From Hemiscyllium ocellatum (Eukaryota): DNA of 64,000 nt. Below, piece after piece: positions 1 through 64,000 of this stretch (its first letter is position 1; every line of letters starts with the position of its first letter). The notes beneath the pieces are model-generated. The model worked only from the letters and a program-made list of their open reading frames with translations. It searched no databases and was not told where the DNA came from. The stretch is from NCBI RefSeq assembly GCF_020745735.1, contig NC_083431.1, forward strand, positions 44,668,496 to 44,732,495, read 5' to 3'. A program made the translations under genes and the position numbers.

Positions 1-400
1 TCACTGAAGGTTGCTTGGTATGAACAATATGAATAATACTGTTGATATCAATTGAAAATCAATTTAGTTTATTATAAAGCGACATTGCATTTCTTACTAA
101 GAATAAAAAGTTAGTGCTCCATTGCTATTTTTATATGTTTCTTCACACCATGGGCAATTCGAATTATTTCACAAAATTTGGGATCGTCTTCTAATCAATA
201 TGACACTACAGCAAATTTGATTTTCATCTGGAGAATGCAAGACGACCATTTAGCCTCTCGAGCTTCATTTACTTTTCAATCTACGGCCTAACCGTAAATA
301 TCCTCTATTTCCATATCCTGCAATATCTTTTGTTTAAAAAAAAATGTAAATCTCAAATTTAACATTGACTGAGCATTGGTGAACATCAGCCACATTGTGT

Positions 401-680
401 GTAGACAGTGGCTCAGTGGTTTGCACTGCTGCCTCACAGCACCAGGGTCCCAGGTTCAATTCCAGCCTCAGGCAGAGTATCTGAGTGGAGTTTGCACATT
501 CTCCCAGCGTCTGCGCAGGTTTCCTCCCACAGTTCAAAGATGTGCAGGTCAGGTGAATTGGCCATGCTAAATTGTCCATAGTGTTAGGTGCATTAGTCAG
601 AGGGAAAGGGGACTCGGAGGGTCGGTGTGGACTTGTTGGGCCGAAGGGCCTGTTTCCACACTGTAGGGAATCTAATCTAA
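401..680 (+). mobile_element. HE1-type V-SINE
   Basis: tRNA-like A box TGGCTCAGTGG and B box GGTTCAATTCC; V-domain GGAGTTTGCACATTCTCCC; CR1-like tail ending in TCTAA repeats. Confidence 0.85.
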
Positions 681-705
681 ATTGTTTCTAATAGTTGAGA
701 GAGGA

Positions 706-1110
706 GCCGGTGTTGGACAAAGTTAAAAATCACACAACACCCGGTTTTAGTCCAATAGGTTTATTTGGAAACACTAGCTTTCAGAGCGCTGCTCTTTCAT
801 CAGGTGGTTGTCGAGTATAAGATCATAAGACACAGGGTTTATAGCAAACGATTAGTGTTTACAGTAATATATTGAACAAACCTGGATTGTTAAGTCATTC
901 ATCTTTCAGAGCGCAGGTTTCAGTTGATTAATATGTAAATCTCAGAACTTCTTTTAAGTCACATTCTAGAGATAACAAGGTTTTATAACAAAAGATAACA
1001 TCTCAGCTCACACAATGTATTAAAAGTGTGAGGTCAGAGTCCGTCTGCATCCCAATCTTGAGCCTGACTCTCTCATGTTTGCCATTCATTTCAGATACCA
1101 CTGCTTGCAT
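706..1110 (-). mobile_element. Penelope-derived pseudo-LTR fragment (family B)
   Basis: Shares sequence with 28330-28690, 54040-54143 and 63945-64000; contains a hammerhead motif. Confidence 0.65.
772..806 (-). ncRNA. Minimal type-I hammerhead ribozyme motif (family B), core intact
   Basis: CAC-CUGAUGA-A-AGAGC(AGC)GCUCU-GAA-AGCU-A-GUG: stem I CAC/GUG, 5-bp stem II, palindromic AGCU helix-III loop. Confidence 0.75.
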
Positions 1111-3015
1111 TTCCAAAAAAAGTTCAAATTTGAACAGGATGCAATTAAAACCATTTTCAGGTACAAAATAAATCTGCTCATAATTTTGTAAAGTTTATGT
1201 ATTTTCAAAATATGATTGCACACTGGGGTTTGGTTTCTCAGTCTCAAAACTGCAATTGAGTATTCCTGTCTGCAGACCATTGTTATTTTTGCTAGCTTGT
1301 AAACTACACATAACTAACTGGTTAACTGAAGATATTTTGCCAAGTGAAAAATTTAAAGAAAATAGAAAATCAGGAAATAGTCTCCTCTAACTAGCCATAG
1401 TATAACCACTCTTACCTTCTACTAGCTCTGTTTACTTGCCCTCATTGGTTGAATTTTTAGTAGCTTCCTCAGTTTTATTTATTCGTGTGTTGTGGACATT
1501 ACTGGTGAGGCCAGCATTTATTGGCTTTCCCCGATAGCCAAGAGGGCAGTTAAGAGTCAACTACATTGCTATGGGTCAGCACTTACACAAAGGTCAGATC
1601 AGGTAAGACATCAGATTTCCTTCCTGAAAGAAAATTAGCAGTTGGGTTTGTATGACAAGTTGAAAATGGGTAAATGGTCACCATTAGGCTAGTTCTTTTT
1701 CCCCTCAGATTATTAGTGAGTCCAAATTTCACCGTCTGTCACAGGGAGCTTTAAATCAACCTTCTGTGAACTTTTGGCTGGGGATTGGATTACTTGGACC
1801 AGTGACATTGCCACTGCACCACCATCTTGTTCCTCTGCTTTTTCCTTTGTCTTCTCTGCCATCGCTCCATCTCATTGCCCCTTCCCTCATTTACCCACTC
1901 TTCTTCATCTCTTACTTTCCATCTCCTACATTAATTTCATTATACCTATGTTCCGACCTCTCAAACTCAAAAATTCAAGCGTTCTTGATTATGTGTAAAC
2001 ATGAAGGAGGTTTTAATATTGATAAAGCATATGTCTCAACTGCATACAATCACACTTTGAAACCCAGACAGGTGTGAAGTAGGCAGATGTGTCAGTGCAT
2101 GAGACAACTATGCCGCAGAAAGCAAAGCAATCGAATGAGTTGAATTGTATTGTTGTTGATGGTGCTTGAGGAAGTGATGCAAGTCAGATTTTTTTTGATT
2201 TAAGCACTGCGGACAAAGTCAGAATTTATTACCCATTCTTAATTGTCCTCATGAAAGTGATGATGGGTGCCTTTTTTTTAAACTCCTGCAGTTTACAATG
2301 CTATAAGGAAATGGGGGCATTCCTGGATCTTGGCTGAGTAACAGTGAAGAAATGGTGACATACTTCCAAGTCAAGATGCTGTATGGATTGGAGGGGAAAA
2401 TTGCTATGATGTTCCCATGCATTTATTGTCTTCGTCCTTCTAGGACAGCAAAGATCACAGATTGGAAAATGCTGTTGAAGGAATCTTGGTGAGTTGCTTC
2501 AGCATATTCTGTACGTGGCACACACGGCAACCACTGTGCATTGATGTTAGAGGAATTGAACATTTAGGGTGACGGATTGGGTGCTTTCCCCTGACTGGTA
2601 TTAAGCTTGAAAATATTACATCAAACCCCTGGCTTATGAACCATAGAGTGGATAAGCTTTGGGGAGTCAGGTGGTCAGTTATTCAGCGTACAATTCCCAG
2701 CTGACCAGTTCTTGTCACTGCAAAATTTTGTGAGCTCATCCAGTTTAGTTTCTGGTCTTTCGTAAACTCCAACATGTTGATGGTGCAATGCTGTTAGTAT
2801 GGCACTTAAGTGGGAAGTTTGAATGTTATCCAGGTTTTGCTGTATATGATTACAGAGTGCTTCAGCTTCTGAGGAGATGCGAATGGAATAGCAATCATGC
2901 AATGAGTGTCATTGATGGAGCAGCTGAAGATGACCAGGCCTACGGTATCATCCTGAGGAACTCTTCCAGTGTCCTGCAGCTCCCAACAATTATATCCATC
3001 TTTCTTTACACCCAA

Positions 3016-3228
3016 AAATAATACAAAAGAACTGCAGATATTGGATATCTGAAACAAAAACAGATATTGTTCGAGAAATTCAGCAGGTCTAGCATTATCT
3101 GTGGGGAGAAAACAGAGTTGACATTTTAAGTCCGTTGACTAGGAGTCACCGGAATCAAAACATTAACTGCTTTCTCCCCACAATGCTACAGACCTATTCA
3201 ATTTCTCCAGCAGTTTCTGTTTTTGCAC
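3016..3228. mobile_element. Fold-back PLE pseudo-LTR mini-element (family C, old)
   Basis: Inverted arms around a decayed hammerhead stem II/GAAA region; TSD CTTTACACCCAA (3004-3015) / CTTTATGCCCAA (3229-3240), differing by CpG decay. Confidence 0.65.
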
Positions 3229-4573
3229 CTTTATGCCCAACTTGACTTCACTCGTTAAAAATTTTATACAGATTCCCACTAACTTCAATTTTGCTTGGGC
3301 TCCTTGACATCACATTTGGTTAAATGGTGCGAGAAGATCTCCCCAGTCTTCCAACTGCAGCACAAATCTTTAATATCCATCTGAACAATCAGAACAGTAC
3401 ACCTGATGGATGGGAAAGGCACCGCCTATGAAGCATTGTAACTTCAATTTTTGCTCAGGCCCTGACGCGAGGTTCAAATTCATAACCTTATAACTTTAAC
3501 CCACTTACATTAGATCCTATCAAAACATAATAAACTTGTTTTGCTGTGCAGCAAATTGGACCACAAGACACATTCCTATCTGGTGTCGAAAGTGTTCCAG
3601 TGTTGTTCCATTTGGAATTTAATTTATTTCAGCTGCAGAAATTCTTTCAAGTCAGCACTAACTTATTAGTACATTCCTGAAGTAATAGTTTATAATAGTT
3701 GCACAGAAGAAATAATTTCAGACTTAGAACAATGCCATCTGTTATTTTATCGATACTATGTGGACATGCAGCTGCAGTAGGTTAACAGTTTCTCAGTAAC
3801 AACAGCAATGCTACAAGTGAAATGTCATCACTGCAGGCTAAACATAATTTAAGAGTCCTGAAAAAGGGTGAACATTGCAGCCAGGTTTCTTTTAAGTTGT
3901 TTTACCAGCACTTTGTCTTTACACCGGTTTTCACCACGTTAGGCAAAACTTAATAGTGCTTTGGGAATACAGTTTGAAAAAAAAACACTGTCAGCAAACC
4001 GTTATAAAAAGGAATCGGAAAATTTACATTCACAAAATTGGTGAAAAAGGGCCTTAGAGAGGAACATGAAACAGCACAGCAAATCCAATATAGGCTAACA
4101 TTCCAAGATTCTTTACAGATGGTAAAAAACTAAAATGGATTCTAAGAGCAAGCAATTGGAAGAGGTAAAAAAATGTAATTACAGAGATGGACTTTGAAAG
4201 CATTTAAAGGGGGAAAAGCAAAAATATTTAAAAAGGGAACTGTAGAGAGCAACCAAAGCTGCTAAAGGCTCTTGCTCCAATGAAGAAATAGAATATAAAT
4301 AGAAGCTGAGAATCAGAAGGGGCTTACACAGCTGGAGCAAGCTGAAGAGGAAAGGATAAAGATCACCTAGGGTACAGTCTACAGAGGATGACTGAGGATT
4401 ATAAACATAATGCAATTAAAAAAGCGCAAAGAGATCAGGTTCCTTCTCACAAATCATTAGATAAACTGCAACTAAATCCCTTCTTCCTCTAGATCACCCA
4501 TATTAGGCTCCAAGACAGAAATACAAAACAATTGCTGAGATAATAATAAAAATTAAAAACTATGGTTATTGTG

Positions 4574-4901
4574 GAATCCTGTAATGTGGAAGCAGGCCAT
4601 TTGAGTCCAGACCAACCCGCTGAAGAGCATCCCACGAAGTCTCACCCCTTACCGTATACCTGCAAATCTTTATTTCCCATAGCTAATCGACCTAACTTGC
4701 ACATCCCTGGACATTGTGGGGCAATTTTAGCGCGGCCAATCCACCTAACCCACACATCTTTGGACTTTGGAAGGAAACTGGAGCACCCAGAGAAAACCCA
4801 CGCAGACACAGGGAGAATATGCAAACTCCACACGGACAGTCATCTGAGGCTGGAATCAAACCCTCAGTGGGGAGTGAGGCAGCAGTGCTAACCACTGTGC
4901 C
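4574..4901 (-). mobile_element. HE1-type V-SINE
   Basis: Same motifs on the minus strand. Confidence 0.85.
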
Positions 4902-7900
4902 TAAAGTCCTAAGGAAACTAAAGCAGCATGGATTTAAAGTTGGCTGAGTGACAAGAGAGAGATTAGTGTCGATGAGTTATTCTAAACCTTTCTCAGACAC
5001 TGTTCTTTCTTCAACTGGAGTATTGTATTCAATTCTGGGCATCATTGTTTATGAATGATGTGGAGCCACTGCAAAGGGTGCAGAAATATTTACAAGAATT
5101 GTTCCAAGATGGTGGGAGACTTCAATTAAGGCTGAGAGGAGATTTGTTTGGGGTATTCAGTATCAGACTAGGTCTGGACAGCTTGGAGGAGAAGATGTTC
5201 CCATCAGCAGAGTTGAGAATGAAAGGACAATAATTTTAGGTAAATAGCAAAGAACCAACAGTAACTGAAAGAATGATTACATTATATATTGGGTGGAATG
5301 CATTGCCTGACAGGATGGTGGAGGCAAGTTCAATTATTGCTTTCTAATGGGAAATTTTATTTTTTTGAAAAGAAAATGTGCAACGCAATGGAGAAAAAAA
5401 AGGGGAGTGGTACCAGGCCAGTTACACAGTACGATGTGGCCTCCTTCTATGCTACAAATATTCCATAAAATTAAGTCAAAAGAAATTTTGACAGGATTCA
5501 AAACTGACAAGTTGAGATGATAACAGAGGTATTGTATCACTGGTGAGCCAGGATCTAGAGGGCATTAAAAAAAAGACAGGAAAAGAATTTATAAATGTTC
5601 ACTTTTTGAAGAAAAAAAATGGCTAGTAAAGACATGATACACCCAACTAGGAACAGCTTGCTCATAAAGGTTGGACTACAGCCAACTTCAGGCTTTAAAT
5701 TCACCCCACTAACCAATATGGTTCACTTCCCTTACAAATGCACAAATAAATGATTCATGGTGCTTTGTGGACCAAATCCATAAAATCTGATAATAACAGC
5801 TTTCCAGTTGCCAGAATGTATAGAAGCTGAAAGAAGTTGTGCAGAGGTAAAACATGGAGGGTTACACAGTTATTAATGCCTAAACAAAAAAAAACTGAAT
5901 TCAAGCTAAGGTTGAGAGTGATTGCCGTTGAGATCAAGCCAACAGATGACAAAATATATCAAGAAACTCTAACAAAACCACAAATGCGAATTTTTTCGTG
6001 AGGGTGTTTGTGGGAGAAAGACGACTCTGAACTTACTACAATCATATCTCTAGAAGAAAGGAGGGCTGTGGTTTTTCTGAGGACAATTATTAGTATTTTG
6101 TTGCCTGCACAGTGAAACTCCTCATATGAAGGTAGTTGATACCCAAATGCAGTGAGACCTAAACAACATTCTAGTGTGGGCTATTAAGGGTCAAGGGCAG
6201 CATAAATTTTACATGTTCCAGATAATGAGAGAATATCACAATCTCCCTTGATGATCAACAGCAATGCCATAGTTGAATGTCTCACTGTCAACATCCTGTC
6301 ATCAACATCATTCTGTGGTCAGCAGTGACCTGAAACTTAAATTAGCCTAATCATACTGTACTAGTCTAGGTTTTAGTTTTGTATACTGGGTTACAAGAAC
6401 AGATCAAAAGCTGGAAATCCTGCAGCCAGCCATCACCATCTTACTCCCCAAAATCTGTCCACTATCTTCAAGAAATGATGGAATACTCTCTCCTTGCCTA
6501 TATAAGTATAGCTCCAATAACAGAAGGAGCTTGACACCATACAAGATGAAGCAACTGACTCGATTGGCACCTGATCAATCACCTTTAATATTCACTGCCT
6601 CCACCACTGGAAACAACATACCAGATGGACAAGCCTAATAGTATTATCAATGGACTGTTAATTCAGAGACCCAGGTAATGTTGTGTGGATCTGGGTTAGG
6701 CAGATAGTGGAATGTGATTTCAATAAAATTTGGAATTACAATGACTATGAATTGATTATTAATTGTAAGAAAAACCCATCTGGTTCACAGTTGTCCTTTA
6801 GGGAAGACGACCGCCATCCTTACCTAGTCTGTTTTACATGTGACTCCAAACCCACAGCAATATGTTTGAATCTTAACTGGCCTTTGGAAAATTAGGGATA
6901 GGCAATAAGTGCTGGCCTAACCATGATGCCCCATACCCATGAACAAATATTTAAGATAACTTAACAAAACCCCTTCAAGAAGTGGAGAGCTTCCTTCCAA
7001 AGCAATATACCATATTTTCTAACTGGATTTTAATTGTTGCAATTACATTGACTGATGTTGCACGTAAAGACCATGAGGAAGTATCTACACAGCTGACTAC
7101 AGGCATCCTTCTGCAAGTTAAAAGTTCCAACGGGCAATTACTTGGCATCTGGAGGCCTCCAAAAAGATCCCAGTTTGGTGTTAGAATCAGAGAGACCAGG
7201 CCTGGAGGCTCACTGCAGGCTGAGTCTTGATCAAAAAGGTTCTTACAGACACAGCAACCCCAGGAAGGACACTGCTTAAACAGAGAGCAGAAGTTGACTA
7301 CTAACAAGGACAGTAGAGTGGAATGAGTTTTGGCAAGTCTAAAAGGGGCCAGATATTTAAGCAAGTGCCAGTTATTGAATGGCAACCGAGGCCTTGGGAA
7401 GGCACTCAGTCCATCAGGGTAGAATTGAAGTTGTTTTTTCTCAAGTGTTTCCTGAGAAGATGATCTTGATTGCTGTCAACACAGCATGAAGATTTCACCA
7501 AAAATCCTTAGGCAGCATCTTCCAAACCACAGCTACCTCCATGTGGATGGACAAGGACAGCAGTTACTTGGGAAAACAATCACCTGCAAGTTCCCCTCCA
7601 AGCCACTCACCCCACCCTGACTTGGGAATATAATCACCATTCCTTCACTATCATTGCATGAAAGTTCACCACTACCTTCTCAGTGCAACTTTGTACAGAC
7701 AATAAATGTTAACCAGCCAGCAACTCCCAAAGTCCACAAGCGAACAAATGAAAAAAGCTCTCTGCTTAATCTCTCACACTAGCCTCCAGAAACCAAAAGA
7801 ATAGAAAGCAAGGTTAGTACTATTGCTTCGTATACCTGGGTGAAGAGGTGATGACCTTAATCAGCAGTTCCAAAAGAGAACAACCAAGGATTTCACACTA

Positions 7901-8467
7901 TGCCTGTTAAACAATGCATCATGAAAGCCATTTAAATAATCTAATAATCTGGCCTGTTTGTTATTTTCTTTTTATTTACCCCCTTAACTCTGTCAGTCTA
8001 TTTGTCTTTAGCCCTTGTTCACATAAATGTTTTGGATTTAAAGCATGGACATTAATGAGTTTCCCTGTATTTAATTTTTCCTCTGTTAAAGTTATTGTGT
8101 AGGGTGCATTATTGTTTGAGATACAAAACCATTGTCTGGAATTGGTTATGCAAAAAGTCTGGGATTTGTTTAAAAGTCTGATCAGGGAACCACTGTAGTA
8201 ACTCCGGAGGGTCTTCGACAGTTTAATTTTACTATGTTGCGAATATAAAGGGAGAAAGGCTGATTTGGTTTGGCTGTCTGTCTCCATATCGTAATGCCAA
8301 CTCCACTCAAGATTAACCATCCCCTCAAAACAATTCCGTTCGCCCAAATCCCAATTAATTACCTTGGACATCATCTCCCCTCTTGACTTAACCTGACTGG
8401 ATTGCAATCTATTTGTCCTCAACCCCAGACCACACCTATCTAATCACTACCAATTACAGAAATATTA

Positions 8468-8790
8468 CAGAACACCTACAGTGTAGAAGCAGGCCATTTG
8501 GCCCATCAAATCCACACCGACCCTTGAAGAACATCCATCAAGACCCACCATCTATCCTATCCCCATTTTCCCATGGCTAATCCACCTAGCCTGCACATCC
8601 CTGGACACTATGGACAATTTAGCATATCTAATCCACCTAACCCACACAACTTTGAACTATGGGAGGAAACAGGACACCCAGAGGAAATCCACGCAGACAT
8701 GGAGAGAACGTGCAAATTCCACAGTCGTCGAGGCTGGAATTGAACCCAGGTCCTTGGTGCTGTAAGGCAGCAATACTAACCACTGAGCCT
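8468..8790 (-). mobile_element. HE1-type V-SINE
   Basis: Same motifs on the minus strand. Confidence 0.82.
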
Positions 8791-9999
8791 GATACTCATG
8801 GCCAACACTCCCCCACCCCCACCCCCAACCGATTCTCTTCCAAACACTTCAACCTCATCTTGTCTTCATCTACCATCTACCCTCTTATCCATACACATCA
8901 CTCACCCATATTCATTCACTCGAAATCATTTTAAAAAATTGAGCAAAAGCAAACTAGATTTTGACATTAAACTTTTAAGGTCATTAAGGTCTTAATCATT
9001 AAGAAATGATTTCACAATTAAGTAACATTAAATGCTTAAAAGAAATGGAAACATAATTAAAAAGCTAGATAACATCTAAATAATGCTTTGTTATGCTTGT
9101 CTTGTGGTTATTTCTATGCTATTTGCTACTGCCACAAAGGGGTGTTCACAACCAGGTCATCTGGTGTTTGGCTGATGATGATTGGTGGCTTTGCCTCCCG
9201 AGCACTACATTCAGGCTTAGACAGGAGCCCACAATGGAAGCATCCAGAACAAACCAGATTGAGAAGTCTTCCATCAAATATACAGAAAAGTAAATGGGCA
9301 CTTTTCAATATGATTATCATTGGATGGATGTATTCCAATATAAAATGAGGTTCTGGATCATTGCCGTTGCTAGTTGATAGGACAACAGCAGCTAACACAC
9401 AGGGACACCATGACCTGCAGACTCTCCTCCACACACCATCTTGACTTAGAAGGATATCACCAGCACCTTCTCAGCAGCAAACTGGAGATCAAATGCTGGC
9501 CATGGCAACAATGTTTACATCCCATGAATGATTAAGAAAACAATTGATTTTAGCAGTAATAGGTTACAAGAAATTGGATGGCAGGGATCAAAAGCAATCC
9601 TTCCAGTTTATGTTAAAAACTACTCAGTGTTTAATAATCAAAAATTACAAATAAGACTCATGTGAATTTATTATTGATAGATTAGATGACACAAATAGGT
9701 GAAACGAAAGTCTCGTATAAGATTTGACCTTAACGATCTTGGGAACAAAAACGTTATTGTGTGTTGGAACCAATATACAAGCCACTGTTCCTATAATCCA
9801 CTCAATGCCAGCTACAGCAATCAATGTTTGAGGCCACGCTAAACTCCCATGGAGGAGTTATGCAGGCCAAATACACCATGTGTGAATTTCTAACTGTGAC
9901 TATGGAACTAGTAAGTTCCACCAATTCCTAAAGAAAATATTTTTTAAAAATAGGATCTTTATAAAATCAGCAGCCTACTTATGTCAACTTGGATTTCCT

Positions 10000-10280
10000 G
10001 GTAGCATGTTCACTTCTGAAATCAGAAAACCTGTGTTTATCCATGCTGTACATCTCTATGACTCTAAGTAAGCAGGAATCGAGTGTGTAATTTAGGCTGA
10101 CAATTAGGTGCATACTGAAGAAGCCAGTGAGGCAGAGGCTGTCTTTTGATTTAAGATGTTAAACTGAGGTCTTGACTACCCTCTTGAAGAGCAGGGAAAT
10201 ATGCCTGGGATCCTAGACAATATTTATCCTTTGTTTCCAGTAAAATTTCTGTTTGTAGGATTTTATTATAATAAAATGAC
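10000..10280 (+). mobile_element. Old Deu-domain SINE (SacSINE1-like); further copies at ~18500-18870 - and ~33580-33910 +
   Basis: GATGTTAAACTGAGG...GAAGAGCAGGG...CCTAGACAATATTTATCC resembles the Deu domain. Confidence 0.55.
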
Positions 10281-10429
10281 AAGTTAAGACCACCGATTTG
10301 AGGTCTGCACAAGGGTCAATGGACTCAAAACATTAACTTTTTCTCTTCACGGATACTGCCAGAGTTGCTGAGTTTCTCCAGCAACTTCTGTTTTTGTTTG
10401 TGGGTTTTGACTGTTGTGTTAGCAACAAA

Positions 10430-12730
10430 CTCGCCTCTGAGCTTACCTTTTCAATCAAGACTCCTACCCACCTTCCAAGGACCCCTTTGCCCGCCTCCAA
10501 CACAGTCCATCCACCTGGACGCCCCGTGCCAGTACCTGCCCTTGACCTCTATTTCCAACTGCCACCAAGATACCAATTGCCTCAGCCTGTCTACCCCCTC
10601 CCCCACTCCAATCCCTCACCCTCATAACGTGCAACTCTCTACTCCCTCTGCTTCAACCCCAACCTCACCATCAAAGTAGAGGATGGGGGGAGGGGGGTGC
10701 AGTGGTAGTTTGGCATACTGACCTCTACACTGCTAAAGCCAGATGCCAACTCGAAGACACTCCTCCTACCAGCGCCTTGACCATGATCCCATCCCCCCAT
10801 CACCAAACCATCATCTCCCAGACCACACACAACCTCATCACCTCTGGAGATCTACCACCCACAGCTTCCAACCTCATAGTCCGGGAACCCCGCACCACCT
10901 GATTCTACCTCCTACCCAAGATCCACAAGTCTGACCACCCCAGCCAACCCATTGTCTCAGCCTGCTCCTGCCCCATTGAACTCAGCTCCACCTACTTCGA
11001 TACTGTCTGATCCCCACTGGTCCAGGAACTCCCCACATACATTTGGGACACCACCCACACCCTCCACCAACTCCAAGACTTCCGTTTCCCCGACTCCCAA
11101 CGCCTCATCTTCACCATTGATATCCAGTCCCTCTACACCTCCACCCACCATGGCCAGCCTCCAAACCCTCCATTTCTTCCTCTCCCAACGTCCCCGCCCG
11201 TACCCTGCCACTTGACACACATTTGTTTGGCTGAACTGGTCCCTCACCCTCAACAAACTTATTCTTCCAATCCTCCCACTTCCTCCAGACGATAGGGGTA
11301 GCCACGGGCACCCACATGGGCCCCAGCTATGCCTGTCTCTTTGTCGGCTACATAGAACAGTTCATCTTCCAGAGTTACACCGGCACCACTCCCCACCTCT
11401 TCTTCTACTACACTGATGACTGCATTGGCGCCACCTCATGCTCCCGTAAGGAGATTGAACAGTTCATCAACTTCACCAACACATTCCACCCTGACCTTAG
11501 GTCCCCCTGGACCATCTCTGACACCTCACCTTCTTTCCTGGGCCTCTCCATCTCCATCAATGGTAACCGACTTAACATTACAAAGCCACCAACTCCCACA
11601 GCAATCTGGATTACACCTACCCCAACCCTGCCTCCTGCAAAAATGTCATCCCCTATTCCCAATTCTTCCGTGTCCACTGAGTCTGGTCCCAGTTCCACCA
11701 CAGAACACACAAATGGCCTCCTTCTTTAAAGACCGCAATTTCCCCTCCCACGTGGTTGAATATGCCCTCCAACACATCTCATCCACATCCTGCAACTCCG
11801 CCATTGAACTCCACCCCTCCAACTGCAATAGGGACAGAACCTCCCCAATCCTCACCCTCCAACCCACCAAACTCCATATACATCGCATCATCCTCCACCA
11901 TTTTCGCCACCTACAAACAGACCCCACCACCAGATATATCTTTCCCTCCCCATCCCTATCCGCTTTCCATAAAGATTGTTCCATCCGTGATTACCTGGTT
12001 TGGTCCAAACCCCCAACAGCCCACCCTCCCCTCCTGGCACCTTCCCCTGCCACCGCCATACATGCAAAACCTACGCCCACACCTCCTCCCTAAGGGAACC
12101 TTCGACATCCAAAGCTCCACTTGCACTTCCACACGTGGCATTTACTGTATCCGTTGCTCGCGATGTGGTCTCCTCTACACTGGGGAGATTAGCCACCTCC
12201 TGGCAGAGCGCTTCAGAGAACACCTCTGGGACACCACGCCAATCAACCCCACCACCCCTGGCTGAATATTTCAACTCCCCCTCCCACTCTGCCAAAGACA
12301 CGCAGGTCCTGGGCCTCCTCCATCGTCATTCCCTCACCACCCAACATTTGGAAGAACGTCTTTGCTTCCGCCTCGGGATCCTTAAACCCCACGGCATCAG
12401 TGGATTTCACCAGTTTCCTCATTTCCCCTCCCCACACCCTACCCCAGTTCCAACCTTCCAGTTCAGCACAGTCCCCATGACCTGTCAATCTTCCTTCCCA
12501 TCCTATCACCTTCCCCACCACCTTACTGTGCTCTCAGCTACTGTCCCCCAGCCACTCCACCCCCCTCCCATTTATCTCTCCACCCCCGAGACTCCCAGCC
12601 TCATTCCTGAGGAAGGGCTTTTGCCTGAAACTTTCCTGCTCCTTGGATACTGCCTGACCTGCTATGCTTTTCCAGCACCACTCTTAATCTTGACTCTAAT
12701 CTCCAGCATCTGCAGTACCCACTTTTGCCT
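10430..12730 (+). mobile_element. Penelope-like element (Neptune-type), 5'-truncated and frameshifted
   Basis: RT motifs FYLLPKIHK, GVATGTHMGPSYACLFVG and YTDD; Cys linker GTFPCHRHTCKT; GIY-YIG IYCIRCSRCGLLYTGE...ERFREH; 3' pseudo-LTR with hammerhead remnant at ~12603-12632. Confidence 0.88.
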
Positions 12731-14573
12731 GTTTGGTAAGAACACCTACAAGCAAAAGGTAATGCAACCAACTATGAAAGTTACTATAAAAATGAACATT
12801 CTTGCAATTTAATGCCTCAGCAAAACAGGTCTCAATCATTTAAGCAATGTTCTAACATCTACGAAGGGCCTGTTTCCACACTATAGGGATTCTGTAGGAA
12901 TTGTTTCGGTCAAATTACTGGTCTTTGTTAATCAAACATATGAAAAACTCTCAAACAACTAGAAATTTAACAAAGTACATCGCAACTCATGTTAAAAAAA
13001 ATCAAAACTAAAGTTTTGAGCTACAGATTGCATTTCAATTTAAAATGGAAGTCAAAAACCTAAGGCAGCTTTATTTGTTCTCTTCTCATCCACCCAGAGA
13101 GAGCCTGTTTGTGTTGTGCTGTGCAAGGCTGAAGGTGCCTTTTGTCTCGTGGTTGAATAGTCAAGCCAAATAAATTCCCTCATGCCAGATTTCAATATTA
13201 AGATGAAGGTGTAGAAAGATTCTAAATTTGAACAATGAAAACTGTAGTTTTGACATGACAATTAAGATGTCTGTAGGGACTGTTCGCTGTAGGGAGCATT
13301 TAACTTTCTTGACAGCCAGCTTTAAGGTTGCAAACACCTTCAATTTTCTGGTCATGTACAAGCAATTCAATAATTCCCTTGTGGAGGAGGTACTGACAAC
13401 AAACCTCAACCTATTCAGCTTTGTGAATGCACATCTTTACATTAAGTGTTTGAATCATTCCTTATATCAGTTTAAGTCTAGATCTAAAATCACAAATGCA
13501 AATAAGGAATCTTATGTTTGACTTGAGAAAGTATACATTTGTCTTGCTTCATTTCAGACTTAAAATCCCTGAAAAATGAATCTTTACGTACTATTGCAAG
13601 TTAATAGATTTCCACAGCACTGCAGAATCGCAGAACGTCAACTTAAGGTCAGAGTGCCAAGAACCCAATTTCTCCAATCTTAGTTGCAACTATGGGAAGA
13701 TACCAAAGAAAGTGTCTTTTTTTAAATTTCATGAGCTGTAAGTATCAATGACAAAATTAGTATTTGTTGCCCATCCCTAATCACCCTTAAATTGAGTGGC
13801 TTGCTATGCCATTTCACAGGGCAGTTCAAAGTAAACCACACTGCTGCGAGTATGGAGTCACACACAGGCCAGATTAAGGTGGCAGATTTTCTTTATCAAA
13901 AGCCATTAACAAACCAGATAAATAGGTTTTTGAAATAATCTTGAGTTGTGTTGTGGCACAATCCGCTTTTGAATTATTTAACTGAATTTAAATTCAAACT
14001 TCCAATCCTGGGATTGGGATCCATTTCTCTGGGGCAACAGTCAGCGCTTCTGAACCAACAGTCCAGTGATATTACCACTACCTCAATATCTCTCTGAAAC
14101 AGGGAGGGGGAAAATCTGAAATATATAGCCTAATCACAATGGTGACTATTACCAGGGAATCTAATTGAAATGATTAGTCTCGCAATTAAATATTAACACA
14201 CCTATTCGTTAGTTTTGATAGTCCAGACAAACTATGGTGCGATGGAAAAGTTTTAATCTTTAATAGGGCTAATGTTTGATTTCCTCATAATTTTGGGAGA
14301 AATGAGCTCCAAATACATGCATGTTGCTCGAAAACGGAACCTCGTTTCAGTCAAAACACCTCAGACTTAAATCGAATGCAATTTACTGAAGAAAGGTGGA
14401 AATTAAGAAAGATATCTGCACCTTTAAATGAACATTTAGGTCCACAATGAACCACTGACAGCAACACCAAAGGTGAAGCTGAGGACTGGCAAGGATCAGT
14501 ACGTTTCCGGACAGCAGTGAAGGCAGTACTGAGGGGATCTTGCTGAGTTTTGGGAGCGAGGGGCTGGTCTTAC

Positions 14574-14916
14574 CTGTGTCCTGTCGGAACTGGGTGAGTG
14601 TGGGGATATCGATGATGTAGGGGGCCAGCCTCGGCTCGGCCTGGCCCAGGGAGATGCTGTTGATTCCTTTCGCCGCAGCCGCTCCTTGTAAATGCTGGAG
14701 GCTGCGCTCGATGTGCTCGCTCACACGGCTGCTGTAGGGCCTCCAGCGGCCCGCCTCGTCTTCCCACTCCCACACGGCGACCAGCGGAGCCAGGCCGGCT
14801 CCAGAGCCCGACACAGGGAAGGGGCTGACGGAGAAAGCCGAGCCACTGGCGCCGAGGCCGCCGCCGCCTCCTCCAGCAGCAGCTGCCCCTCCGTTTCCGA
14901 AACCCGGAGTTGCCAT
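14574..14916 (-). CDS. DTX2: Deltex E3 ubiquitin ligase 2, first coding exon (first WWE domain); gene continues beyond base 1
   Basis: MATPG...VAVWEWEDEAGRWRPYSSRVSEHIE...[29 protein letters not shown] matches the DTX2 N-terminal WWE repeat. ATG in strong context (GAGGATGG) at 14916; phase-1 donor CAG|GTAAG at 14574/14573. No further DTX2 exon recognised in 1-14573. Confidence 0.93.
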
Positions 14917-15260
14917 CCTCGTCCTCCCCGAAGTCAATGTCCGTGTGGGTCCGAGAGTTTAGTATCGGCTGCGAGAACTTTCCGATCCAAAACTCCGCCC
15001 TCCCACTGTTTTCCTCGTCTCCAGGGTGTCAACGACCGCACTGCCTTCTGGGAACTGCAGTCCTTTCCGGTCACAATCACCGGAAGTCTAGCTGCTGTTT
15101 CGCCCGCTGTGAACTCCAAATCCCATGAGACCGCGCTGCAGTTAGCACCCTCTCTTGACGACTGGTGTCAGGTGCGAGCCAAGAAACGAAACTTGGTCAT
15201 AAACTTTATCGAAATAATTGTGCAAATCTAACAGCGGAGACTTAATTGCACAGGCCACGT
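14600..15260. promoter_or_regulatory. DTX2 CpG-island promoter with two ZNF143/THAP11-type sites and ETS/GABP sites
   Basis: CpG-rich. GGACTGCAGTTCCCAGAAGGCAG (minus, 15041-15063) and GAACTCCAAATCCCATGAGACCGCG (plus, 15111-15135) fit the ACTACAnnTCCCA motif. CCGGAAGT at 15080-15087 and ACCGGAAA (minus) at 15064-15071. Confidence 0.7.
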
Positions 15261-15325
15261 TAAGCGAACTCTGCAGTTATAAAGGTTTCACCAGTAACCA
15301 CATACAAAAACAAAATGCATAATCA

Positions 15326-15464
15326 GTTATAAAACAGTGCTGGAGAAATTTGAGAGTCTGGCAGCAACTCCAAGAGTCATACAAAACTCGAAACATTAAC
15401 TCTCCAGCACTATTTTTTTATTTCGAAATCTCCAGAATCCGCAGTATTTTGATTTTTATTCGAG
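15326..15464. mobile_element. Fold-back PLE pseudo-LTR mini-element (family C)
   Basis: AAAACAGTGCTGGAGA / TCTCCAGCACTATTTT inverted arms around GAGT..ACTCGAAACATT; perfect TSD TGCATAATCA (15316-15325, 15465-15474). Confidence 0.65.
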
Positions 15465-16019
15465 TGCATAATCAACTTGGCACGTTTAGGACTGACGAAG
15501 CGAGCCGCTGTTCCCATTTGTCTACTTTATTTCATGCTCTTGTCAATGTTGGTTTCACAGATGCACTCTCAGTTCGGGGTCATGCTATAGCACAATCGAA
15601 TAATTGTGCAAGGCTGATGGGAAAATTCGTGTCCGGAAGATTATTTTTAATGCAAATTATCACTTGGAATGAATGCTGCGTTCAAGAATACAGCACAGAC
15701 TGGTACAAGGGTTAGCAGGAGGATCCTGGTAAATCCAATCAATAGGTGCAAATACATTTCTCTTCAAAACTATTATGACAGTGAAAAGGATTAGGCGAGT
15801 TAGAAATCTGTAGGGGTAGAAATTTTTTAATCTGAGATGAAATCACTACAGCACTATTCTGGCACAAAGAGACAGCTGGGATTTAAAAAAAAGGTAAACC
15901 TATCTTGGAAATGTGCCAGTGTTTCATCTAACTGTTGCAGATTTGTAACCACCACCTTATTTTTCTGAAGTGGTACAATGTTCACTTAAGCAGCTATATT
16001 ATTTACACAATTATTCCAG

Positions 16020-18290
16020 CTAGGAGAAAGTGGGGACTGCACATGCTGGAGATCAGAGTCGAGAGTGTGGTGCTGGAAAAGCACAGCAGGTCTGGCAGCA
16101 CCTAAGGAGCAGGAGAATGATATTTCGGGCATAAGCCCTTCATCAGGAATGAGGTTTATGGGTCGGGGCTGAGAGATAAATGGAAGGGGGTGGAGTTGGG
16201 GGGAGGTAGCTGGGAAGGCAATAGGTGGATGAGGGTCTGGAGGGCAGTGCTGGGTTGGAGGCTTGGGGCTGGGATAATGTGGGGGGAGGGGAAATGAGGA
16301 AGCTGTTGAAATCCCAGTGTGATTGCAGGGTCCCAAGGTGGAATATGAGGCATTCCTCCACCAGGCATCGGATGGTAATGGTTTGGCGGTGGAGGAGGCC
16401 CAGGACCTGCATGTCCTTGACAGAGTGGGAGGAGGAATTGAAGTATTCATCCACAGGGTGGTGGGGTTGGTGGGTGCAGGTGCCCCAGAGATGTTCTCTG
16501 AAATGATCTGCAACAAGGTGTCCTGTCTCCCGATTTAGAGGAGACTACACTGGGTGCAATAGAAGCAATAGATTACATTGGGAGAGGTGGAGGTGACTTT
16601 CTGATGGATGCGGAAGGATCCCTTAGGGCCTTGGATGGAGGTGAGGGGAGTGGTGTGGGTGCATTTTGCACTTCCTGTGGTGGCAGGGAAAGGTGCCAGA
16701 TGTGGGCTGGTGGGGTGTGTGGACCTGACAAGGGAGTCGCAGAGGGAATGGTCTTTTTCGGAAGGCTGATAGGTGTGGGGAGGGAAATATATCTCTGGTG
16801 GGATCCGTTTGAAGGTGGTGGAGGATGATGCATTGTATGTGGAGTTTGATGGGGTGGAAGGTGAGGACCAAGGGGTTCTGACCTTGTTGCGTTGGGAGGG
16901 GTGGGGGTTCAGGAGGGGTGGGGGTTCAAGGGCGGTGGTGTGTGAAGTGGAGGAGATGCGCTGGAGGACATCATCAATCACATGGGAAAGGAAGTTGCGA
17001 TCATGGGAGAAGGAGGCCATCTGGGATTTTCTGTGGTAGCAATCCTCAGAACTAGTCATCCTGGGAACAGATGCAGTGGAGGTGGAGGAATTGGGAATAA
17101 GGGATGGTGATTTTTCAGGAGGTAGGGTGGGAGGAGGTGTAGTCTAGGTAGCTGTAGGAGTCAGTGGGCTTGTAATAGATGTCTATGGTAAGATGGTCAC
17201 CAGAGACTGTGGTGGAAAGGTCCAGGAAGGGGAGGGAGGTTGCCGAGATGGTCCAGGTGAATTTGAGGTTGGGGTGGAATGTGTTGGTAAAGTTGAACTG
17301 TTCAACCTCCTCATGGGAGCAGAAGGCGGTGCTGATACAGTCATTAATATAGTGGAGGAACAGGTGGGGGGATGGTGCTGGTGTAACTGCAGAAGATGGA
17401 CTGTTCCACATATCCGACAAACAGGCAGGCACAGCTGGGTGCCATGTGGGTGCCCATGACTACCCCTTTGGTTTGGAGGAAGGTGAAGGATTGGAAGGGA
17501 AAGTTGAGGGTGAGGATCAGTTCAGTCTGGCAGATGAGGGTGTTGGTGGAAGGGTACTGGTTGGGACTGCGTTAGAGAAAGAAATGGAGGACTTGGAGAC
17601 CTTCGTCATGATGGATTGATGTGTACAGGGATTGGATGTCCATGGTGAAGATGAGGTGTTGGGGGCCAGGGAAACTAATCTTGAAGGAGGTGAAGGGCAT
17701 GGGTGGTGTAACAAATGTAGATGGGCAGTTTCTGGACTAAGGGGGACAGGACAGTGTCGAAGTAGGAGGAGATGAATTTAGTGGGACCGGCACAGGCTGA
17801 GACAATGGGCCGACCGGGGCAGTCAGGTTTGTGAATCTTAGGAAGAAGATGGAATCAGGCAGTGCAGGGCTCATGGACGATGAGGTTGGAGGCTGTGGAT
17901 CCGAGATCCCTAGAGGTGATGAGGTTGTGGATGATCTGGGAGATGATGTTTTGGTGATGGGAGGTGAGTCGTGATCAAGAGGGCAGTAGGAGGAGGTGTC
18001 TGCAAGTTAGTGTCTGGCTTCAGTGGTGTCGGGGTCTGTGAGCCACACTACTACTGCACACCCCCCCCCCCACTTTTCTGTGGGTTTGATGGTGAGATTG
18101 GGATTGGAGCAGACAGACTGGTGGGCTGAGCATTGAGGGTGAGAGGTTGGAGTGGGTGAGGTGGTTGGACAGGTTGAGGCGGTCGATGTCATGGCGGCAG
18201 TTTGAAATAAAGAGGTCAAGGACGGGTAGCAGGCCAGCACTGGGTGTCCAAGTGGAAGGGGTGTGTTGGAGGTGGGAAAAGCGTCCTCGG
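16020..18290 (-). mobile_element. Penelope-like element, same family, opposite orientation
   Basis: FLHYINDCIST...FHPNLKFTWTIS...LPFLDL...DIYYKPTDS; GTFPCHHRKCK; VIYCFYCTQCSLL; 3' pseudo-LTR containing CTGATGAAGGGCTTATGCCCGAAA. Confidence 0.88.
16115..16150 (-). ncRNA. Minimal hammerhead motif (family A) in PLE pseudo-LTR
   Basis: AUUC-CUGAUGA-A-GGGC(UUAU)GCCC-GAA-AUAU-C; the 3' strand of stem I appears disrupted by a deletion. Confidence 0.6.
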
Positions 18291-19342
18291 TGTGTGGGTG
18301 TGTGTCTCGGTTTAAAAAGTAGGCATGGAGGCGGCAGAAGATTGCAGCATATGCTGGAATAATTGATTAATGAGTTTGACACATATTTCAAAATCTTACA
18401 CTAGTTCCCAAGTTGTCTTTTAAAAAATACCTATGTCTCTGCTCCTCCTGATCAGTTTGGTACCATACTTCAGAACTAATGTGGTCTTGCAGGTGGATAA
18501 TATAAGATTTGCATTTGTAAACTTTTCATGACCACAGCATTCCAAATGCTTTACAGCTAATGAGGTATTTTTAAAAGCACAGTCATTTTAATAATGTAGG
18601 AAATGAACAGCCATTTCTACACACTAGGTTCCCACAAACAGAAGTGTCATAATGATGATCTCTATTGTTAAAGATGTTGAAAGGAAAAAAAAAGTCAAAA
18701 CACAGAACATTCCTGCTCTTTGTATGGTACAATGGGAACTTTTACTTGTGGTGATAGGGCCTCAATTTAAAGTCTGACTGGGGGGGACAAAAAGCCTTCC
18801 AGTACTATTCTTGATGTGTCAGTTTAGATTACATCGTCTAGAGTGGACTTTAGACCCACAACTTCTGAGTTAATGAGGAAATCGTTAGTTTGAGTCAAAG
18901 CAAATTTAACCTTAAATCGTTTTAGCCCGTACAGGCAGATTGAGATTCCACAGCATGTACATGTGCATAAGGAAGTTTTAATATTGTCTGCAACATCTAC
19001 TTCTCAAATAGCAGCACCACCTCAAAAAGATTGAATTTTTATTCATCTCATTGTACAATTTGAGATCTTGCTATGTGCATTTTAGTGTCATATTTACCTA
19101 CAAAAGTGTGAGGGTCTTGTATTGCAGAGGTAGTGTTACTACCTGTGCATCAGATGGTTTGGGTTCAAATTCTACCTGCCCTGAAGATGTATCACAGCAT
19201 AATTTGGCTATAAAGTAGTTTGACATGTCATGTGGAATTTAATAACTGTACAGGTGTACTTCTCTTATTAGTATAATTATTTTTTAAAAACCAGAGTGTA
19301 AAAATACTGTTACAGTGAAGGGAACATGCCTAAGCAAGGAAA

Positions 19343-19718
19343 TGATGGCCTGGTGTAATTATGCTAGACTATTATTCCAGAAACTCAGGTAATGTTCTGG
19401 GGACCTGGGTTCAAATCCCACCACAGCAGATGGAAGAATGTGAATCCAATTAAAAAAAACTGGAATTCAGGATCTACTGATGACCACAAAGCCATTACCA
19501 ATTGTTGGAAAAACGCACCTGGCTCACCAATGACCTCTAAGGAAAGAAATCTGCCATCGTCACCTGGTCTGGACTACACGTGACTCCAGACCCACAACAA
19601 TGTGGTTGACTCTTAACTGCCCTCTAAAATGCCGAGCGAGCCACTCAGTCAAGGGCAGTGAGGAAAGGCCAATACATAACTGGCCAGCCAGTGATATCAG
19701 TGTCCCACAAGTGGATAA
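19343..19718 (+). mobile_element. Second tRNA-head SINE family (copies also at ~6627-6947 +, ~1476-1822 -, ~13718-14082 -, ~41505-41660 -)
   Basis: GGTTCAAATCC B box; shared core GTGACTCCAGACCCACA..AATGTGGTTGACTCTTAACTGCCC; tail shared with old LINE fragments at ~2190-3360, ~6120-6620, ~7400-7750 and ~9100-9535. Confidence 0.7.
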
Positions 19719-20300
19719 AAATTCTAGAATGACCTTTTCCATTCTCCCCCACCCCCATAACATTCTGATTTGAGTTTCATGTTGAGATGATTTATGTAAT
19801 AGAAAGCAAATAAACCTTTCCACTCTAAATGTTTCAGTATCTATCTTACTATACTCCAGTAGTTTTGCTGTGGTGGCCAGGAAATGGCTGCAAGAGTGCT
19901 GAACTGGGAAGTAATGGCTTTGGCAATGATCTGGCAGAGACACTGCTGAGCTACTTGATGAGATCAAAGAAATGTACAGTAGTAAAGTTAGGTGAAGGGG
20001 AAAGACTGAGAACCACTTCAAAAATAATGCAGAAAGAATACCTGGAAATTAATTACTTGACTTGCGCTTTTCCAGCAACACATTTTCAGCTCTGATCTCC
20101 AGCATCTGCAGTCCTCACTTTCCCCTTAAAGTTAAATTAATAGATCTTCAAGATATAACGGGAAAGGGAGCAAGTCAGGGCAGGCAGGAACCGAGGACCA
20201 GGTAGGACTGATAAATTAATCAGCATTTACTTCAATGCAAGAGGCCAAACAGGGAGCACAGATGAATTCAGGTTTGGAACATGGGACGAGGATATCATAG

Positions 20301-22854
20301 TAGACAATAGGTGCAGGAGTAGGCCATTCTGCCCTTCGAGCCTGCACCACCATTCAATATGATCATGGCTGATCATTCGTAATCAGTATCCTGTTCCTGC
20401 CTTATTTCCATAACCCTTGATTCCACTATCCTTGAGAGCTCTATCCAACTCTTAAATGAATCCAGAGACTGGGCCTTCACTGCCCTCTGGGGCAAAGCAT
20501 TCCATACAGCCACCACTCTCTGGGTAAAGATGTTCCTCCTCAATCTCTGTCCTAAATGGTCTACCCCGTATTTTTAAGCTGTGTCCTCTGGTTCGGCACT
20601 CACCCATCAGCGGAAACCTGATTCCTGCCACCAGAGTGTCCAATCCTTTAATAATCCTATATGTCTCAATCAGATCCCCTCTCAGTCTTCTAAACTCAAG
20701 GGTTTACAAGCTGAGTCGCTCCAGTCTTTCAGCGTAAGGTAGTCCCGCCATTCCAGGAATTGACCTCGTGAACATATGCTGCACTCCCTCAATAGCCAGA
20801 ATGTCTTTCCTCAAATTTGGAGACCAGAACTGCACACAATATTCCAGGTGTGGTCTCACCAGGGCTCTGTACAGCTACTGAAGAATCTCTTTGAGTCTAT
20901 ACTCAATCCCTCTTGTTATGAAGGCCAGCATGCTATTAGCCTTCTTCACTACCTGCTGTACCTGCATGCTTACCTTCATTGACTGGTGTACAAGAACACC
21001 CAGATCTCTTTGTACTGCCCCTTTACCTAAAATTGATTCCATTTAGATAGTAATCTGCCTTCCTGTTCTTGCCACCAAAGTGGATAACCATACATTTATC
21101 CACATTAAACTGCATCTGCCATGCATCTGACCACTCACCTAACCTGTTCAAGTCACCCTATAATCTCCTAACATCCTCCTCACATTTCACTCTGCCACCC
21201 AGCTTAGTATCATCAGCAAATTTGCTAATGTTATTGCTAATACCATCTTCTATATCATTAACATATATTGTAAAAAGCTGTGGTCCCAGCACTGATCCCT
21301 GCAGTACCCCACTGGTCACTGCCTGCCATTCCGAAATGGAGCTGTTTATCACTACTCTTTGTTTCCTGTCAGCCAACCAATATTCAATCCATGTTAGTAA
21401 TTTGCCCCCAATACCATGCACCCCAATTTTGCTCACTAACCTCCTATGTGGGACTTTATCGAAAGCTTTCTGAAAGTCCAGGTACACTACATCTACTGGA
21501 TCTCCCTCCTCCCTCTTCAGAGTTACACCCTCAAAAAATTCCAGAAGATTAGTCAAGCATGATTTCCCCTCCATAAATCCATGCTGACTCTGACCTATCC
21601 TGTTACTACTATCCAGATGTGTCGTAATTTCATCCTTTACAGTAGACTCCAGCATCTTTCCCACCACTGAGGTCAGACTAACTGGTCTATAATTTCCTGC
21701 TTTCTCTCTCCCACCTTTCTTAAAAGGTGGTACAACATTAGCCACCCTCCAAACCGCAGGAACTGATCCTGAATCTATCAAACTCTGGAAAATAATCACC
21801 AACGCATCCACGATTTCTCGAGCCACCTTCTTCAGTACCCTGGGATGTAGACCATCAGGCCCCAGGGACTTGTCAACCTTCAGACCTAACAGTCTTTCCA
21901 ACACCAATTCCTGGCAAATATAAATTCCCTTCAGTTCAGGTCCTACAGTCACTGTTACCTCAGGGAGATTGCTTGTGTCTTCCCCAGTGAACACAGATCT
22001 GAAGTCCCAATTCAATTCTTCTGCCATTTCTTTGTTCCCTGTAATATATTCCCCTGTTTCTGTCTTCAAGGGCCCAATTTTAGTCTTAACCATTGTTTTG
22101 TCTTTCGCATACCTAAAAAAGCCTTTTCTATCCTCCTTTAGATTATTGGCCGGTTTACCTTCGTACCTCTTTTTTTTCTCTCTGCATATTTCCTTCTTAG
22201 TAATCCTCTGTTGTTCTTTAAAAGCTTCACAGTCCTCCGTTTTCCCACTTATCTTTGCTATGTTATACTTTTTCTCTTTTAACTTTAACTTTATATGTTT
22301 CTTAACTTCCCTCATCAGCCACGGCCACCATGCCTCCTCCTAGGATCTTTCTTCCTTTTTGGAATGAACTGATCCTGCATCTTCTACATTATACACAGAA
22401 ATATCTGCCATTGTTCCTCCACTGTCATTCCTGCTAAGGTATTGCACCATTGAACTTTGGCCAGGTCCTCCCTCGTAGCTCCATAGTTCCCTTAATTCAA
22501 CAGAAATATTGACACTTCTGATTATACCCTCTCCCTCTCAAATTGCAGATTGAAGCTTATTGTATTATGGTCACTACTTCTCAATGGCTCCTTCACTTCA
22601 AGGTCCCTGGCCAATTCTGGTTCGTTGCACAATACCAGATCCAGAATTGCCTTCTCCCTGGTAGGCTCCAGCACCAACTGTTCTGAAAATCCACCTCGGA
22701 GGCACTCCACAAAGTCTCTTTCTTGAGGTCCAATACTATCCTGATTCTCCCAGTCTACCTGCATGTTGAAATCCCCCATAACAACTGTAGTAACATCTTT
22801 GCGACAGGCTAATTTCAGCTCCTGATTCAACTTACATTCGACATCCAGACTAAT
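20301..22854 (-). mobile_element. CR1 LINE, 5'-truncated, fairly intact
   Basis: ORF 22522-22875 (endonuclease VVMGDFN...ILDLVL...SDHN) and ORF 21158-22315 (RT GPDGLHPRVLK, YLDFQKAFDKVPH, KFADDTK). Confidence 0.92.
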
Positions 22855-22888
22855 GTAATTATAAAAACATAGCACAGGGATGGACAGG

Positions 22889-23317
22889 TTGCCAGGGTTG
22901 GGGGATTTGAGCTATAGGGAGAGGCTGAACAGGCTGGGGCTGTTTTCCCTGGACCATCGGAGGCTGAGGGGTGACCTTATAGAGGTTTACAAAATAATGA
23001 GAGGCATGGATCGGATAAATCTTTTCCCTGGGGTCGGGGAGTCCAGAACTAGAGGGCATAGGTTTAGGGTGAGAGGGGAAAGATATAAAAGAGACCTAAG
23101 GGGCAACTTATTCATGCAGAAGGTGGTACATGTATGGAATGAGCTGCCAGAGGAAGTGGTGGATGGCAGTACAATTGCAACATTTAAAAGGCATTTGTCT
23201 GGGCATGTGAATAGGAAGGGTTTGGAGGAATATGGGCTGAGTGCTGGCAGGTTGGGTAGGGATATTTGGTCGGCATAGACGGGTTGGACTGAAGGGTCTG
23301 TTTCTGTGCTGTACATC
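22889..23317 (+). mobile_element. CR1 3' fragment nested in the older CR1
   Basis: LSYRERLNRLGLFSL...RLRGDLIEVYKIM...WNELP followed by a 3' UTR. Confidence 0.85.
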
Positions 23318-26235
23318 TGACTGGCAGCTTAATGTTCTAGAATACAAATCCTATAGGAAGGATAGAAAAGGGGGCAAGAGAGGAGGGGGAGTGGCCTTTT
23401 TGATAAGGGATACTACTGTACTTAGGGATGATATTCTTGGAAATACATCCAAACAAGTTATTTGGGTGGAACTGAGAAATAAGAAAGGGATGATCACCTT
23501 ACTGAGATTGTATTGCAGACCCCCTAATATTCAGTGGGAAATTGAGAAACAAACTTGTAAGGAAATTTTGACTATCTGTAAGATATAGTAGGGGACTTTA
23601 ACTTTCCAAACATAGACTGAAACTACCATAGTGTTAAGTATGTACAAGAAAATGTTCTGATTCAGTATGTACCTACGAGAGAAGGTGCAAAACTTGACCT
23701 TCTTCTCTTGAGAAATAAGGCAGGGCAGGTGACTGAGGTGTTAGTGAAGGAGCACTTTGGGGCCAGCAACCATAACTCTATTCATTTTAAAATAGTGATG
23801 GAAAAGGATAGACCAGATCTAAAAGTTGAAGTTCTAAATTGGAGAAAGGCTAATTTTGATGGTATTAGGCAAGAACTTTCAAAAGCTGAATGGGGGCAGA
23901 TGTTCGCAGGTAAAGTGACGGCTGGAAAATGGGAAGTCTTCAGAAATGAGATAACGAGAGTCCAGCGAAAGTACATTCCTGTTAGGGTGAAAGGAAAGGC
24001 TGGTAGGTATAGGGAATGCTGGATGACTAAAGAAATTGAGGTTTTGGTTAAGAAAAGAATGAAACATATGTCTGGTATAGACAGCAGAGATTGACTGAAT
24101 GCTTAGTTATGAAGTAGGAGTATACTTAAGAGAAATCAGGAGGGCAGAAAGAGGACATGAGAGAATTTTGGAAAATAGGATTAAGAAGAATCCAAAGGGA
24201 TTTTATAAATACATTAAGGACAGAAGGGTAACTAGAGAGAGAAAATAAGACCCCTCAAAGATCTGCAAGGCAGAAAATGTGTGGATCTGCAGGTGATGGG
24301 GGAGATATTAAACGAGTATTTTTGCACCAGTGTTTCATGTGAAGAAGGACATGGAAGATATGGAATGTGGGGAAATAGATGGTGACATCTTGAAAAATGT
24401 CCATACTACCAAGGAGAAGGTGCTAGATGTCTTGAAACACATAAAGGTGGATAAATCCCCAGGATCTGATCAGGTGTACCCTAGAACTCTGTGGGGAAAC
24501 TGGGCAAGTGATTGCTGAAGCCCTTTTGTATCATTGATAATCACAGGTGAGGTGCTGGAAGACTGGAGGTTGGCTAACGTGGTGCCACTATTTCAGAAAG
24601 GTGGTAAGGACAAGCCAGGGAACTATAGACCAATGAACCTGATACTGGTGCTCGGCAAGTTGTTTGTGTAAATCCTGTCCCTCAGGATTTTCTCCTATTT
24701 GGAAAGGCAAGAACTGATTAGGGATAGTCAGCATGGCTTTGTGCGTGGAAAAATCATGTATCTCAAACTTGATTGAAGAAATAACAAAGAGGATTGAGTG
24801 CAGAGTGGTAGACTTGATCGATATGGACTTCAGTAAGGCATTTGACAAGGTTCCTCGTGGGAGACTAGTTAGATCTCATGGAATTCATGGAGATCTAGCC
24901 ATTTGGATACAGAACTGACCAAAGGTAGAAGTCAGGGCGGTGGTGGTGGGTTACTTTTCAGACTGGAAGCCTGTGACTCGTGGTGTGCCACTAGGATCAG
25001 TGCTGAATCCACTATTTTTCGTCACTTTATATAAATGATTTGGATGTGAATATATAAGGTATGGTTAGTAAGTTTGCAGATGACACCAAAAACGGAGGTG
25101 TAGTGAACAGCGAAGAAGATTACCTCCAAGTACAAAGGGATCTTGATCAGATGAGCAAATGGGCTGAGGAGTGGCAGATAGAATTTATTTTAGATAAATG
25201 CGAGCTGGTGCATTTTGTAATACCAAATCTTAGCAGGACTTACACACTCCTGGGGAGTGCTGCAGGTTCATAGTTCCTTGAAAGTGGAGTCGCAGATAGA
25301 TAGGATAGTGAAGAAGGCATTTGGTATGCTTTCCTTTCATTGGTCAGGGCATTGAGTATAAGAGTGGGGAGGTCATGTTGCAGCTGTACAGGACATTGGT
25401 TAGGCCACATTTGGAATATTGTGTGCGGTTTTGGTCTCCCTCCTATTGGAAAGGTATTGTGAAACTTGAAAGGGTTCAGAAAAGATTTGCAAGGATGTTA
25501 CCAGGATTGGAGGATTTGAGCTATAGGGAAGGGCTGAATATGCTGGGGTTGTTTTCCCTGGAGCGTCAGAGGCTGAGGGGTGACCTTCCAGAGGTTTATA
25601 AAAATGAGGGACATGGATAGGATAAATAAACAAGGTATTTTCTCTGGGATGAGGGAGTCCAGAACGAGAGGGCATAGGTTTAGGGTGAGAGGGGAAAGAT
25701 ATAATAGGGACCTAAAGGGCAGCTTTTCACACAATGGGTGGTGTGTGTATGGAATGAGCTGACAGAGGAAGTGGTGGAGACTGGTACAATTACTACATTT
25801 TAAAAGCAGCTGGATGGGTCAATGAATAGGAAGGGTTTAGAGGGATATAGGCCAAATACTGGCAAATGGGACTAGATTAGTTTAGGATATCTGGTCAGTA
25901 TAGACTAGTTGGACTGAAGGATCTGTTTCCACACTGTACATCTCTATGACTCTTTGGCTCTAAATAAAAATCACCAGAGACACCTGCAGGTGATAGCTCA
26001 CAACTACAAGCAGATACAGCTTTATTTTGTACTTGCTACCTGATGGGAATGTCATGTAACATTTTGGGGGTCACTCATAAGAGTGCCTGTATAAGTCTTA
26101 ATGTTGCTCATCGGTGTGTTGAATCTCTTGGGTGGGGGGGGGGGGGGAACCTCTGGTGCTGACTAAGAACAGGGATGAGATGTCACATCAGAAGGCTGAA
26201 GGACTAATTCCCCACTATCTAAGAACCCCTGGTTA

Positions 26236-26785
26236 GAATAGAATCCCCACAGTGTTGAAACAGACCATTTGGCCCAACAGGTCCACATCAACTCTCTGAA
26301 GAGCATCCCACCCAGACTCATCCCCTTACCCTATCCCTGCAACCCCTATGGCTAATCCACCTAACTTATATATTCCCGGACACTATGGGCAATATAGCAT
26401 GGCCAATCCACCTAACCTAGGAGAAAGTGATCTCCAGCATCTGCAGACCTCAGAGTCGAAAAGTGCGGCGTTGGAAAAGCACAGCAAGTCTGGCAACATT
26501 TCAGGCATAAGCCCTTCATCAGGAGTCAGGAATTTCTGATGAAGGGCTCATGCCTGAAATGTCAGCTCTCTTGCTCCCCAGCCCTTTCCAATTGCACACT
26601 TTTTGCCTCTAATCCACCTAAGCTGCACATTTTTGGACAGTGGGAAGAAACAGGAGCACTGAGGAAACCCATACAGACATGTGGAAAATGTGCAAACTCC
26701 ACACAGACAGTTGTCCAAGGCTGGAGTTGAACCCAGGTTCATGGCACTGTGAGGTAGCAGTGCTAACCACTGAACCACTATGCTG
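26236..26785 (-). mobile_element. HE1-type V-SINE interrupted by a fold-back PLE element
   Basis: Head 26611-26785, tail 26236-26418. Confidence 0.82.
26419..26610. mobile_element. Fold-back PLE mini-element (family A) with two divergent hammerhead cores, inserted in an HE1 SINE
   Basis: Minus core 26495-26522, plus core 26536-26563; TSD AATCCACCTAA(C/G)CT at 26405-26418 and 26611-26624. Confidence 0.75.
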
Positions 26786-28317
26786 TCATCCAATGACACT
26801 CCTGTTTCAGAATTGCAGCAGCTGGGATTTGTACCTCAAGCCTAGGCAGTCCTTGTCCATCATATCTACTTTTCATATATAAGAAGCCATCAGTCATATG
26901 TGATGGGCAATGGATGGAATTCTTGGTTGCATTATAGACAATTAAGTTGAGTTTGTAAAGTGTATTCTGGGATGTTTCCTGAGGATCAAGCGATAATACA
27001 TCCTGAGGATGTTACGAGTTCTTATGCATTCAGTCTTTTGAATTGATCAGAGAGCAGCTAATTCCAAGTTAGCTATCCAGCTCTTAAAACTTTTCCATAT
27101 CCGCAACACTGCCCATGAATTGATTCAGGCACTAAGGTACCTCTGCATCACCCCAGGGCAGTAATTTCTATAATATTTCTTTTCAGTGATCCAAGTTTTT
27201 TTCACAATTGTATAGAAAGATCTTCTCTTCAGAAGTGAAAACTTTGGATCTTCAATGTATTAATTGTAAGACTGTGTTATCACAATATGCCTGGACTGTT
27301 TTAATGTTCTTCATCATACCAGCACACCAGTCATTAAAAACTGCAAAATTTTCTGTGAAAGCTAGGGTGGAGCAATTCACTCTTTTGCTGTTCAATATCA
27401 ATAGATACTCCTGAATTGGCCTCCTCCAAGATGCACAATAACAGATTCAAGGCAATGTTAAAGAATATTGGAAACTAGAGGGCCCCCTGCTTAAATGCCC
27501 AATTTTTATTGGTTTTGATTTTGGTTTTCCTCCATTACAGTCATAATCAATGTGTGTTTCTAGGTCATTAATTAATTGTATGAATTTTAGGGAGACAAAT
27601 TACTAATAAGGCACTAATGAGTCTATGTCCCTCTGAGTCAAATGCCTTTACAAGGTCAACAAAAATACAAGGTACTTTCTATCCTGTTTGGCATCTTTAA
27701 CAATGTTCTCCAGTGTTGTGATGTTGTCACTACATCCTGGGGTTACCAGTGATGTTCCTCCAGTTATCAATGTTTCTCACATTCTGCTTTTTGAATCAGA
27801 CTAGCCTGAATCTTTTTTTAGTGAGTTCAGGATGGTGCTGGTTTTTAACCACAGGGCAAAGAGTTGCGGCAAACATCTGACATTCCCATTGTGAATATTC
27901 TTGAATATCCCCTAATTTCATTCCATCTGGACCAGTTGCACCCTGGGTCTATCTCCATGATGACTGAGTTGACCTCTTGTTCTCTATGGGATGCAACAAC
28001 TGGATGTCATCCCTTTGACTGGAGTATTTTGTAAATTTGTCAAGATTTCCCACTGACCAGATTGTACTTAAATTGTGCTTGAGCTCCTGCTTCGAAAGAG
28101 GACATAATGTTATGGCTGCCATCCCCATTATCTAGCGGGCTAGTCGATACCTATTATGTTTATAGAGCAACTGAGCTTTTCTGAGCTGTGCCTTTTACTT
28201 GCCCATCCTTTCCTCACACCCATATTCTTTTTGTGTCCATATCTTTTTAATCTATCTTGAGATACGTTCTATTGGCCTGGGAGTAATTTTGTGCTGTTCA
28301 CCACCAGTCACTAGAAA

Positions 28318-28995
28318 TGTTGTGGAAATGTTGGTGGTGGACAGGGTTGGACAATGTCCAAAAAAAAATCACATACCAGGTTATAGTCTGACAGGCTTAT
28401 ATGAAAACATGAGCTTTTAAAACTCTGCTCCTTCCTCAGGCGTAGTATGGGAGAGGGGAGGAATACTGACACAGAATTTATAAGCAGCAAAGGTAGCTAC
28501 CCTAAAACTGACCACCTTCTGTTGAATCTTTAATCAGTTAGAAAAGAGACACCAGTTTCTATTATTTAAAATGCAAAATCCAAATTTTTTTCAAATCACT
28601 GTCCTGAGATAATTAAAAGTTTTATCAGTGTACACAAAGCTGGTATCTCAGGTCAGACAATATATTTTAGGTGTGAGGCCATGCTTAGACTCTGTTTTAA
28701 ACTGGAAATAGTTTTTTTTAAAACAACAGATATATTCAATCTTGCTCAAAAAGTAAAACCCAGCTTGATTCCAGTACAATGTATACAGTACATTGTCCCA
28801 AGATGAAGGTTTTATTAATGACTTGAAAGAAATCTGGACTTCGCATTTTAATCAATAGAAACTGGTGTCTCTTTTCTAACTGAATAAAGATTCAATAGAG
28901 GGCAGCCAGTTTTAGGGAGCTACCATTCTGCTAATAAATTGTTGGTATTCCTTCCCCCTCTCATACTACGCCTGTTGGACTATAACCTGGTGTTA
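28318..28995. mobile_element. Large fold-back PLE pseudo-LTR element (family B) inserted in the R2 relic
   Basis: Imperfect inverted arms ~28370-28600 and ~28820-28994; TSD AGTCA(C/T)TAGAAA at 28306-28317 and 28996-29007. Confidence 0.75.
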
Positions 28996-29580
28996 AGTCA
29001 TTAGAAAGCTAATGACTGGTCCATAAGACTCAACTCCTACACTCTGACTTTGGGATCACCCTTCTTATTTAATATTTCTTCATGCTGGATTGTTTGATTG
29101 TCATCATCACAATTTTTGGGATTACAGGCCAGGTGTCAAATGATCCTTTATCATTTATTGGGTACTCCTTCTAGATACCAGCTTAGTCAAATGGACCGAT
29201 GTCCATAGCACCGTCTTCAGCCTTGTTGGGGGTTGGTGGTTGTGCTACCATGCTGATTCCCTGCAACACACTGCACTTGTCAGAAATTTGCTTGGGTGTT
29301 TTCGTGGTAAGGAAGCCGGTGACCTTTTTATTTATAAATGAGCATCCCACATATTGCTGTTCCAGTTGATAGAGAAGATGTGTTTCTCAACGAGAATATT
29401 AACTCTCATTTGGAGCATGAGAAGGCCCTGACTTGTTTGGCGGGTCCTCCATCTTTGCACTTAGCATGTGGTATTTTCTACTCTTGTCACCACATCTTAG
29501 CGACATGGGCTATTTGTCACTTGACCTTCCTCCTGCTATGCTAGGTATTTCTCCAGGATGGTAACGGCTGGGGAGTATTG

Positions 29581-29679
29581 TCAAGATTAGAGTGGTGCTG
29601 GAAATGCACATCAGGTCAGGCAGCATCCGAGGAGCAGGAAAATCGATGTTTCGGGCAGGAGCCCTTCATCAGGAGGTAT
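29581..29679 (-). mobile_element. Solo PLE pseudo-LTR with hammerhead core, inserted in a CR1 fragment
   Basis: CUGAUGAAGGGC(UCCU)GCCCGAAACAUC at 29645-29672; TSD TGGGGA(G/A)TATTG at 29569-29580 and 29680-29691. Confidence 0.72.
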
Positions 29680-29760
29680 TGGGGAATATTGCTGAAGAGA
29701 CCTTGGGGTGCAGGTTCATACTTCCTTGGAATTGGAGTCACAAGTAGACAAGGTAGTGAA

Positions 29761-30147
29761 TACAGTGAAGGTTCCACTTTGGGACCCTCCAACCACACAG
29801 CATTAATGAGGACTTCACCAGTTTCCTCATTTCCCCTACCCCCACCTTATCCCACATCCCTTTCAGCTTAGCACCGCCCTCATGACCTGTCCTACTTCTC
29901 CATCTTCCTTCCCATGTATCTGCTCCACCCTTCTCTCCGACCCATCACCATTACCCCCACCTCCATCTACCTATCACATTCTCAGCAACCTTCCCCAGCC
30001 CCACCTCCCTCCCCCTTCCATTTCTCTCCACCCACTCGGCTCACAAGCCTCATTCCTGAAGAAGGCCTCTTGCCCGAAACGTTGATTCTCCTGCTCATCG
30101 GATGCAGCCTGACCTGCTTTGCTTTTCCAGCACCACCCTCTTGACTT
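29761..30147 (+). mobile_element. 3' PLE fragment with hammerhead core, inserted in the same CR1 fragment
   Basis: CUGAAGAAGGCC(UCUU)GCCCGAAACGUU at 30056-30083; TSD GGTAGTGAA at 29752-29760 and 30148-30156. Confidence 0.75.
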
Positions 30148-32089
30148 GGTAGTGAAGGTGGTGTTTGATACTCTTGCTTTTATTGGTGAAGGCATTGAGT
30201 ATTGAAGTTGGGAGGTCATGTTCCGGCTGTACGAGATATTGGTTCGCCCTCTTTTGAAATAATGTTCAATTCTGGTAACCCTTCTACAGGAAAGATGTTG
30301 TTAACCTTGGAAGGATTCAGAGAAGATTGACAAGGATGTTGCCAGGTTTGAAGAGGTATGGGGAAGAGGCTGAATAGGCTGGTGCTATTTTCCCTGTAGC
30401 AATGGAGGCTGAAGGGTGGCCTTATAGAAGTTTATAAAATCATAAGGGATATTGATAGGGTGAATAGTCAAGGTCATTTCCCCAGCATAGGGGTGTCCAA
30501 AACTAGACACCATAGGTTTAACCCAAGAGGGGAAAAGATCTACAAGGGACTTTTCATTCAGTTCATGTATGGTATTAGTTACTACAGGAAGTGATGGAGG
30601 CTGGTACAATTATGATATATAAAAGGCATCTGGAGTCGTATATCAATAGGAAGGATTGACAACGATATGGACTAAATATTGGCAAATGGGATTAGACCCT
30701 ATAACTTGGAGCACTTTGTTGAATGTTCTTTAGCTGATGTTTTTCATCCATATGGACATGAGAAGTGCCAAATGTCAAAAAGCACAGAGTTAGTGTTCAA
30801 AATAATCCATCAGTGGTGTAGTGTATCTTAGCTTTATTAATAGCAGTTTTTTCACATGTCAGTTCAATGACTGGCTCCATGTAGGCGGTCATATTGGCTG
30901 TTTCATTGCTGAGAATATTGCCAACCCCTTCAATTGAAGTTACCCTTCCCAATTCCTTGTAAGAGAAGATGTGTGTTTTGATGGTGTTGTTAATCTCTGT
31001 TGTAGGCCGTCTAAACATATTTTACCATCATGTGTTTGGCTGTATCTACTGGAACTCCTGATCTTCATGACCTGACTCCCGGATCAGGCCTGCATAGGAA
31101 TGCACCACAGTCTTATGGGTCTCATTTCCATTTCTTCTGTCTGTGTAGAGACAGACCTCTTGCCAGCACTGAGTCTTGTTGGAACTTGTGTGGTATCAGC
31201 ATTTTTCACACCACACTACCACATTCACACCCATGGGAAGGTTATTTAAAATCAGAGATACATCCCACCAAGATGCGTGGGCTATTCAAACCCTCCATAT
31301 GCTGTGCTTTCTGAGAGTGACAACTCACACTGCTTGGTGTCCTCCTCCACATGCACACAATTGCCTCGTGATTTTTCAAGGACTCTTGGTCAGCTAGTTT
31401 CACTGCTGTTTCTGGCAATGCCAGTGGGGATGCATGACTGTCATTGTGGTAGACAAAATCACAACGAAACTACCACAGAGGTAATCGGTGAGGTGAGGCT
31501 TCCATGAGAGACCCATCCTGAAGAGTCATAGTTACTCATAGTTAATGGAGTGTCACCTAGTCCCCTAACTAAGATGTATCTTACTTGCTATATGCAATAG
31601 TGTATCTCAGTGGACAGAACTGAATCAATATTGAAAATGTATATGTGGGAGACTAGAGGTTAACATCAGGGAGGCAGGTGAAGCTTAAACAAAACTGATG
31701 TTGGAGAAACTCAGCAGAGGGAAAAAAACAGTTAACATTTTGAGTCCGAATTGAAGATAGCTGGGAAAGGGTGGCATTTGTGCTAATGGCAAGAGTAGAA
31801 AGAGTGGCCCAGTCACACAAAGAGACACCAGAAGGGGTAGGTAATCAAAGGCGATGCTGATCTTTGCTAGCTAGGTAAAGTGTTAACCCCAAAAATGTAA
31901 GTGACAGAGGATTGAACCATTCTAAAAGAACTGATATTTTAGAAACTGTGATTAGATAATCAACAGACTAATTCTCAATTCAAAATTACTTAAAATGTAA
32001 GCTTGTTGGACAGAATTCTAAAATATTAACTTTAATTACACTAAGGACAAAGTTAAATTAGAGCACAAAATTAATTTACAATATTAGCA

Positions 32090-32095
32090 TTTATT
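32090..32095 (-). terminator. Candidate ALKBH4 polyadenylation signal
   Basis: AATAAA on the minus strand ~600 nt after the stop codon. Confidence 0.5.
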
Positions 32096-32702
32096 CAAAT
32101 TAAAATCTAAACATTTGAATGTAAAATTGATCACTACCTCCCTGATTTGGGAAAGCCACAATCAGTGGTTTCTGAGGAAATATTTGACAGGTTGGCATAA
32201 TTTGAACTGCATACCTAGTTCATTAATTAAAAATAGATAGTCATTTCATAACATGTCAACACTCAAACCATCACCTATTTCCACTAAATTTGGATTGAAT
32301 AGATTATAGATTCTCTACATATGTTTCATGTATTATCTCCCTCACAAATAAAAGCCTGGTTTTGGCTAGTGTGCACAGTACATTGTGCACTAATGTGCCA
32401 AAACAACTGTGCCAAAGCATGACTCTGATGCCATAATTTCTGACAAAAGGCTGTTTGTTTAAAAAGGGACAAGATCAGTAGTGGATAGCTGTTTTTCAAT
32501 GGTATAGCAGAAAAAAAGAAATCCGATGCAAAATCTCTTTACTCTTGTATAACCCTAATGAAACCTTTATAATGCTGCAAAGGTTCGGACACATGATCCA
32601 GACCACAGCATTAGGAAGGTGGGACTTTTTTTGTTTTGTAGCTATCCCAAAGCTGAGTTTGTAATGAAGAATACTTGTACTTGATGTTTTATAACAGTAA
32701 TT

Positions 32703-33371
32703 TCATACAGGAACACCTTGAAAGCTCAGTGCGAGGTCCAGGAGTTCTCTTCCCAATGTCTCTTGATTCCCTCCACGGCTGAACTCTTCGGATAGCTCTC
32801 TGAAGGTACTGCAGATCCGCCTTGATTTAATATCTTGCCTGTTTATGCCATGTTTCCATGTATATCGTGCTTCTCCATATAAAGCAATTAAAGATCTCCT
32901 TGGCAAATGTATGGCTACCTCTACATCTTTGTAAGGGACATGCCTTTGACAGGTGTCAGTGATTTTCACACTACAGTTATCCGGGCAAAGAACTTGAGTA
33001 TTATCATCATGGAAATTACAAAGGCTCTTTGAATGATCAGTTACTGGATCACAGGACTGTGCATTGCACACCATATTATGATGTAGTTGGATGAGATCCT
33101 TTGAGTCACAAGACATTGATAATATAGTCTCAGACAACAGGTTCAGGCTGACCAAACGCTCACCCCATAACCACCAGTCATCAAAGTGTGAGTCAATGGA
33201 AGAGCCACGTTCCGGTCTATAATCCAGGTTACATTGCTCCACAGGCAGAAAGCTTTTCAACACAGGATACTGTATCATTCGGTTTAGGAGGAAATGGCTG
33301 AAGCATGGTAGGCCACTGAAGCTTCCCACTTTCAACTTGTGCTTTTTAAAATTCACCTTTGGACCATAGTC
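32703..33371 (-). CDS. ALKBH4: ALKBH4 coding exon 3 (Fe(II)/2OG dioxygenase core to stop)
   Basis: DYGPKVNF...VEQCNLDY...IDSHFDDWWLWGERLVSLNLL...WKHGI...RRICSTFREL...LALSFQGVPV*; HxD, H and R catalytic motifs intact. Joined CDS 972 nt = 323 aa. Confidence 0.96.
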   Translation of the reverse strand, partial: DYGPKVNFKKHKLKVGSFSGLPCFSHFLLNRMIQYPVLKSFLPVEQCNLDYRPERGSSIDSHFDDWWLWGERLVSLNLLSETILSMSCDSKDLIQLHHNMVCNAQSCDPVTDHSKSLCNFHDDNTQVLCPDNCSVKITDTCQRHVPYKDVEVAIHLPRRSLIALYGEARYTWKHGINRQDIKSRRICSTFRELSEEFSRGGNQETLGRELLDLALSFQGVPV

Positions 33372-34719
33372 CTGCATATTGACAAAGAAAAAAAATAAGT
33401 AATAATACACCAAGACCTAAGAAAATTATCTACGCATTGTTAGCAATTACCAAGTATTTCTAAATGTGAAAACTTTTTTTCAGAAAATGTTTTGAAAGAG
33501 CAAAGAAAATAGCAAAGCCAATTTTGAAAGTTTTAATATCACAGGAAACAATACAAAGCAGGTTTACTTAATTTTCTGAGATAAGGCACTGTATCTTCCA
33601 CTTGGGGATATACAAAGTATTGTAGAGTAAATAATTGGATGTAGAGGGTGTGCTGCAATCTTTCGGTTGAGACAGAAAACTACTATTTGTTCTCTCAGGT
33701 GGTTGTGAAAGTACCAGCGTTCTTATCTTTTGGATAGTAGAAGAGTTCTGCCAGTTTTGCCATTTAACCCTCAATCAGCCTCTCAAAAAGGAAACTGCCT
33801 ATTGTGATTATTAATTTTTTTTTGGCTTTCCCCTTCCCTAAATTACAACAGTAGCAACACTTCAAAGGTAATTGAGCAGTACTTTGGAAAGGCCTGATGA
33901 TGCAAATGTTACAAAGGAATTGCAAAATATTTCAGTTTATGGCAATCGTGATGATATCAGAAATGCGACATTGCTAAACTAACTGCAGATTGCTTCACTT
34001 TCCAGATTAATTAGTTAGTCTTCCACACTAATGTTCATTAGACCACACAATGAATTATTCATTAAACCCTGTTTCTCAAACAAAAAATTGCCCATGAAAG
34101 ATTACTTTGGGTTTGCACTGATAAGGAAGTCAAATATGACTTGTCACAAATGGATTCCGGAGTGAAATTACCTATAATGTTAAACAGTAACACTGAAGGA
34201 TATAGATGACATTTGAAATAACTGGAATTTGATGAAGGTTGTGCATCTTAGTGGCATTTGCTTATTGTTGTCAATCTCAGGAACTCCCTCAACTCTTAAC
34301 TGTTCATACAAAAATATTCACTAAACAGAAAAGTGAAAACTCACATCCCATGAGATTGAAGAAATTACAGAACACAGGAAAAAAATTCCAAACCAGGAAA
34401 CGTGGAAAGATCAGTCTAAATACAAGTGCCTATTTTCTTTGAGATGGTAGCAGAATACCTTAATCCAAAGTTTGATTTGTATAAGTGATCAGTTTGAAAT
34501 GCAAGAGTATATTGCCATTCAGGTATTTGGGACTCCCCTATTAGTTCTTAGTGTAATGGGAGGTATTGCACAGGCTGGTCTGAACTATGCTGAATCTGTC
34601 ATAAGTTAATACATCATATTGAGATTCATGCAAAAAAATGCTGTCAAGCTGAATATATAAACAACGTTCTAACGCTGACCCATACATAGCACTTTTTTTA
34701 ATGCACCAGGAAAACCTAC

Positions 34720-34917
34720 CTGTTTCTTGCGTCCAGATTGTGAAGGCTTCCATTCATCATTATCCATCAGGTCCACCAGCTTGGTTTCCTCCTCTTCATT
34801 TACAAAATCATCTAATAAAAATACTCCAGGAAACGGAAAAGTCCAGCCACTTAAACTAGAGTCATCATTGCCAATTGCTAAGCCCAATGTAGGATGATAA
34901 GTAAAATGGTACTTCCT
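34720..34917 (-). CDS. ALKBH4: ALKBH4 coding exon 2
   Basis: Acceptor TTTCCCCAG|, RKYHFTYHPTLGLAIG...GWTFPFPGVFLLDDFVNEEEE...WKPSQSGRKKQ, donor CAG|GTAGG; 198 nt, phase 0-0. Confidence 0.94.
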
Positions 34918-35099
34918 CTGGGGAAAGAGAATTTGATAACCATTTGATTCAATTCCTTAGAATATTAATTATTTAACACGCAAGCATGGCAGGTAAAGGA
35001 GTTATTTCATAAACATGCAAGACAATAGAAGAGGAAAGACTTTGAAAGTTTTAGCACAAAAGGAAAAAAACCCCAAAATTTTAAAGTTGACATAATGAG

Positions 35100-35350
35100 A
35101 CAAGACAAGCAGAAGGCTAGAAGAACATAGCAAGCCAGGCAGCACCAGGACGTGGAGAAGTCAACACTTCGTGTGTAACCCTTCTTCAGTACTGGAGGGT
35201 GGGTATAGTGAGAGCTACAGATAAAGGGGGTGGCGGGGGCGGGGTGCTGTAGTGGGGATAAGTGAAGACAGGTAGAGGATACGACCTGGTTGGTCAATGG
35301 GAGGAATGAATCCGGTTGGTGAAAGGGAGTCAGGGGATAGGAAGGGAGCA
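35100..35350 (-). mobile_element. 3' PLE fragment (further family) with decayed hammerhead
   Basis: CTGAAGAAGGGTTACACACGAAGTGTTG followed by a TGCTGCCTGGCTTGCT tail like the other pseudo-LTRs. Confidence 0.55.
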
Positions 35351-36239
35351 AAATGGTCCAAATATTGTCTCTCTGTCAGCTGCTTTGTTTCCTAGAGTTG
35401 CTTGGCAGGGAGCGAATGCTGGTAGTTGTGGTCTACTGGGAAAATAGCAATTTATAAATAAATTGTAGAAAATATTGTGTAGAATATCTAAGGCCCTTAA
35501 AGGAGTGGCATGTTTCTTTGCTCAATAGAATTGAATTAGTAACATTTTTATTTCACGGCCAATGACCTATTTTAAAGTAGTACTATGACTTCATCAGAAT
35601 AAATGTTTGCCATTTGATCCACAAGGTCGTACAAATTAGGAACATAATTAGGTTTGAACCTGCTCCACTATTTGATAGGATCACAGCTGATCCGACAATC
35701 TTTATGGTCCATGTTCCTACGTTTAAGTCTTGAATATTTTTAACAATCCAGTCTATACAGTCCTCCACTTAAAAAAAAATTAACTAATTCAATACCCTCA
35801 GTGAAAAAATTCCTCCTATCAATCTTGAATGGGCAACCCTTTACTCTAAGTATACACTGGTCCTACTCTCCCACAGGAGGGAACACCTTTTGGCAACTAC
35901 ACTGTCAAGCCTATTTTGTTTCAATAAGATTGCTTCTCATTCTCCTAAATTTGAAAAAAGTACAGAAAAGTATCTATTCAATGTTTCCTCCAAAGAGGAA
36001 GAAAATCCTCCAAACCAGTATTGCCCATCTGGGGTAGAGATTAGGATTTTTTCTCTTTCAGATGGGTTGTGTAGTTTTGGAATTCTCAGAAGGCAAGTCA
36101 GTGAATCTTTTTAAGGTAGTAGTAGATATATTTTTAATTAGGCAGGGGAATCAAAGGTAGGTAGAAATATGAAATTCAAAACATAAACAGACTATCTGGC
36201 ACCTTATTGAATGCTGCACAGGCATGAAGGGCTAAACAC

Positions 36240-36520
36240 CGGCACAGTGACTAGCACTGCTGCCTCATAGCGCGAGAGACCTGGGTTCAATTCCCACCTC
36301 AGGCAACTGTCTGGGTGGAGTTTGCACGTTCTCCCCGTGTCTGCGTGGATTTCCTCCCACAGGCCATAGATATGCAAGTCAGGTGAACTGGCCATGCTAA
36401 ATTGCCTGTGGTGTTAGGTGAAGGGGTAAATGTAGGGGAACGGGTCTGGGTGGGTTGTTCTTCGGAGGGTTGGTGTGGTTTTGTTGGGCCTGTTTCCACA
36501 ATATAAATAGTCTAATCTAA
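36240..36520 (+). mobile_element. HE1-type V-SINE
   Basis: B box GGTTCAATTCC, V-domain, TCTAA-repeat tail. Confidence 0.82.
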
Positions 36521-36935
36521 CCTACTTCTGCATCAACTGCATGTTTGTACATACATCGGGCAGAATGCTCTCTTTCTGCATTGCAACAATACTAAGATTC
36601 CATTTTCTACCCCACCATTATTAACATCCATTCATCCTCCAGTCAGCAGCCTCCATCGGATTTGTCAATTTCAAGATCCTCATATCTATTGTTGAATCCC
36701 TCCAGGCCCCTTTTAAATCTTCCCTGTTCCTTCCATCAAAACTTGATACTCCTGTAAAATCACATCTTGAACTTCTTAGTGATAACCATCAATCCTTAGA
36801 AACTTCTGTGCACGAAAGGACTTGTTCAAAGCAGCTTCCCACAATTGCCCATAATAGCATTTGTTACAGTGGCACAGACAGAAGAACACACGAATTAGGG
36901 GTAAGAGTCAAATTTGGATTGGGAGAGGATTTGTA

Positions 36936-37138
36936 GTTGAAAATGTGTTGCTGGTTAAAGCACAGCAGGTCAGGCAGCATCCAAGGAACAGGAAATTCGA
37001 CGTTTCGGGCATATATGAAGGGCTTATGCCCGAAACATCGAATTTCCTGTTCCTTGGATGCTGCCTGACCTGCTGTGCTTTAACCAGCAACACATTTTCA
37101 GCTCTGATCTCCAGCATCTGCAGACCTCACTTTTTACC
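36936..37138. mobile_element. Young fold-back PLE mini-element (family A) in ALKBH4 intron 1
   Basis: 78-bp arms 36936-37013 and 37025-37102 with 2 mismatches; perfect 12-bp TSD AGAGGATTTGTA (36924-36935, 37139-37150). Confidence 0.9.
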
Positions 37139-37464
37139 AGAGGATTTGTACCCGTCTAGGTAAAGGGATAAATACAACCTCGTCATTTTGCAGGTGCTGG
37201 CTGACTGCTGGAAAGATTTGTTTTTAAATTTTCTAATCGGATTTCGAATATTGCAGGATACCCAATAACACACAAAACCAAAATTACGCTGGAAATCTAC
37301 AATCTTGGAGATGGATATGCTCAGCAGGCTCCGACATCACTTTGGAGGGAAGGAGGAGTTAATGTTTGGGGGTTTATAGCCGTGGATGTTGAAGTATCTC
37401 TGTTAATCAATCGGTTATCAGCGCTCGGATCCAGGCTGTTCCCGGAGTGGAGGTGAACTCTTAC

Positions 37465-37569
37465 CAGCTGGCACTTCGTGACCGCTTCAATCCCACCCCG
37501 CTCACAGACCAGGCACGAACGGATCCCTTTGCAACCGCAGCCAGGCGGGCCGTTGCTCTGCATGGACAT
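37465..37569 (-). CDS. ALKBH4: ALKBH4 coding exon 1
   Basis: MSMQSNGPPGCGCKGIRSCLVCERGGIEAVTKCQL with the CGCKGIRxCLxCE motif; 105 nt, phase-0 donor CTG|GTAAG. Alternative ATG at 37563. Confidence 0.92.
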
Positions 37570-38280
37570 GCTCACGCCTGCCGCTGGGCTCAAGGCCAGA
37601 GGCCTGCACCGACAGAGCAACAGCCTTCACACGGGATCGTAGACAGACACCCCACGACCGGTGATGAACACTCCCTTCTCCCACCCCCCTCAAAATGCGC
37701 ACGCGCGAGCGCCAACCGCCGGTCACGGACTCTCCCCTGACACGCTCCCTCAAACTTCCCATGCGCAGATGCCAACCGCCGGGTCATGGACCCGCCCCTG
37801 TAGCTCTCCCTCAAAATGCGCATGCTCCAAGGGCCGCTCGTGGACTATCCCCTGACACTCCCTCAAAATGCGCATGCCCCCAAGGGCCGCTCATGGACTA
37901 TCCCCTACTCCCTCAAAACGCGCATGCGCGGATGCCAACCGCCAACTGTGGTGGCGCGAGCGTTTGTTGTGAGCGCGCCCGGCTTAAATTTCGCGGGAAA
38001 CCCTGGAACCTGGAACCAGCGACGGGAAAGAGTTGGTATTTAATGCTGCCTGCTTGGGCTAAGCGTTGTGAAATGTGCTGACTGTAAACTTTGTGCAGAG
38101 CCCGATTTGTGGATTTAACAAGGGAATGGGTGGGCGGGCTCTGGGCCTGAGGATTACAGAATCGTGGTAACGGCGGTGAAGAAATCAAACTTACATTTGT
38201 ATAGCGCCGTTCGCACATATTACCTCTGGGGCGTAAACGCTGCCGAGAAAAGCTTCGCCGAGCATGAGCCCAAAGACAGC
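37570..38280. promoter_or_regulatory. Bidirectional CpG-island promoter shared by ALKBH4 and LRWD1
   Basis: CpG-rich segment between divergent genes; repeated TGCGCATGC (NRF1-like) motifs; TTTCGCGGGAAA E2F palindrome at 37989-38000. A non-coding first exon of LRWD1 is inferred near 37960-38170 (donor not determined). Confidence 0.8.
37687..37943. repeat. Five-unit ~50-61 bp minisatellite in the bidirectional promoter
   Basis: Units start CCCTCAAA at about 37687, 37747, 37808, 37860 and 37910; most continue ATGCGCATGC...GGACT(A/C)TCCCCT. Confidence 0.85.
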
Positions 38281-38509
38281 AACGTGATAATAACCTTTTT
38301 TTAAAAGGTGCAACTCACACGTGAAAGCAAGGAGGACAGTTTAATGGGCCCAGATTTGCGACCACTCTATCAAAACTCCCCGTTAATGCTAGATAAAACC
38401 GAAACAACTTCTGACCAGCTAATGAGTGGATATTTAGGTGCCGGCCGAGTCTCAATGTGGAAGTGTGACTTAGGAAGAACTTTGAAAGACAGTGCCAGTT
38501 TAAGAGAGG

Positions 38510-39890
38510 TAAAGGGAGCTGAGTGTACATGATCACAGATCATTGTAAGTGGTAGGACAGGTAGAGAAAGCAGCAAGGAAGATATTCTCGCCTTTATTCA
38601 TAGGGACGTAGAATACAAGAGCGAGGACATCTTCAATTTGGAGAAGACACTTGCTGGAGTATTATGTACAGTTCAGGTATGTACAATATAGGAAGGATTC
38701 TAGGAATGAGGAACTTCAATTCTGAGGATGGATTGAAGAAGTTGGGACTGTTCTCAGAGAGAAGAAGGTTGAGGAGATTTGATAAGACTCTCAAACACAT
38801 TAGTAGGTTGGATAGAGTAGACAGGAGAAACTTTCCACTTGTAAAAGGAACAAGATTTAGAGATCTGTCAAAGAAGCAAGGATAATGTGAGGAAAAATGT
38901 TTTTACTCTGTTAGTAGCTAGGGTGTGGAATTCATTGCTTGGAAGTGTGGTGGAGGCAAGTACAGTTGATACATTGAAGAGGGTGTTGCATATTTGCATA
39001 ATTTTTAAGGGTATACAAAAAAAAGCAGGAGATTAGCACTAGGTAATGATGCTCATTTAATGAGATGGTACAGCCATGATGGGCCAAAAGGCCTCTGTGG
39101 CACAACACTTGTAGTTAAGTAGTGAAATATGTTGTCAGTGAAGCTCTTTATTGCCATAAGAAATGCTGTTGTGCTCTTCACAGTTGAAACCTGCACAGAC
39201 ATCACTGTTAAGATGTAAATTTTAGGTTAATTACTGAAGATCTGATGGAAAGATCTCAAGCCTGGTTCAGTTAGGGGTAAGCATGTTTTCAGTGCTATTA
39301 AGTCACTCTTCCTACTAAACAACCTCTGGCTCTGACAACTAACTTTTGAGTTGAAGTCTCATTCCAACAAGTAAAATTGACATTGCAGATTATGATCATT
39401 TGTTTATGGTCATCTTAATCCAAGTTGTATGAGCCAATTTATTTCCATTTGAATTGAATAACTTCCTCACTGTTTACTTGCAGAGAGTGTAAAATTCGAA
39501 AGGACCTGAGAGGCAACTTTTTCACACAGAGGGTGATTCATATAGAAAGTAGAATAGTCCAGCACATTACAGGCCCTTTGGCCTTCAATGTTGTGCTGAC
39601 CGTTTTTCCGACACTAAGATCAAACAACCTACATACCCTTCATTTTACTATCCTGTATGTGCCTATCCAAGAGTCGCTTAAATATCCCTTAACTGCCAGA
39701 GGAAGTGATAGATGCAGACACTGTCACAACATTTAGAACACATATGGACAAGTATCTGAATAGGAAGGATTTAGAGAGATACTGGCCAAATGCAGGCAAG
39801 TGGGACTAGTTTAGTTTGGGAAACTTGGTCAACATGAACGAATTGGATTGAAGGGTTTGTTTTCGTTCTGAATGACAATATGACACTGAC
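38510..39890 (+). mobile_element. Decayed CR1 3' fragments
   Basis: LKKLGLFS-ERRRLR and GTGTGGAA motifs at ~38510-39110 and ~39490-39890; short minus CR1 tail nested at ~39541-39690. Confidence 0.65.
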
Positions 39891-40525
39891 TCCATAATTC
39901 TTGAAAAATTCACAAAGTCTGTGGGAAACTATATGCAAAAAAACCCCCAAAATTTCTGTTACTCAGGAAATCCTGTGTTGTTTGATGAATTGAAAAATTC
40001 CAATCCATGAATTCCAAAGTCCTACATCCCTCCATACTGAGCTGTAGTGTCAAATAGAATTTTATGCTCAATTTTCTGTATAACCAGTAATTTACAGCAC
40101 ATTAAAAGGTAACATGATTGTGATGTTTCCCAAAATCTTGATTTATGCCATTACGCCACTTGATTAAAATCAGTGCATCTCATATCTTTAATACCAGCAT
40201 GACTTTTTAATTTAATATGTAGTGAGGCACAAACCTATTGTTCCCATATTGCTCCCTGCTGTAGCAAAATCTTTCGACTTAATTATTGCAAACTCGGCAC
40301 TAATATTCACTGCAAAGACGTCGGGAATTTTAGTCCTTCAACTAAATCACTTAATTAATGTTTAAAGTTTATTGATTTCTAGACTGGGAGAATTTAGTTT
40401 TGTCTAATAATTTTGGCTAGACATTGCTGTACAGATCTTCCAATGCAATATGTTTGCTTTTTGTTGTTTAGACTTCCTGTGAGTGAGGGGATAATATTTC
40501 TAGTATCTAGAAAACAAATTCAAGA

Positions 40526-40605
40526 ATGAGGAAGATCACAAAAAAACTGTTGCTTGAAAAAGGAACTCCAAAATGCTCCAATTTGGGCCAAATCAAGAAA
40601 ATAAA
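40526..40605 (+). CDS. LRWD1: LRWD1/ORCA coding exon 1
   Basis: MRKITKKLLLEKGTPKCSNLGQIKKI; upstream acceptor TTGTTTAG| at 40471; phase-2 donor AA|GTAAG; 80 nt. Confidence 0.88.
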
Positions 40606-40791
40606 GTAAGAACAATTGATGTAATATTACAGTTTTCTCATAAAACATTCACAAAGTAATTTGCATCTCATGTATCAGTTGACATGGAACACAAGAACTG
40701 CTTGTGTAGAACTTGAGCAAATTGTAGTGGTATTGATAACTCAGTTGTTCAGATTTAATCAGTCAATATTTTTCTCCCTGTTTCTCTTCAG

Positions 40792-41026
40792 CCTTTCCAA
40801 TTTGAATTTGAAAACAAGTGATTTCGATCGAAAGTTATTTTCCCAGCTACGAACGTTGGAGGAACTTGATGTGTCTGGAAATCGACTGACAGAATTTCCA
40901 AACAATCTGGGCCTTAGCAACCTGAGGCTTCTCAACTGTGCCAATAATGAATTGGAACAAATTACAACACTGAACCAGTTTAGGAATCTTGAGGATCTCA
41001 ATTGTGAAGATAACTTGTACTTAACA
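40792..41026 (+). CDS. LRWD1: LRWD1 coding exon 2 (leucine-rich repeats)
   Basis: LSNLNLK...LRTLEELDVSGNRLTEFPNNLGLSNLRLLNCANNELEQ...LEDLNCEDNLYLT; canonical AG/GT, 235 nt, frame consistent. Confidence 0.94.
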
Positions 41027-42491
41027 GTAAGTGATTTGAACACGTTTGAGTTGAAGAACGATATGATTGTGATAAACCTTTGGCATAATTTAAATGATTA
41101 AAATTTGCATAACTTCCCATTGTAAATGGTTACATAAATTTCAGGTTTGCTTCTCTTTCTCCCTCACTTTATGGCACATAATATTTGCCTACTTCAATTA
41201 GTTAGGCAAAGTCCTGCACCATCTCACTATTTCTTGGATCTGCCTTTAGGAAGGAAAGAGTAATGACTTCCAATAAAGAAATAATGCCCAACTACGTAAA
41301 CAAGAAAAGACACTTGCTCTTCGATTTTTCATGCTTTGTCAACATCTTAATTTGTGTTTATGGTAATTGGTGAACATCTAAAGTCAGAATTTTCTGTGAT
41401 TTGAAGTTTGTGTCCTTTATGTATGTTATATGTGCCCAGATTAAAAATTGGTAATCTTGAGGTATAGTTTGTGTAATTATTTTCCTATATTCTTTAACTA
41501 ACTGGATGTATGCATCACTGGCCAAGCCAGCATTCATTGGCCATCTGTAATTGCCTGTTGAACTGATAGGTCAGTTAGGCCATTTCAGGGAGCATGTTGC
41601 GAGTCAGCTATATTGTTTTGGGTCTGAAGTCTCATGTAGATCATACCAGATAAGGATAGCAGCAGTTAAGCTCTGTAAAGTAATGAAACTTTAAAAAAAA
41701 CTGTTGAAAGTATGCAGCAGATTTGTCAGTATTGTCACTTAATAGAACATGTTGTAAAACATTTTGAAGCTCATGCCTCCAAACCTATGTCAGTGCTGTT
41801 CTAAGTCATTGCAATGAGACATGGCAGTAATTCTGAGCCAGGTTTATTTTTGATATTTTCCACGCACTCTTAGTGTCCCAAACCTGTAGTGCTTAACTTT
41901 TGCAGCTGAGGTTGGATTCTTTGGGCAATGGAGTGGGGTGGATAGATCTTAGCACTGCCATCAGCCAACCCATTGAGTAAGTATTTATATTTTTTTTCAA
42001 AGTGTGAAATGTCAAGAGGGTGAAATATTGCTTTAGTTTTTGGAGGCAAGCATAGGTCTTTTGCAGAAACAGAAAATGCATTTCCACTGTCTTTCTCATT
42101 GTCTTGCTTGTGTAATGATGCCCCAATGGAAATGGGATGATTATAACTTGTATTTTGTTTGCTTTTACCATTTTTGTTGTGCCCAATATTATCTTCCATG
42201 AGGGAAAAAGGAAAGTGAGAGTTCTAAAGATAACTAATTCTTGATAATAAGACCATAAGACATAGGAGTGGAAGTAAGGCCATTCGACCCATCGAGCCCA
42301 CTCCGCCATTCAATCATGGCTGATGGGCATTTTAACTCCACTTACTCGCATTCTCCCCGTAGCCCTTAATTCCTCAAGACCTCAAGAATCTAATGCAGCA
42401 AAAACTGGAAGAAAGCATTAAAGGAAGAATTCTGTAAATCAGTGTCTCATGATTTTGTAACATTATTACATGTAACTCTATTTCTTTCCAG

Positions 42492-42611
42492 ATCTCTGAC
42501 ATCTACAAGGTAATGTACCTGTTGCCTAATCTTCGACAACTCGATGGCAAAGATATAACATCCACAGCAAATAATCTGAAGTTCGTCAACAGCCAGAAGC
42601 TAATGTCTCAA
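42492..42611 (+). CDS. LRWD1: LRWD1 coding exon 3 (LRR cap)
   Basis: ISDIYKVMYLLPNLRQLDGKDITSTANNLKFVNSQKLMSQ; TTCCAG| and |GTGAGT; 120 nt. Confidence 0.92.
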
Positions 42612-42980
42612 GTGAGTGCGTGATATTAAAGTAACAGTTTTTTTTTCTTAGTGAAACTAGGGCTTGCTTTAAATTAGGTTTAAGATTTAGCACTGTTAGA
42701 CTCTAGTTAACTAATTTATGACAAATCCTCAACACATCAGAAGTTAACAGCATTATCATTAAGTATCTATTAGACCTTTTTAATTATTTTGTATAGTTAT
42801 GAGATGTTTAAGTATAAAATCTTTTAAATTGGCTATTTTAACTGATTTTCCACGAACAATTCTTGTTTTGCTTTCCCAGTCACTCATTGGAATGTTCCTA
42901 AGTAAGCCTTAATACTTTTGAAAGGATGTGCCAATGCACATTTTCTTAGAGTATCAGTTCTTTGTTTTGATTTTCTACAG

Positions 42981-43136
42981 GTAACTAATTTTTGGGAGAA
43001 ATATTGTAAGATCCAGTTCTCTGAACTCCTCCCAACAGCTGCTGAGATCAGTGCTATTAAAAAAGACTTTGTGAAATCTGCAGTTGCTGAAATAAAGTAT
43101 GGTCCAAATTCTCTGAAAGAATTCACAAAGTGGAGA
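42981..43136 (+). CDS. LRWD1: LRWD1 coding exon 4
   Basis: VTNFWEKY...KKDFVKSAVAEIKYGPNSLKEFTKWR matches the LRWD1 DFVKSAVxxVxYGPxSLxEFTxWR block; 156 nt. Confidence 0.94.
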
Positions 43137-44646
43137 GTAAGTTTTCCGCATTCGTTCCATGTATGTAGTCTGTGATCCTCGCAATTTGTTTGTGTTAAGT
43201 AGGTGAAGGAATTGGTTTGGTTGTTATGACATTAAAGGCAGTGCCCCACAGGGTTCATTAATCTGTTTTGAATTATTCACGATAACATTGAAATCAATCT
43301 CTCTTCTTCTGCTTCAGAGTGGTCTTAGTGTTTCCCATTATGACCATAGGCATTGGACATTCAGTGGAACAATCGAGCAAACCAACCTCTCGTTACTCTA
43401 CACATCCGTATATTGGGATTGTCTAGTGCTATGCTTCACTGCTAAACAATTGCTTAGTTGTTTCATATATTCATTGTTATGGAATAAATATCTTTGTATG
43501 CTATGTCTACACACTAAATGTAACAATTTTACTTTTTATTTTTCAACCTTCTTAACTTTTATACTTAATATTTGAAATAACAACTTGGAATTTTACAAAC
43601 AACAATTTGCTAATTTACGAGGCGTATTGTTTTAGAAATATTTTAAAGTAGATAGTTGTTCCAGTTGAGTTAAGGATGATTAACTTTCAAAATAAGAATT
43701 CTTTCTGAATCACTGGAAGGCTTATCATTTAGAACGTTAGTAACTGTGACTCCTGTAGCTGTGGGTTCTTGACATCCTGCATTCAGAGCCTCATTTCTCA
43801 GTCAGTTCATGTAAGTGAGATAAGTAGAGTTTATTAAATTGTTGAAAGCATTACTGTGATCACTTACAAATGAATTTAAACTTTAATGTGGACATAATTC
43901 TTTCAAATCTGGTTGGTTTTGTTCTTGCTCATCCTTCTTCATTAAATGAAGTGCGAGCTAAGTTTAAGGTAAAAAATGTTCATTATATTTTAATTTCATG
44001 ATCCTTAATCCCTAAATTAGTAGAGAAGATTTTTGTCCAAAGGTGAATAGAAAGATTTAAAAAGCAGTTGCTGGGTTGGGGTGCTCCAGCCTACTCATCT
44101 GTTGCTTAGCATCCTGGGAGAGGTAGTCTGAAGGTCGCATGATGCAGACCCCAATTAAACTGCTTACAATGAACGTGCCTGGTCTCTAGCATAGCCTTTT
44201 AAATGTAAAGATAGCTGGCATATCACAACACACACTTAGTCAGTTGCCTGAAGACCATTTGATGTCTGTTCTCTATGGGGAAAGGTAAATGGGGCATGTT
44301 GAAGCCACTTGGATCTGAGAACATTTTTGGCAGATTTGAGTAATTTGATACCGCAGTCAGTTGCCATTTACCTAGGACTTGGCACAGTAATTACAGTGTA
44401 GAGTTGTATGGATGTTCAAAATGCCAAATAATTTAATTGATATTTTGAACTAACAAAATGTTTATAATCCTTATCTTGTTGAATCTGTTGTGACTGTAGT
44501 TTTTACTGTATTTTTAATTATTTTAAACAGCTTATTGGTTGGGAAATCGGAGTAGGAAATCTGAATAGTAAGTCTAAAATTTGATATCACATTTTTTAGG
44601 AGTTAAGTACAGAAACACACTGCGCAATGTGGTAGAAGTTTGGAAC

Positions 44647-45327
44647 TGTTGGGGTAAACTCACCTGCTTAATTTAAAAACCAACAACCCAGAAAAGATTT
44701 ATCCCATACAGTAATCTGTGAAATTCGATAGGCCAAGAACTATTTAAAATAAAAATTAACAACATTATTTCTTAAAGTATAATAGAGAATAATTAACTTA
44801 CAACTATTTACAATTCCTTCCTCTAACCTATCTTTCACCTTCCCTTCTATAATACTTGTCCGATTAAAACTCCCAATTAAGATTTACAAAACAACACTTC
44901 TTATCTCAAAACTAGGCAGCTTTCAGTTTTCTTTAAATTCCAGTCTTCCTTCCTTCCTTGGGGATTCTGCTTCACAGGTTGCTGATCCATAGAGGTACCT
45001 TTTTTAAGAGAGGTTTTTTTTGGGCACTATGCAGATGTCGTTGGTTTGACAGTTATCCTCTCAACTGTTCACTTTTCCCAATTCTTATACCCTCAAAGCA
45101 TTGGATTGTGTCATTGGCTTTTAAGATTATCAATATACTAAATTCTAACTGGATTGGAGTTTGGTATTTTTTGGGGTATAATTTAAATTGATTGCCCTAA
45201 ATTAAATCTGTTTTGTTGTTTGCTCGACCAAATGTTACATTATATTTCTTTTCAGAACACTTGGTTCTGTCAGGTAGTTCTGTTGCTTTTAACTCACTTA
45301 AAGGTATAGTACACTTACTTAATAACA
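44647..45327 (-). mobile_element. Solo LTR (Gypsy-like)
   Basis: TGTT...AACA termini; 4-bp TSD GAAC (44643-44646, 45328-45331); reverse-complement homolog of 47396-48035. Confidence 0.8.
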
Positions 45328-45571
45328 GAACATTTCTTCTGCAAATGCAATTTATGCTAACTCCATAGTAAAGTTTGAATCAGATTTTCTTTTTGTTCGC
45401 TGAACTATGAAGGCAAATGGTCAGGAGTTGGGTCACAGATCAGTGATCTGAGTAGCACAAGAGGACTGAGATGCAAAAGAACCTGTTTCTGTTTCTATAT
45501 TCTGATAACCTACAACTCTGTGGACAGAGCCTGTTTTCCTTCATCCACTTATACTTTAATTTCCTTCCTAG

Positions 45572-45685
45572 ATGAAAACGATAGCTACAGAATTTGTGAA
45601 CTCTTTACTCCAGCAAGATCAGCAGAGATCCTCTGATGCAGAAGAAAATGAAGATGAGGAAGAATTGAAAGCAAATCTCACTGAT
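45572..45685 (+). CDS. LRWD1: LRWD1 coding exon 5
   Basis: MKTIATEFVNSLLQQDQQRSSDAEENEDEEELKANLTD; TTCCTAG| and |GTAAGG; 114 nt, phase 0-0. Confidence 0.85.
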
Positions 45686-45949
45686 GTAAGGACTAATTTG
45701 TTCTCTTGTATAATTTTAAGGATTTCTTTTTCTTTATTTTCCACTTGTCTTGAGAGAAATCAAAATGGAAGGAAAAGTTATTGGTACAATGTAGCAGGCA
45801 AGAATGATGTATTCTGTGAAGTAGCAATCCTCACCATCGCATGCTGCGCACAAACACTGCGAACAGAATGGTCATTTATTCTTTATCTCCTCCATTGACA
45901 GTAAAGCTTTGATTTTTTTAGTAGGATATTCTCCCATCCATCAGTATTG

Positions 45950-48900
45950 AAATAGGAACAGAAGAAGGTAATGGGGCTGCTTGAGTCTTCTCCACTATTC
46001 AATAAGATCGTTACTTAACCTCCACATTCACTTTCCTATCCTACTGCCAGATCCTTTGATTCCCCGAGTCCCAGAAGTTCATTGACCTCAAACTTAATTA
46101 TGCTGAATGGCTGAGCATCCACAGCTCTCTGGGTAGAAAATTCTAAAGATTTACAATTGTTTAAGTGAAGAAGTTTCTCCTCATCTTTGTTTTAAATGGC
46201 TAACCCCACATCCTGAGTAAATATAATTAGATGACATGGAAAGAGGTCCTTTGTCCCAACTTGTCCCTGTCAACCAGGTTTCCGGAACTCGACTAGGTAC
46301 ATTTGCCTGCGTTTGGCTCCTATCCCTCTAAACCTTTTACTATTCATGTACCTATCCAAATGTCTTTTAAATGTTGTTTCTGCACCGGCATCTACCACTT
46401 CCTTTGATAGCTTATTCCATACACATACCACCGTCTCTGGAAAACGTTGCCCCTTGGGTCACTTTTATATCTTTCCTTTCACACCTTAAATCTATGCCCT
46501 CTAGTTTTGGACTCCCCCACCTTTCTGGGGAAATTCGCCTTCTCTATGCCTCTCATGATTTTATAAGCTTCTGAGGTCACCCTTCAGTTCCTACGCTCCA
46601 AGTAAAAAAAGCCCCAACTTCTCCTTTTATAATTCAAACCTTCCAGTTTTGGTAACATCCATGTAATTTTTTTTTGCACCCCTGACATTTTAATAACATA
46701 CTTCCCATAGCAGGATGAGCAGAATTGTATGAAGTATTCCAAATGTGGCATTACCAGTGTCTTGTACAACTGTAACATGATGTCCTAGCTCCTGTATTCA
46801 AGAAGGCAAACATGCCAAATGCCTCTTTCACCCTCCTGATGCCACTTTCAAGGAACTATGTACCTGCATCCCTAGGTCTCTGTTTGACGTACTCTCTAGC
46901 GCACCACCATTAACTGTGTTTGTCTTATCAAAATACAGCTCCTCAAATTTATCTGAATTAAACTCCATCTGTTATTCTTTGGCCCTGTGGCCTGGTTGAT
47001 CAAGATCCCGAGTGGACAGTGAAGAAGATTACCTCAGAGTACAGTGGAATCTTGATCCGATGGGCCAATGGACTGAGGAGCGGCAGATGGTGTTTAATGT
47101 AGATAAATGTGAGGTGCTGCATTTTGGGAAAGCAAATCTTAGCAGGACTTATACATTAATGGTAAGACCCTAGGGAGTGTTGCTGAACAAAGAGACCTTG
47201 GAGTGCAGGTTCATAGCTCCTTGAAAGGAGTCACAGGTAGATAGGATTGTGAAGAAAGCATTTGGTATGCTTTCCTTTATTAGTCAGAGTATTGAGTATA
47301 AGAATTGGGAGGTCATGTTGCGGTTGTACAGCATGTTGGTTAGACCACTTTTGGAATATTGTGTGCAATTCTGGTCTCCTTCCTATCGGAAGGATAGTTA
47401 TGAAAATGTGGATGTACCTTTTTAAGGGAATGAAGACTTGGCAAGTACACAGAGTGCTGGAGAATTTACAAAGTAACATTTGATTCAGAACAAACAGCAT
47501 TTGCTGAGTTGCTATGAGACAAAAACACAAATTTGAATTCAGCCAATCGGTTTAAATTATACCCCGAAAAATGTATCAAACTCCAACCCAATTTGAATTG
47601 AGCATATTGGCAATCTTAAAAGCCACAATCTGATGCTTTGGGGGTATAAGATGGGAAAATTGAACAGGTGAGAGGAGAACTGCCAAGTCCAGCTTGTAAG
47701 CAGACTACTTGGAAGAATAGCTCTCTTAGAAATACCTTTTTGATCAGTAACCTGTGCCACAGAAAGCTGCCTGGTTTTGAGAGAAGTGTGGTTTCGTAAA
47801 TCTTTATTGGGTGTTTATCAGACTAGTATTATAGAAGAGAAGATAAAAGGTAGGTTAGAGGAATAAAGTGTAAATAGTTAGTTAATTATTCTCTGTTATT
47901 TCTTAAAGTATGAAGTTGTTAATTTTTACTTTAAATAGTTCTTGGCCACTCAAATTTTTATAGATTTACTGCACTGGATAAATCTTGTGTTGCTGGTTTT
48001 AAATTAAGCAGGAGAGTTTACCCTATGCCGTAACAGGATGTTGTGAAACTTGAAAGGGTTCAGAAAAGACTTATAAGGATGTTGCCAGGGTTGGAGGATT
48101 TGAGCTGTCGGGAGAGGCTGAACAGACTGGGGCTGTTTTCCCTGGAGCGTCGACGGCTAAGGAGTGATTTTTATGGAGGCTTATTAAATCATGAGGAGCA
48201 TGGATAGGGTAAATAAACAATATCTTTTCTCTGGACTGGGGAGTGTGCATAGGTTTAGTGTGAGAAGTTATAAGATGTAAAAGGGACCCGGGGGCAACCT
48301 TTTCACTCGGAGGGGTGTGTGTGTATGGAATGAGCTGCCAGAGGAAGTGGTGGAGGCTGGTACAATTACCCATCCAGATGCCTTTTAAATCCTGTATCTG
48401 AACAGGAAGGGTTTAGAGGGATATGGACCAAATGCTGGCAAACGGGACTGGATTAGGTTAGCATATCTGGTCAGCATGGACAAGTTGGACCAAAGGGTCT
48501 GTTTCTGTGTTGTACTTCTCTATGACTCTATAACCTTCGTTGTTCACTATACCATCACTTTTGCTGTCATCCGCGAACTTAGGAACCATTTCTCCTACAT
48601 TCTCATTCAAATCGTTCGTATAAGTGATGAACAACAGTGGATTCAGCACTGAGGAACACTACTGATTTCCCAGTTCTGGGCTCCCTAGTTAAGAAAGATA
48701 TTTTTTCAGCATCTACTCTGTTAAGCCCCCTTTAAGAATTTTCTAAATTTAATTAGGCCTCCTCCTATTCTATTCAATCTTGGCTTTTGAATAGCCCACT
48801 CATTCCCAGGAATCAATCTAGTGAACATGTGTTACAAATCCTTTAAGGCGAATATATCCTTTCTTTGGTAAGGAGACTCAAAACTGTATTTGGTATGCCA

Positions 48901-49200
48901 AGATGAAGTTTTACAGATGTCCTCTATAATTGCAGAAAAACATATTTGCTTTTACACTGCAGTCCCCTTTCAATAAAAGCTGTCATATCATAGCCGCCTT
49001 AATTGCTTGATGTACCAGCATATTAACTTGCTTTGATTTGTGAAAGGCTACCCAAATCTTCTGAATCTCCATATTCTCATTTCTCAAAAATATTCTGTTT
49101 TGCAATTCTTCCTACCAAACTGAATAGATATTTACACATTTTCCCACTTTATACTCTCTACCAAGTTCTTCCCAAAACTATTGTCTGGTCACTTATCCTT
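45950..49200. mobile_element. Cluster of CR1 fragments on both strands
   Basis: Minus fragments ~45950-47010 and ~48535-49200; plus fragment 47010-48530 split by a solo LTR. Confidence 0.75.
47396..48035 (+). mobile_element. Solo LTR, same family, inverted
   Basis: (A)GTTA...TAACA termini; TSD GGAT (47392-47395, 48036-48039) splits a CR1; TATAA at ~47645 and AATAAA at ~47862 suggest the orientation. Confidence 0.8.
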
Positions 49201-49568
49201 TTCAAGCTGTTTTAACACTCCTTTCTACCATCTTCAAGTCAACTCAGCTCGTTATTTTGATGTTGATGCATGTCAATAATTTTCTTACAATGGGGAAAAA
49301 AAGTCCATTTGCAATCTCGGGAAGGGAAAATAAAGATTACATTTTGATTGAAATTTACAAGTGAGGTTCTATCAAGAGAGAAGCCAATGTTCGTCTCTAA
49401 TATTAATCACGGTTCACCTTGGAGATTTGACTCCCTCATGCCAAAATAGCTCTGAAGAAAGAAAGCAAGGATCATCACCCCTATATATTGAATGATTTCT
49501 CCTAATCAACTGCACTTCCCAGGAGCCAGTCTGAGGAAATGTATTACAGATTGCATCTGATCATTGTT

Positions 49569-50016
49569 CAGATACAAGATCTTTTATCTAAAATGCCCGG
49601 GACCAGTTTTGTTTTGGAATTCGGAATTTTTCGGTTTTCAGAATGTGCCAGTTTAATGGTGAAATTTATAAACATCATCTTACTGGAGAAGCAGACTTCT
49701 AACCAAGAACGTGATTGGCCAGGGCCGGGCCCACCCCGGCCCACCCCACCCCACCCCACCCCCAAAAACAAAAGTTGTATCTGGTGACCCACATCAAGTC
49801 GGTGTCAACTTGGGGGAGTTCACAGACCTCAGGCCTGTCGGTGCTTGGCCACGCCTTCAATGTCACACCTGAGTGACGCACATCGAATGGGTATTGACTT
49901 GGGTTAATTGTTTGCTCGTCCAACAATCTTGTGGACGAGAAAAAAAATTCACAAAAAACCGTCAGATTGCGGAGCTTTTCAGTTTTTGGATGTTTGGATA
50001 AAGGATCTTGTACCTA
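49569..50016. mobile_element. Tc1/pogo-type MITE
   Basis: TIRs CAGATACAAGATCTTTTATCTAAA / TTTGGATAAAGGATCTTGTACCTA, followed by TA. Confidence 0.7.
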
Positions 50017-50218
50017 TATTTAGTATCGTCTTTCGTCCAGTTTCATTAGGTTCCTGTGTGTTGAACAGCTGAGTGCTTGCGCTTCCTACACGAGAGAACC
50101 CAATATGTAAGGGATAGTGCAGTTCCAGTACGGCGTGATAGTGGCAGTGTTACATTGCTTTTCCTTTTAAATGCTGCTGTTTCACACATTCTCGTTTTGT
50201 ATTTGGGTCCTTAAGCAG

Positions 50219-50512
50219 TCCTCCGTTACAATATCTTCAACCAGAAGCGCCAGGCTTTTTACTGCACGTGATACCACTAAGAGCAGAAAGCAAGTCATTT
50301 CTGAAGTTTCCAAAAAAGACACTGAAGACATTTCCAGAAGAAGTATGAAAATTCAGCTTGGAAAAGAAAGACAATCTGCTCAGATGGCTAAGTATCCCAA
50401 CAAAGCCAGTAGAGTTGACGTGAAAACAGAGCCGAGTACTATGAAGAGGGATCATTCAGCTACACCAGTTGTCAGTGAAGAGACTATTCCGAGAAAGAGA
50501 CCAAAATACAAG
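50219..50512 (+). CDS. LRWD1: LRWD1 coding exon 6 (disordered basic linker)
   Basis: Open 294-nt S/T/K/R-rich frame between a TAAGCAG| tandem acceptor and AAG|GTAATT, phase 0-0, ending PRKRPKYK. Poorly conserved, so supported by splice signals and phase rather than homology. Confidence 0.72.
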
Positions 50513-51717
50513 GTAATTGGCTTGAAATTTCAACTTGACCTATATTTGGATTGTTTAAATCATTTTATGAGGAGCTTAGCGTTTTACCTAAACCATATAA
50601 ATAGTGTATCAAATCTGGAATGGTTCCTTTGTTCAGATTTATCCTAAATTCTTATGTTTCTATACTCCCATAACTAGTCTAAGTGCCTTGGTATAGAAGT
50701 TGGATCTATAATGTGGCAAGTGTCCCAACATGGCGAGGGATACAATTTCCCCACACTTTTGCAGATTGCTCACTATATTGGATTAATGAACAAAAACAGC
50801 TATATTATCAATTTTGAAAAATTTAATGTCTGGATAAAGTGTTTGCTTAAAGAAATATTTACACTTTTTACAAATAATTTAATGTGAAAGTTCTTTATTT
50901 TCTACCACTTCTTCTTTCTACAAGTTAAGTATGAAAGTTTTTTAAACACTTTTTTTTTTGTATTCAGCACCTTTCTGCTTTTCTGAACATTTTTTTTCTC
51001 CACAGCATTCCTAGCAAAAGCATTTCTATCCGTTGGGCAAATTTCTATGGCTGCTAACTGTTTTCCAGTCCCTTGTTTTGATTGTTCTTCATATGTGAAC
51101 AGAGACAAAGGGCAGAGTTTTGATTGCCATGGGGAGGTGAGTGCAGGGCAGGAGTCCTACAAAGTGGCAAAGAGTTATCAATCAGGTTTAGCCCAGGCAG
51201 GTTTGCAACTTGCAGGAAATTCCTGTGGAGTTCCTGAGCACAATGGGGAATGCTTCTGTAATGAAACTAAGGCCAGGAAGTGCTCAAAAGTAAACTGAGG
51301 AAAATTAGCACTGCCTAGATGTGAAGCTAACGCTCCCAGTGTCTTTTCTGAGAGTGTGCTGTCACTGCTTGACACATGATTTCCAACAATTGGAAGTCTG
51401 TTTACTTGTCTTCCACTTCACTCACCCTGATCTGCAGTTCACACTTCACTATTATCTCTTTTGGTCCTCCAAGGAATAAAGTGGATAGCAGAAGCCACAG
51501 CAGCAAAATGTTAGTGTGGATGGATTGAAAGTATAATTGTGAGGCATGGTAAGGCATGTTACTATTTACTATTCAGATGGGAATACGAGGAGATGCCTGG
51601 AGAGAAAAGAATGAACCGAGCTGTTGTGAAGAATGAGCAAGTGTTAAGCAAAAGAAAGCTGGGAAAGGCAGAATGTGGATATTGAAGACTGAATGGGTTG
51701 TGAAGGTCCTTGGACTT

Positions 51718-53199
51718 AGAACATAGAACATAAAACAATACAGCACAGAACAGGCCCTTCGGCCCACGATGTTGTGCCGAACATCTATCCTAGATTAAGC
51801 ACCCATCCATGTACCTATCCAATTGCTGCTTAAAGGTCGCCAATGATTCTGACTCTACCACTCCCACGGGCAGCGCATTCCATGCCCCCACCACTCTCTT
51901 GGTAAAGAACCCACCCCTGACATCTCCCCTATACCTTCCACCCTTCACCTTAAATTTATGTCCCCTTGTAACACTCTGTTGTACCCGGGGAAAAAGTTTC
52001 TGACTGTCTACTCTATCTATTCCTCTGATCATCTTATAAACCTCTATCAAGTCACCCCTCATCCTTCGCCGTTCCAACGAGAAAAGGCCAAGAACTCTCA
52101 ACCTATCCTCGTACGACCTATTCTCCATTCCAGGCAACATCCTGGTAAATCTTCTCTGCGCCCTCTCCAAAGCTTCCACATCTTTCCTAAAGTGAGGCGA
52201 CCAGAACTGCACACAGTACTCCAAATGTGGCCTAACCAAAGTCCTGTACAGCTGCAACATCACTTCACGACTCTTGAATTCAATCCCTCTGCTAATGAAC
52301 GCTAATACACCATAGGCCTTCTTACAAGCTCTATCCACCTGAGTGGCAACTTTCAAAGATCTATGTACATAGACCCCAAGATCTCTCTGTTCCTCCACCT
52401 GGCTAAGAACCCTACCGTTAACCCTGTATTCCGCATTCTTATTTGTTCTTCCAAAATGGACAACCTCACACTTGGCAGGGCTGAACTCCATCTGCCACTC
52501 CTCAGCCCAGCTCTGCATCATATCTAAGTCCCTTTGCAGCCGACAACAGCCCTCCTCACTGTCCACAACTCCACCAATCTTTGTATCATCTGCAAATTTA
52601 CTGACCCACCCTTCGACTCCCTCATCCAAGTCATTAATAAAAATTACAAACAGCAGAGGACCCAGAACTGATCCCTGCGGAACTCCACTTGTAACTGGGC
52701 TCCAGGCTGAATATTTACCATCTACCACCACTCTGACTTCGACCGGTTAGCCAGTTTTCTATCCAATTGGCCAAGTTTCCCTCTATCCTATGCCTCCTGA
52801 CTTTCCGCATAAGCCTACCATGGGGAACCTTATCAAATGTCTTACTAAAATCCATGTACATTGCATCCACTGCTCTACCCTCATCCACATGCTTGGTCAC
52901 CTCCTCAAAGAATTCAATAAGACTTGTAAGGCAAGACCTACCCTTCACAAATCCGTGCTGGCTGTCCCTAATCAAGCAGTGTCTTTCCAGATACTCATAA
53001 ATCCTATCCCTCAGTACTCTTTCCATTACTTTGCCTACCACAGAAGTAAGACTAACTGGCCTGTAATTCCCGGGGTTATCCCTGTTGCCTTTTTTGAACA
53101 GGGGCACAACATTCGCTTCTCTCCAGCCCCCTGGTACCACCCCCATTGACAGTGAAGACGAAAAGATCATTGCCAATGGTACTGCAATTTCCTCTCTTG
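51718..53199 (-). mobile_element. Young 5'-truncated CR1 LINE
   Basis: ORFs 52715-53176 and 51790-52731 form a continuous RT with one frameshift (GVPQGSVLGP, KFADDTK); TTCTATG-type tail; CpGs retained. Confidence 0.93.
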
Positions 53200-53704
53200 A
53201 CTTCTTGGGGCGCTATAGCCATTTTAAAGGCAACACATTTTCCACCCATCCTGCTTGGTGTAAGAGACTAGGCTACTCTTCCAGCTCTTTTGCATATACC
53301 ATCCCACTTCTGTTTCTCAGATTCTGTGCTAGATCCAAGCCCAAAATCTAGGATTAGTCAGTCCAGGTCCCCATTCATTCCTATGAATGCTGAATCAAAT
53401 GGAATAGACTATATTGGTGCTTACTGGATTCCCTTGAACCAGAAATTCTTTCTGCAGTAAATTTGGTGCCTCATCCCACTTTACCTGTCCTTGATCAGGA
53501 ACCTGGAAACACAAAGCTGAATTACACAGCAATGACACAATCAGCTGTTGAATGAAACAGATTCTTGACAATTGCTGGCATCAAATAGGGCAATCAACCT
53601 CTCCATGGTCTGGTAATGCAGCAAAAAGCCTGGAAGTAGGAGTTTACTGCAGGTCCTACCAGGACTAGTTTCACACTTGAAGGTTTTGCATTTATAACAA
53701 ACTA

Positions 53705-53929
53705 CACATTGTTCTCCTATAATATGATAAGTTGAGTTCCTCTGCAACTTGGTGCTATAGAAAATCACATCACAGAAAACCGCTATAAAAGATTGTCTAG
53801 AAAGTCGCTATAGAAAATTGTTATACCCATTTAATAGAAAGTTTGCATTATCCAAACAGCGTCCACAATTTGTCAGTCAAGTTCTAACCAATTCACATTG
53901 ACAAAACGTGTGTTATGCCAGATGACTTG
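53705..53929. mobile_element. Tigger/pogo-like MITE
   Basis: TA-flanked, decayed TIRs; inverted relative of 54320-54534. Confidence 0.55.
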
Positions 53930-54051
53930 TATCATATTTGACAACTATTTGCATTAGCTAACTGTTGAGCACCATAGCGAACACTAACCATTTTGTCATA
54001 TTGCTGTTTATTTCACATTATATAGTAGTACCTGCTAGAAGCACTAGCAAC

Positions 54052-54086
54052 CACCTGATAAAGAAGCGGTGCTTCGAAAGCTAGTG
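54052..54086 (+). ncRNA. Minimal hammerhead motif (family B), G8 mutated
   Basis: CAC-CUGAUAA-A-GAAGC(GGU)GCUUC-GAA-AGCU-A-GUG. Confidence 0.6.
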
Positions 54087-54319
54087 CTTCCAATTAAATA
54101 TGTTGGGCTATAATCTGGTATTGTGTGATTTTTAACTTTGTACAGTTATGTTTTGAGCAATGGTCCTGACAGAGGGCTGGCAACTTATGGCTTGATCCTT
54201 TACCATTTGACTGGTATGGAGACCTAAAAATTAGGAACTGGTTAACCCAAATAATGAAAAGTGAGAGAAGGCATTTCCTAAATCTGCACTGGTGTCATTG
54301 GAATGCAGCTATAGAAATA

Positions 54320-54534
54320 CAGGTCACTCTGCTATAATGTGTGTTCTGTCAACACAAATTTGCTGCAATGTGATTGACAAATTGAGGATGTTATTTCTAA
54401 AGTGTGAACTTTTAAACAATGTGTTAGCTATAAAGCGATTACATCACCAGCACTTTAAATGCTATTTCTAAAGCACGATTTTTCTATGACGTGGGGTTGT
54501 GCAAGAATGCAACCATAAGTTAAAGAACAACCTG
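54320..54534. mobile_element. Tigger/pogo-like MITE
   Basis: TA|CAGGTCACTCT...AGAACAACCTG|TA. Confidence 0.65.
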
Positions 54535-54959
54535 TAGCTGATGTGACATCCTGAAAGGCTCATAGGGTTTGTGGAGAAAATTGTTAAATGCTGGGGATAC
54601 TTTTCTAAATTATGTTTCTGAATCATTTTTAAAAGAAAGCCTGGACATGTTAGAAAACCATTCATGTGGTATTAGCTTCCCCTCTTATTGAATGTCAAAT
54701 AAAACTAAGTTTGTATTAATTTTACCTTTTTTGAGCACAAAAGGAGATTGGTATAGTGTTAAAGGATTGGATGGTGAGGTATTTGTGAAAAGTTTCTTTA
54801 TCAATGTATAAATGTTCCTACTAGACAAAGAGCAAAACTTGACCTTCTCTTGTGAAATTAAAGCAGGGGGCAAATGACTGCAGTGTTTGTAGGGGAACGC
54901 TTTGGGACTAGTTATCATAATTCTATTACGTCCAAAATTAGTTATGGAAGAGGATAAAT

Positions 54960-57435
54960 CTTTCAAAAAGGTTAGTTCTTAATTGAAGTAAGACAAATTT
55001 TAATAGTATGAGACATGAACTTTCTAAATTTTGATTGGAGTAGACTGATCACAGGAAAGTGGCAACTGACGTTGAAGACTTTAAAAAAATGCAATAACAA
55101 GAGTTCAGACGCATTATGCTCCTGTTAGAATAAAAAGTAAGGCAGGTAAGATTAGGGAACAACAGATGGAAAAAGACCTCAAAATTGATGGCACAGTGGA
55201 CAGTAAAGAAGGTAATCCAAGATTACAAAAGAGATTATTGATCAATTGGGTCAACTGTCTGAGGAGGGCAGATGGAGTTTAATTTCGGTTAAAGGCAAGA
55301 TAAATTGTACTTTGGTAAAACAAACAAGGACGGCACTTATACAATTTAATGGTAGAGGGTAAAACAAGGACTGCAGATGCTGGAAACTAGAGTCTGGATT
55401 AGAGTGGTGCTGGAAAAGCACAACAGGTGAGGTAGCATCTGAGGAGCAACCCTGTTCTTTGAAACTTGTGTCATGTGTAGACAGGGTGGTTAAGAAGACT
55501 TTTAGCATGCTTGCCTTTGTTGCTTAGACCTTTTGAGTATAGGAGTTGGGATGTCATTTGGAGGTTGTACAGGAAGTTGATGAGGCCTTTCCTGTAGTGC
55601 AATGTACAATTCTTGTTGCCCTGTTATCGGAAGGATATTGTTAAACGGGATGGTTCAGAAAAGATATTTACCAGGATGTTGCTGGGAATGGAGGGTTTGA
55701 GTTATAAAAATAAATTGACTTTTCTCACTGGAGCGTAGGAGGTTGAGGGGGTGACCCTTTTTATAGAGGCTTGTAAAATCATGAAGTATCATTGATAGAA
55801 TGAATGGGTCTTTTTCCTGAAGTGGGGCGTTACTAGAGGGCACATTTTTAAGGTGAGGATAAAAATTTACAAAGGACTTGAGGGGCAACTTATTTCAGAG
55901 TGATTAGTGTGTGGAATAAACTGCCAGAGGAAGTGGTAGATACAGGTGCAGTTAGAACATTTTAACAGACGTTTTGTATAAATAATTTAATAGGAAGGGT
56001 TTGGAAAGGTTTTGGCCAAATGCAGACAGGTGGGACTGGTTTAGTTTGGGAACATGGTTGATGTGAACTAGTTGGAATTAAGGGTCTGTTACCATGCTGT
56101 ATGACGATGAAATGTCAACAGAAATTGAGATGTGCACAGAGCAAAAAGCTGCCATCCTTAAGGTTGAAACCCTAGCGATTTTTGGTTACTGGTGGGTCAA
56201 TAGTCTTAGTTCTAACTTAATTGCTAATAGACCATTAGCTGTTATTTCATGAAGGAAAACCGGGGCTGATGTTGCTCTGTTACAGGCCCCCTTTCATACT
56301 GGATCTTATAACATCTATTTAATGAAGAAGCAATTGTTTTGTTGTGGAAATTTGGCTCCTTAAATAGAAGAGGACATATTGTGGCAAGTATTTACTTTGT
56401 CTAGATTAAAGTTTGAGGCATGTATATCTTTTGTCAATGTGTTTTTATCTTATCTATCTAATATTAGATAGTTTGCTTCTTTCATATAGCTTTAAGCCAT
56501 CTATGTCCAGCACCATTGTTTCACCACTTAATTGTGGACTCTTTAGTTACACAATGCTAATTCACCCTGATGTTCTCCCAATTACCCAAAGTATTGCTGA
56601 CCTTTTTAGTTAACTGGACTGAGATTGAAACCTTGTGACTTGGTGAAGTTGTGTGTGGGCGAATGCATGGTAGATATAATGTGGATAAACGTGAGGTTAT
56701 TGACTTTGGCAGCAAAAACAGTTTTGTAGTTTCATAGTAAGAGAAGCAGGAGTAGACCATTTGGCCCGTTGAACCGGCTCAGCCATTGTCTTAGCTCCTC
56801 TTCCCTGCATTATCCCCGTAACCCTTAATTCCCCTCCCATAAAACCCGAGGGTTGGAGTATTTAAAGATTGGAGACCTTGCTCCTACTGTATAAGGCATT
56901 AGTTAGACCACACCTGGGTTGCTGTGAACTTTTTGGGTCATATTAACATTGGAGAGAGTCCAGAGAACGTTCACTAGGCTGGTCCCAGGGTGGGGAGGGG
57001 GGTGAATTTCCTTAAGAGAAAAAGTTGAGTCGGTTGGGCCTGCAAACATTGGAATTTTGAAAAATCGAAGGAAACTTTATTGAAATGTATAAGTTTCTTA
57101 GAGGTTGATAGAGGCAGTTTCCCCTTTGGGAGGCCTTCATGCAAGGAGGGATGCCCTCAGAATAAGGGGTCAGCCATTTAAAACAATTGAGGAATTTCTT
57201 TGGAGATAATTGATGGTGGAATTCTTTATGGCAGAGGGCAATAGAGATTGGGTCGTTATGTATTTTGAAGGCTGATATAGACAGATTTCTAGTCAGTAAG
57301 GGAATCTTGGCTTAAAGGGAAAAGATAGGAAAGTAGAATTTGAGGATTATCAAATCAGCTATGATACTTTTGAATGGGAGAGCTGACTTGGTGGACTTAT
57401 TGGCCTGCTTGTGCTCCTATATCTTATGGTCTTAT
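54960..57435 (+). mobile_element. Decayed CR1 fragments with nested PLE tail
   Basis: CR1 3' motifs at ~54960-56110 and ~56590-57435; minus PLE tail at ~55357-55450. Confidence 0.65.
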
Positions 57436-58505
57436 AAAATGCTGGATTGAAAAATGTAAAATTTAGTGAAATAAAAGTTAAGGCACACAATTAGGCAACA
57501 ATTTTTAATCAAAGTGGAAAATTATCAAGCACAATTGTGAAAAAGTATAAACTATACTGTAAAGCAAATAAGCTAAGAGTTCTGTGGGCAGAAATTAAAG
57601 TTAAACTGAAACATGGGAAAAATACCTGAGATGAACAAAGAGCATATTAGAAAAATATCATTAGGAAAGCAGAAAATGTGGTGGTAGGGGGGAAATAAAG
57701 GAGATCAGGAGGATTCCAAGGGAATGTGAGAAATTACTGGCAAATGATGCTAAAGTGAAATATTAATTTTATTAACACAAGTGAATAAATATTTAGAGGG
57801 CAAAGCAGTTATGGATGAAGTGGCAGGATCTATTTGCAGGACATGAAAGAATCAGATAATAAATATTTTATATCAACCCCTAGGATTGTTGAACTAAGAA
57901 TTTGGAGCAATTAATTGAGTTCAGCACACAATTCACTTGATGCTGATTGCAGGTGCCTTGGTCTATTGGAAGAAACTTGAGCGTGACAGCAATGACGTTG
58001 GCTGCCATTTTTAATCATCTTTCAATGCCATGTGTCTGGAGAGTAGTTGATTTAAAACACTTACGCGATACAGAGAAATGTATAGTTACAATGGAAAAAG
58101 ATGTTAAAAAGCACATCGGAGTCTTTGCTTTTTGTAGTGGCATTGAATTGTCAGCAATCACTTACTAATGAGTATGATTGTTCACCATGACACCTAAAAA
58201 TTCTTAGGGTTTTTGACAGAGTGATTAAGAAAAGCTTACTTTCTCTGGGTGGATGAGTCCGTGAAATGGGGCCATTGTTTAAATTCATTAAGAGGATGCA
58301 GAAAAGAAATTTGAAGAATGTTTGTTTCACAGTTGATAAGGCAGACACCATTAAAGAAACTGCCATGGGAAGAAAGTGGAATGTATTTTGTTTAAGTATA
58401 GAGCCTATAAAAATATTATGGGCCAGATTACTTTCATTTGTGTTGCAAGTGTCTGTGGTTCCATCTTGTACCAGTACTTAAGGTTTTCTTTTAAATCTTT
58501 ACCAG

Positions 58506-58632
58506 AAAACTCTAGTCCTAGAACCTCTACATTTTCTGCAGAGCCACAGCAGGGATAATAATCCTGAGGACTTGAGTACCCAGCTTTGGGACTGTGCTTT
58601 TGAACCGGAAATAAAGAATTCTCAGATTCCAG
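58506..58632 (+). CDS. LRWD1: LRWD1 coding exon 7 (start of WD40 region); gene continues past the window
   Basis: KTLVLEPLHFLQSHSRDNNPEDLSTQLWDCAFEPEIKNSQIP matches the LRWD1 LEPLHFLQxHSxxNxPxDLxTQLWxCAFEP block; TTTACCAG| and G|GTGATG. Not in the ORF track. Confidence 0.92.
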
Positions 58633-59499
58633 GTGATGTAATATAATTGGAAAATAAATAAGCGATATATAATGTTGACAGTGCAATTTGAGAATTTGTT
58701 TTTAAAGTACATGTAATTACTTAAACACCTTTAAGTGAAACTGTGCACAGTACCTGCAAACATTGAAACTTATTTAACTGCACCTTTTTTGTCATTGGAA
58801 ATTCTCAGTACATCATGTATTTTGATTTTAACAATACTTTGGCAATGTGTTACACCAGGAAAATGTTCTAAAGTTGAGTATAAAAGTCAAGCTTCTAATG
58901 GAATAAAAGTCAAGCTCCTAGAAGATGGATTAAAAATAGGTTGAACTACGAACAGAGGATGGTTGTGAATTGAATTCTGTCCACAGGCAACAAGGTCATT
59001 GTCTTGATCACTGGGTCTGTTGAATATTTCTGATGGTTTCTTCTTTTTTCAAATGATTTGAAACTGGAGTTAAAATAAAACTAAATTTGCAAATTACACC
59101 AGATCTCAACTAGTAGAAAGGGAACAAACAAAATGCAAATTCATATGAGTATGTTGGTAAAGTGGTCTGGTGAATGGCAAATGGTATTCAATGTGGACAA
59201 ATTTGGAGGCAGTGAGACTCTAGATGAGAATTCTAGTAGGAATACAGATTTAAATATTATGATATTTTGGCTGTCATTTTCATTGAGTTTCCCTTGGGCT
59301 CGGCAAGATTTATTGCCCTGTGGTCCCAAACTTGTCTCATTCACTACCTACTCACCTCTATGCTACCCCGCTGGTCTGATGTTAACCCCGTCCTACCACC
59401 TGCATTAACCAGAAAAACTTGCCATCAACCACAATCGGAAGTGTACTTGCACCCTTAGAGCCCATGCCATCATTACAAATGTGGGTGAGGATTGGCATT

Positions 59500-60025
59500 C
59501 CGATGCTCTCCTGCACATTCCCTAATAAGGGAAAATCCCTGGAAATAGTATACAAAGGAAAATTTGCATGGATGCCCTTTTCAATGGGGTGGTGCAGAAG
59601 AGGGATGCCCTTTTTCCCAGCACTTAGAGATGAGATTAGATTAGATTAGATTCCCTACAGTATAGAAACAGGCCCTTCGGCCCAACAAGTCCAGAGTAAC
59701 CCACCCAGACCTATTCCCCTATCTTATATTTACACTATAGGCACTTTAGCATAGCCAATTCACCTGTCCTACCCATCCTTGGACTGTGGGAGGAAGCCAG
59801 AGCACCCGGAGGAAACCCAAGCAGATATTGGGAGAACGTGCAAACTCCACACAGACCTGGGTCCCTGTCATTGTGAGGCAACAGTGCTCACCACTGAGCC
59901 ACCACGCCATCCCATTAGTCCCTGTCAGTCTGGTTCAGGGTAGCAACCTGGGTCACTGCAATCCTAACTGCCTGGAGGAATGCTCATCAGTGCTGTTAAA
60001 AGATCAATGACTTGCTTCACGCCAT
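59500..60025 (+). pseudogene. Myb/SANT-like gene relic of a PIF/Harbinger transposon, split by an HE1 SINE
   Basis: DALFNGVVQKRDALFP (59571-59618), then VWFRVATWVTAILTAWRNAHQCC*KINDL (59928-60014), fitting the NAIF1/MSANTD-type W..VA..V......R...QC.KK..DL pattern. Confidence 0.6.
59633..59908 (-). mobile_element. HE1-type V-SINE
   Basis: TTAGA-repeat tail, V-domain and A box on the minus strand. Confidence 0.82.
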
Positions 60026-62194
60026 CTTCCCTCTCACCTGCTGCTGTCCCACATCTCACCAAGATTCATGATCATACCACTTTCTCAATTGGATACAACT
60101 CCCTACCCCGATCAGTGTCGCATACTACAGATACACACACACTACAAACACTGCATGCCCTCTGCACTGCCTACTTCATTCACCATGAACACCCCTCATG
60201 CACTTGGGCGAACAGCAACCTACTTTTACCTCACTTAATCCCTCTATTTACTTATTCTAGGAAAAGGGAGCATGAGTGGGTAGTGAAGTGCAAAATATTA
60301 GGACCCTCGCCCTTCACTAGGACAGAATCCTGGCAAATTGCAGGAAAAGACTAGGACTGTGTACCTGCAGGGGGACCAAGACATTTTGTATCTCACCAAT
60401 TGAATAAGTACTATTCATTCCAAAAAAAAATCAACTCCTCACTCACCTTAACCTTGACATTGCTGGATGTGGGTCCCTAGGGCAGCCATCAATTGGTCCG
60501 TGGCACCTATTAGGTGCTCAACTGTAGCCTCTAAGCCACAGCGCCACTGCTTCCCGCATTACCTCCCTAGTGCTGTTTTGTCTGCTTGTGCGCCATAGAC
60601 TAGATGATATGCATAACTTATTTCACAGGACTGCAAAACCTTCTTCCTTTTGGTATTTTGCATGTTTTAAGTTGAATGTCCATTATCTCGGTGGCCAAGC
60701 AGGCTGCCCCACAGGAAAGCCCCTCTATCACCTCTCAAGGAGAGTTCAGAGGAAGTGTTGGCAAGGCTGTTCCCCTGCAACCCACCCCACCATGTCAGTG
60801 GCTGTATTAGTTAATTTACATTTAGAAGCATAAGCAGATGAGCATGTCACTGTCACATCTCCAGAACTGATCAAAGAAAAAAATGTCCCCGGTTGCTGGT
60901 ACTTGGGACTGCTAGAGGCCAAGCACCTACTCCTCCCCATGTGAGAGAGGACTTTGTAGTTCGGTAATCAGGGACTTTCTGCACATGCACAAGCAGACAC
61001 AGGAAAAGCAGTAAGTATGTGGGAGACGATGACCCTCATAGCCTAGAGGCTGCCGGATCTAGCTGCAGCAAGCATGAGTTCATCTGATAGCTGCCATGGA
61101 GATCCATATCTAGCAATCTCTAGATCTGTGAATAAGTGTGCAGAACTACACTCAATTGTCCTAACCACTTTGGTTGGTGGCAATGGCATGGTGTCAAGAG
61201 GGTGGTCCACCTTGACATCACACCAGGAGGCCTGTCCTCAAGGTGACTCGGCATGCCAGTAAGTACTTCACTGGAGGAGGACCTGCACACAGGCCCTTCT
61301 TCTCAAGACACTCCAGCGTGGCAGGGCCTTCCTTCTCCAATCTGCCTACAACCTTCACATCTGTGTTGAATCCAAAGATGGTGAACTTGCCTCTGGTGAG
61401 GACACGCTTTTAGCCCATCTGGGCTTTCTAAACCCAGATGTTCCTAGAGTAATCCAATCAAACTTTCAAGACCAACCAGGTCCAGTGTAGAGCTGACACC
61501 TGTTTGGCTGCAAAATCTGTAGTGAGAGATGTGGGAGGGAGTGAAGAAAGAAAACGTCTTGAGGGGCACGTTGGTGGCATTGCAGTTTAAGTTTGACATT
61601 TGTTTAAAAAATGCTCAGTGCCATTAAATCTCTGCGTAGTAAGTTACAGTAGGGACTGAGCTTAGACATCAGTTGATGTTCCATGTTCTTCCATAGAGGA
61701 ATATCTGACGTGAGAAGCTGCTGAAACTAGGCACATTTTGACGAGGTGTACAGGCATCGATATGGTCTCAGTGGCCAAAGGTGTTGCTCTTGCATGAAAT
61801 GATCGTAATGTTTGGGGCCTAGGGCTGTATAGCACTCAGTGAGGCAATAGATAAAGGTTGCCAGTGATTGAGTGCTTACACGTGTGTCATGGAAAGTAAA
61901 TGGGTCTCTTTTTTTTTTTGAAGAGCCTTATACTGCTATATTTTGGGTTCTCCATCACTGGTCAGAGTATGTACCTGCACATTGTGTTGTTGCAGCCATT
62001 TTCTTTCCCATTATGTTGATGCAATGGGATTGTAGGATGATAGAAAGTAAGCACTCCTTGAATTGTAATTTCCAGGCTCTGCCTTTGTTTTGGTGAGTCC
62101 CTGAACATCCAAGTATCCTTCTGGTAGATAATTCCATGACACTATAGGCTTCACACTTGATCGGGTTCCTTGTATAGCAGACTACATAAACCTG

Positions 62195-63930
62195 CATCTA
62201 CACAGAACGTAGGTAGACGCAGAAGAAGGCCATTCGACCTCACTCACTCACTCACAGGAATTAATTTGCTGCACTCTGTCCGTAGCAAGAACATATTCCT
62301 TCAGTTAAGGAGATCTAAATTGCACACAGCATTTGCAGATGTAGCCTCCCCAATGCCCTGTATAGTTGTGGCAAGACATCGAATCCTGTAAGGATTAGTA
62401 ATTTATTAATGGAGAACAAAGAAATGGCTGATTAACTAAATTCATACTTCATTTCTGTCTCGAATCCTCTTACTATGATGGCCAACATACAGTTTGTTGC
62501 CTTCACGCCTCGCTGAACATCTCTTCATCGTCCTCACAGCTCACTCTTCCACTCCGCTTTGTGTCTCCTGCAGATTTAGAGGTCTTGCATTGCGTTCCCT
62601 CCTATAAATCATTAACATATATTATGAATAGCTGGGGTCCTAGTACCAATCTCTGTGGTACCCCACTAATCATTGCCTACTCTTCTTGCTTCCTGTCTGC
62701 TAACCAGTTTTCTGTCCATCTCAATACACTACCTGCAATCCAATGCACTTTAATTTTGCACATTAATCTCTCTATGTGAGATTTTGTTGAAAGCCTTCTG
62801 AAAGTTTAAAAAAAAATACAGATCTACTGGCTTCCTTTGATCAACTCTGAATTACTTTCTTGAAAAATTTCAATAGATTTGTTGATGCCTTTTTTTAAAT
62901 CCATGCTGACTTTCTAATTCTACCCCCGTTTTGAAGTGCTCTGCTATAAAATCCTTTGATTTTAACTCTGCTGCGAATCCTCTTGCAAGGATGCCTGCCT
63001 TGAAGAAGTTTTTCTCTTTTCTCCCCCACCCCCCCCCCCCCCCTTCCCCCCCCCCCCCCCCCCCCCCCCCCCACCACAAGAATCTCAGGGAGTTCCTCTC
63101 CCACTGCAACTCCATTTCCTCTGCCCTGAAGCTCTTCAACCATGTCCTGAAACAGACTCGCTCTACGCTACTTTCTCCCCACACCCACCCTCCTCTCATT
63201 TAGCTCTCCACCCTTCAGGCACTCTGCCTGTATTCCTGATGAAGGGCTTTGCCTGAAACATCGATTTTACTGCTCCTCTGATGCTGCCTGAACTGCTGTG
63301 CTTTTCCGGCACCACTAACCCAGAATCTGGTTTCCAGCATCTGCAGTCATTGTTTTTATCTCCTTGATAATATACTTTAGCAACTTCCCCACTATGGACA
63401 TCAGACTCACTGTCTATAAATCTGTTTTCTTTCTACACCCCATTTTTAAATAGTAGAGTGTATTTAACTACCCTCCAAAATGTAGAAACTATCAGAGTTC
63501 AAAGTATCTTGGAAGATGACCACCAATGCAACCACTATTTCAAGGGCCACTTCCTTAAGAACTGCAAGATGTTAATTATCGGGCATTGGGGATTCATTAG
63601 CCTTCAATCCTATCAATTTCCCCGACATTATCTCTCTACTCCTACAGATCTGTTTCAGTGCCTCACTTTCACCAAACCCTGTGTTTCCCATTGCTTCTGT
63701 TATGTTATTCATGTTCTCCTTTGTGAAGACAGAAATGAAGTATGAATTTAGTTAATCAGCCATTTCTTTGTTCTCCATTAATAAATTACGATTCCTTACT
63801 AAAGGATCAGCATTAGTCTTCAGTCTTTTGTTCTTTACATGTCTAGAGAAACGTTTATAATCCATTCTTATATTCCCTGCAAGCTTAATCTCTTCCTACT
63901 GTATTTTCCCCCTCTTGATCAATTCCCTGG
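62195..63930 (-). mobile_element. Decayed CR1
   Basis: Resembles 20301-22854 at the nucleotide level (GAAAGCCTTCTGAAAG, CCATTTCTTTGTTC). Confidence 0.7.
62961..63360 (+). mobile_element. Internally deleted PLE fragment with hammerhead core and poly-C tract, inserted in a CR1
   Basis: AUUC-CUGAUGAAGGGC(UUU)GCCUGAAACAUC-GAUU at 63232-63266 plus family-A tail; flanked by TCC(T)TTGAT repeats. Confidence 0.7.
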
Positions 63931-64000
63931 TTTTAGATTTGGAAGTACCTGTGTTGGACTGGGGTAAACAAAGTTAAAAAGCACACAACACCAGGTTTAT

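What the first reader, a model, noticed from the sequence alone, without database searches (positions are those of the whole stretch)
31522..31546. 28S rRNA target sequence at the 5' end of the ectopic R2
Seen: the minus strand reads TAACTAT-GAGTAACTATGACTCT-T. The 16-mer matches 28S rRNA just upstream of the R2 site (GGGAGTAACTATGACTCTCTTAAGG), with a partial TAACTATGA duplication and no other rDNA nearby. Known: many R2 ribozymes cleave inside upstream 28S sequence, leaving a short 28S leader on the RNA. Inference: a full-length cDNA of an rDNA-resident element integrated off-target, and the junction lies near the ribozyme cleavage site.
Basis: partly seen in the sequence, partly recalled or inferred. 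Interest (0 to 1): 0.8.

Follow-up and report, generated by a model that had tools for sequence, protein, structure and literature searches.

The report
28S leader on stranded shark R2
A dead copy of the R2 jumping gene, which normally lands only in ribosomal RNA genes, lies outside them in a shark genome and still carries at its front the short piece of 28S rRNA that R2's own ribozyme leaves on its RNA. It is a tidy fossil of a known mechanism, not a new kind of element.

Summary
Minus strand 31537-31522 is an exact 16-mer of 28S rRNA, positions -23 to -8 relative to the R2 nick. It is unique in the window, and no other rDNA is present.

The 28S match continues through TCAGG (31521-31517) to the canonical -1 junction, with a 2-nt deletion and one substitution. 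The leader is therefore 21 nt, not 16.

Downstream lies a decayed vertebrate-type R2, collinear with a 4.3-kb R2 from Chiloscyllium punctatum (tblastx E 4e-54). It is riddled with nested CR1, SINE and MITE-like inserts, and its last ~1 kb was not found.

I fetched nine other non-rDNA R2 copies from C. punctatum.
- Their leaders start at 28S -28 in five independent insertions, and at -24 and -22 in two more. None extends past -28.
- Their conserved HDV-like ribozyme core has a P1' strand (majority CCCGCC) complementary to 28S -28..-23.

New here: the upstream flanks of eight independent ectopic copies resemble 28S in register (combined p 5e-8). This points to off-target hits by R2's own machinery at pseudo-targets.

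The TAACTAT(GA) repeat is real, with a 10-nt period, but its origin is unresolved.

The scan has already found the same kind of fossil elsewhere in this genome (s1-146958, s1-233841).

The parts
31545..31572 (-). Upstream genomic flank, a 28S-like pseudo-target. GGGAcTAggTgacACTCcaT aligns in register with 28S -26..-6.
   Evidence: 12/21 matches in register, p 0.013. With TAACTAT included, 15/28, p 0.011. There is no repeat homology to the rest of the window or to L001-L004.
31536..31544 (-). TAACTATGA. This is either a partial upstream copy of the leader (28S -20..-12; the last two bases are shared with the leader) or the distal end of the pseudo-target.
   Evidence: Sequence. TRF period 10, 1.9 copies. 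Chance of such an abutting repeat is 0.0013.
31522..31537 (-). Exact 16-mer of 28S rRNA, positions -23..-8: the core of the RNA-borne leader.
31517..31521 (-). TCAGG, the rest of the leader: 28S -5..-1 after loss of CT, with A>C at -4.
   Evidence: Collinear with L004 ...CTCTTAAGG|GCTGACTCTC in alignments A1.
31297..31516 (-). R2 5' UTR. It opens with a second, degenerate 28S-like stretch (GGTCTCTCATGG, 31513-31502).
   Evidence: Alignment to C. punctatum copies.
31380..31438 (-). Decayed HDV-like ribozyme core: P2 GTCAT (31438-31434), P3 GCA (31433-31431), L3 TCCCCACT (31430-31423), P3' GGC (31422-31420), P1' ATTGCC (31419-31414; family majority CCCGCC), AG (31413-31412), then a shortened P4 and J4/2.
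   Evidence: Local alignment to the family core and the 9-copy alignment. There is no Rfam hit, as expected with a ~100-nt J1/2.
30719..31006 (-). Remnant of the R2 N-terminal region, including the first zinc finger (ZnF3 position).
   Evidence: tblastn with C. punctatum proteins P0021 and P0022; tblastx.
29567..30696 (.). Later insertions inside the R2: a CR1 3' fragment (+ strand, 30150-30696) and a MITE-like element with inverted ends (29580-30145).
   Evidence: Self-BLAST and the repeat finder.
29249..29488 (-). R2 Myb domain remnant (…INKKVTGFLTTKTPKQISDK…).
   Evidence: PDB search: R2Tg ORF 9dou_A and 9nl3_A 'R2 retrotransposon protein', E 6e-4, the only hits; tblastn.
28437..28974 (.). 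MITE-like insertion inside the R2, with 84% complementary arms.
26796..28236 (-). R2 spacer/NTE, reverse transcriptase and thumb remnants, with many stops and frameshifts.
   Evidence: tblastx with the L004 R2, summed E 4e-54, collinear; tblastn with P0002-P0010; PDB 9nl2_A residues 599-633 and 731-789.
26233..26788 (-). tRNA-derived SINE inserted into the R2 thumb region. It is flanked by a ~16-bp target duplication (CAGGAGTGTCATTGGAT / CAGGGGTTCTTAGAT) and is itself interrupted at 26419-26610.
26080..26216 (-). Last recognisable R2 sequence (about R2 positions 3223-3263), before the tail of a + strand CR1 (23320-25953).
   Evidence: Local alignment score 37 against a shuffle mean of 25.3, sd 2.9; CR1 mapped.

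Best explanation
This is the 5' junction of an old, dead, non-rDNA copy of a vertebrate (three-zinc-finger, A-lineage type) R2 retrotransposon on the minus strand.

Inferred sequence of events:
1. An R2 master copy was co-transcribed with 28S rRNA.
2. Its HDV-like ribozyme, whose P1 helix uses 28S -28..-23 (GGCGGG), cut the co-transcript 28 nt upstream of the insertion site. The R2 RNA therefore carried a 28-nt 28S leader.
3. R2 protein then nicked a genomic site whose upstream half resembles the 28S target (GGGAcTA...ACTC...TTAA) and reverse-transcribed the RNA to, or almost to, its 5' end.
4. The leader's complement could not anneal to this imperfect pseudo-target as it does in rDNA. The cDNA end was joined by end-joining instead.
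5. The junction kept the leader from -23 to -1, so 5 nt were lost. It also kept a 7-9-nt TAACTAT(GA) repeat, which is either a templated slip or the end of the pseudo-target.

What is shown directly: the 28S identity, the R2 body, the -28 start in relatives, the ribozyme complementarity, and the 28S-like flanks.

What is inferred: that the source copy lay in rDNA, that R2's own protein did the insertion, and how the 5' end was joined.
For: - The 16-mer is exact and unique in the window.
- The leader continues to -1 and is followed by homologous R2 5' UTR.
- The R2 body is collinear with a 4.3-kb C. punctatum R2, tblastx E 4e-54, with the same distance from the leader to the ORF.
- The Myb and thumb pieces hit only solved R2 proteins in the PDB.
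- Seven independent C. punctatum insertions on large non-rDNA contigs start at 28S -28 (five copies), -24 or -22. Their flanks are unrelated, none runs past -28, and none has a 28S 3' flank.
- The ribozyme core is conserved in nine copies: P3 GCC/GGC, L3 UCCCUGCU, P1' CCCGCC complementary to 28S -28..-23, P1.1 GG, P2 GUCGU/ACGAC, and a 9-bp P4 with one compensatory change.
- Cleavage at -28 is the commonest R2 ribozyme site, and leaders are known to persist as tandem 28S duplications when no heteroduplex forms (PMC3774820).
- Upstream flanks of eight independent ectopic copies are 28S-like in register: Fisher p 5e-8, and exact GGAGTA in 3 of 8 flanks, P 8e-5. Downstream flanks are not 28S-like. 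This fits A-clade R2 proteins reading the upstream half of the target.
- Junction-spanning 31-mers are held by runs of two other coded species, 4 of 6 sampled words, which suggests an old insertion.
Against: - The window copy's 3' third and its 3' junction are missing. Target nicking by R2's own endonuclease cannot be checked for this copy.
- The window ribozyme is too decayed to fold convincingly on its own: MFE z -0.9 and no Rfam hit.
- No rDNA-resident copy of this family was retrieved, so the true 28S/R2 boundary and the in vivo cleavage site are inferred, not measured.
- The leader start at -23 and the extra TAACTAT are not explained by a single simple step.
- The read-laying test was lost to a filter error.
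Confidence: 0.8

Rival explanations
1. The immediate source was not an rDNA copy. Cleavage at -28 leaves the P1 strand on the RNA, so every daughter copy carries a complete ribozyme. An ectopic copy transcribed by read-through could therefore give rise to further leader-bearing ectopic copies. On this view the shark lineage is partly emancipated from rDNA.
For: There are many ectopic copies: at least 9 in C. punctatum, several more noted by the scan in this genome, and hits in two other shark assemblies. The L005/L008/L009 subfamily shares an inherited second leader copy.
Against: Leader substitutions are private to each copy rather than shared, e.g. GGTGGG, GGCAGG, GACGGG. That fits independent descent from a clean 28S-flanked master. 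All copies seen are decayed. Slowly evolving, very large shark genomes would retain rare off-target events for a long time.
Confidence: 0.12
2. The 28S-like 16-mer belongs to the genomic target (a 28S-mimicking site) and was not carried in by the RNA.
For: The flanks of ectopic copies are 28S-like. CR1 tails in this genome end in CTATGACTCT, a 10-mer shared with 28S.
Against: The match is 16/16 exact, whereas the pseudo-target flanks match only 50-65%. The same leader, in the same position relative to the R2 5' UTR, precedes nine other copies with unrelated flanks. The window flank is not a CR1 tail.
Confidence: 0.04
3. A piece of rDNA carrying an R2 insertion was moved here as DNA, i.e. a dispersed rDNA pseudogene.
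For: Another scan note (s1-147023) reports an R2 with a 28S 3' flank elsewhere in this genome. I did not check it.
Against: 28S homology ends at -23 here and at -28 in every relative. There is no 28S sequence upstream or anywhere else in the window.
Confidence: 0.02
4. R2 RNA was copied here by another LINE's machinery (CR1/L2), for instance by template switching, rather than by R2 protein.
For: The window copy lacks its 3' end and sits beside CR1 and SINE sequence.
Against: The SINE next to the R2 is a simple later insertion with its own target duplication, and R2 sequence resumes after it. The adjacent CR1 is in the opposite orientation. Relatives end precisely at ...CAAAATA(G) with no foreign tail. 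The 28S-like flanks argue for R2's own DNA-binding domains.
Confidence: 0.04

Closest known systems
[quoted passage not shown]
   Same: A ribozyme-derived 28S leader is retained on the cDNA and joined without heteroduplex formation. The result is target-like sequence followed by the leader. Partial repeats such as CTATGACTAACTATGACTCTC are listed in that paper.
   Different: Here the upstream 'target' is not 28S but a non-rDNA site that only resembles it. The host is a shark. The leader has lost its first 5 nt.
HDV-like R2 ribozymes cleaving at 28S -28 (e.g. Tribolium R2-A, Bombyx; predicted for avian A-clade R2; PMC3774820, PMC11331408)
   Same: P1 is formed by GGCGGG of 28S at -28..-23, and the J1/2 is long. 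By my recollection of the HDV genomic ribozyme, the P3/L3/P1.1 core resembles it (L3 UCCUCGCU in HDV against UCCCUGCU here).
   Different: Activity is inferred from sequence and from fossil 5' ends only. The window copy's core carries substitutions in P1', P2 and P3 and a shortened P4.
Vertebrate A-clade R2 (R2Tg zebra finch, R2Pm turtle; PDB 9dou, 9nl2-9nl4)
   Same: The Myb motif TTKTxKQISDK and the thumb GGLG region are shared. The N-terminal domains read the upstream half of the target, matching the upstream-only similarity of the pseudo-targets.
   Different: Protein pieces are only 35-50% identical. This copy is non-functional and outside rDNA.
Non-target-specific R2 families R2NS-1_SMed and R2NS-1_CSi (Kojima et al. 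2016, PMC5035012)
   Same: R2-clade elements found outside 28S genes.
   Different: Those families have lost specificity and have young copies. The shark copies keep a 28S leader and sit at 28S-like sites, which points to occasional off-target events by a 28S-specific element.

Membership tests
R2 non-LTR retrotransposon | R2-type reverse transcriptase and thumb | tested here: met
   tblastx with a 4.3-kb C. punctatum R2 is collinear, E 4e-54. The PDB hits are to R2 proteins only. The reading frame is broken many times.
R2 non-LTR retrotransposon | N-terminal zinc finger(s) and Myb DNA-binding domain | tested here: met
   Myb piece against R2Tg and 9nl3, E 6e-4. The ZnF3 region is matched by P0021 and P0022. 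ZnF2 and ZnF1 are largely lost to nested insertions.
R2 non-LTR retrotransposon | C-terminal CCHC motif and restriction-like endonuclease | tested here: not met
   Not found in the window by motif scan, tblastn or tblastx. Relatives have it (P0010 ...KPDLIF...VVDVTV...). This copy is truncated or disrupted by a CR1 nest, so it is missing from this copy, not from the family.
R2 non-LTR retrotransposon | Insertion at the 28S rDNA site TTAAGG|TAGCC | tested here: not met
   There is no rDNA in the window and the flank is unique non-rDNA. This copy is ectopic. The leader shows that its RNA came from a 28S context or from a leader-bearing copy.
R2 non-LTR retrotransposon | 5' HDV-like self-cleaving ribozyme | tested here: inconclusive
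   The family-level core is clear, with P1' complementary to 28S -28..-23. The window copy aligns to it but is decayed. There is no Rfam hit and no significant fold.
Ribozyme-derived 28S leader (upstream-cleaving R2) | The element's 5' end begins with 28S sequence that starts at the predicted cleavage site and ends at the R2 site | tested here: met
   The window leader runs from -23 to -1. Five independent relatives start exactly at -28 and none starts further upstream.
Dispersed rDNA pseudogene | 28S sequence extending beyond the ribozyme cleavage site and/or downstream of the element | tested here: not met

The most novel reading that the evidence does not exclude
The many leader-tagged R2 fossils in bamboo-shark genomes may form a natural off-target map of an A-lineage R2. 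On this reading, insertions recur at pseudo-sites defined by GGAGTA at -24..-19 plus a CTCTC/TTAA-like stretch. Because the 28-nt leader supplies the ribozyme's P1 strand, each ectopic copy is a self-contained processing unit. The lineage may therefore have been able to propagate, at least transiently, outside rDNA.
Probability: 0.2. Interest if true: 0.6.

Novelty: new member of a known kind. Interest (0 to 1): 0.4.

Why it matters
The fossil acts as a natural 5' RACE. Together with its relatives it indicates that a chondrichthyan R2 ribozyme cuts at 28S -28 in vivo. It also shows that the leader is kept when the upstream target cannot pair with it, as the Eickbush model predicts.

The set of pseudo-targets shows which target positions R2 tolerates changing: GGAGTA at -24..-19 and the CTCTC tract are kept, while the downstream half is free. 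That is relevant to people who engineer A-clade R2 proteins for site-specific gene insertion and worry about off-target sites.

For genome annotation, it flags a class of R2 relics that ORF-based tracks miss.

Tried and rejected
- Pfam scans of 20 stop-free pieces found nothing useful; the pieces are too short and decayed.
- The first PDB search, with the GPDG piece, found nothing.
- Rfam at gathering score and in E-value mode found no ribozyme or rRNA in the window. A plain MFE fold of the 5' region was not better than shuffles.
- A brute-force search for P1 partners gave too many 6/7 candidates to be informative. My first guess of P1' (UACCUCU at 31483) was dropped once relatives showed the real core further downstream.
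- My first guess of a zinc finger at ~31190-31100 was also wrong. Relatives place ZnF3 at ~30800-30720.
No read-level evidence was obtained.
- An R2-SINE template-switch chimera was considered and rejected. The SINE has its own target duplication and R2 sequence resumes after it.
- A stricter local-alignment test of flank similarity to 28S was only marginal. The register-aware test was decisive.
- Searches for the RLE domain or the R2 3' end in the window failed.
- Three look-ups returned no DNA, for the great white shark and catshark assemblies.
- No element-length consensus was built. Only a short majority ribozyme core was used as an alignment probe.

Full report
**Observation**

On the minus strand the window reads ...GGGGACTAGGTGACACTCCAT TAACTAT GAGTAACTATGACTCT TCAGG ATGGGTCTCTC....

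The R2 target strand of 28S rDNA, as printed in two R2 biochemistry papers, is CAAGCGCGGGTAAACGGCGGGAGTAACTATGACTCTCTTAAGG|TAGCCAAATGCC.... GAGTAACTATGACTCT at 31537-31522 is therefore an exact copy of 28S positions -23 to -8 relative to the first-strand nick.
- It is the only such match in the window even with two mismatches allowed; 0.03 are expected by chance.
- The best alignments of the 84-nt target anywhere else in the window are at chance level.
- The downstream half of the target is absent.
- Rfam finds no rRNA.

The TAACTATGA repeat is real. TRF reports a 10-nt period, 1.9 copies and 100% matches at 31526-31544. A leader-internal repeat of 7 nt or more abutting the leader occurs at about 0.13% of random positions.

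**The element behind the junction**

No long ORF survives, but the R2 identity is secure.
- The Myb piece at 29386-29186 hits only R2 proteins in the PDB (R2Tg ORF 9dou_A and 9nl3_A), E 6e-4, sharing TTKTxKQISDK.
- The thumb piece at 27011-26781 hits 9nl2_A 'R2 retrotransposon protein', residues 731-789.
- A motif-C piece hits residues 599-633 of the same chain.

A whole-library HMMER search with the thumb piece returned R2 fragments. Their contigs could be fetched, and a further protein search named the source as Chiloscyllium punctatum.

tblastx of the 4.3-kb R2 in locus L004 against the window gives 15 hits, collinear from R2 position 559 to 3077, on window 30964 to 26799 of the minus strand, with summed E 4e-54.

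The window copy is interrupted by:
- a CR1 fragment (30150-30696);
- two MITE-like elements (29567-30146 and 28437-28974);
- a SINE (26233-26788) with its own ~16-bp target duplication.

R2 sequence resumes after the SINE to about 26080. It then meets the tail of an oppositely oriented CR1 at 23320-25953. The last ~1 kb of the element (CCHC, RLE, 3' UTR) was not found. The 3' junction of this copy therefore cannot be examined.

**Where the element starts**

R2 position 559 in L004, counted from 28S -28, corresponds to a point 578 nt from the -28-equivalent position in the window. There is neither missing nor extra 5' sequence.

The alignment of the 5' regions shows that the 28S match continues past the 16-mer. 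L004 reads GGCGGGAGTAACTATGACGCTCTTAAGG|GCTGACTCTC.... The window reads GAGTAACTATGACTCT--TCAGG|ATGGGTCTCTC.... The leader therefore runs to the canonical -1 position, with a CT deletion and one A>C change. R2 proper begins at 31516.

**Leader length and the ribozyme**

I retrieved nine non-rDNA R2 copies from C. punctatum (L001-L009), all on large contigs among ordinary genes. L004 and L006 are duplicates of one event: their flanks are 80-85% identical, the same as their R2s.

The leader begins as follows:

| Copy | Leader start |
|---|---|
| L004/L006 | -28 |
| L001 | -28 |
| L002 | -28 |
| L007 | -28 |
| L009 | -28 |
| L008 | -24 |
| L005 | -22 |
| window | -23 |

L003 is 5'-truncated and has no leader. 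The flanks are unrelated to each other, and none of the copies continues into 28S beyond -28. No copy has a 28S 3' flank; they end at ...GTGTTCCAAAATA(G).

All copies share an HDV-like core: P2 GUCGU, P3 GCC, L3 UCCCUGCU, P3' GGC, P1' CCCGCC (column majority), P1.1 GG, a 9-bp P4 with one compensatory C-G to U-A change in L006, J4/2 GACCAA, and P2' ACGAC. P1' is complementary to GGCGGG, i.e. 28S -28..-23, which places cleavage at -28. That is the commonest site among R2 ribozymes (PMC3774820) and the one predicted for an avian A-clade R2 (PMC11331408).

The window's core lies at 31438-31380 and is decayed: GCA/TCCCCACT/GGC/ATTGCC/AG. This explains why single-sequence folding and Rfam see nothing.

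The window copy is 5 nt short of the -28 end.

**Why it landed here**

I aligned the upstream flanks of the eight independent ectopic copies to 28S without gaps, allowing the flank end to fall between -12 and +6. They are 28S-like in register:

| Copy | Matches | p |
|---|---|---|
| L009 | 14/21 | 0.001 |
| L004 | 12/19 | 0.003 |
| L002 | 15/27 | 0.006 |
| window | 15/28 | 0.011 |
| L001 | 14/26 | 0.015 |

The three remaining flanks (L007, L005, L008) were individually weaker, with p 0.09-0.15. Fisher's combined p over all eight is 5e-8. Exact GGAGTA at the -24..-19 register occurs in 3 of 8 flanks, P 8e-5.

The window flank reads GGGAcTAggTgacACTCcaTTAA. Without the TAACTAT it still matches 12/21, p 0.013.

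At least two of the flanks are demonstrably pre-existing repeats, so the similarity is genomic and not leader-derived:
- a CR1 ORF2 segment in L004, with an uninterrupted paralogue in L003;
- a SINE in L007.

Downstream flanks show no 28S similarity. [quoted passage not shown] The most economical mechanism is an off-target event by R2's own protein at a pseudo-target. End-joining of the cDNA followed, because the leader could not pair with the imperfect upstream DNA. This is the off-target analogue of the 'tandem 28S duplication' junctions described in rDNA.

**The TAACTAT(GA) repeat**

Two readings remain.

(a) It is a templated partial re-copy of leader positions -20..-14, made by polymerase slippage or template re-alignment during 5' junction formation. 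Such partial repeats are documented at R2 junctions. L005 shows a shorter analogue, TAAC|AGTAAC.

(b) It is the distal end of the pseudo-target, whose TTAA lies in register with 28S TTAAGG.

I favour (a), at roughly 60:40. An empty orthologous site would settle the question.

This lineage is prone to leader duplications. The L005/L008/L009 subfamily carries an inherited second leader copy directly after the first, as in the Eickbush model of 5' extension.

**Age and distribution**

The window copy is about 30% diverged at the DNA level from the C. punctatum copies; only one 136-bp blastn hit, at 73%, was found. Four of six sampled junction 31-mers are present in runs of two other coded species from several studies, which suggests the insertion predates their split. 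This could not be verified by laying reads.

R2 is known in Chondrichthyes (PMC5035012, PMC13188248). In the passages I read, I found no description of leader-tagged ectopic copies there.

**Relation to earlier scan notes**

The scan has already reported the same kind of fossil elsewhere in this genome.
- s1-146958 describes an R2 head with a 28S leader given as 25 bases.
- s1-233841 describes an R2 at a 28S-mimicking site.
- s1-147057 and s1-148248 describe this same element and its ribozyme.

My data agree in kind. They add the -28 boundary, the family ribozyme core and the statistical support for pseudo-targets.

**Verdict**

The feature is real and correctly interpreted, and it fits known R2 biology. 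It is a new member of a known kind. Its modest added value is as a natural record of the RNA 5' end and of the off-target preferences of an A-lineage R2.

Noticed in passing
window 26233-26788 (minus strand), with an inner insert at 26419-26610: A tRNA-derived SINE is inserted in the R2 thumb region, with a ~16-bp target duplication. It is itself split by a ~190-bp MITE-like element. Its 3' tail resembles the local CR1 tail, suggesting that CR1 mobilises it.
   Followed up: partly
window 25877-25960, 48453-48530 and 23252-23318: CR1 3' tails in this genome end ...CTGTACATCTCTATGACTCT. The 10-mer CTATGACTCT is shared with 28S -17..-8, which could make CR1 tails weak R2 pseudo-targets.
   Followed up: partly
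L004:7315-13874 and L006:6205-12607: Two C. punctatum loci carry the same R2-in-CR1-ORF2 insertion. Flanks and R2 are equally diverged (about 80-85%). This looks like a duplicated composite, not two independent hits.
   Followed up: partly
L005:7127-7200, L008:6778-6850, L009:6814-6885: An R2 subfamily has a fixed second, tandem copy of the 28S leader (GGxGGGAGTAAyTCTGAC) right after the first. This is a textbook case of 5' extension by leader duplication.
   Followed up: partly
window 10793-11578 and 17185-17964: There are long inverted repeats (several arms of 110-290 nt, 75-81% complementary) about 6-7 kb apart, with strongly opposite GC skew (-0.42 and +0.50). This may be a large element with inverted ends or a palindromic duplication.
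   Followed up: no
window 36935-37103: A near-perfect hairpin (79-nt arms, 97% complementary, 11-nt loop) belongs to the same MITE-like family that is nested in the R2 at 29580-30145.
   Followed up: no
L001-L009, R2 3' ends: Eight of the nine C. punctatum R2 copies (the L005 match stops short of the 3' end) end at ...GTGTTCCAAAATA, followed in several by G or AG. It is unclear whether a few bases of downstream 28S (TAG...) travel on the RNA.
   Followed up: no
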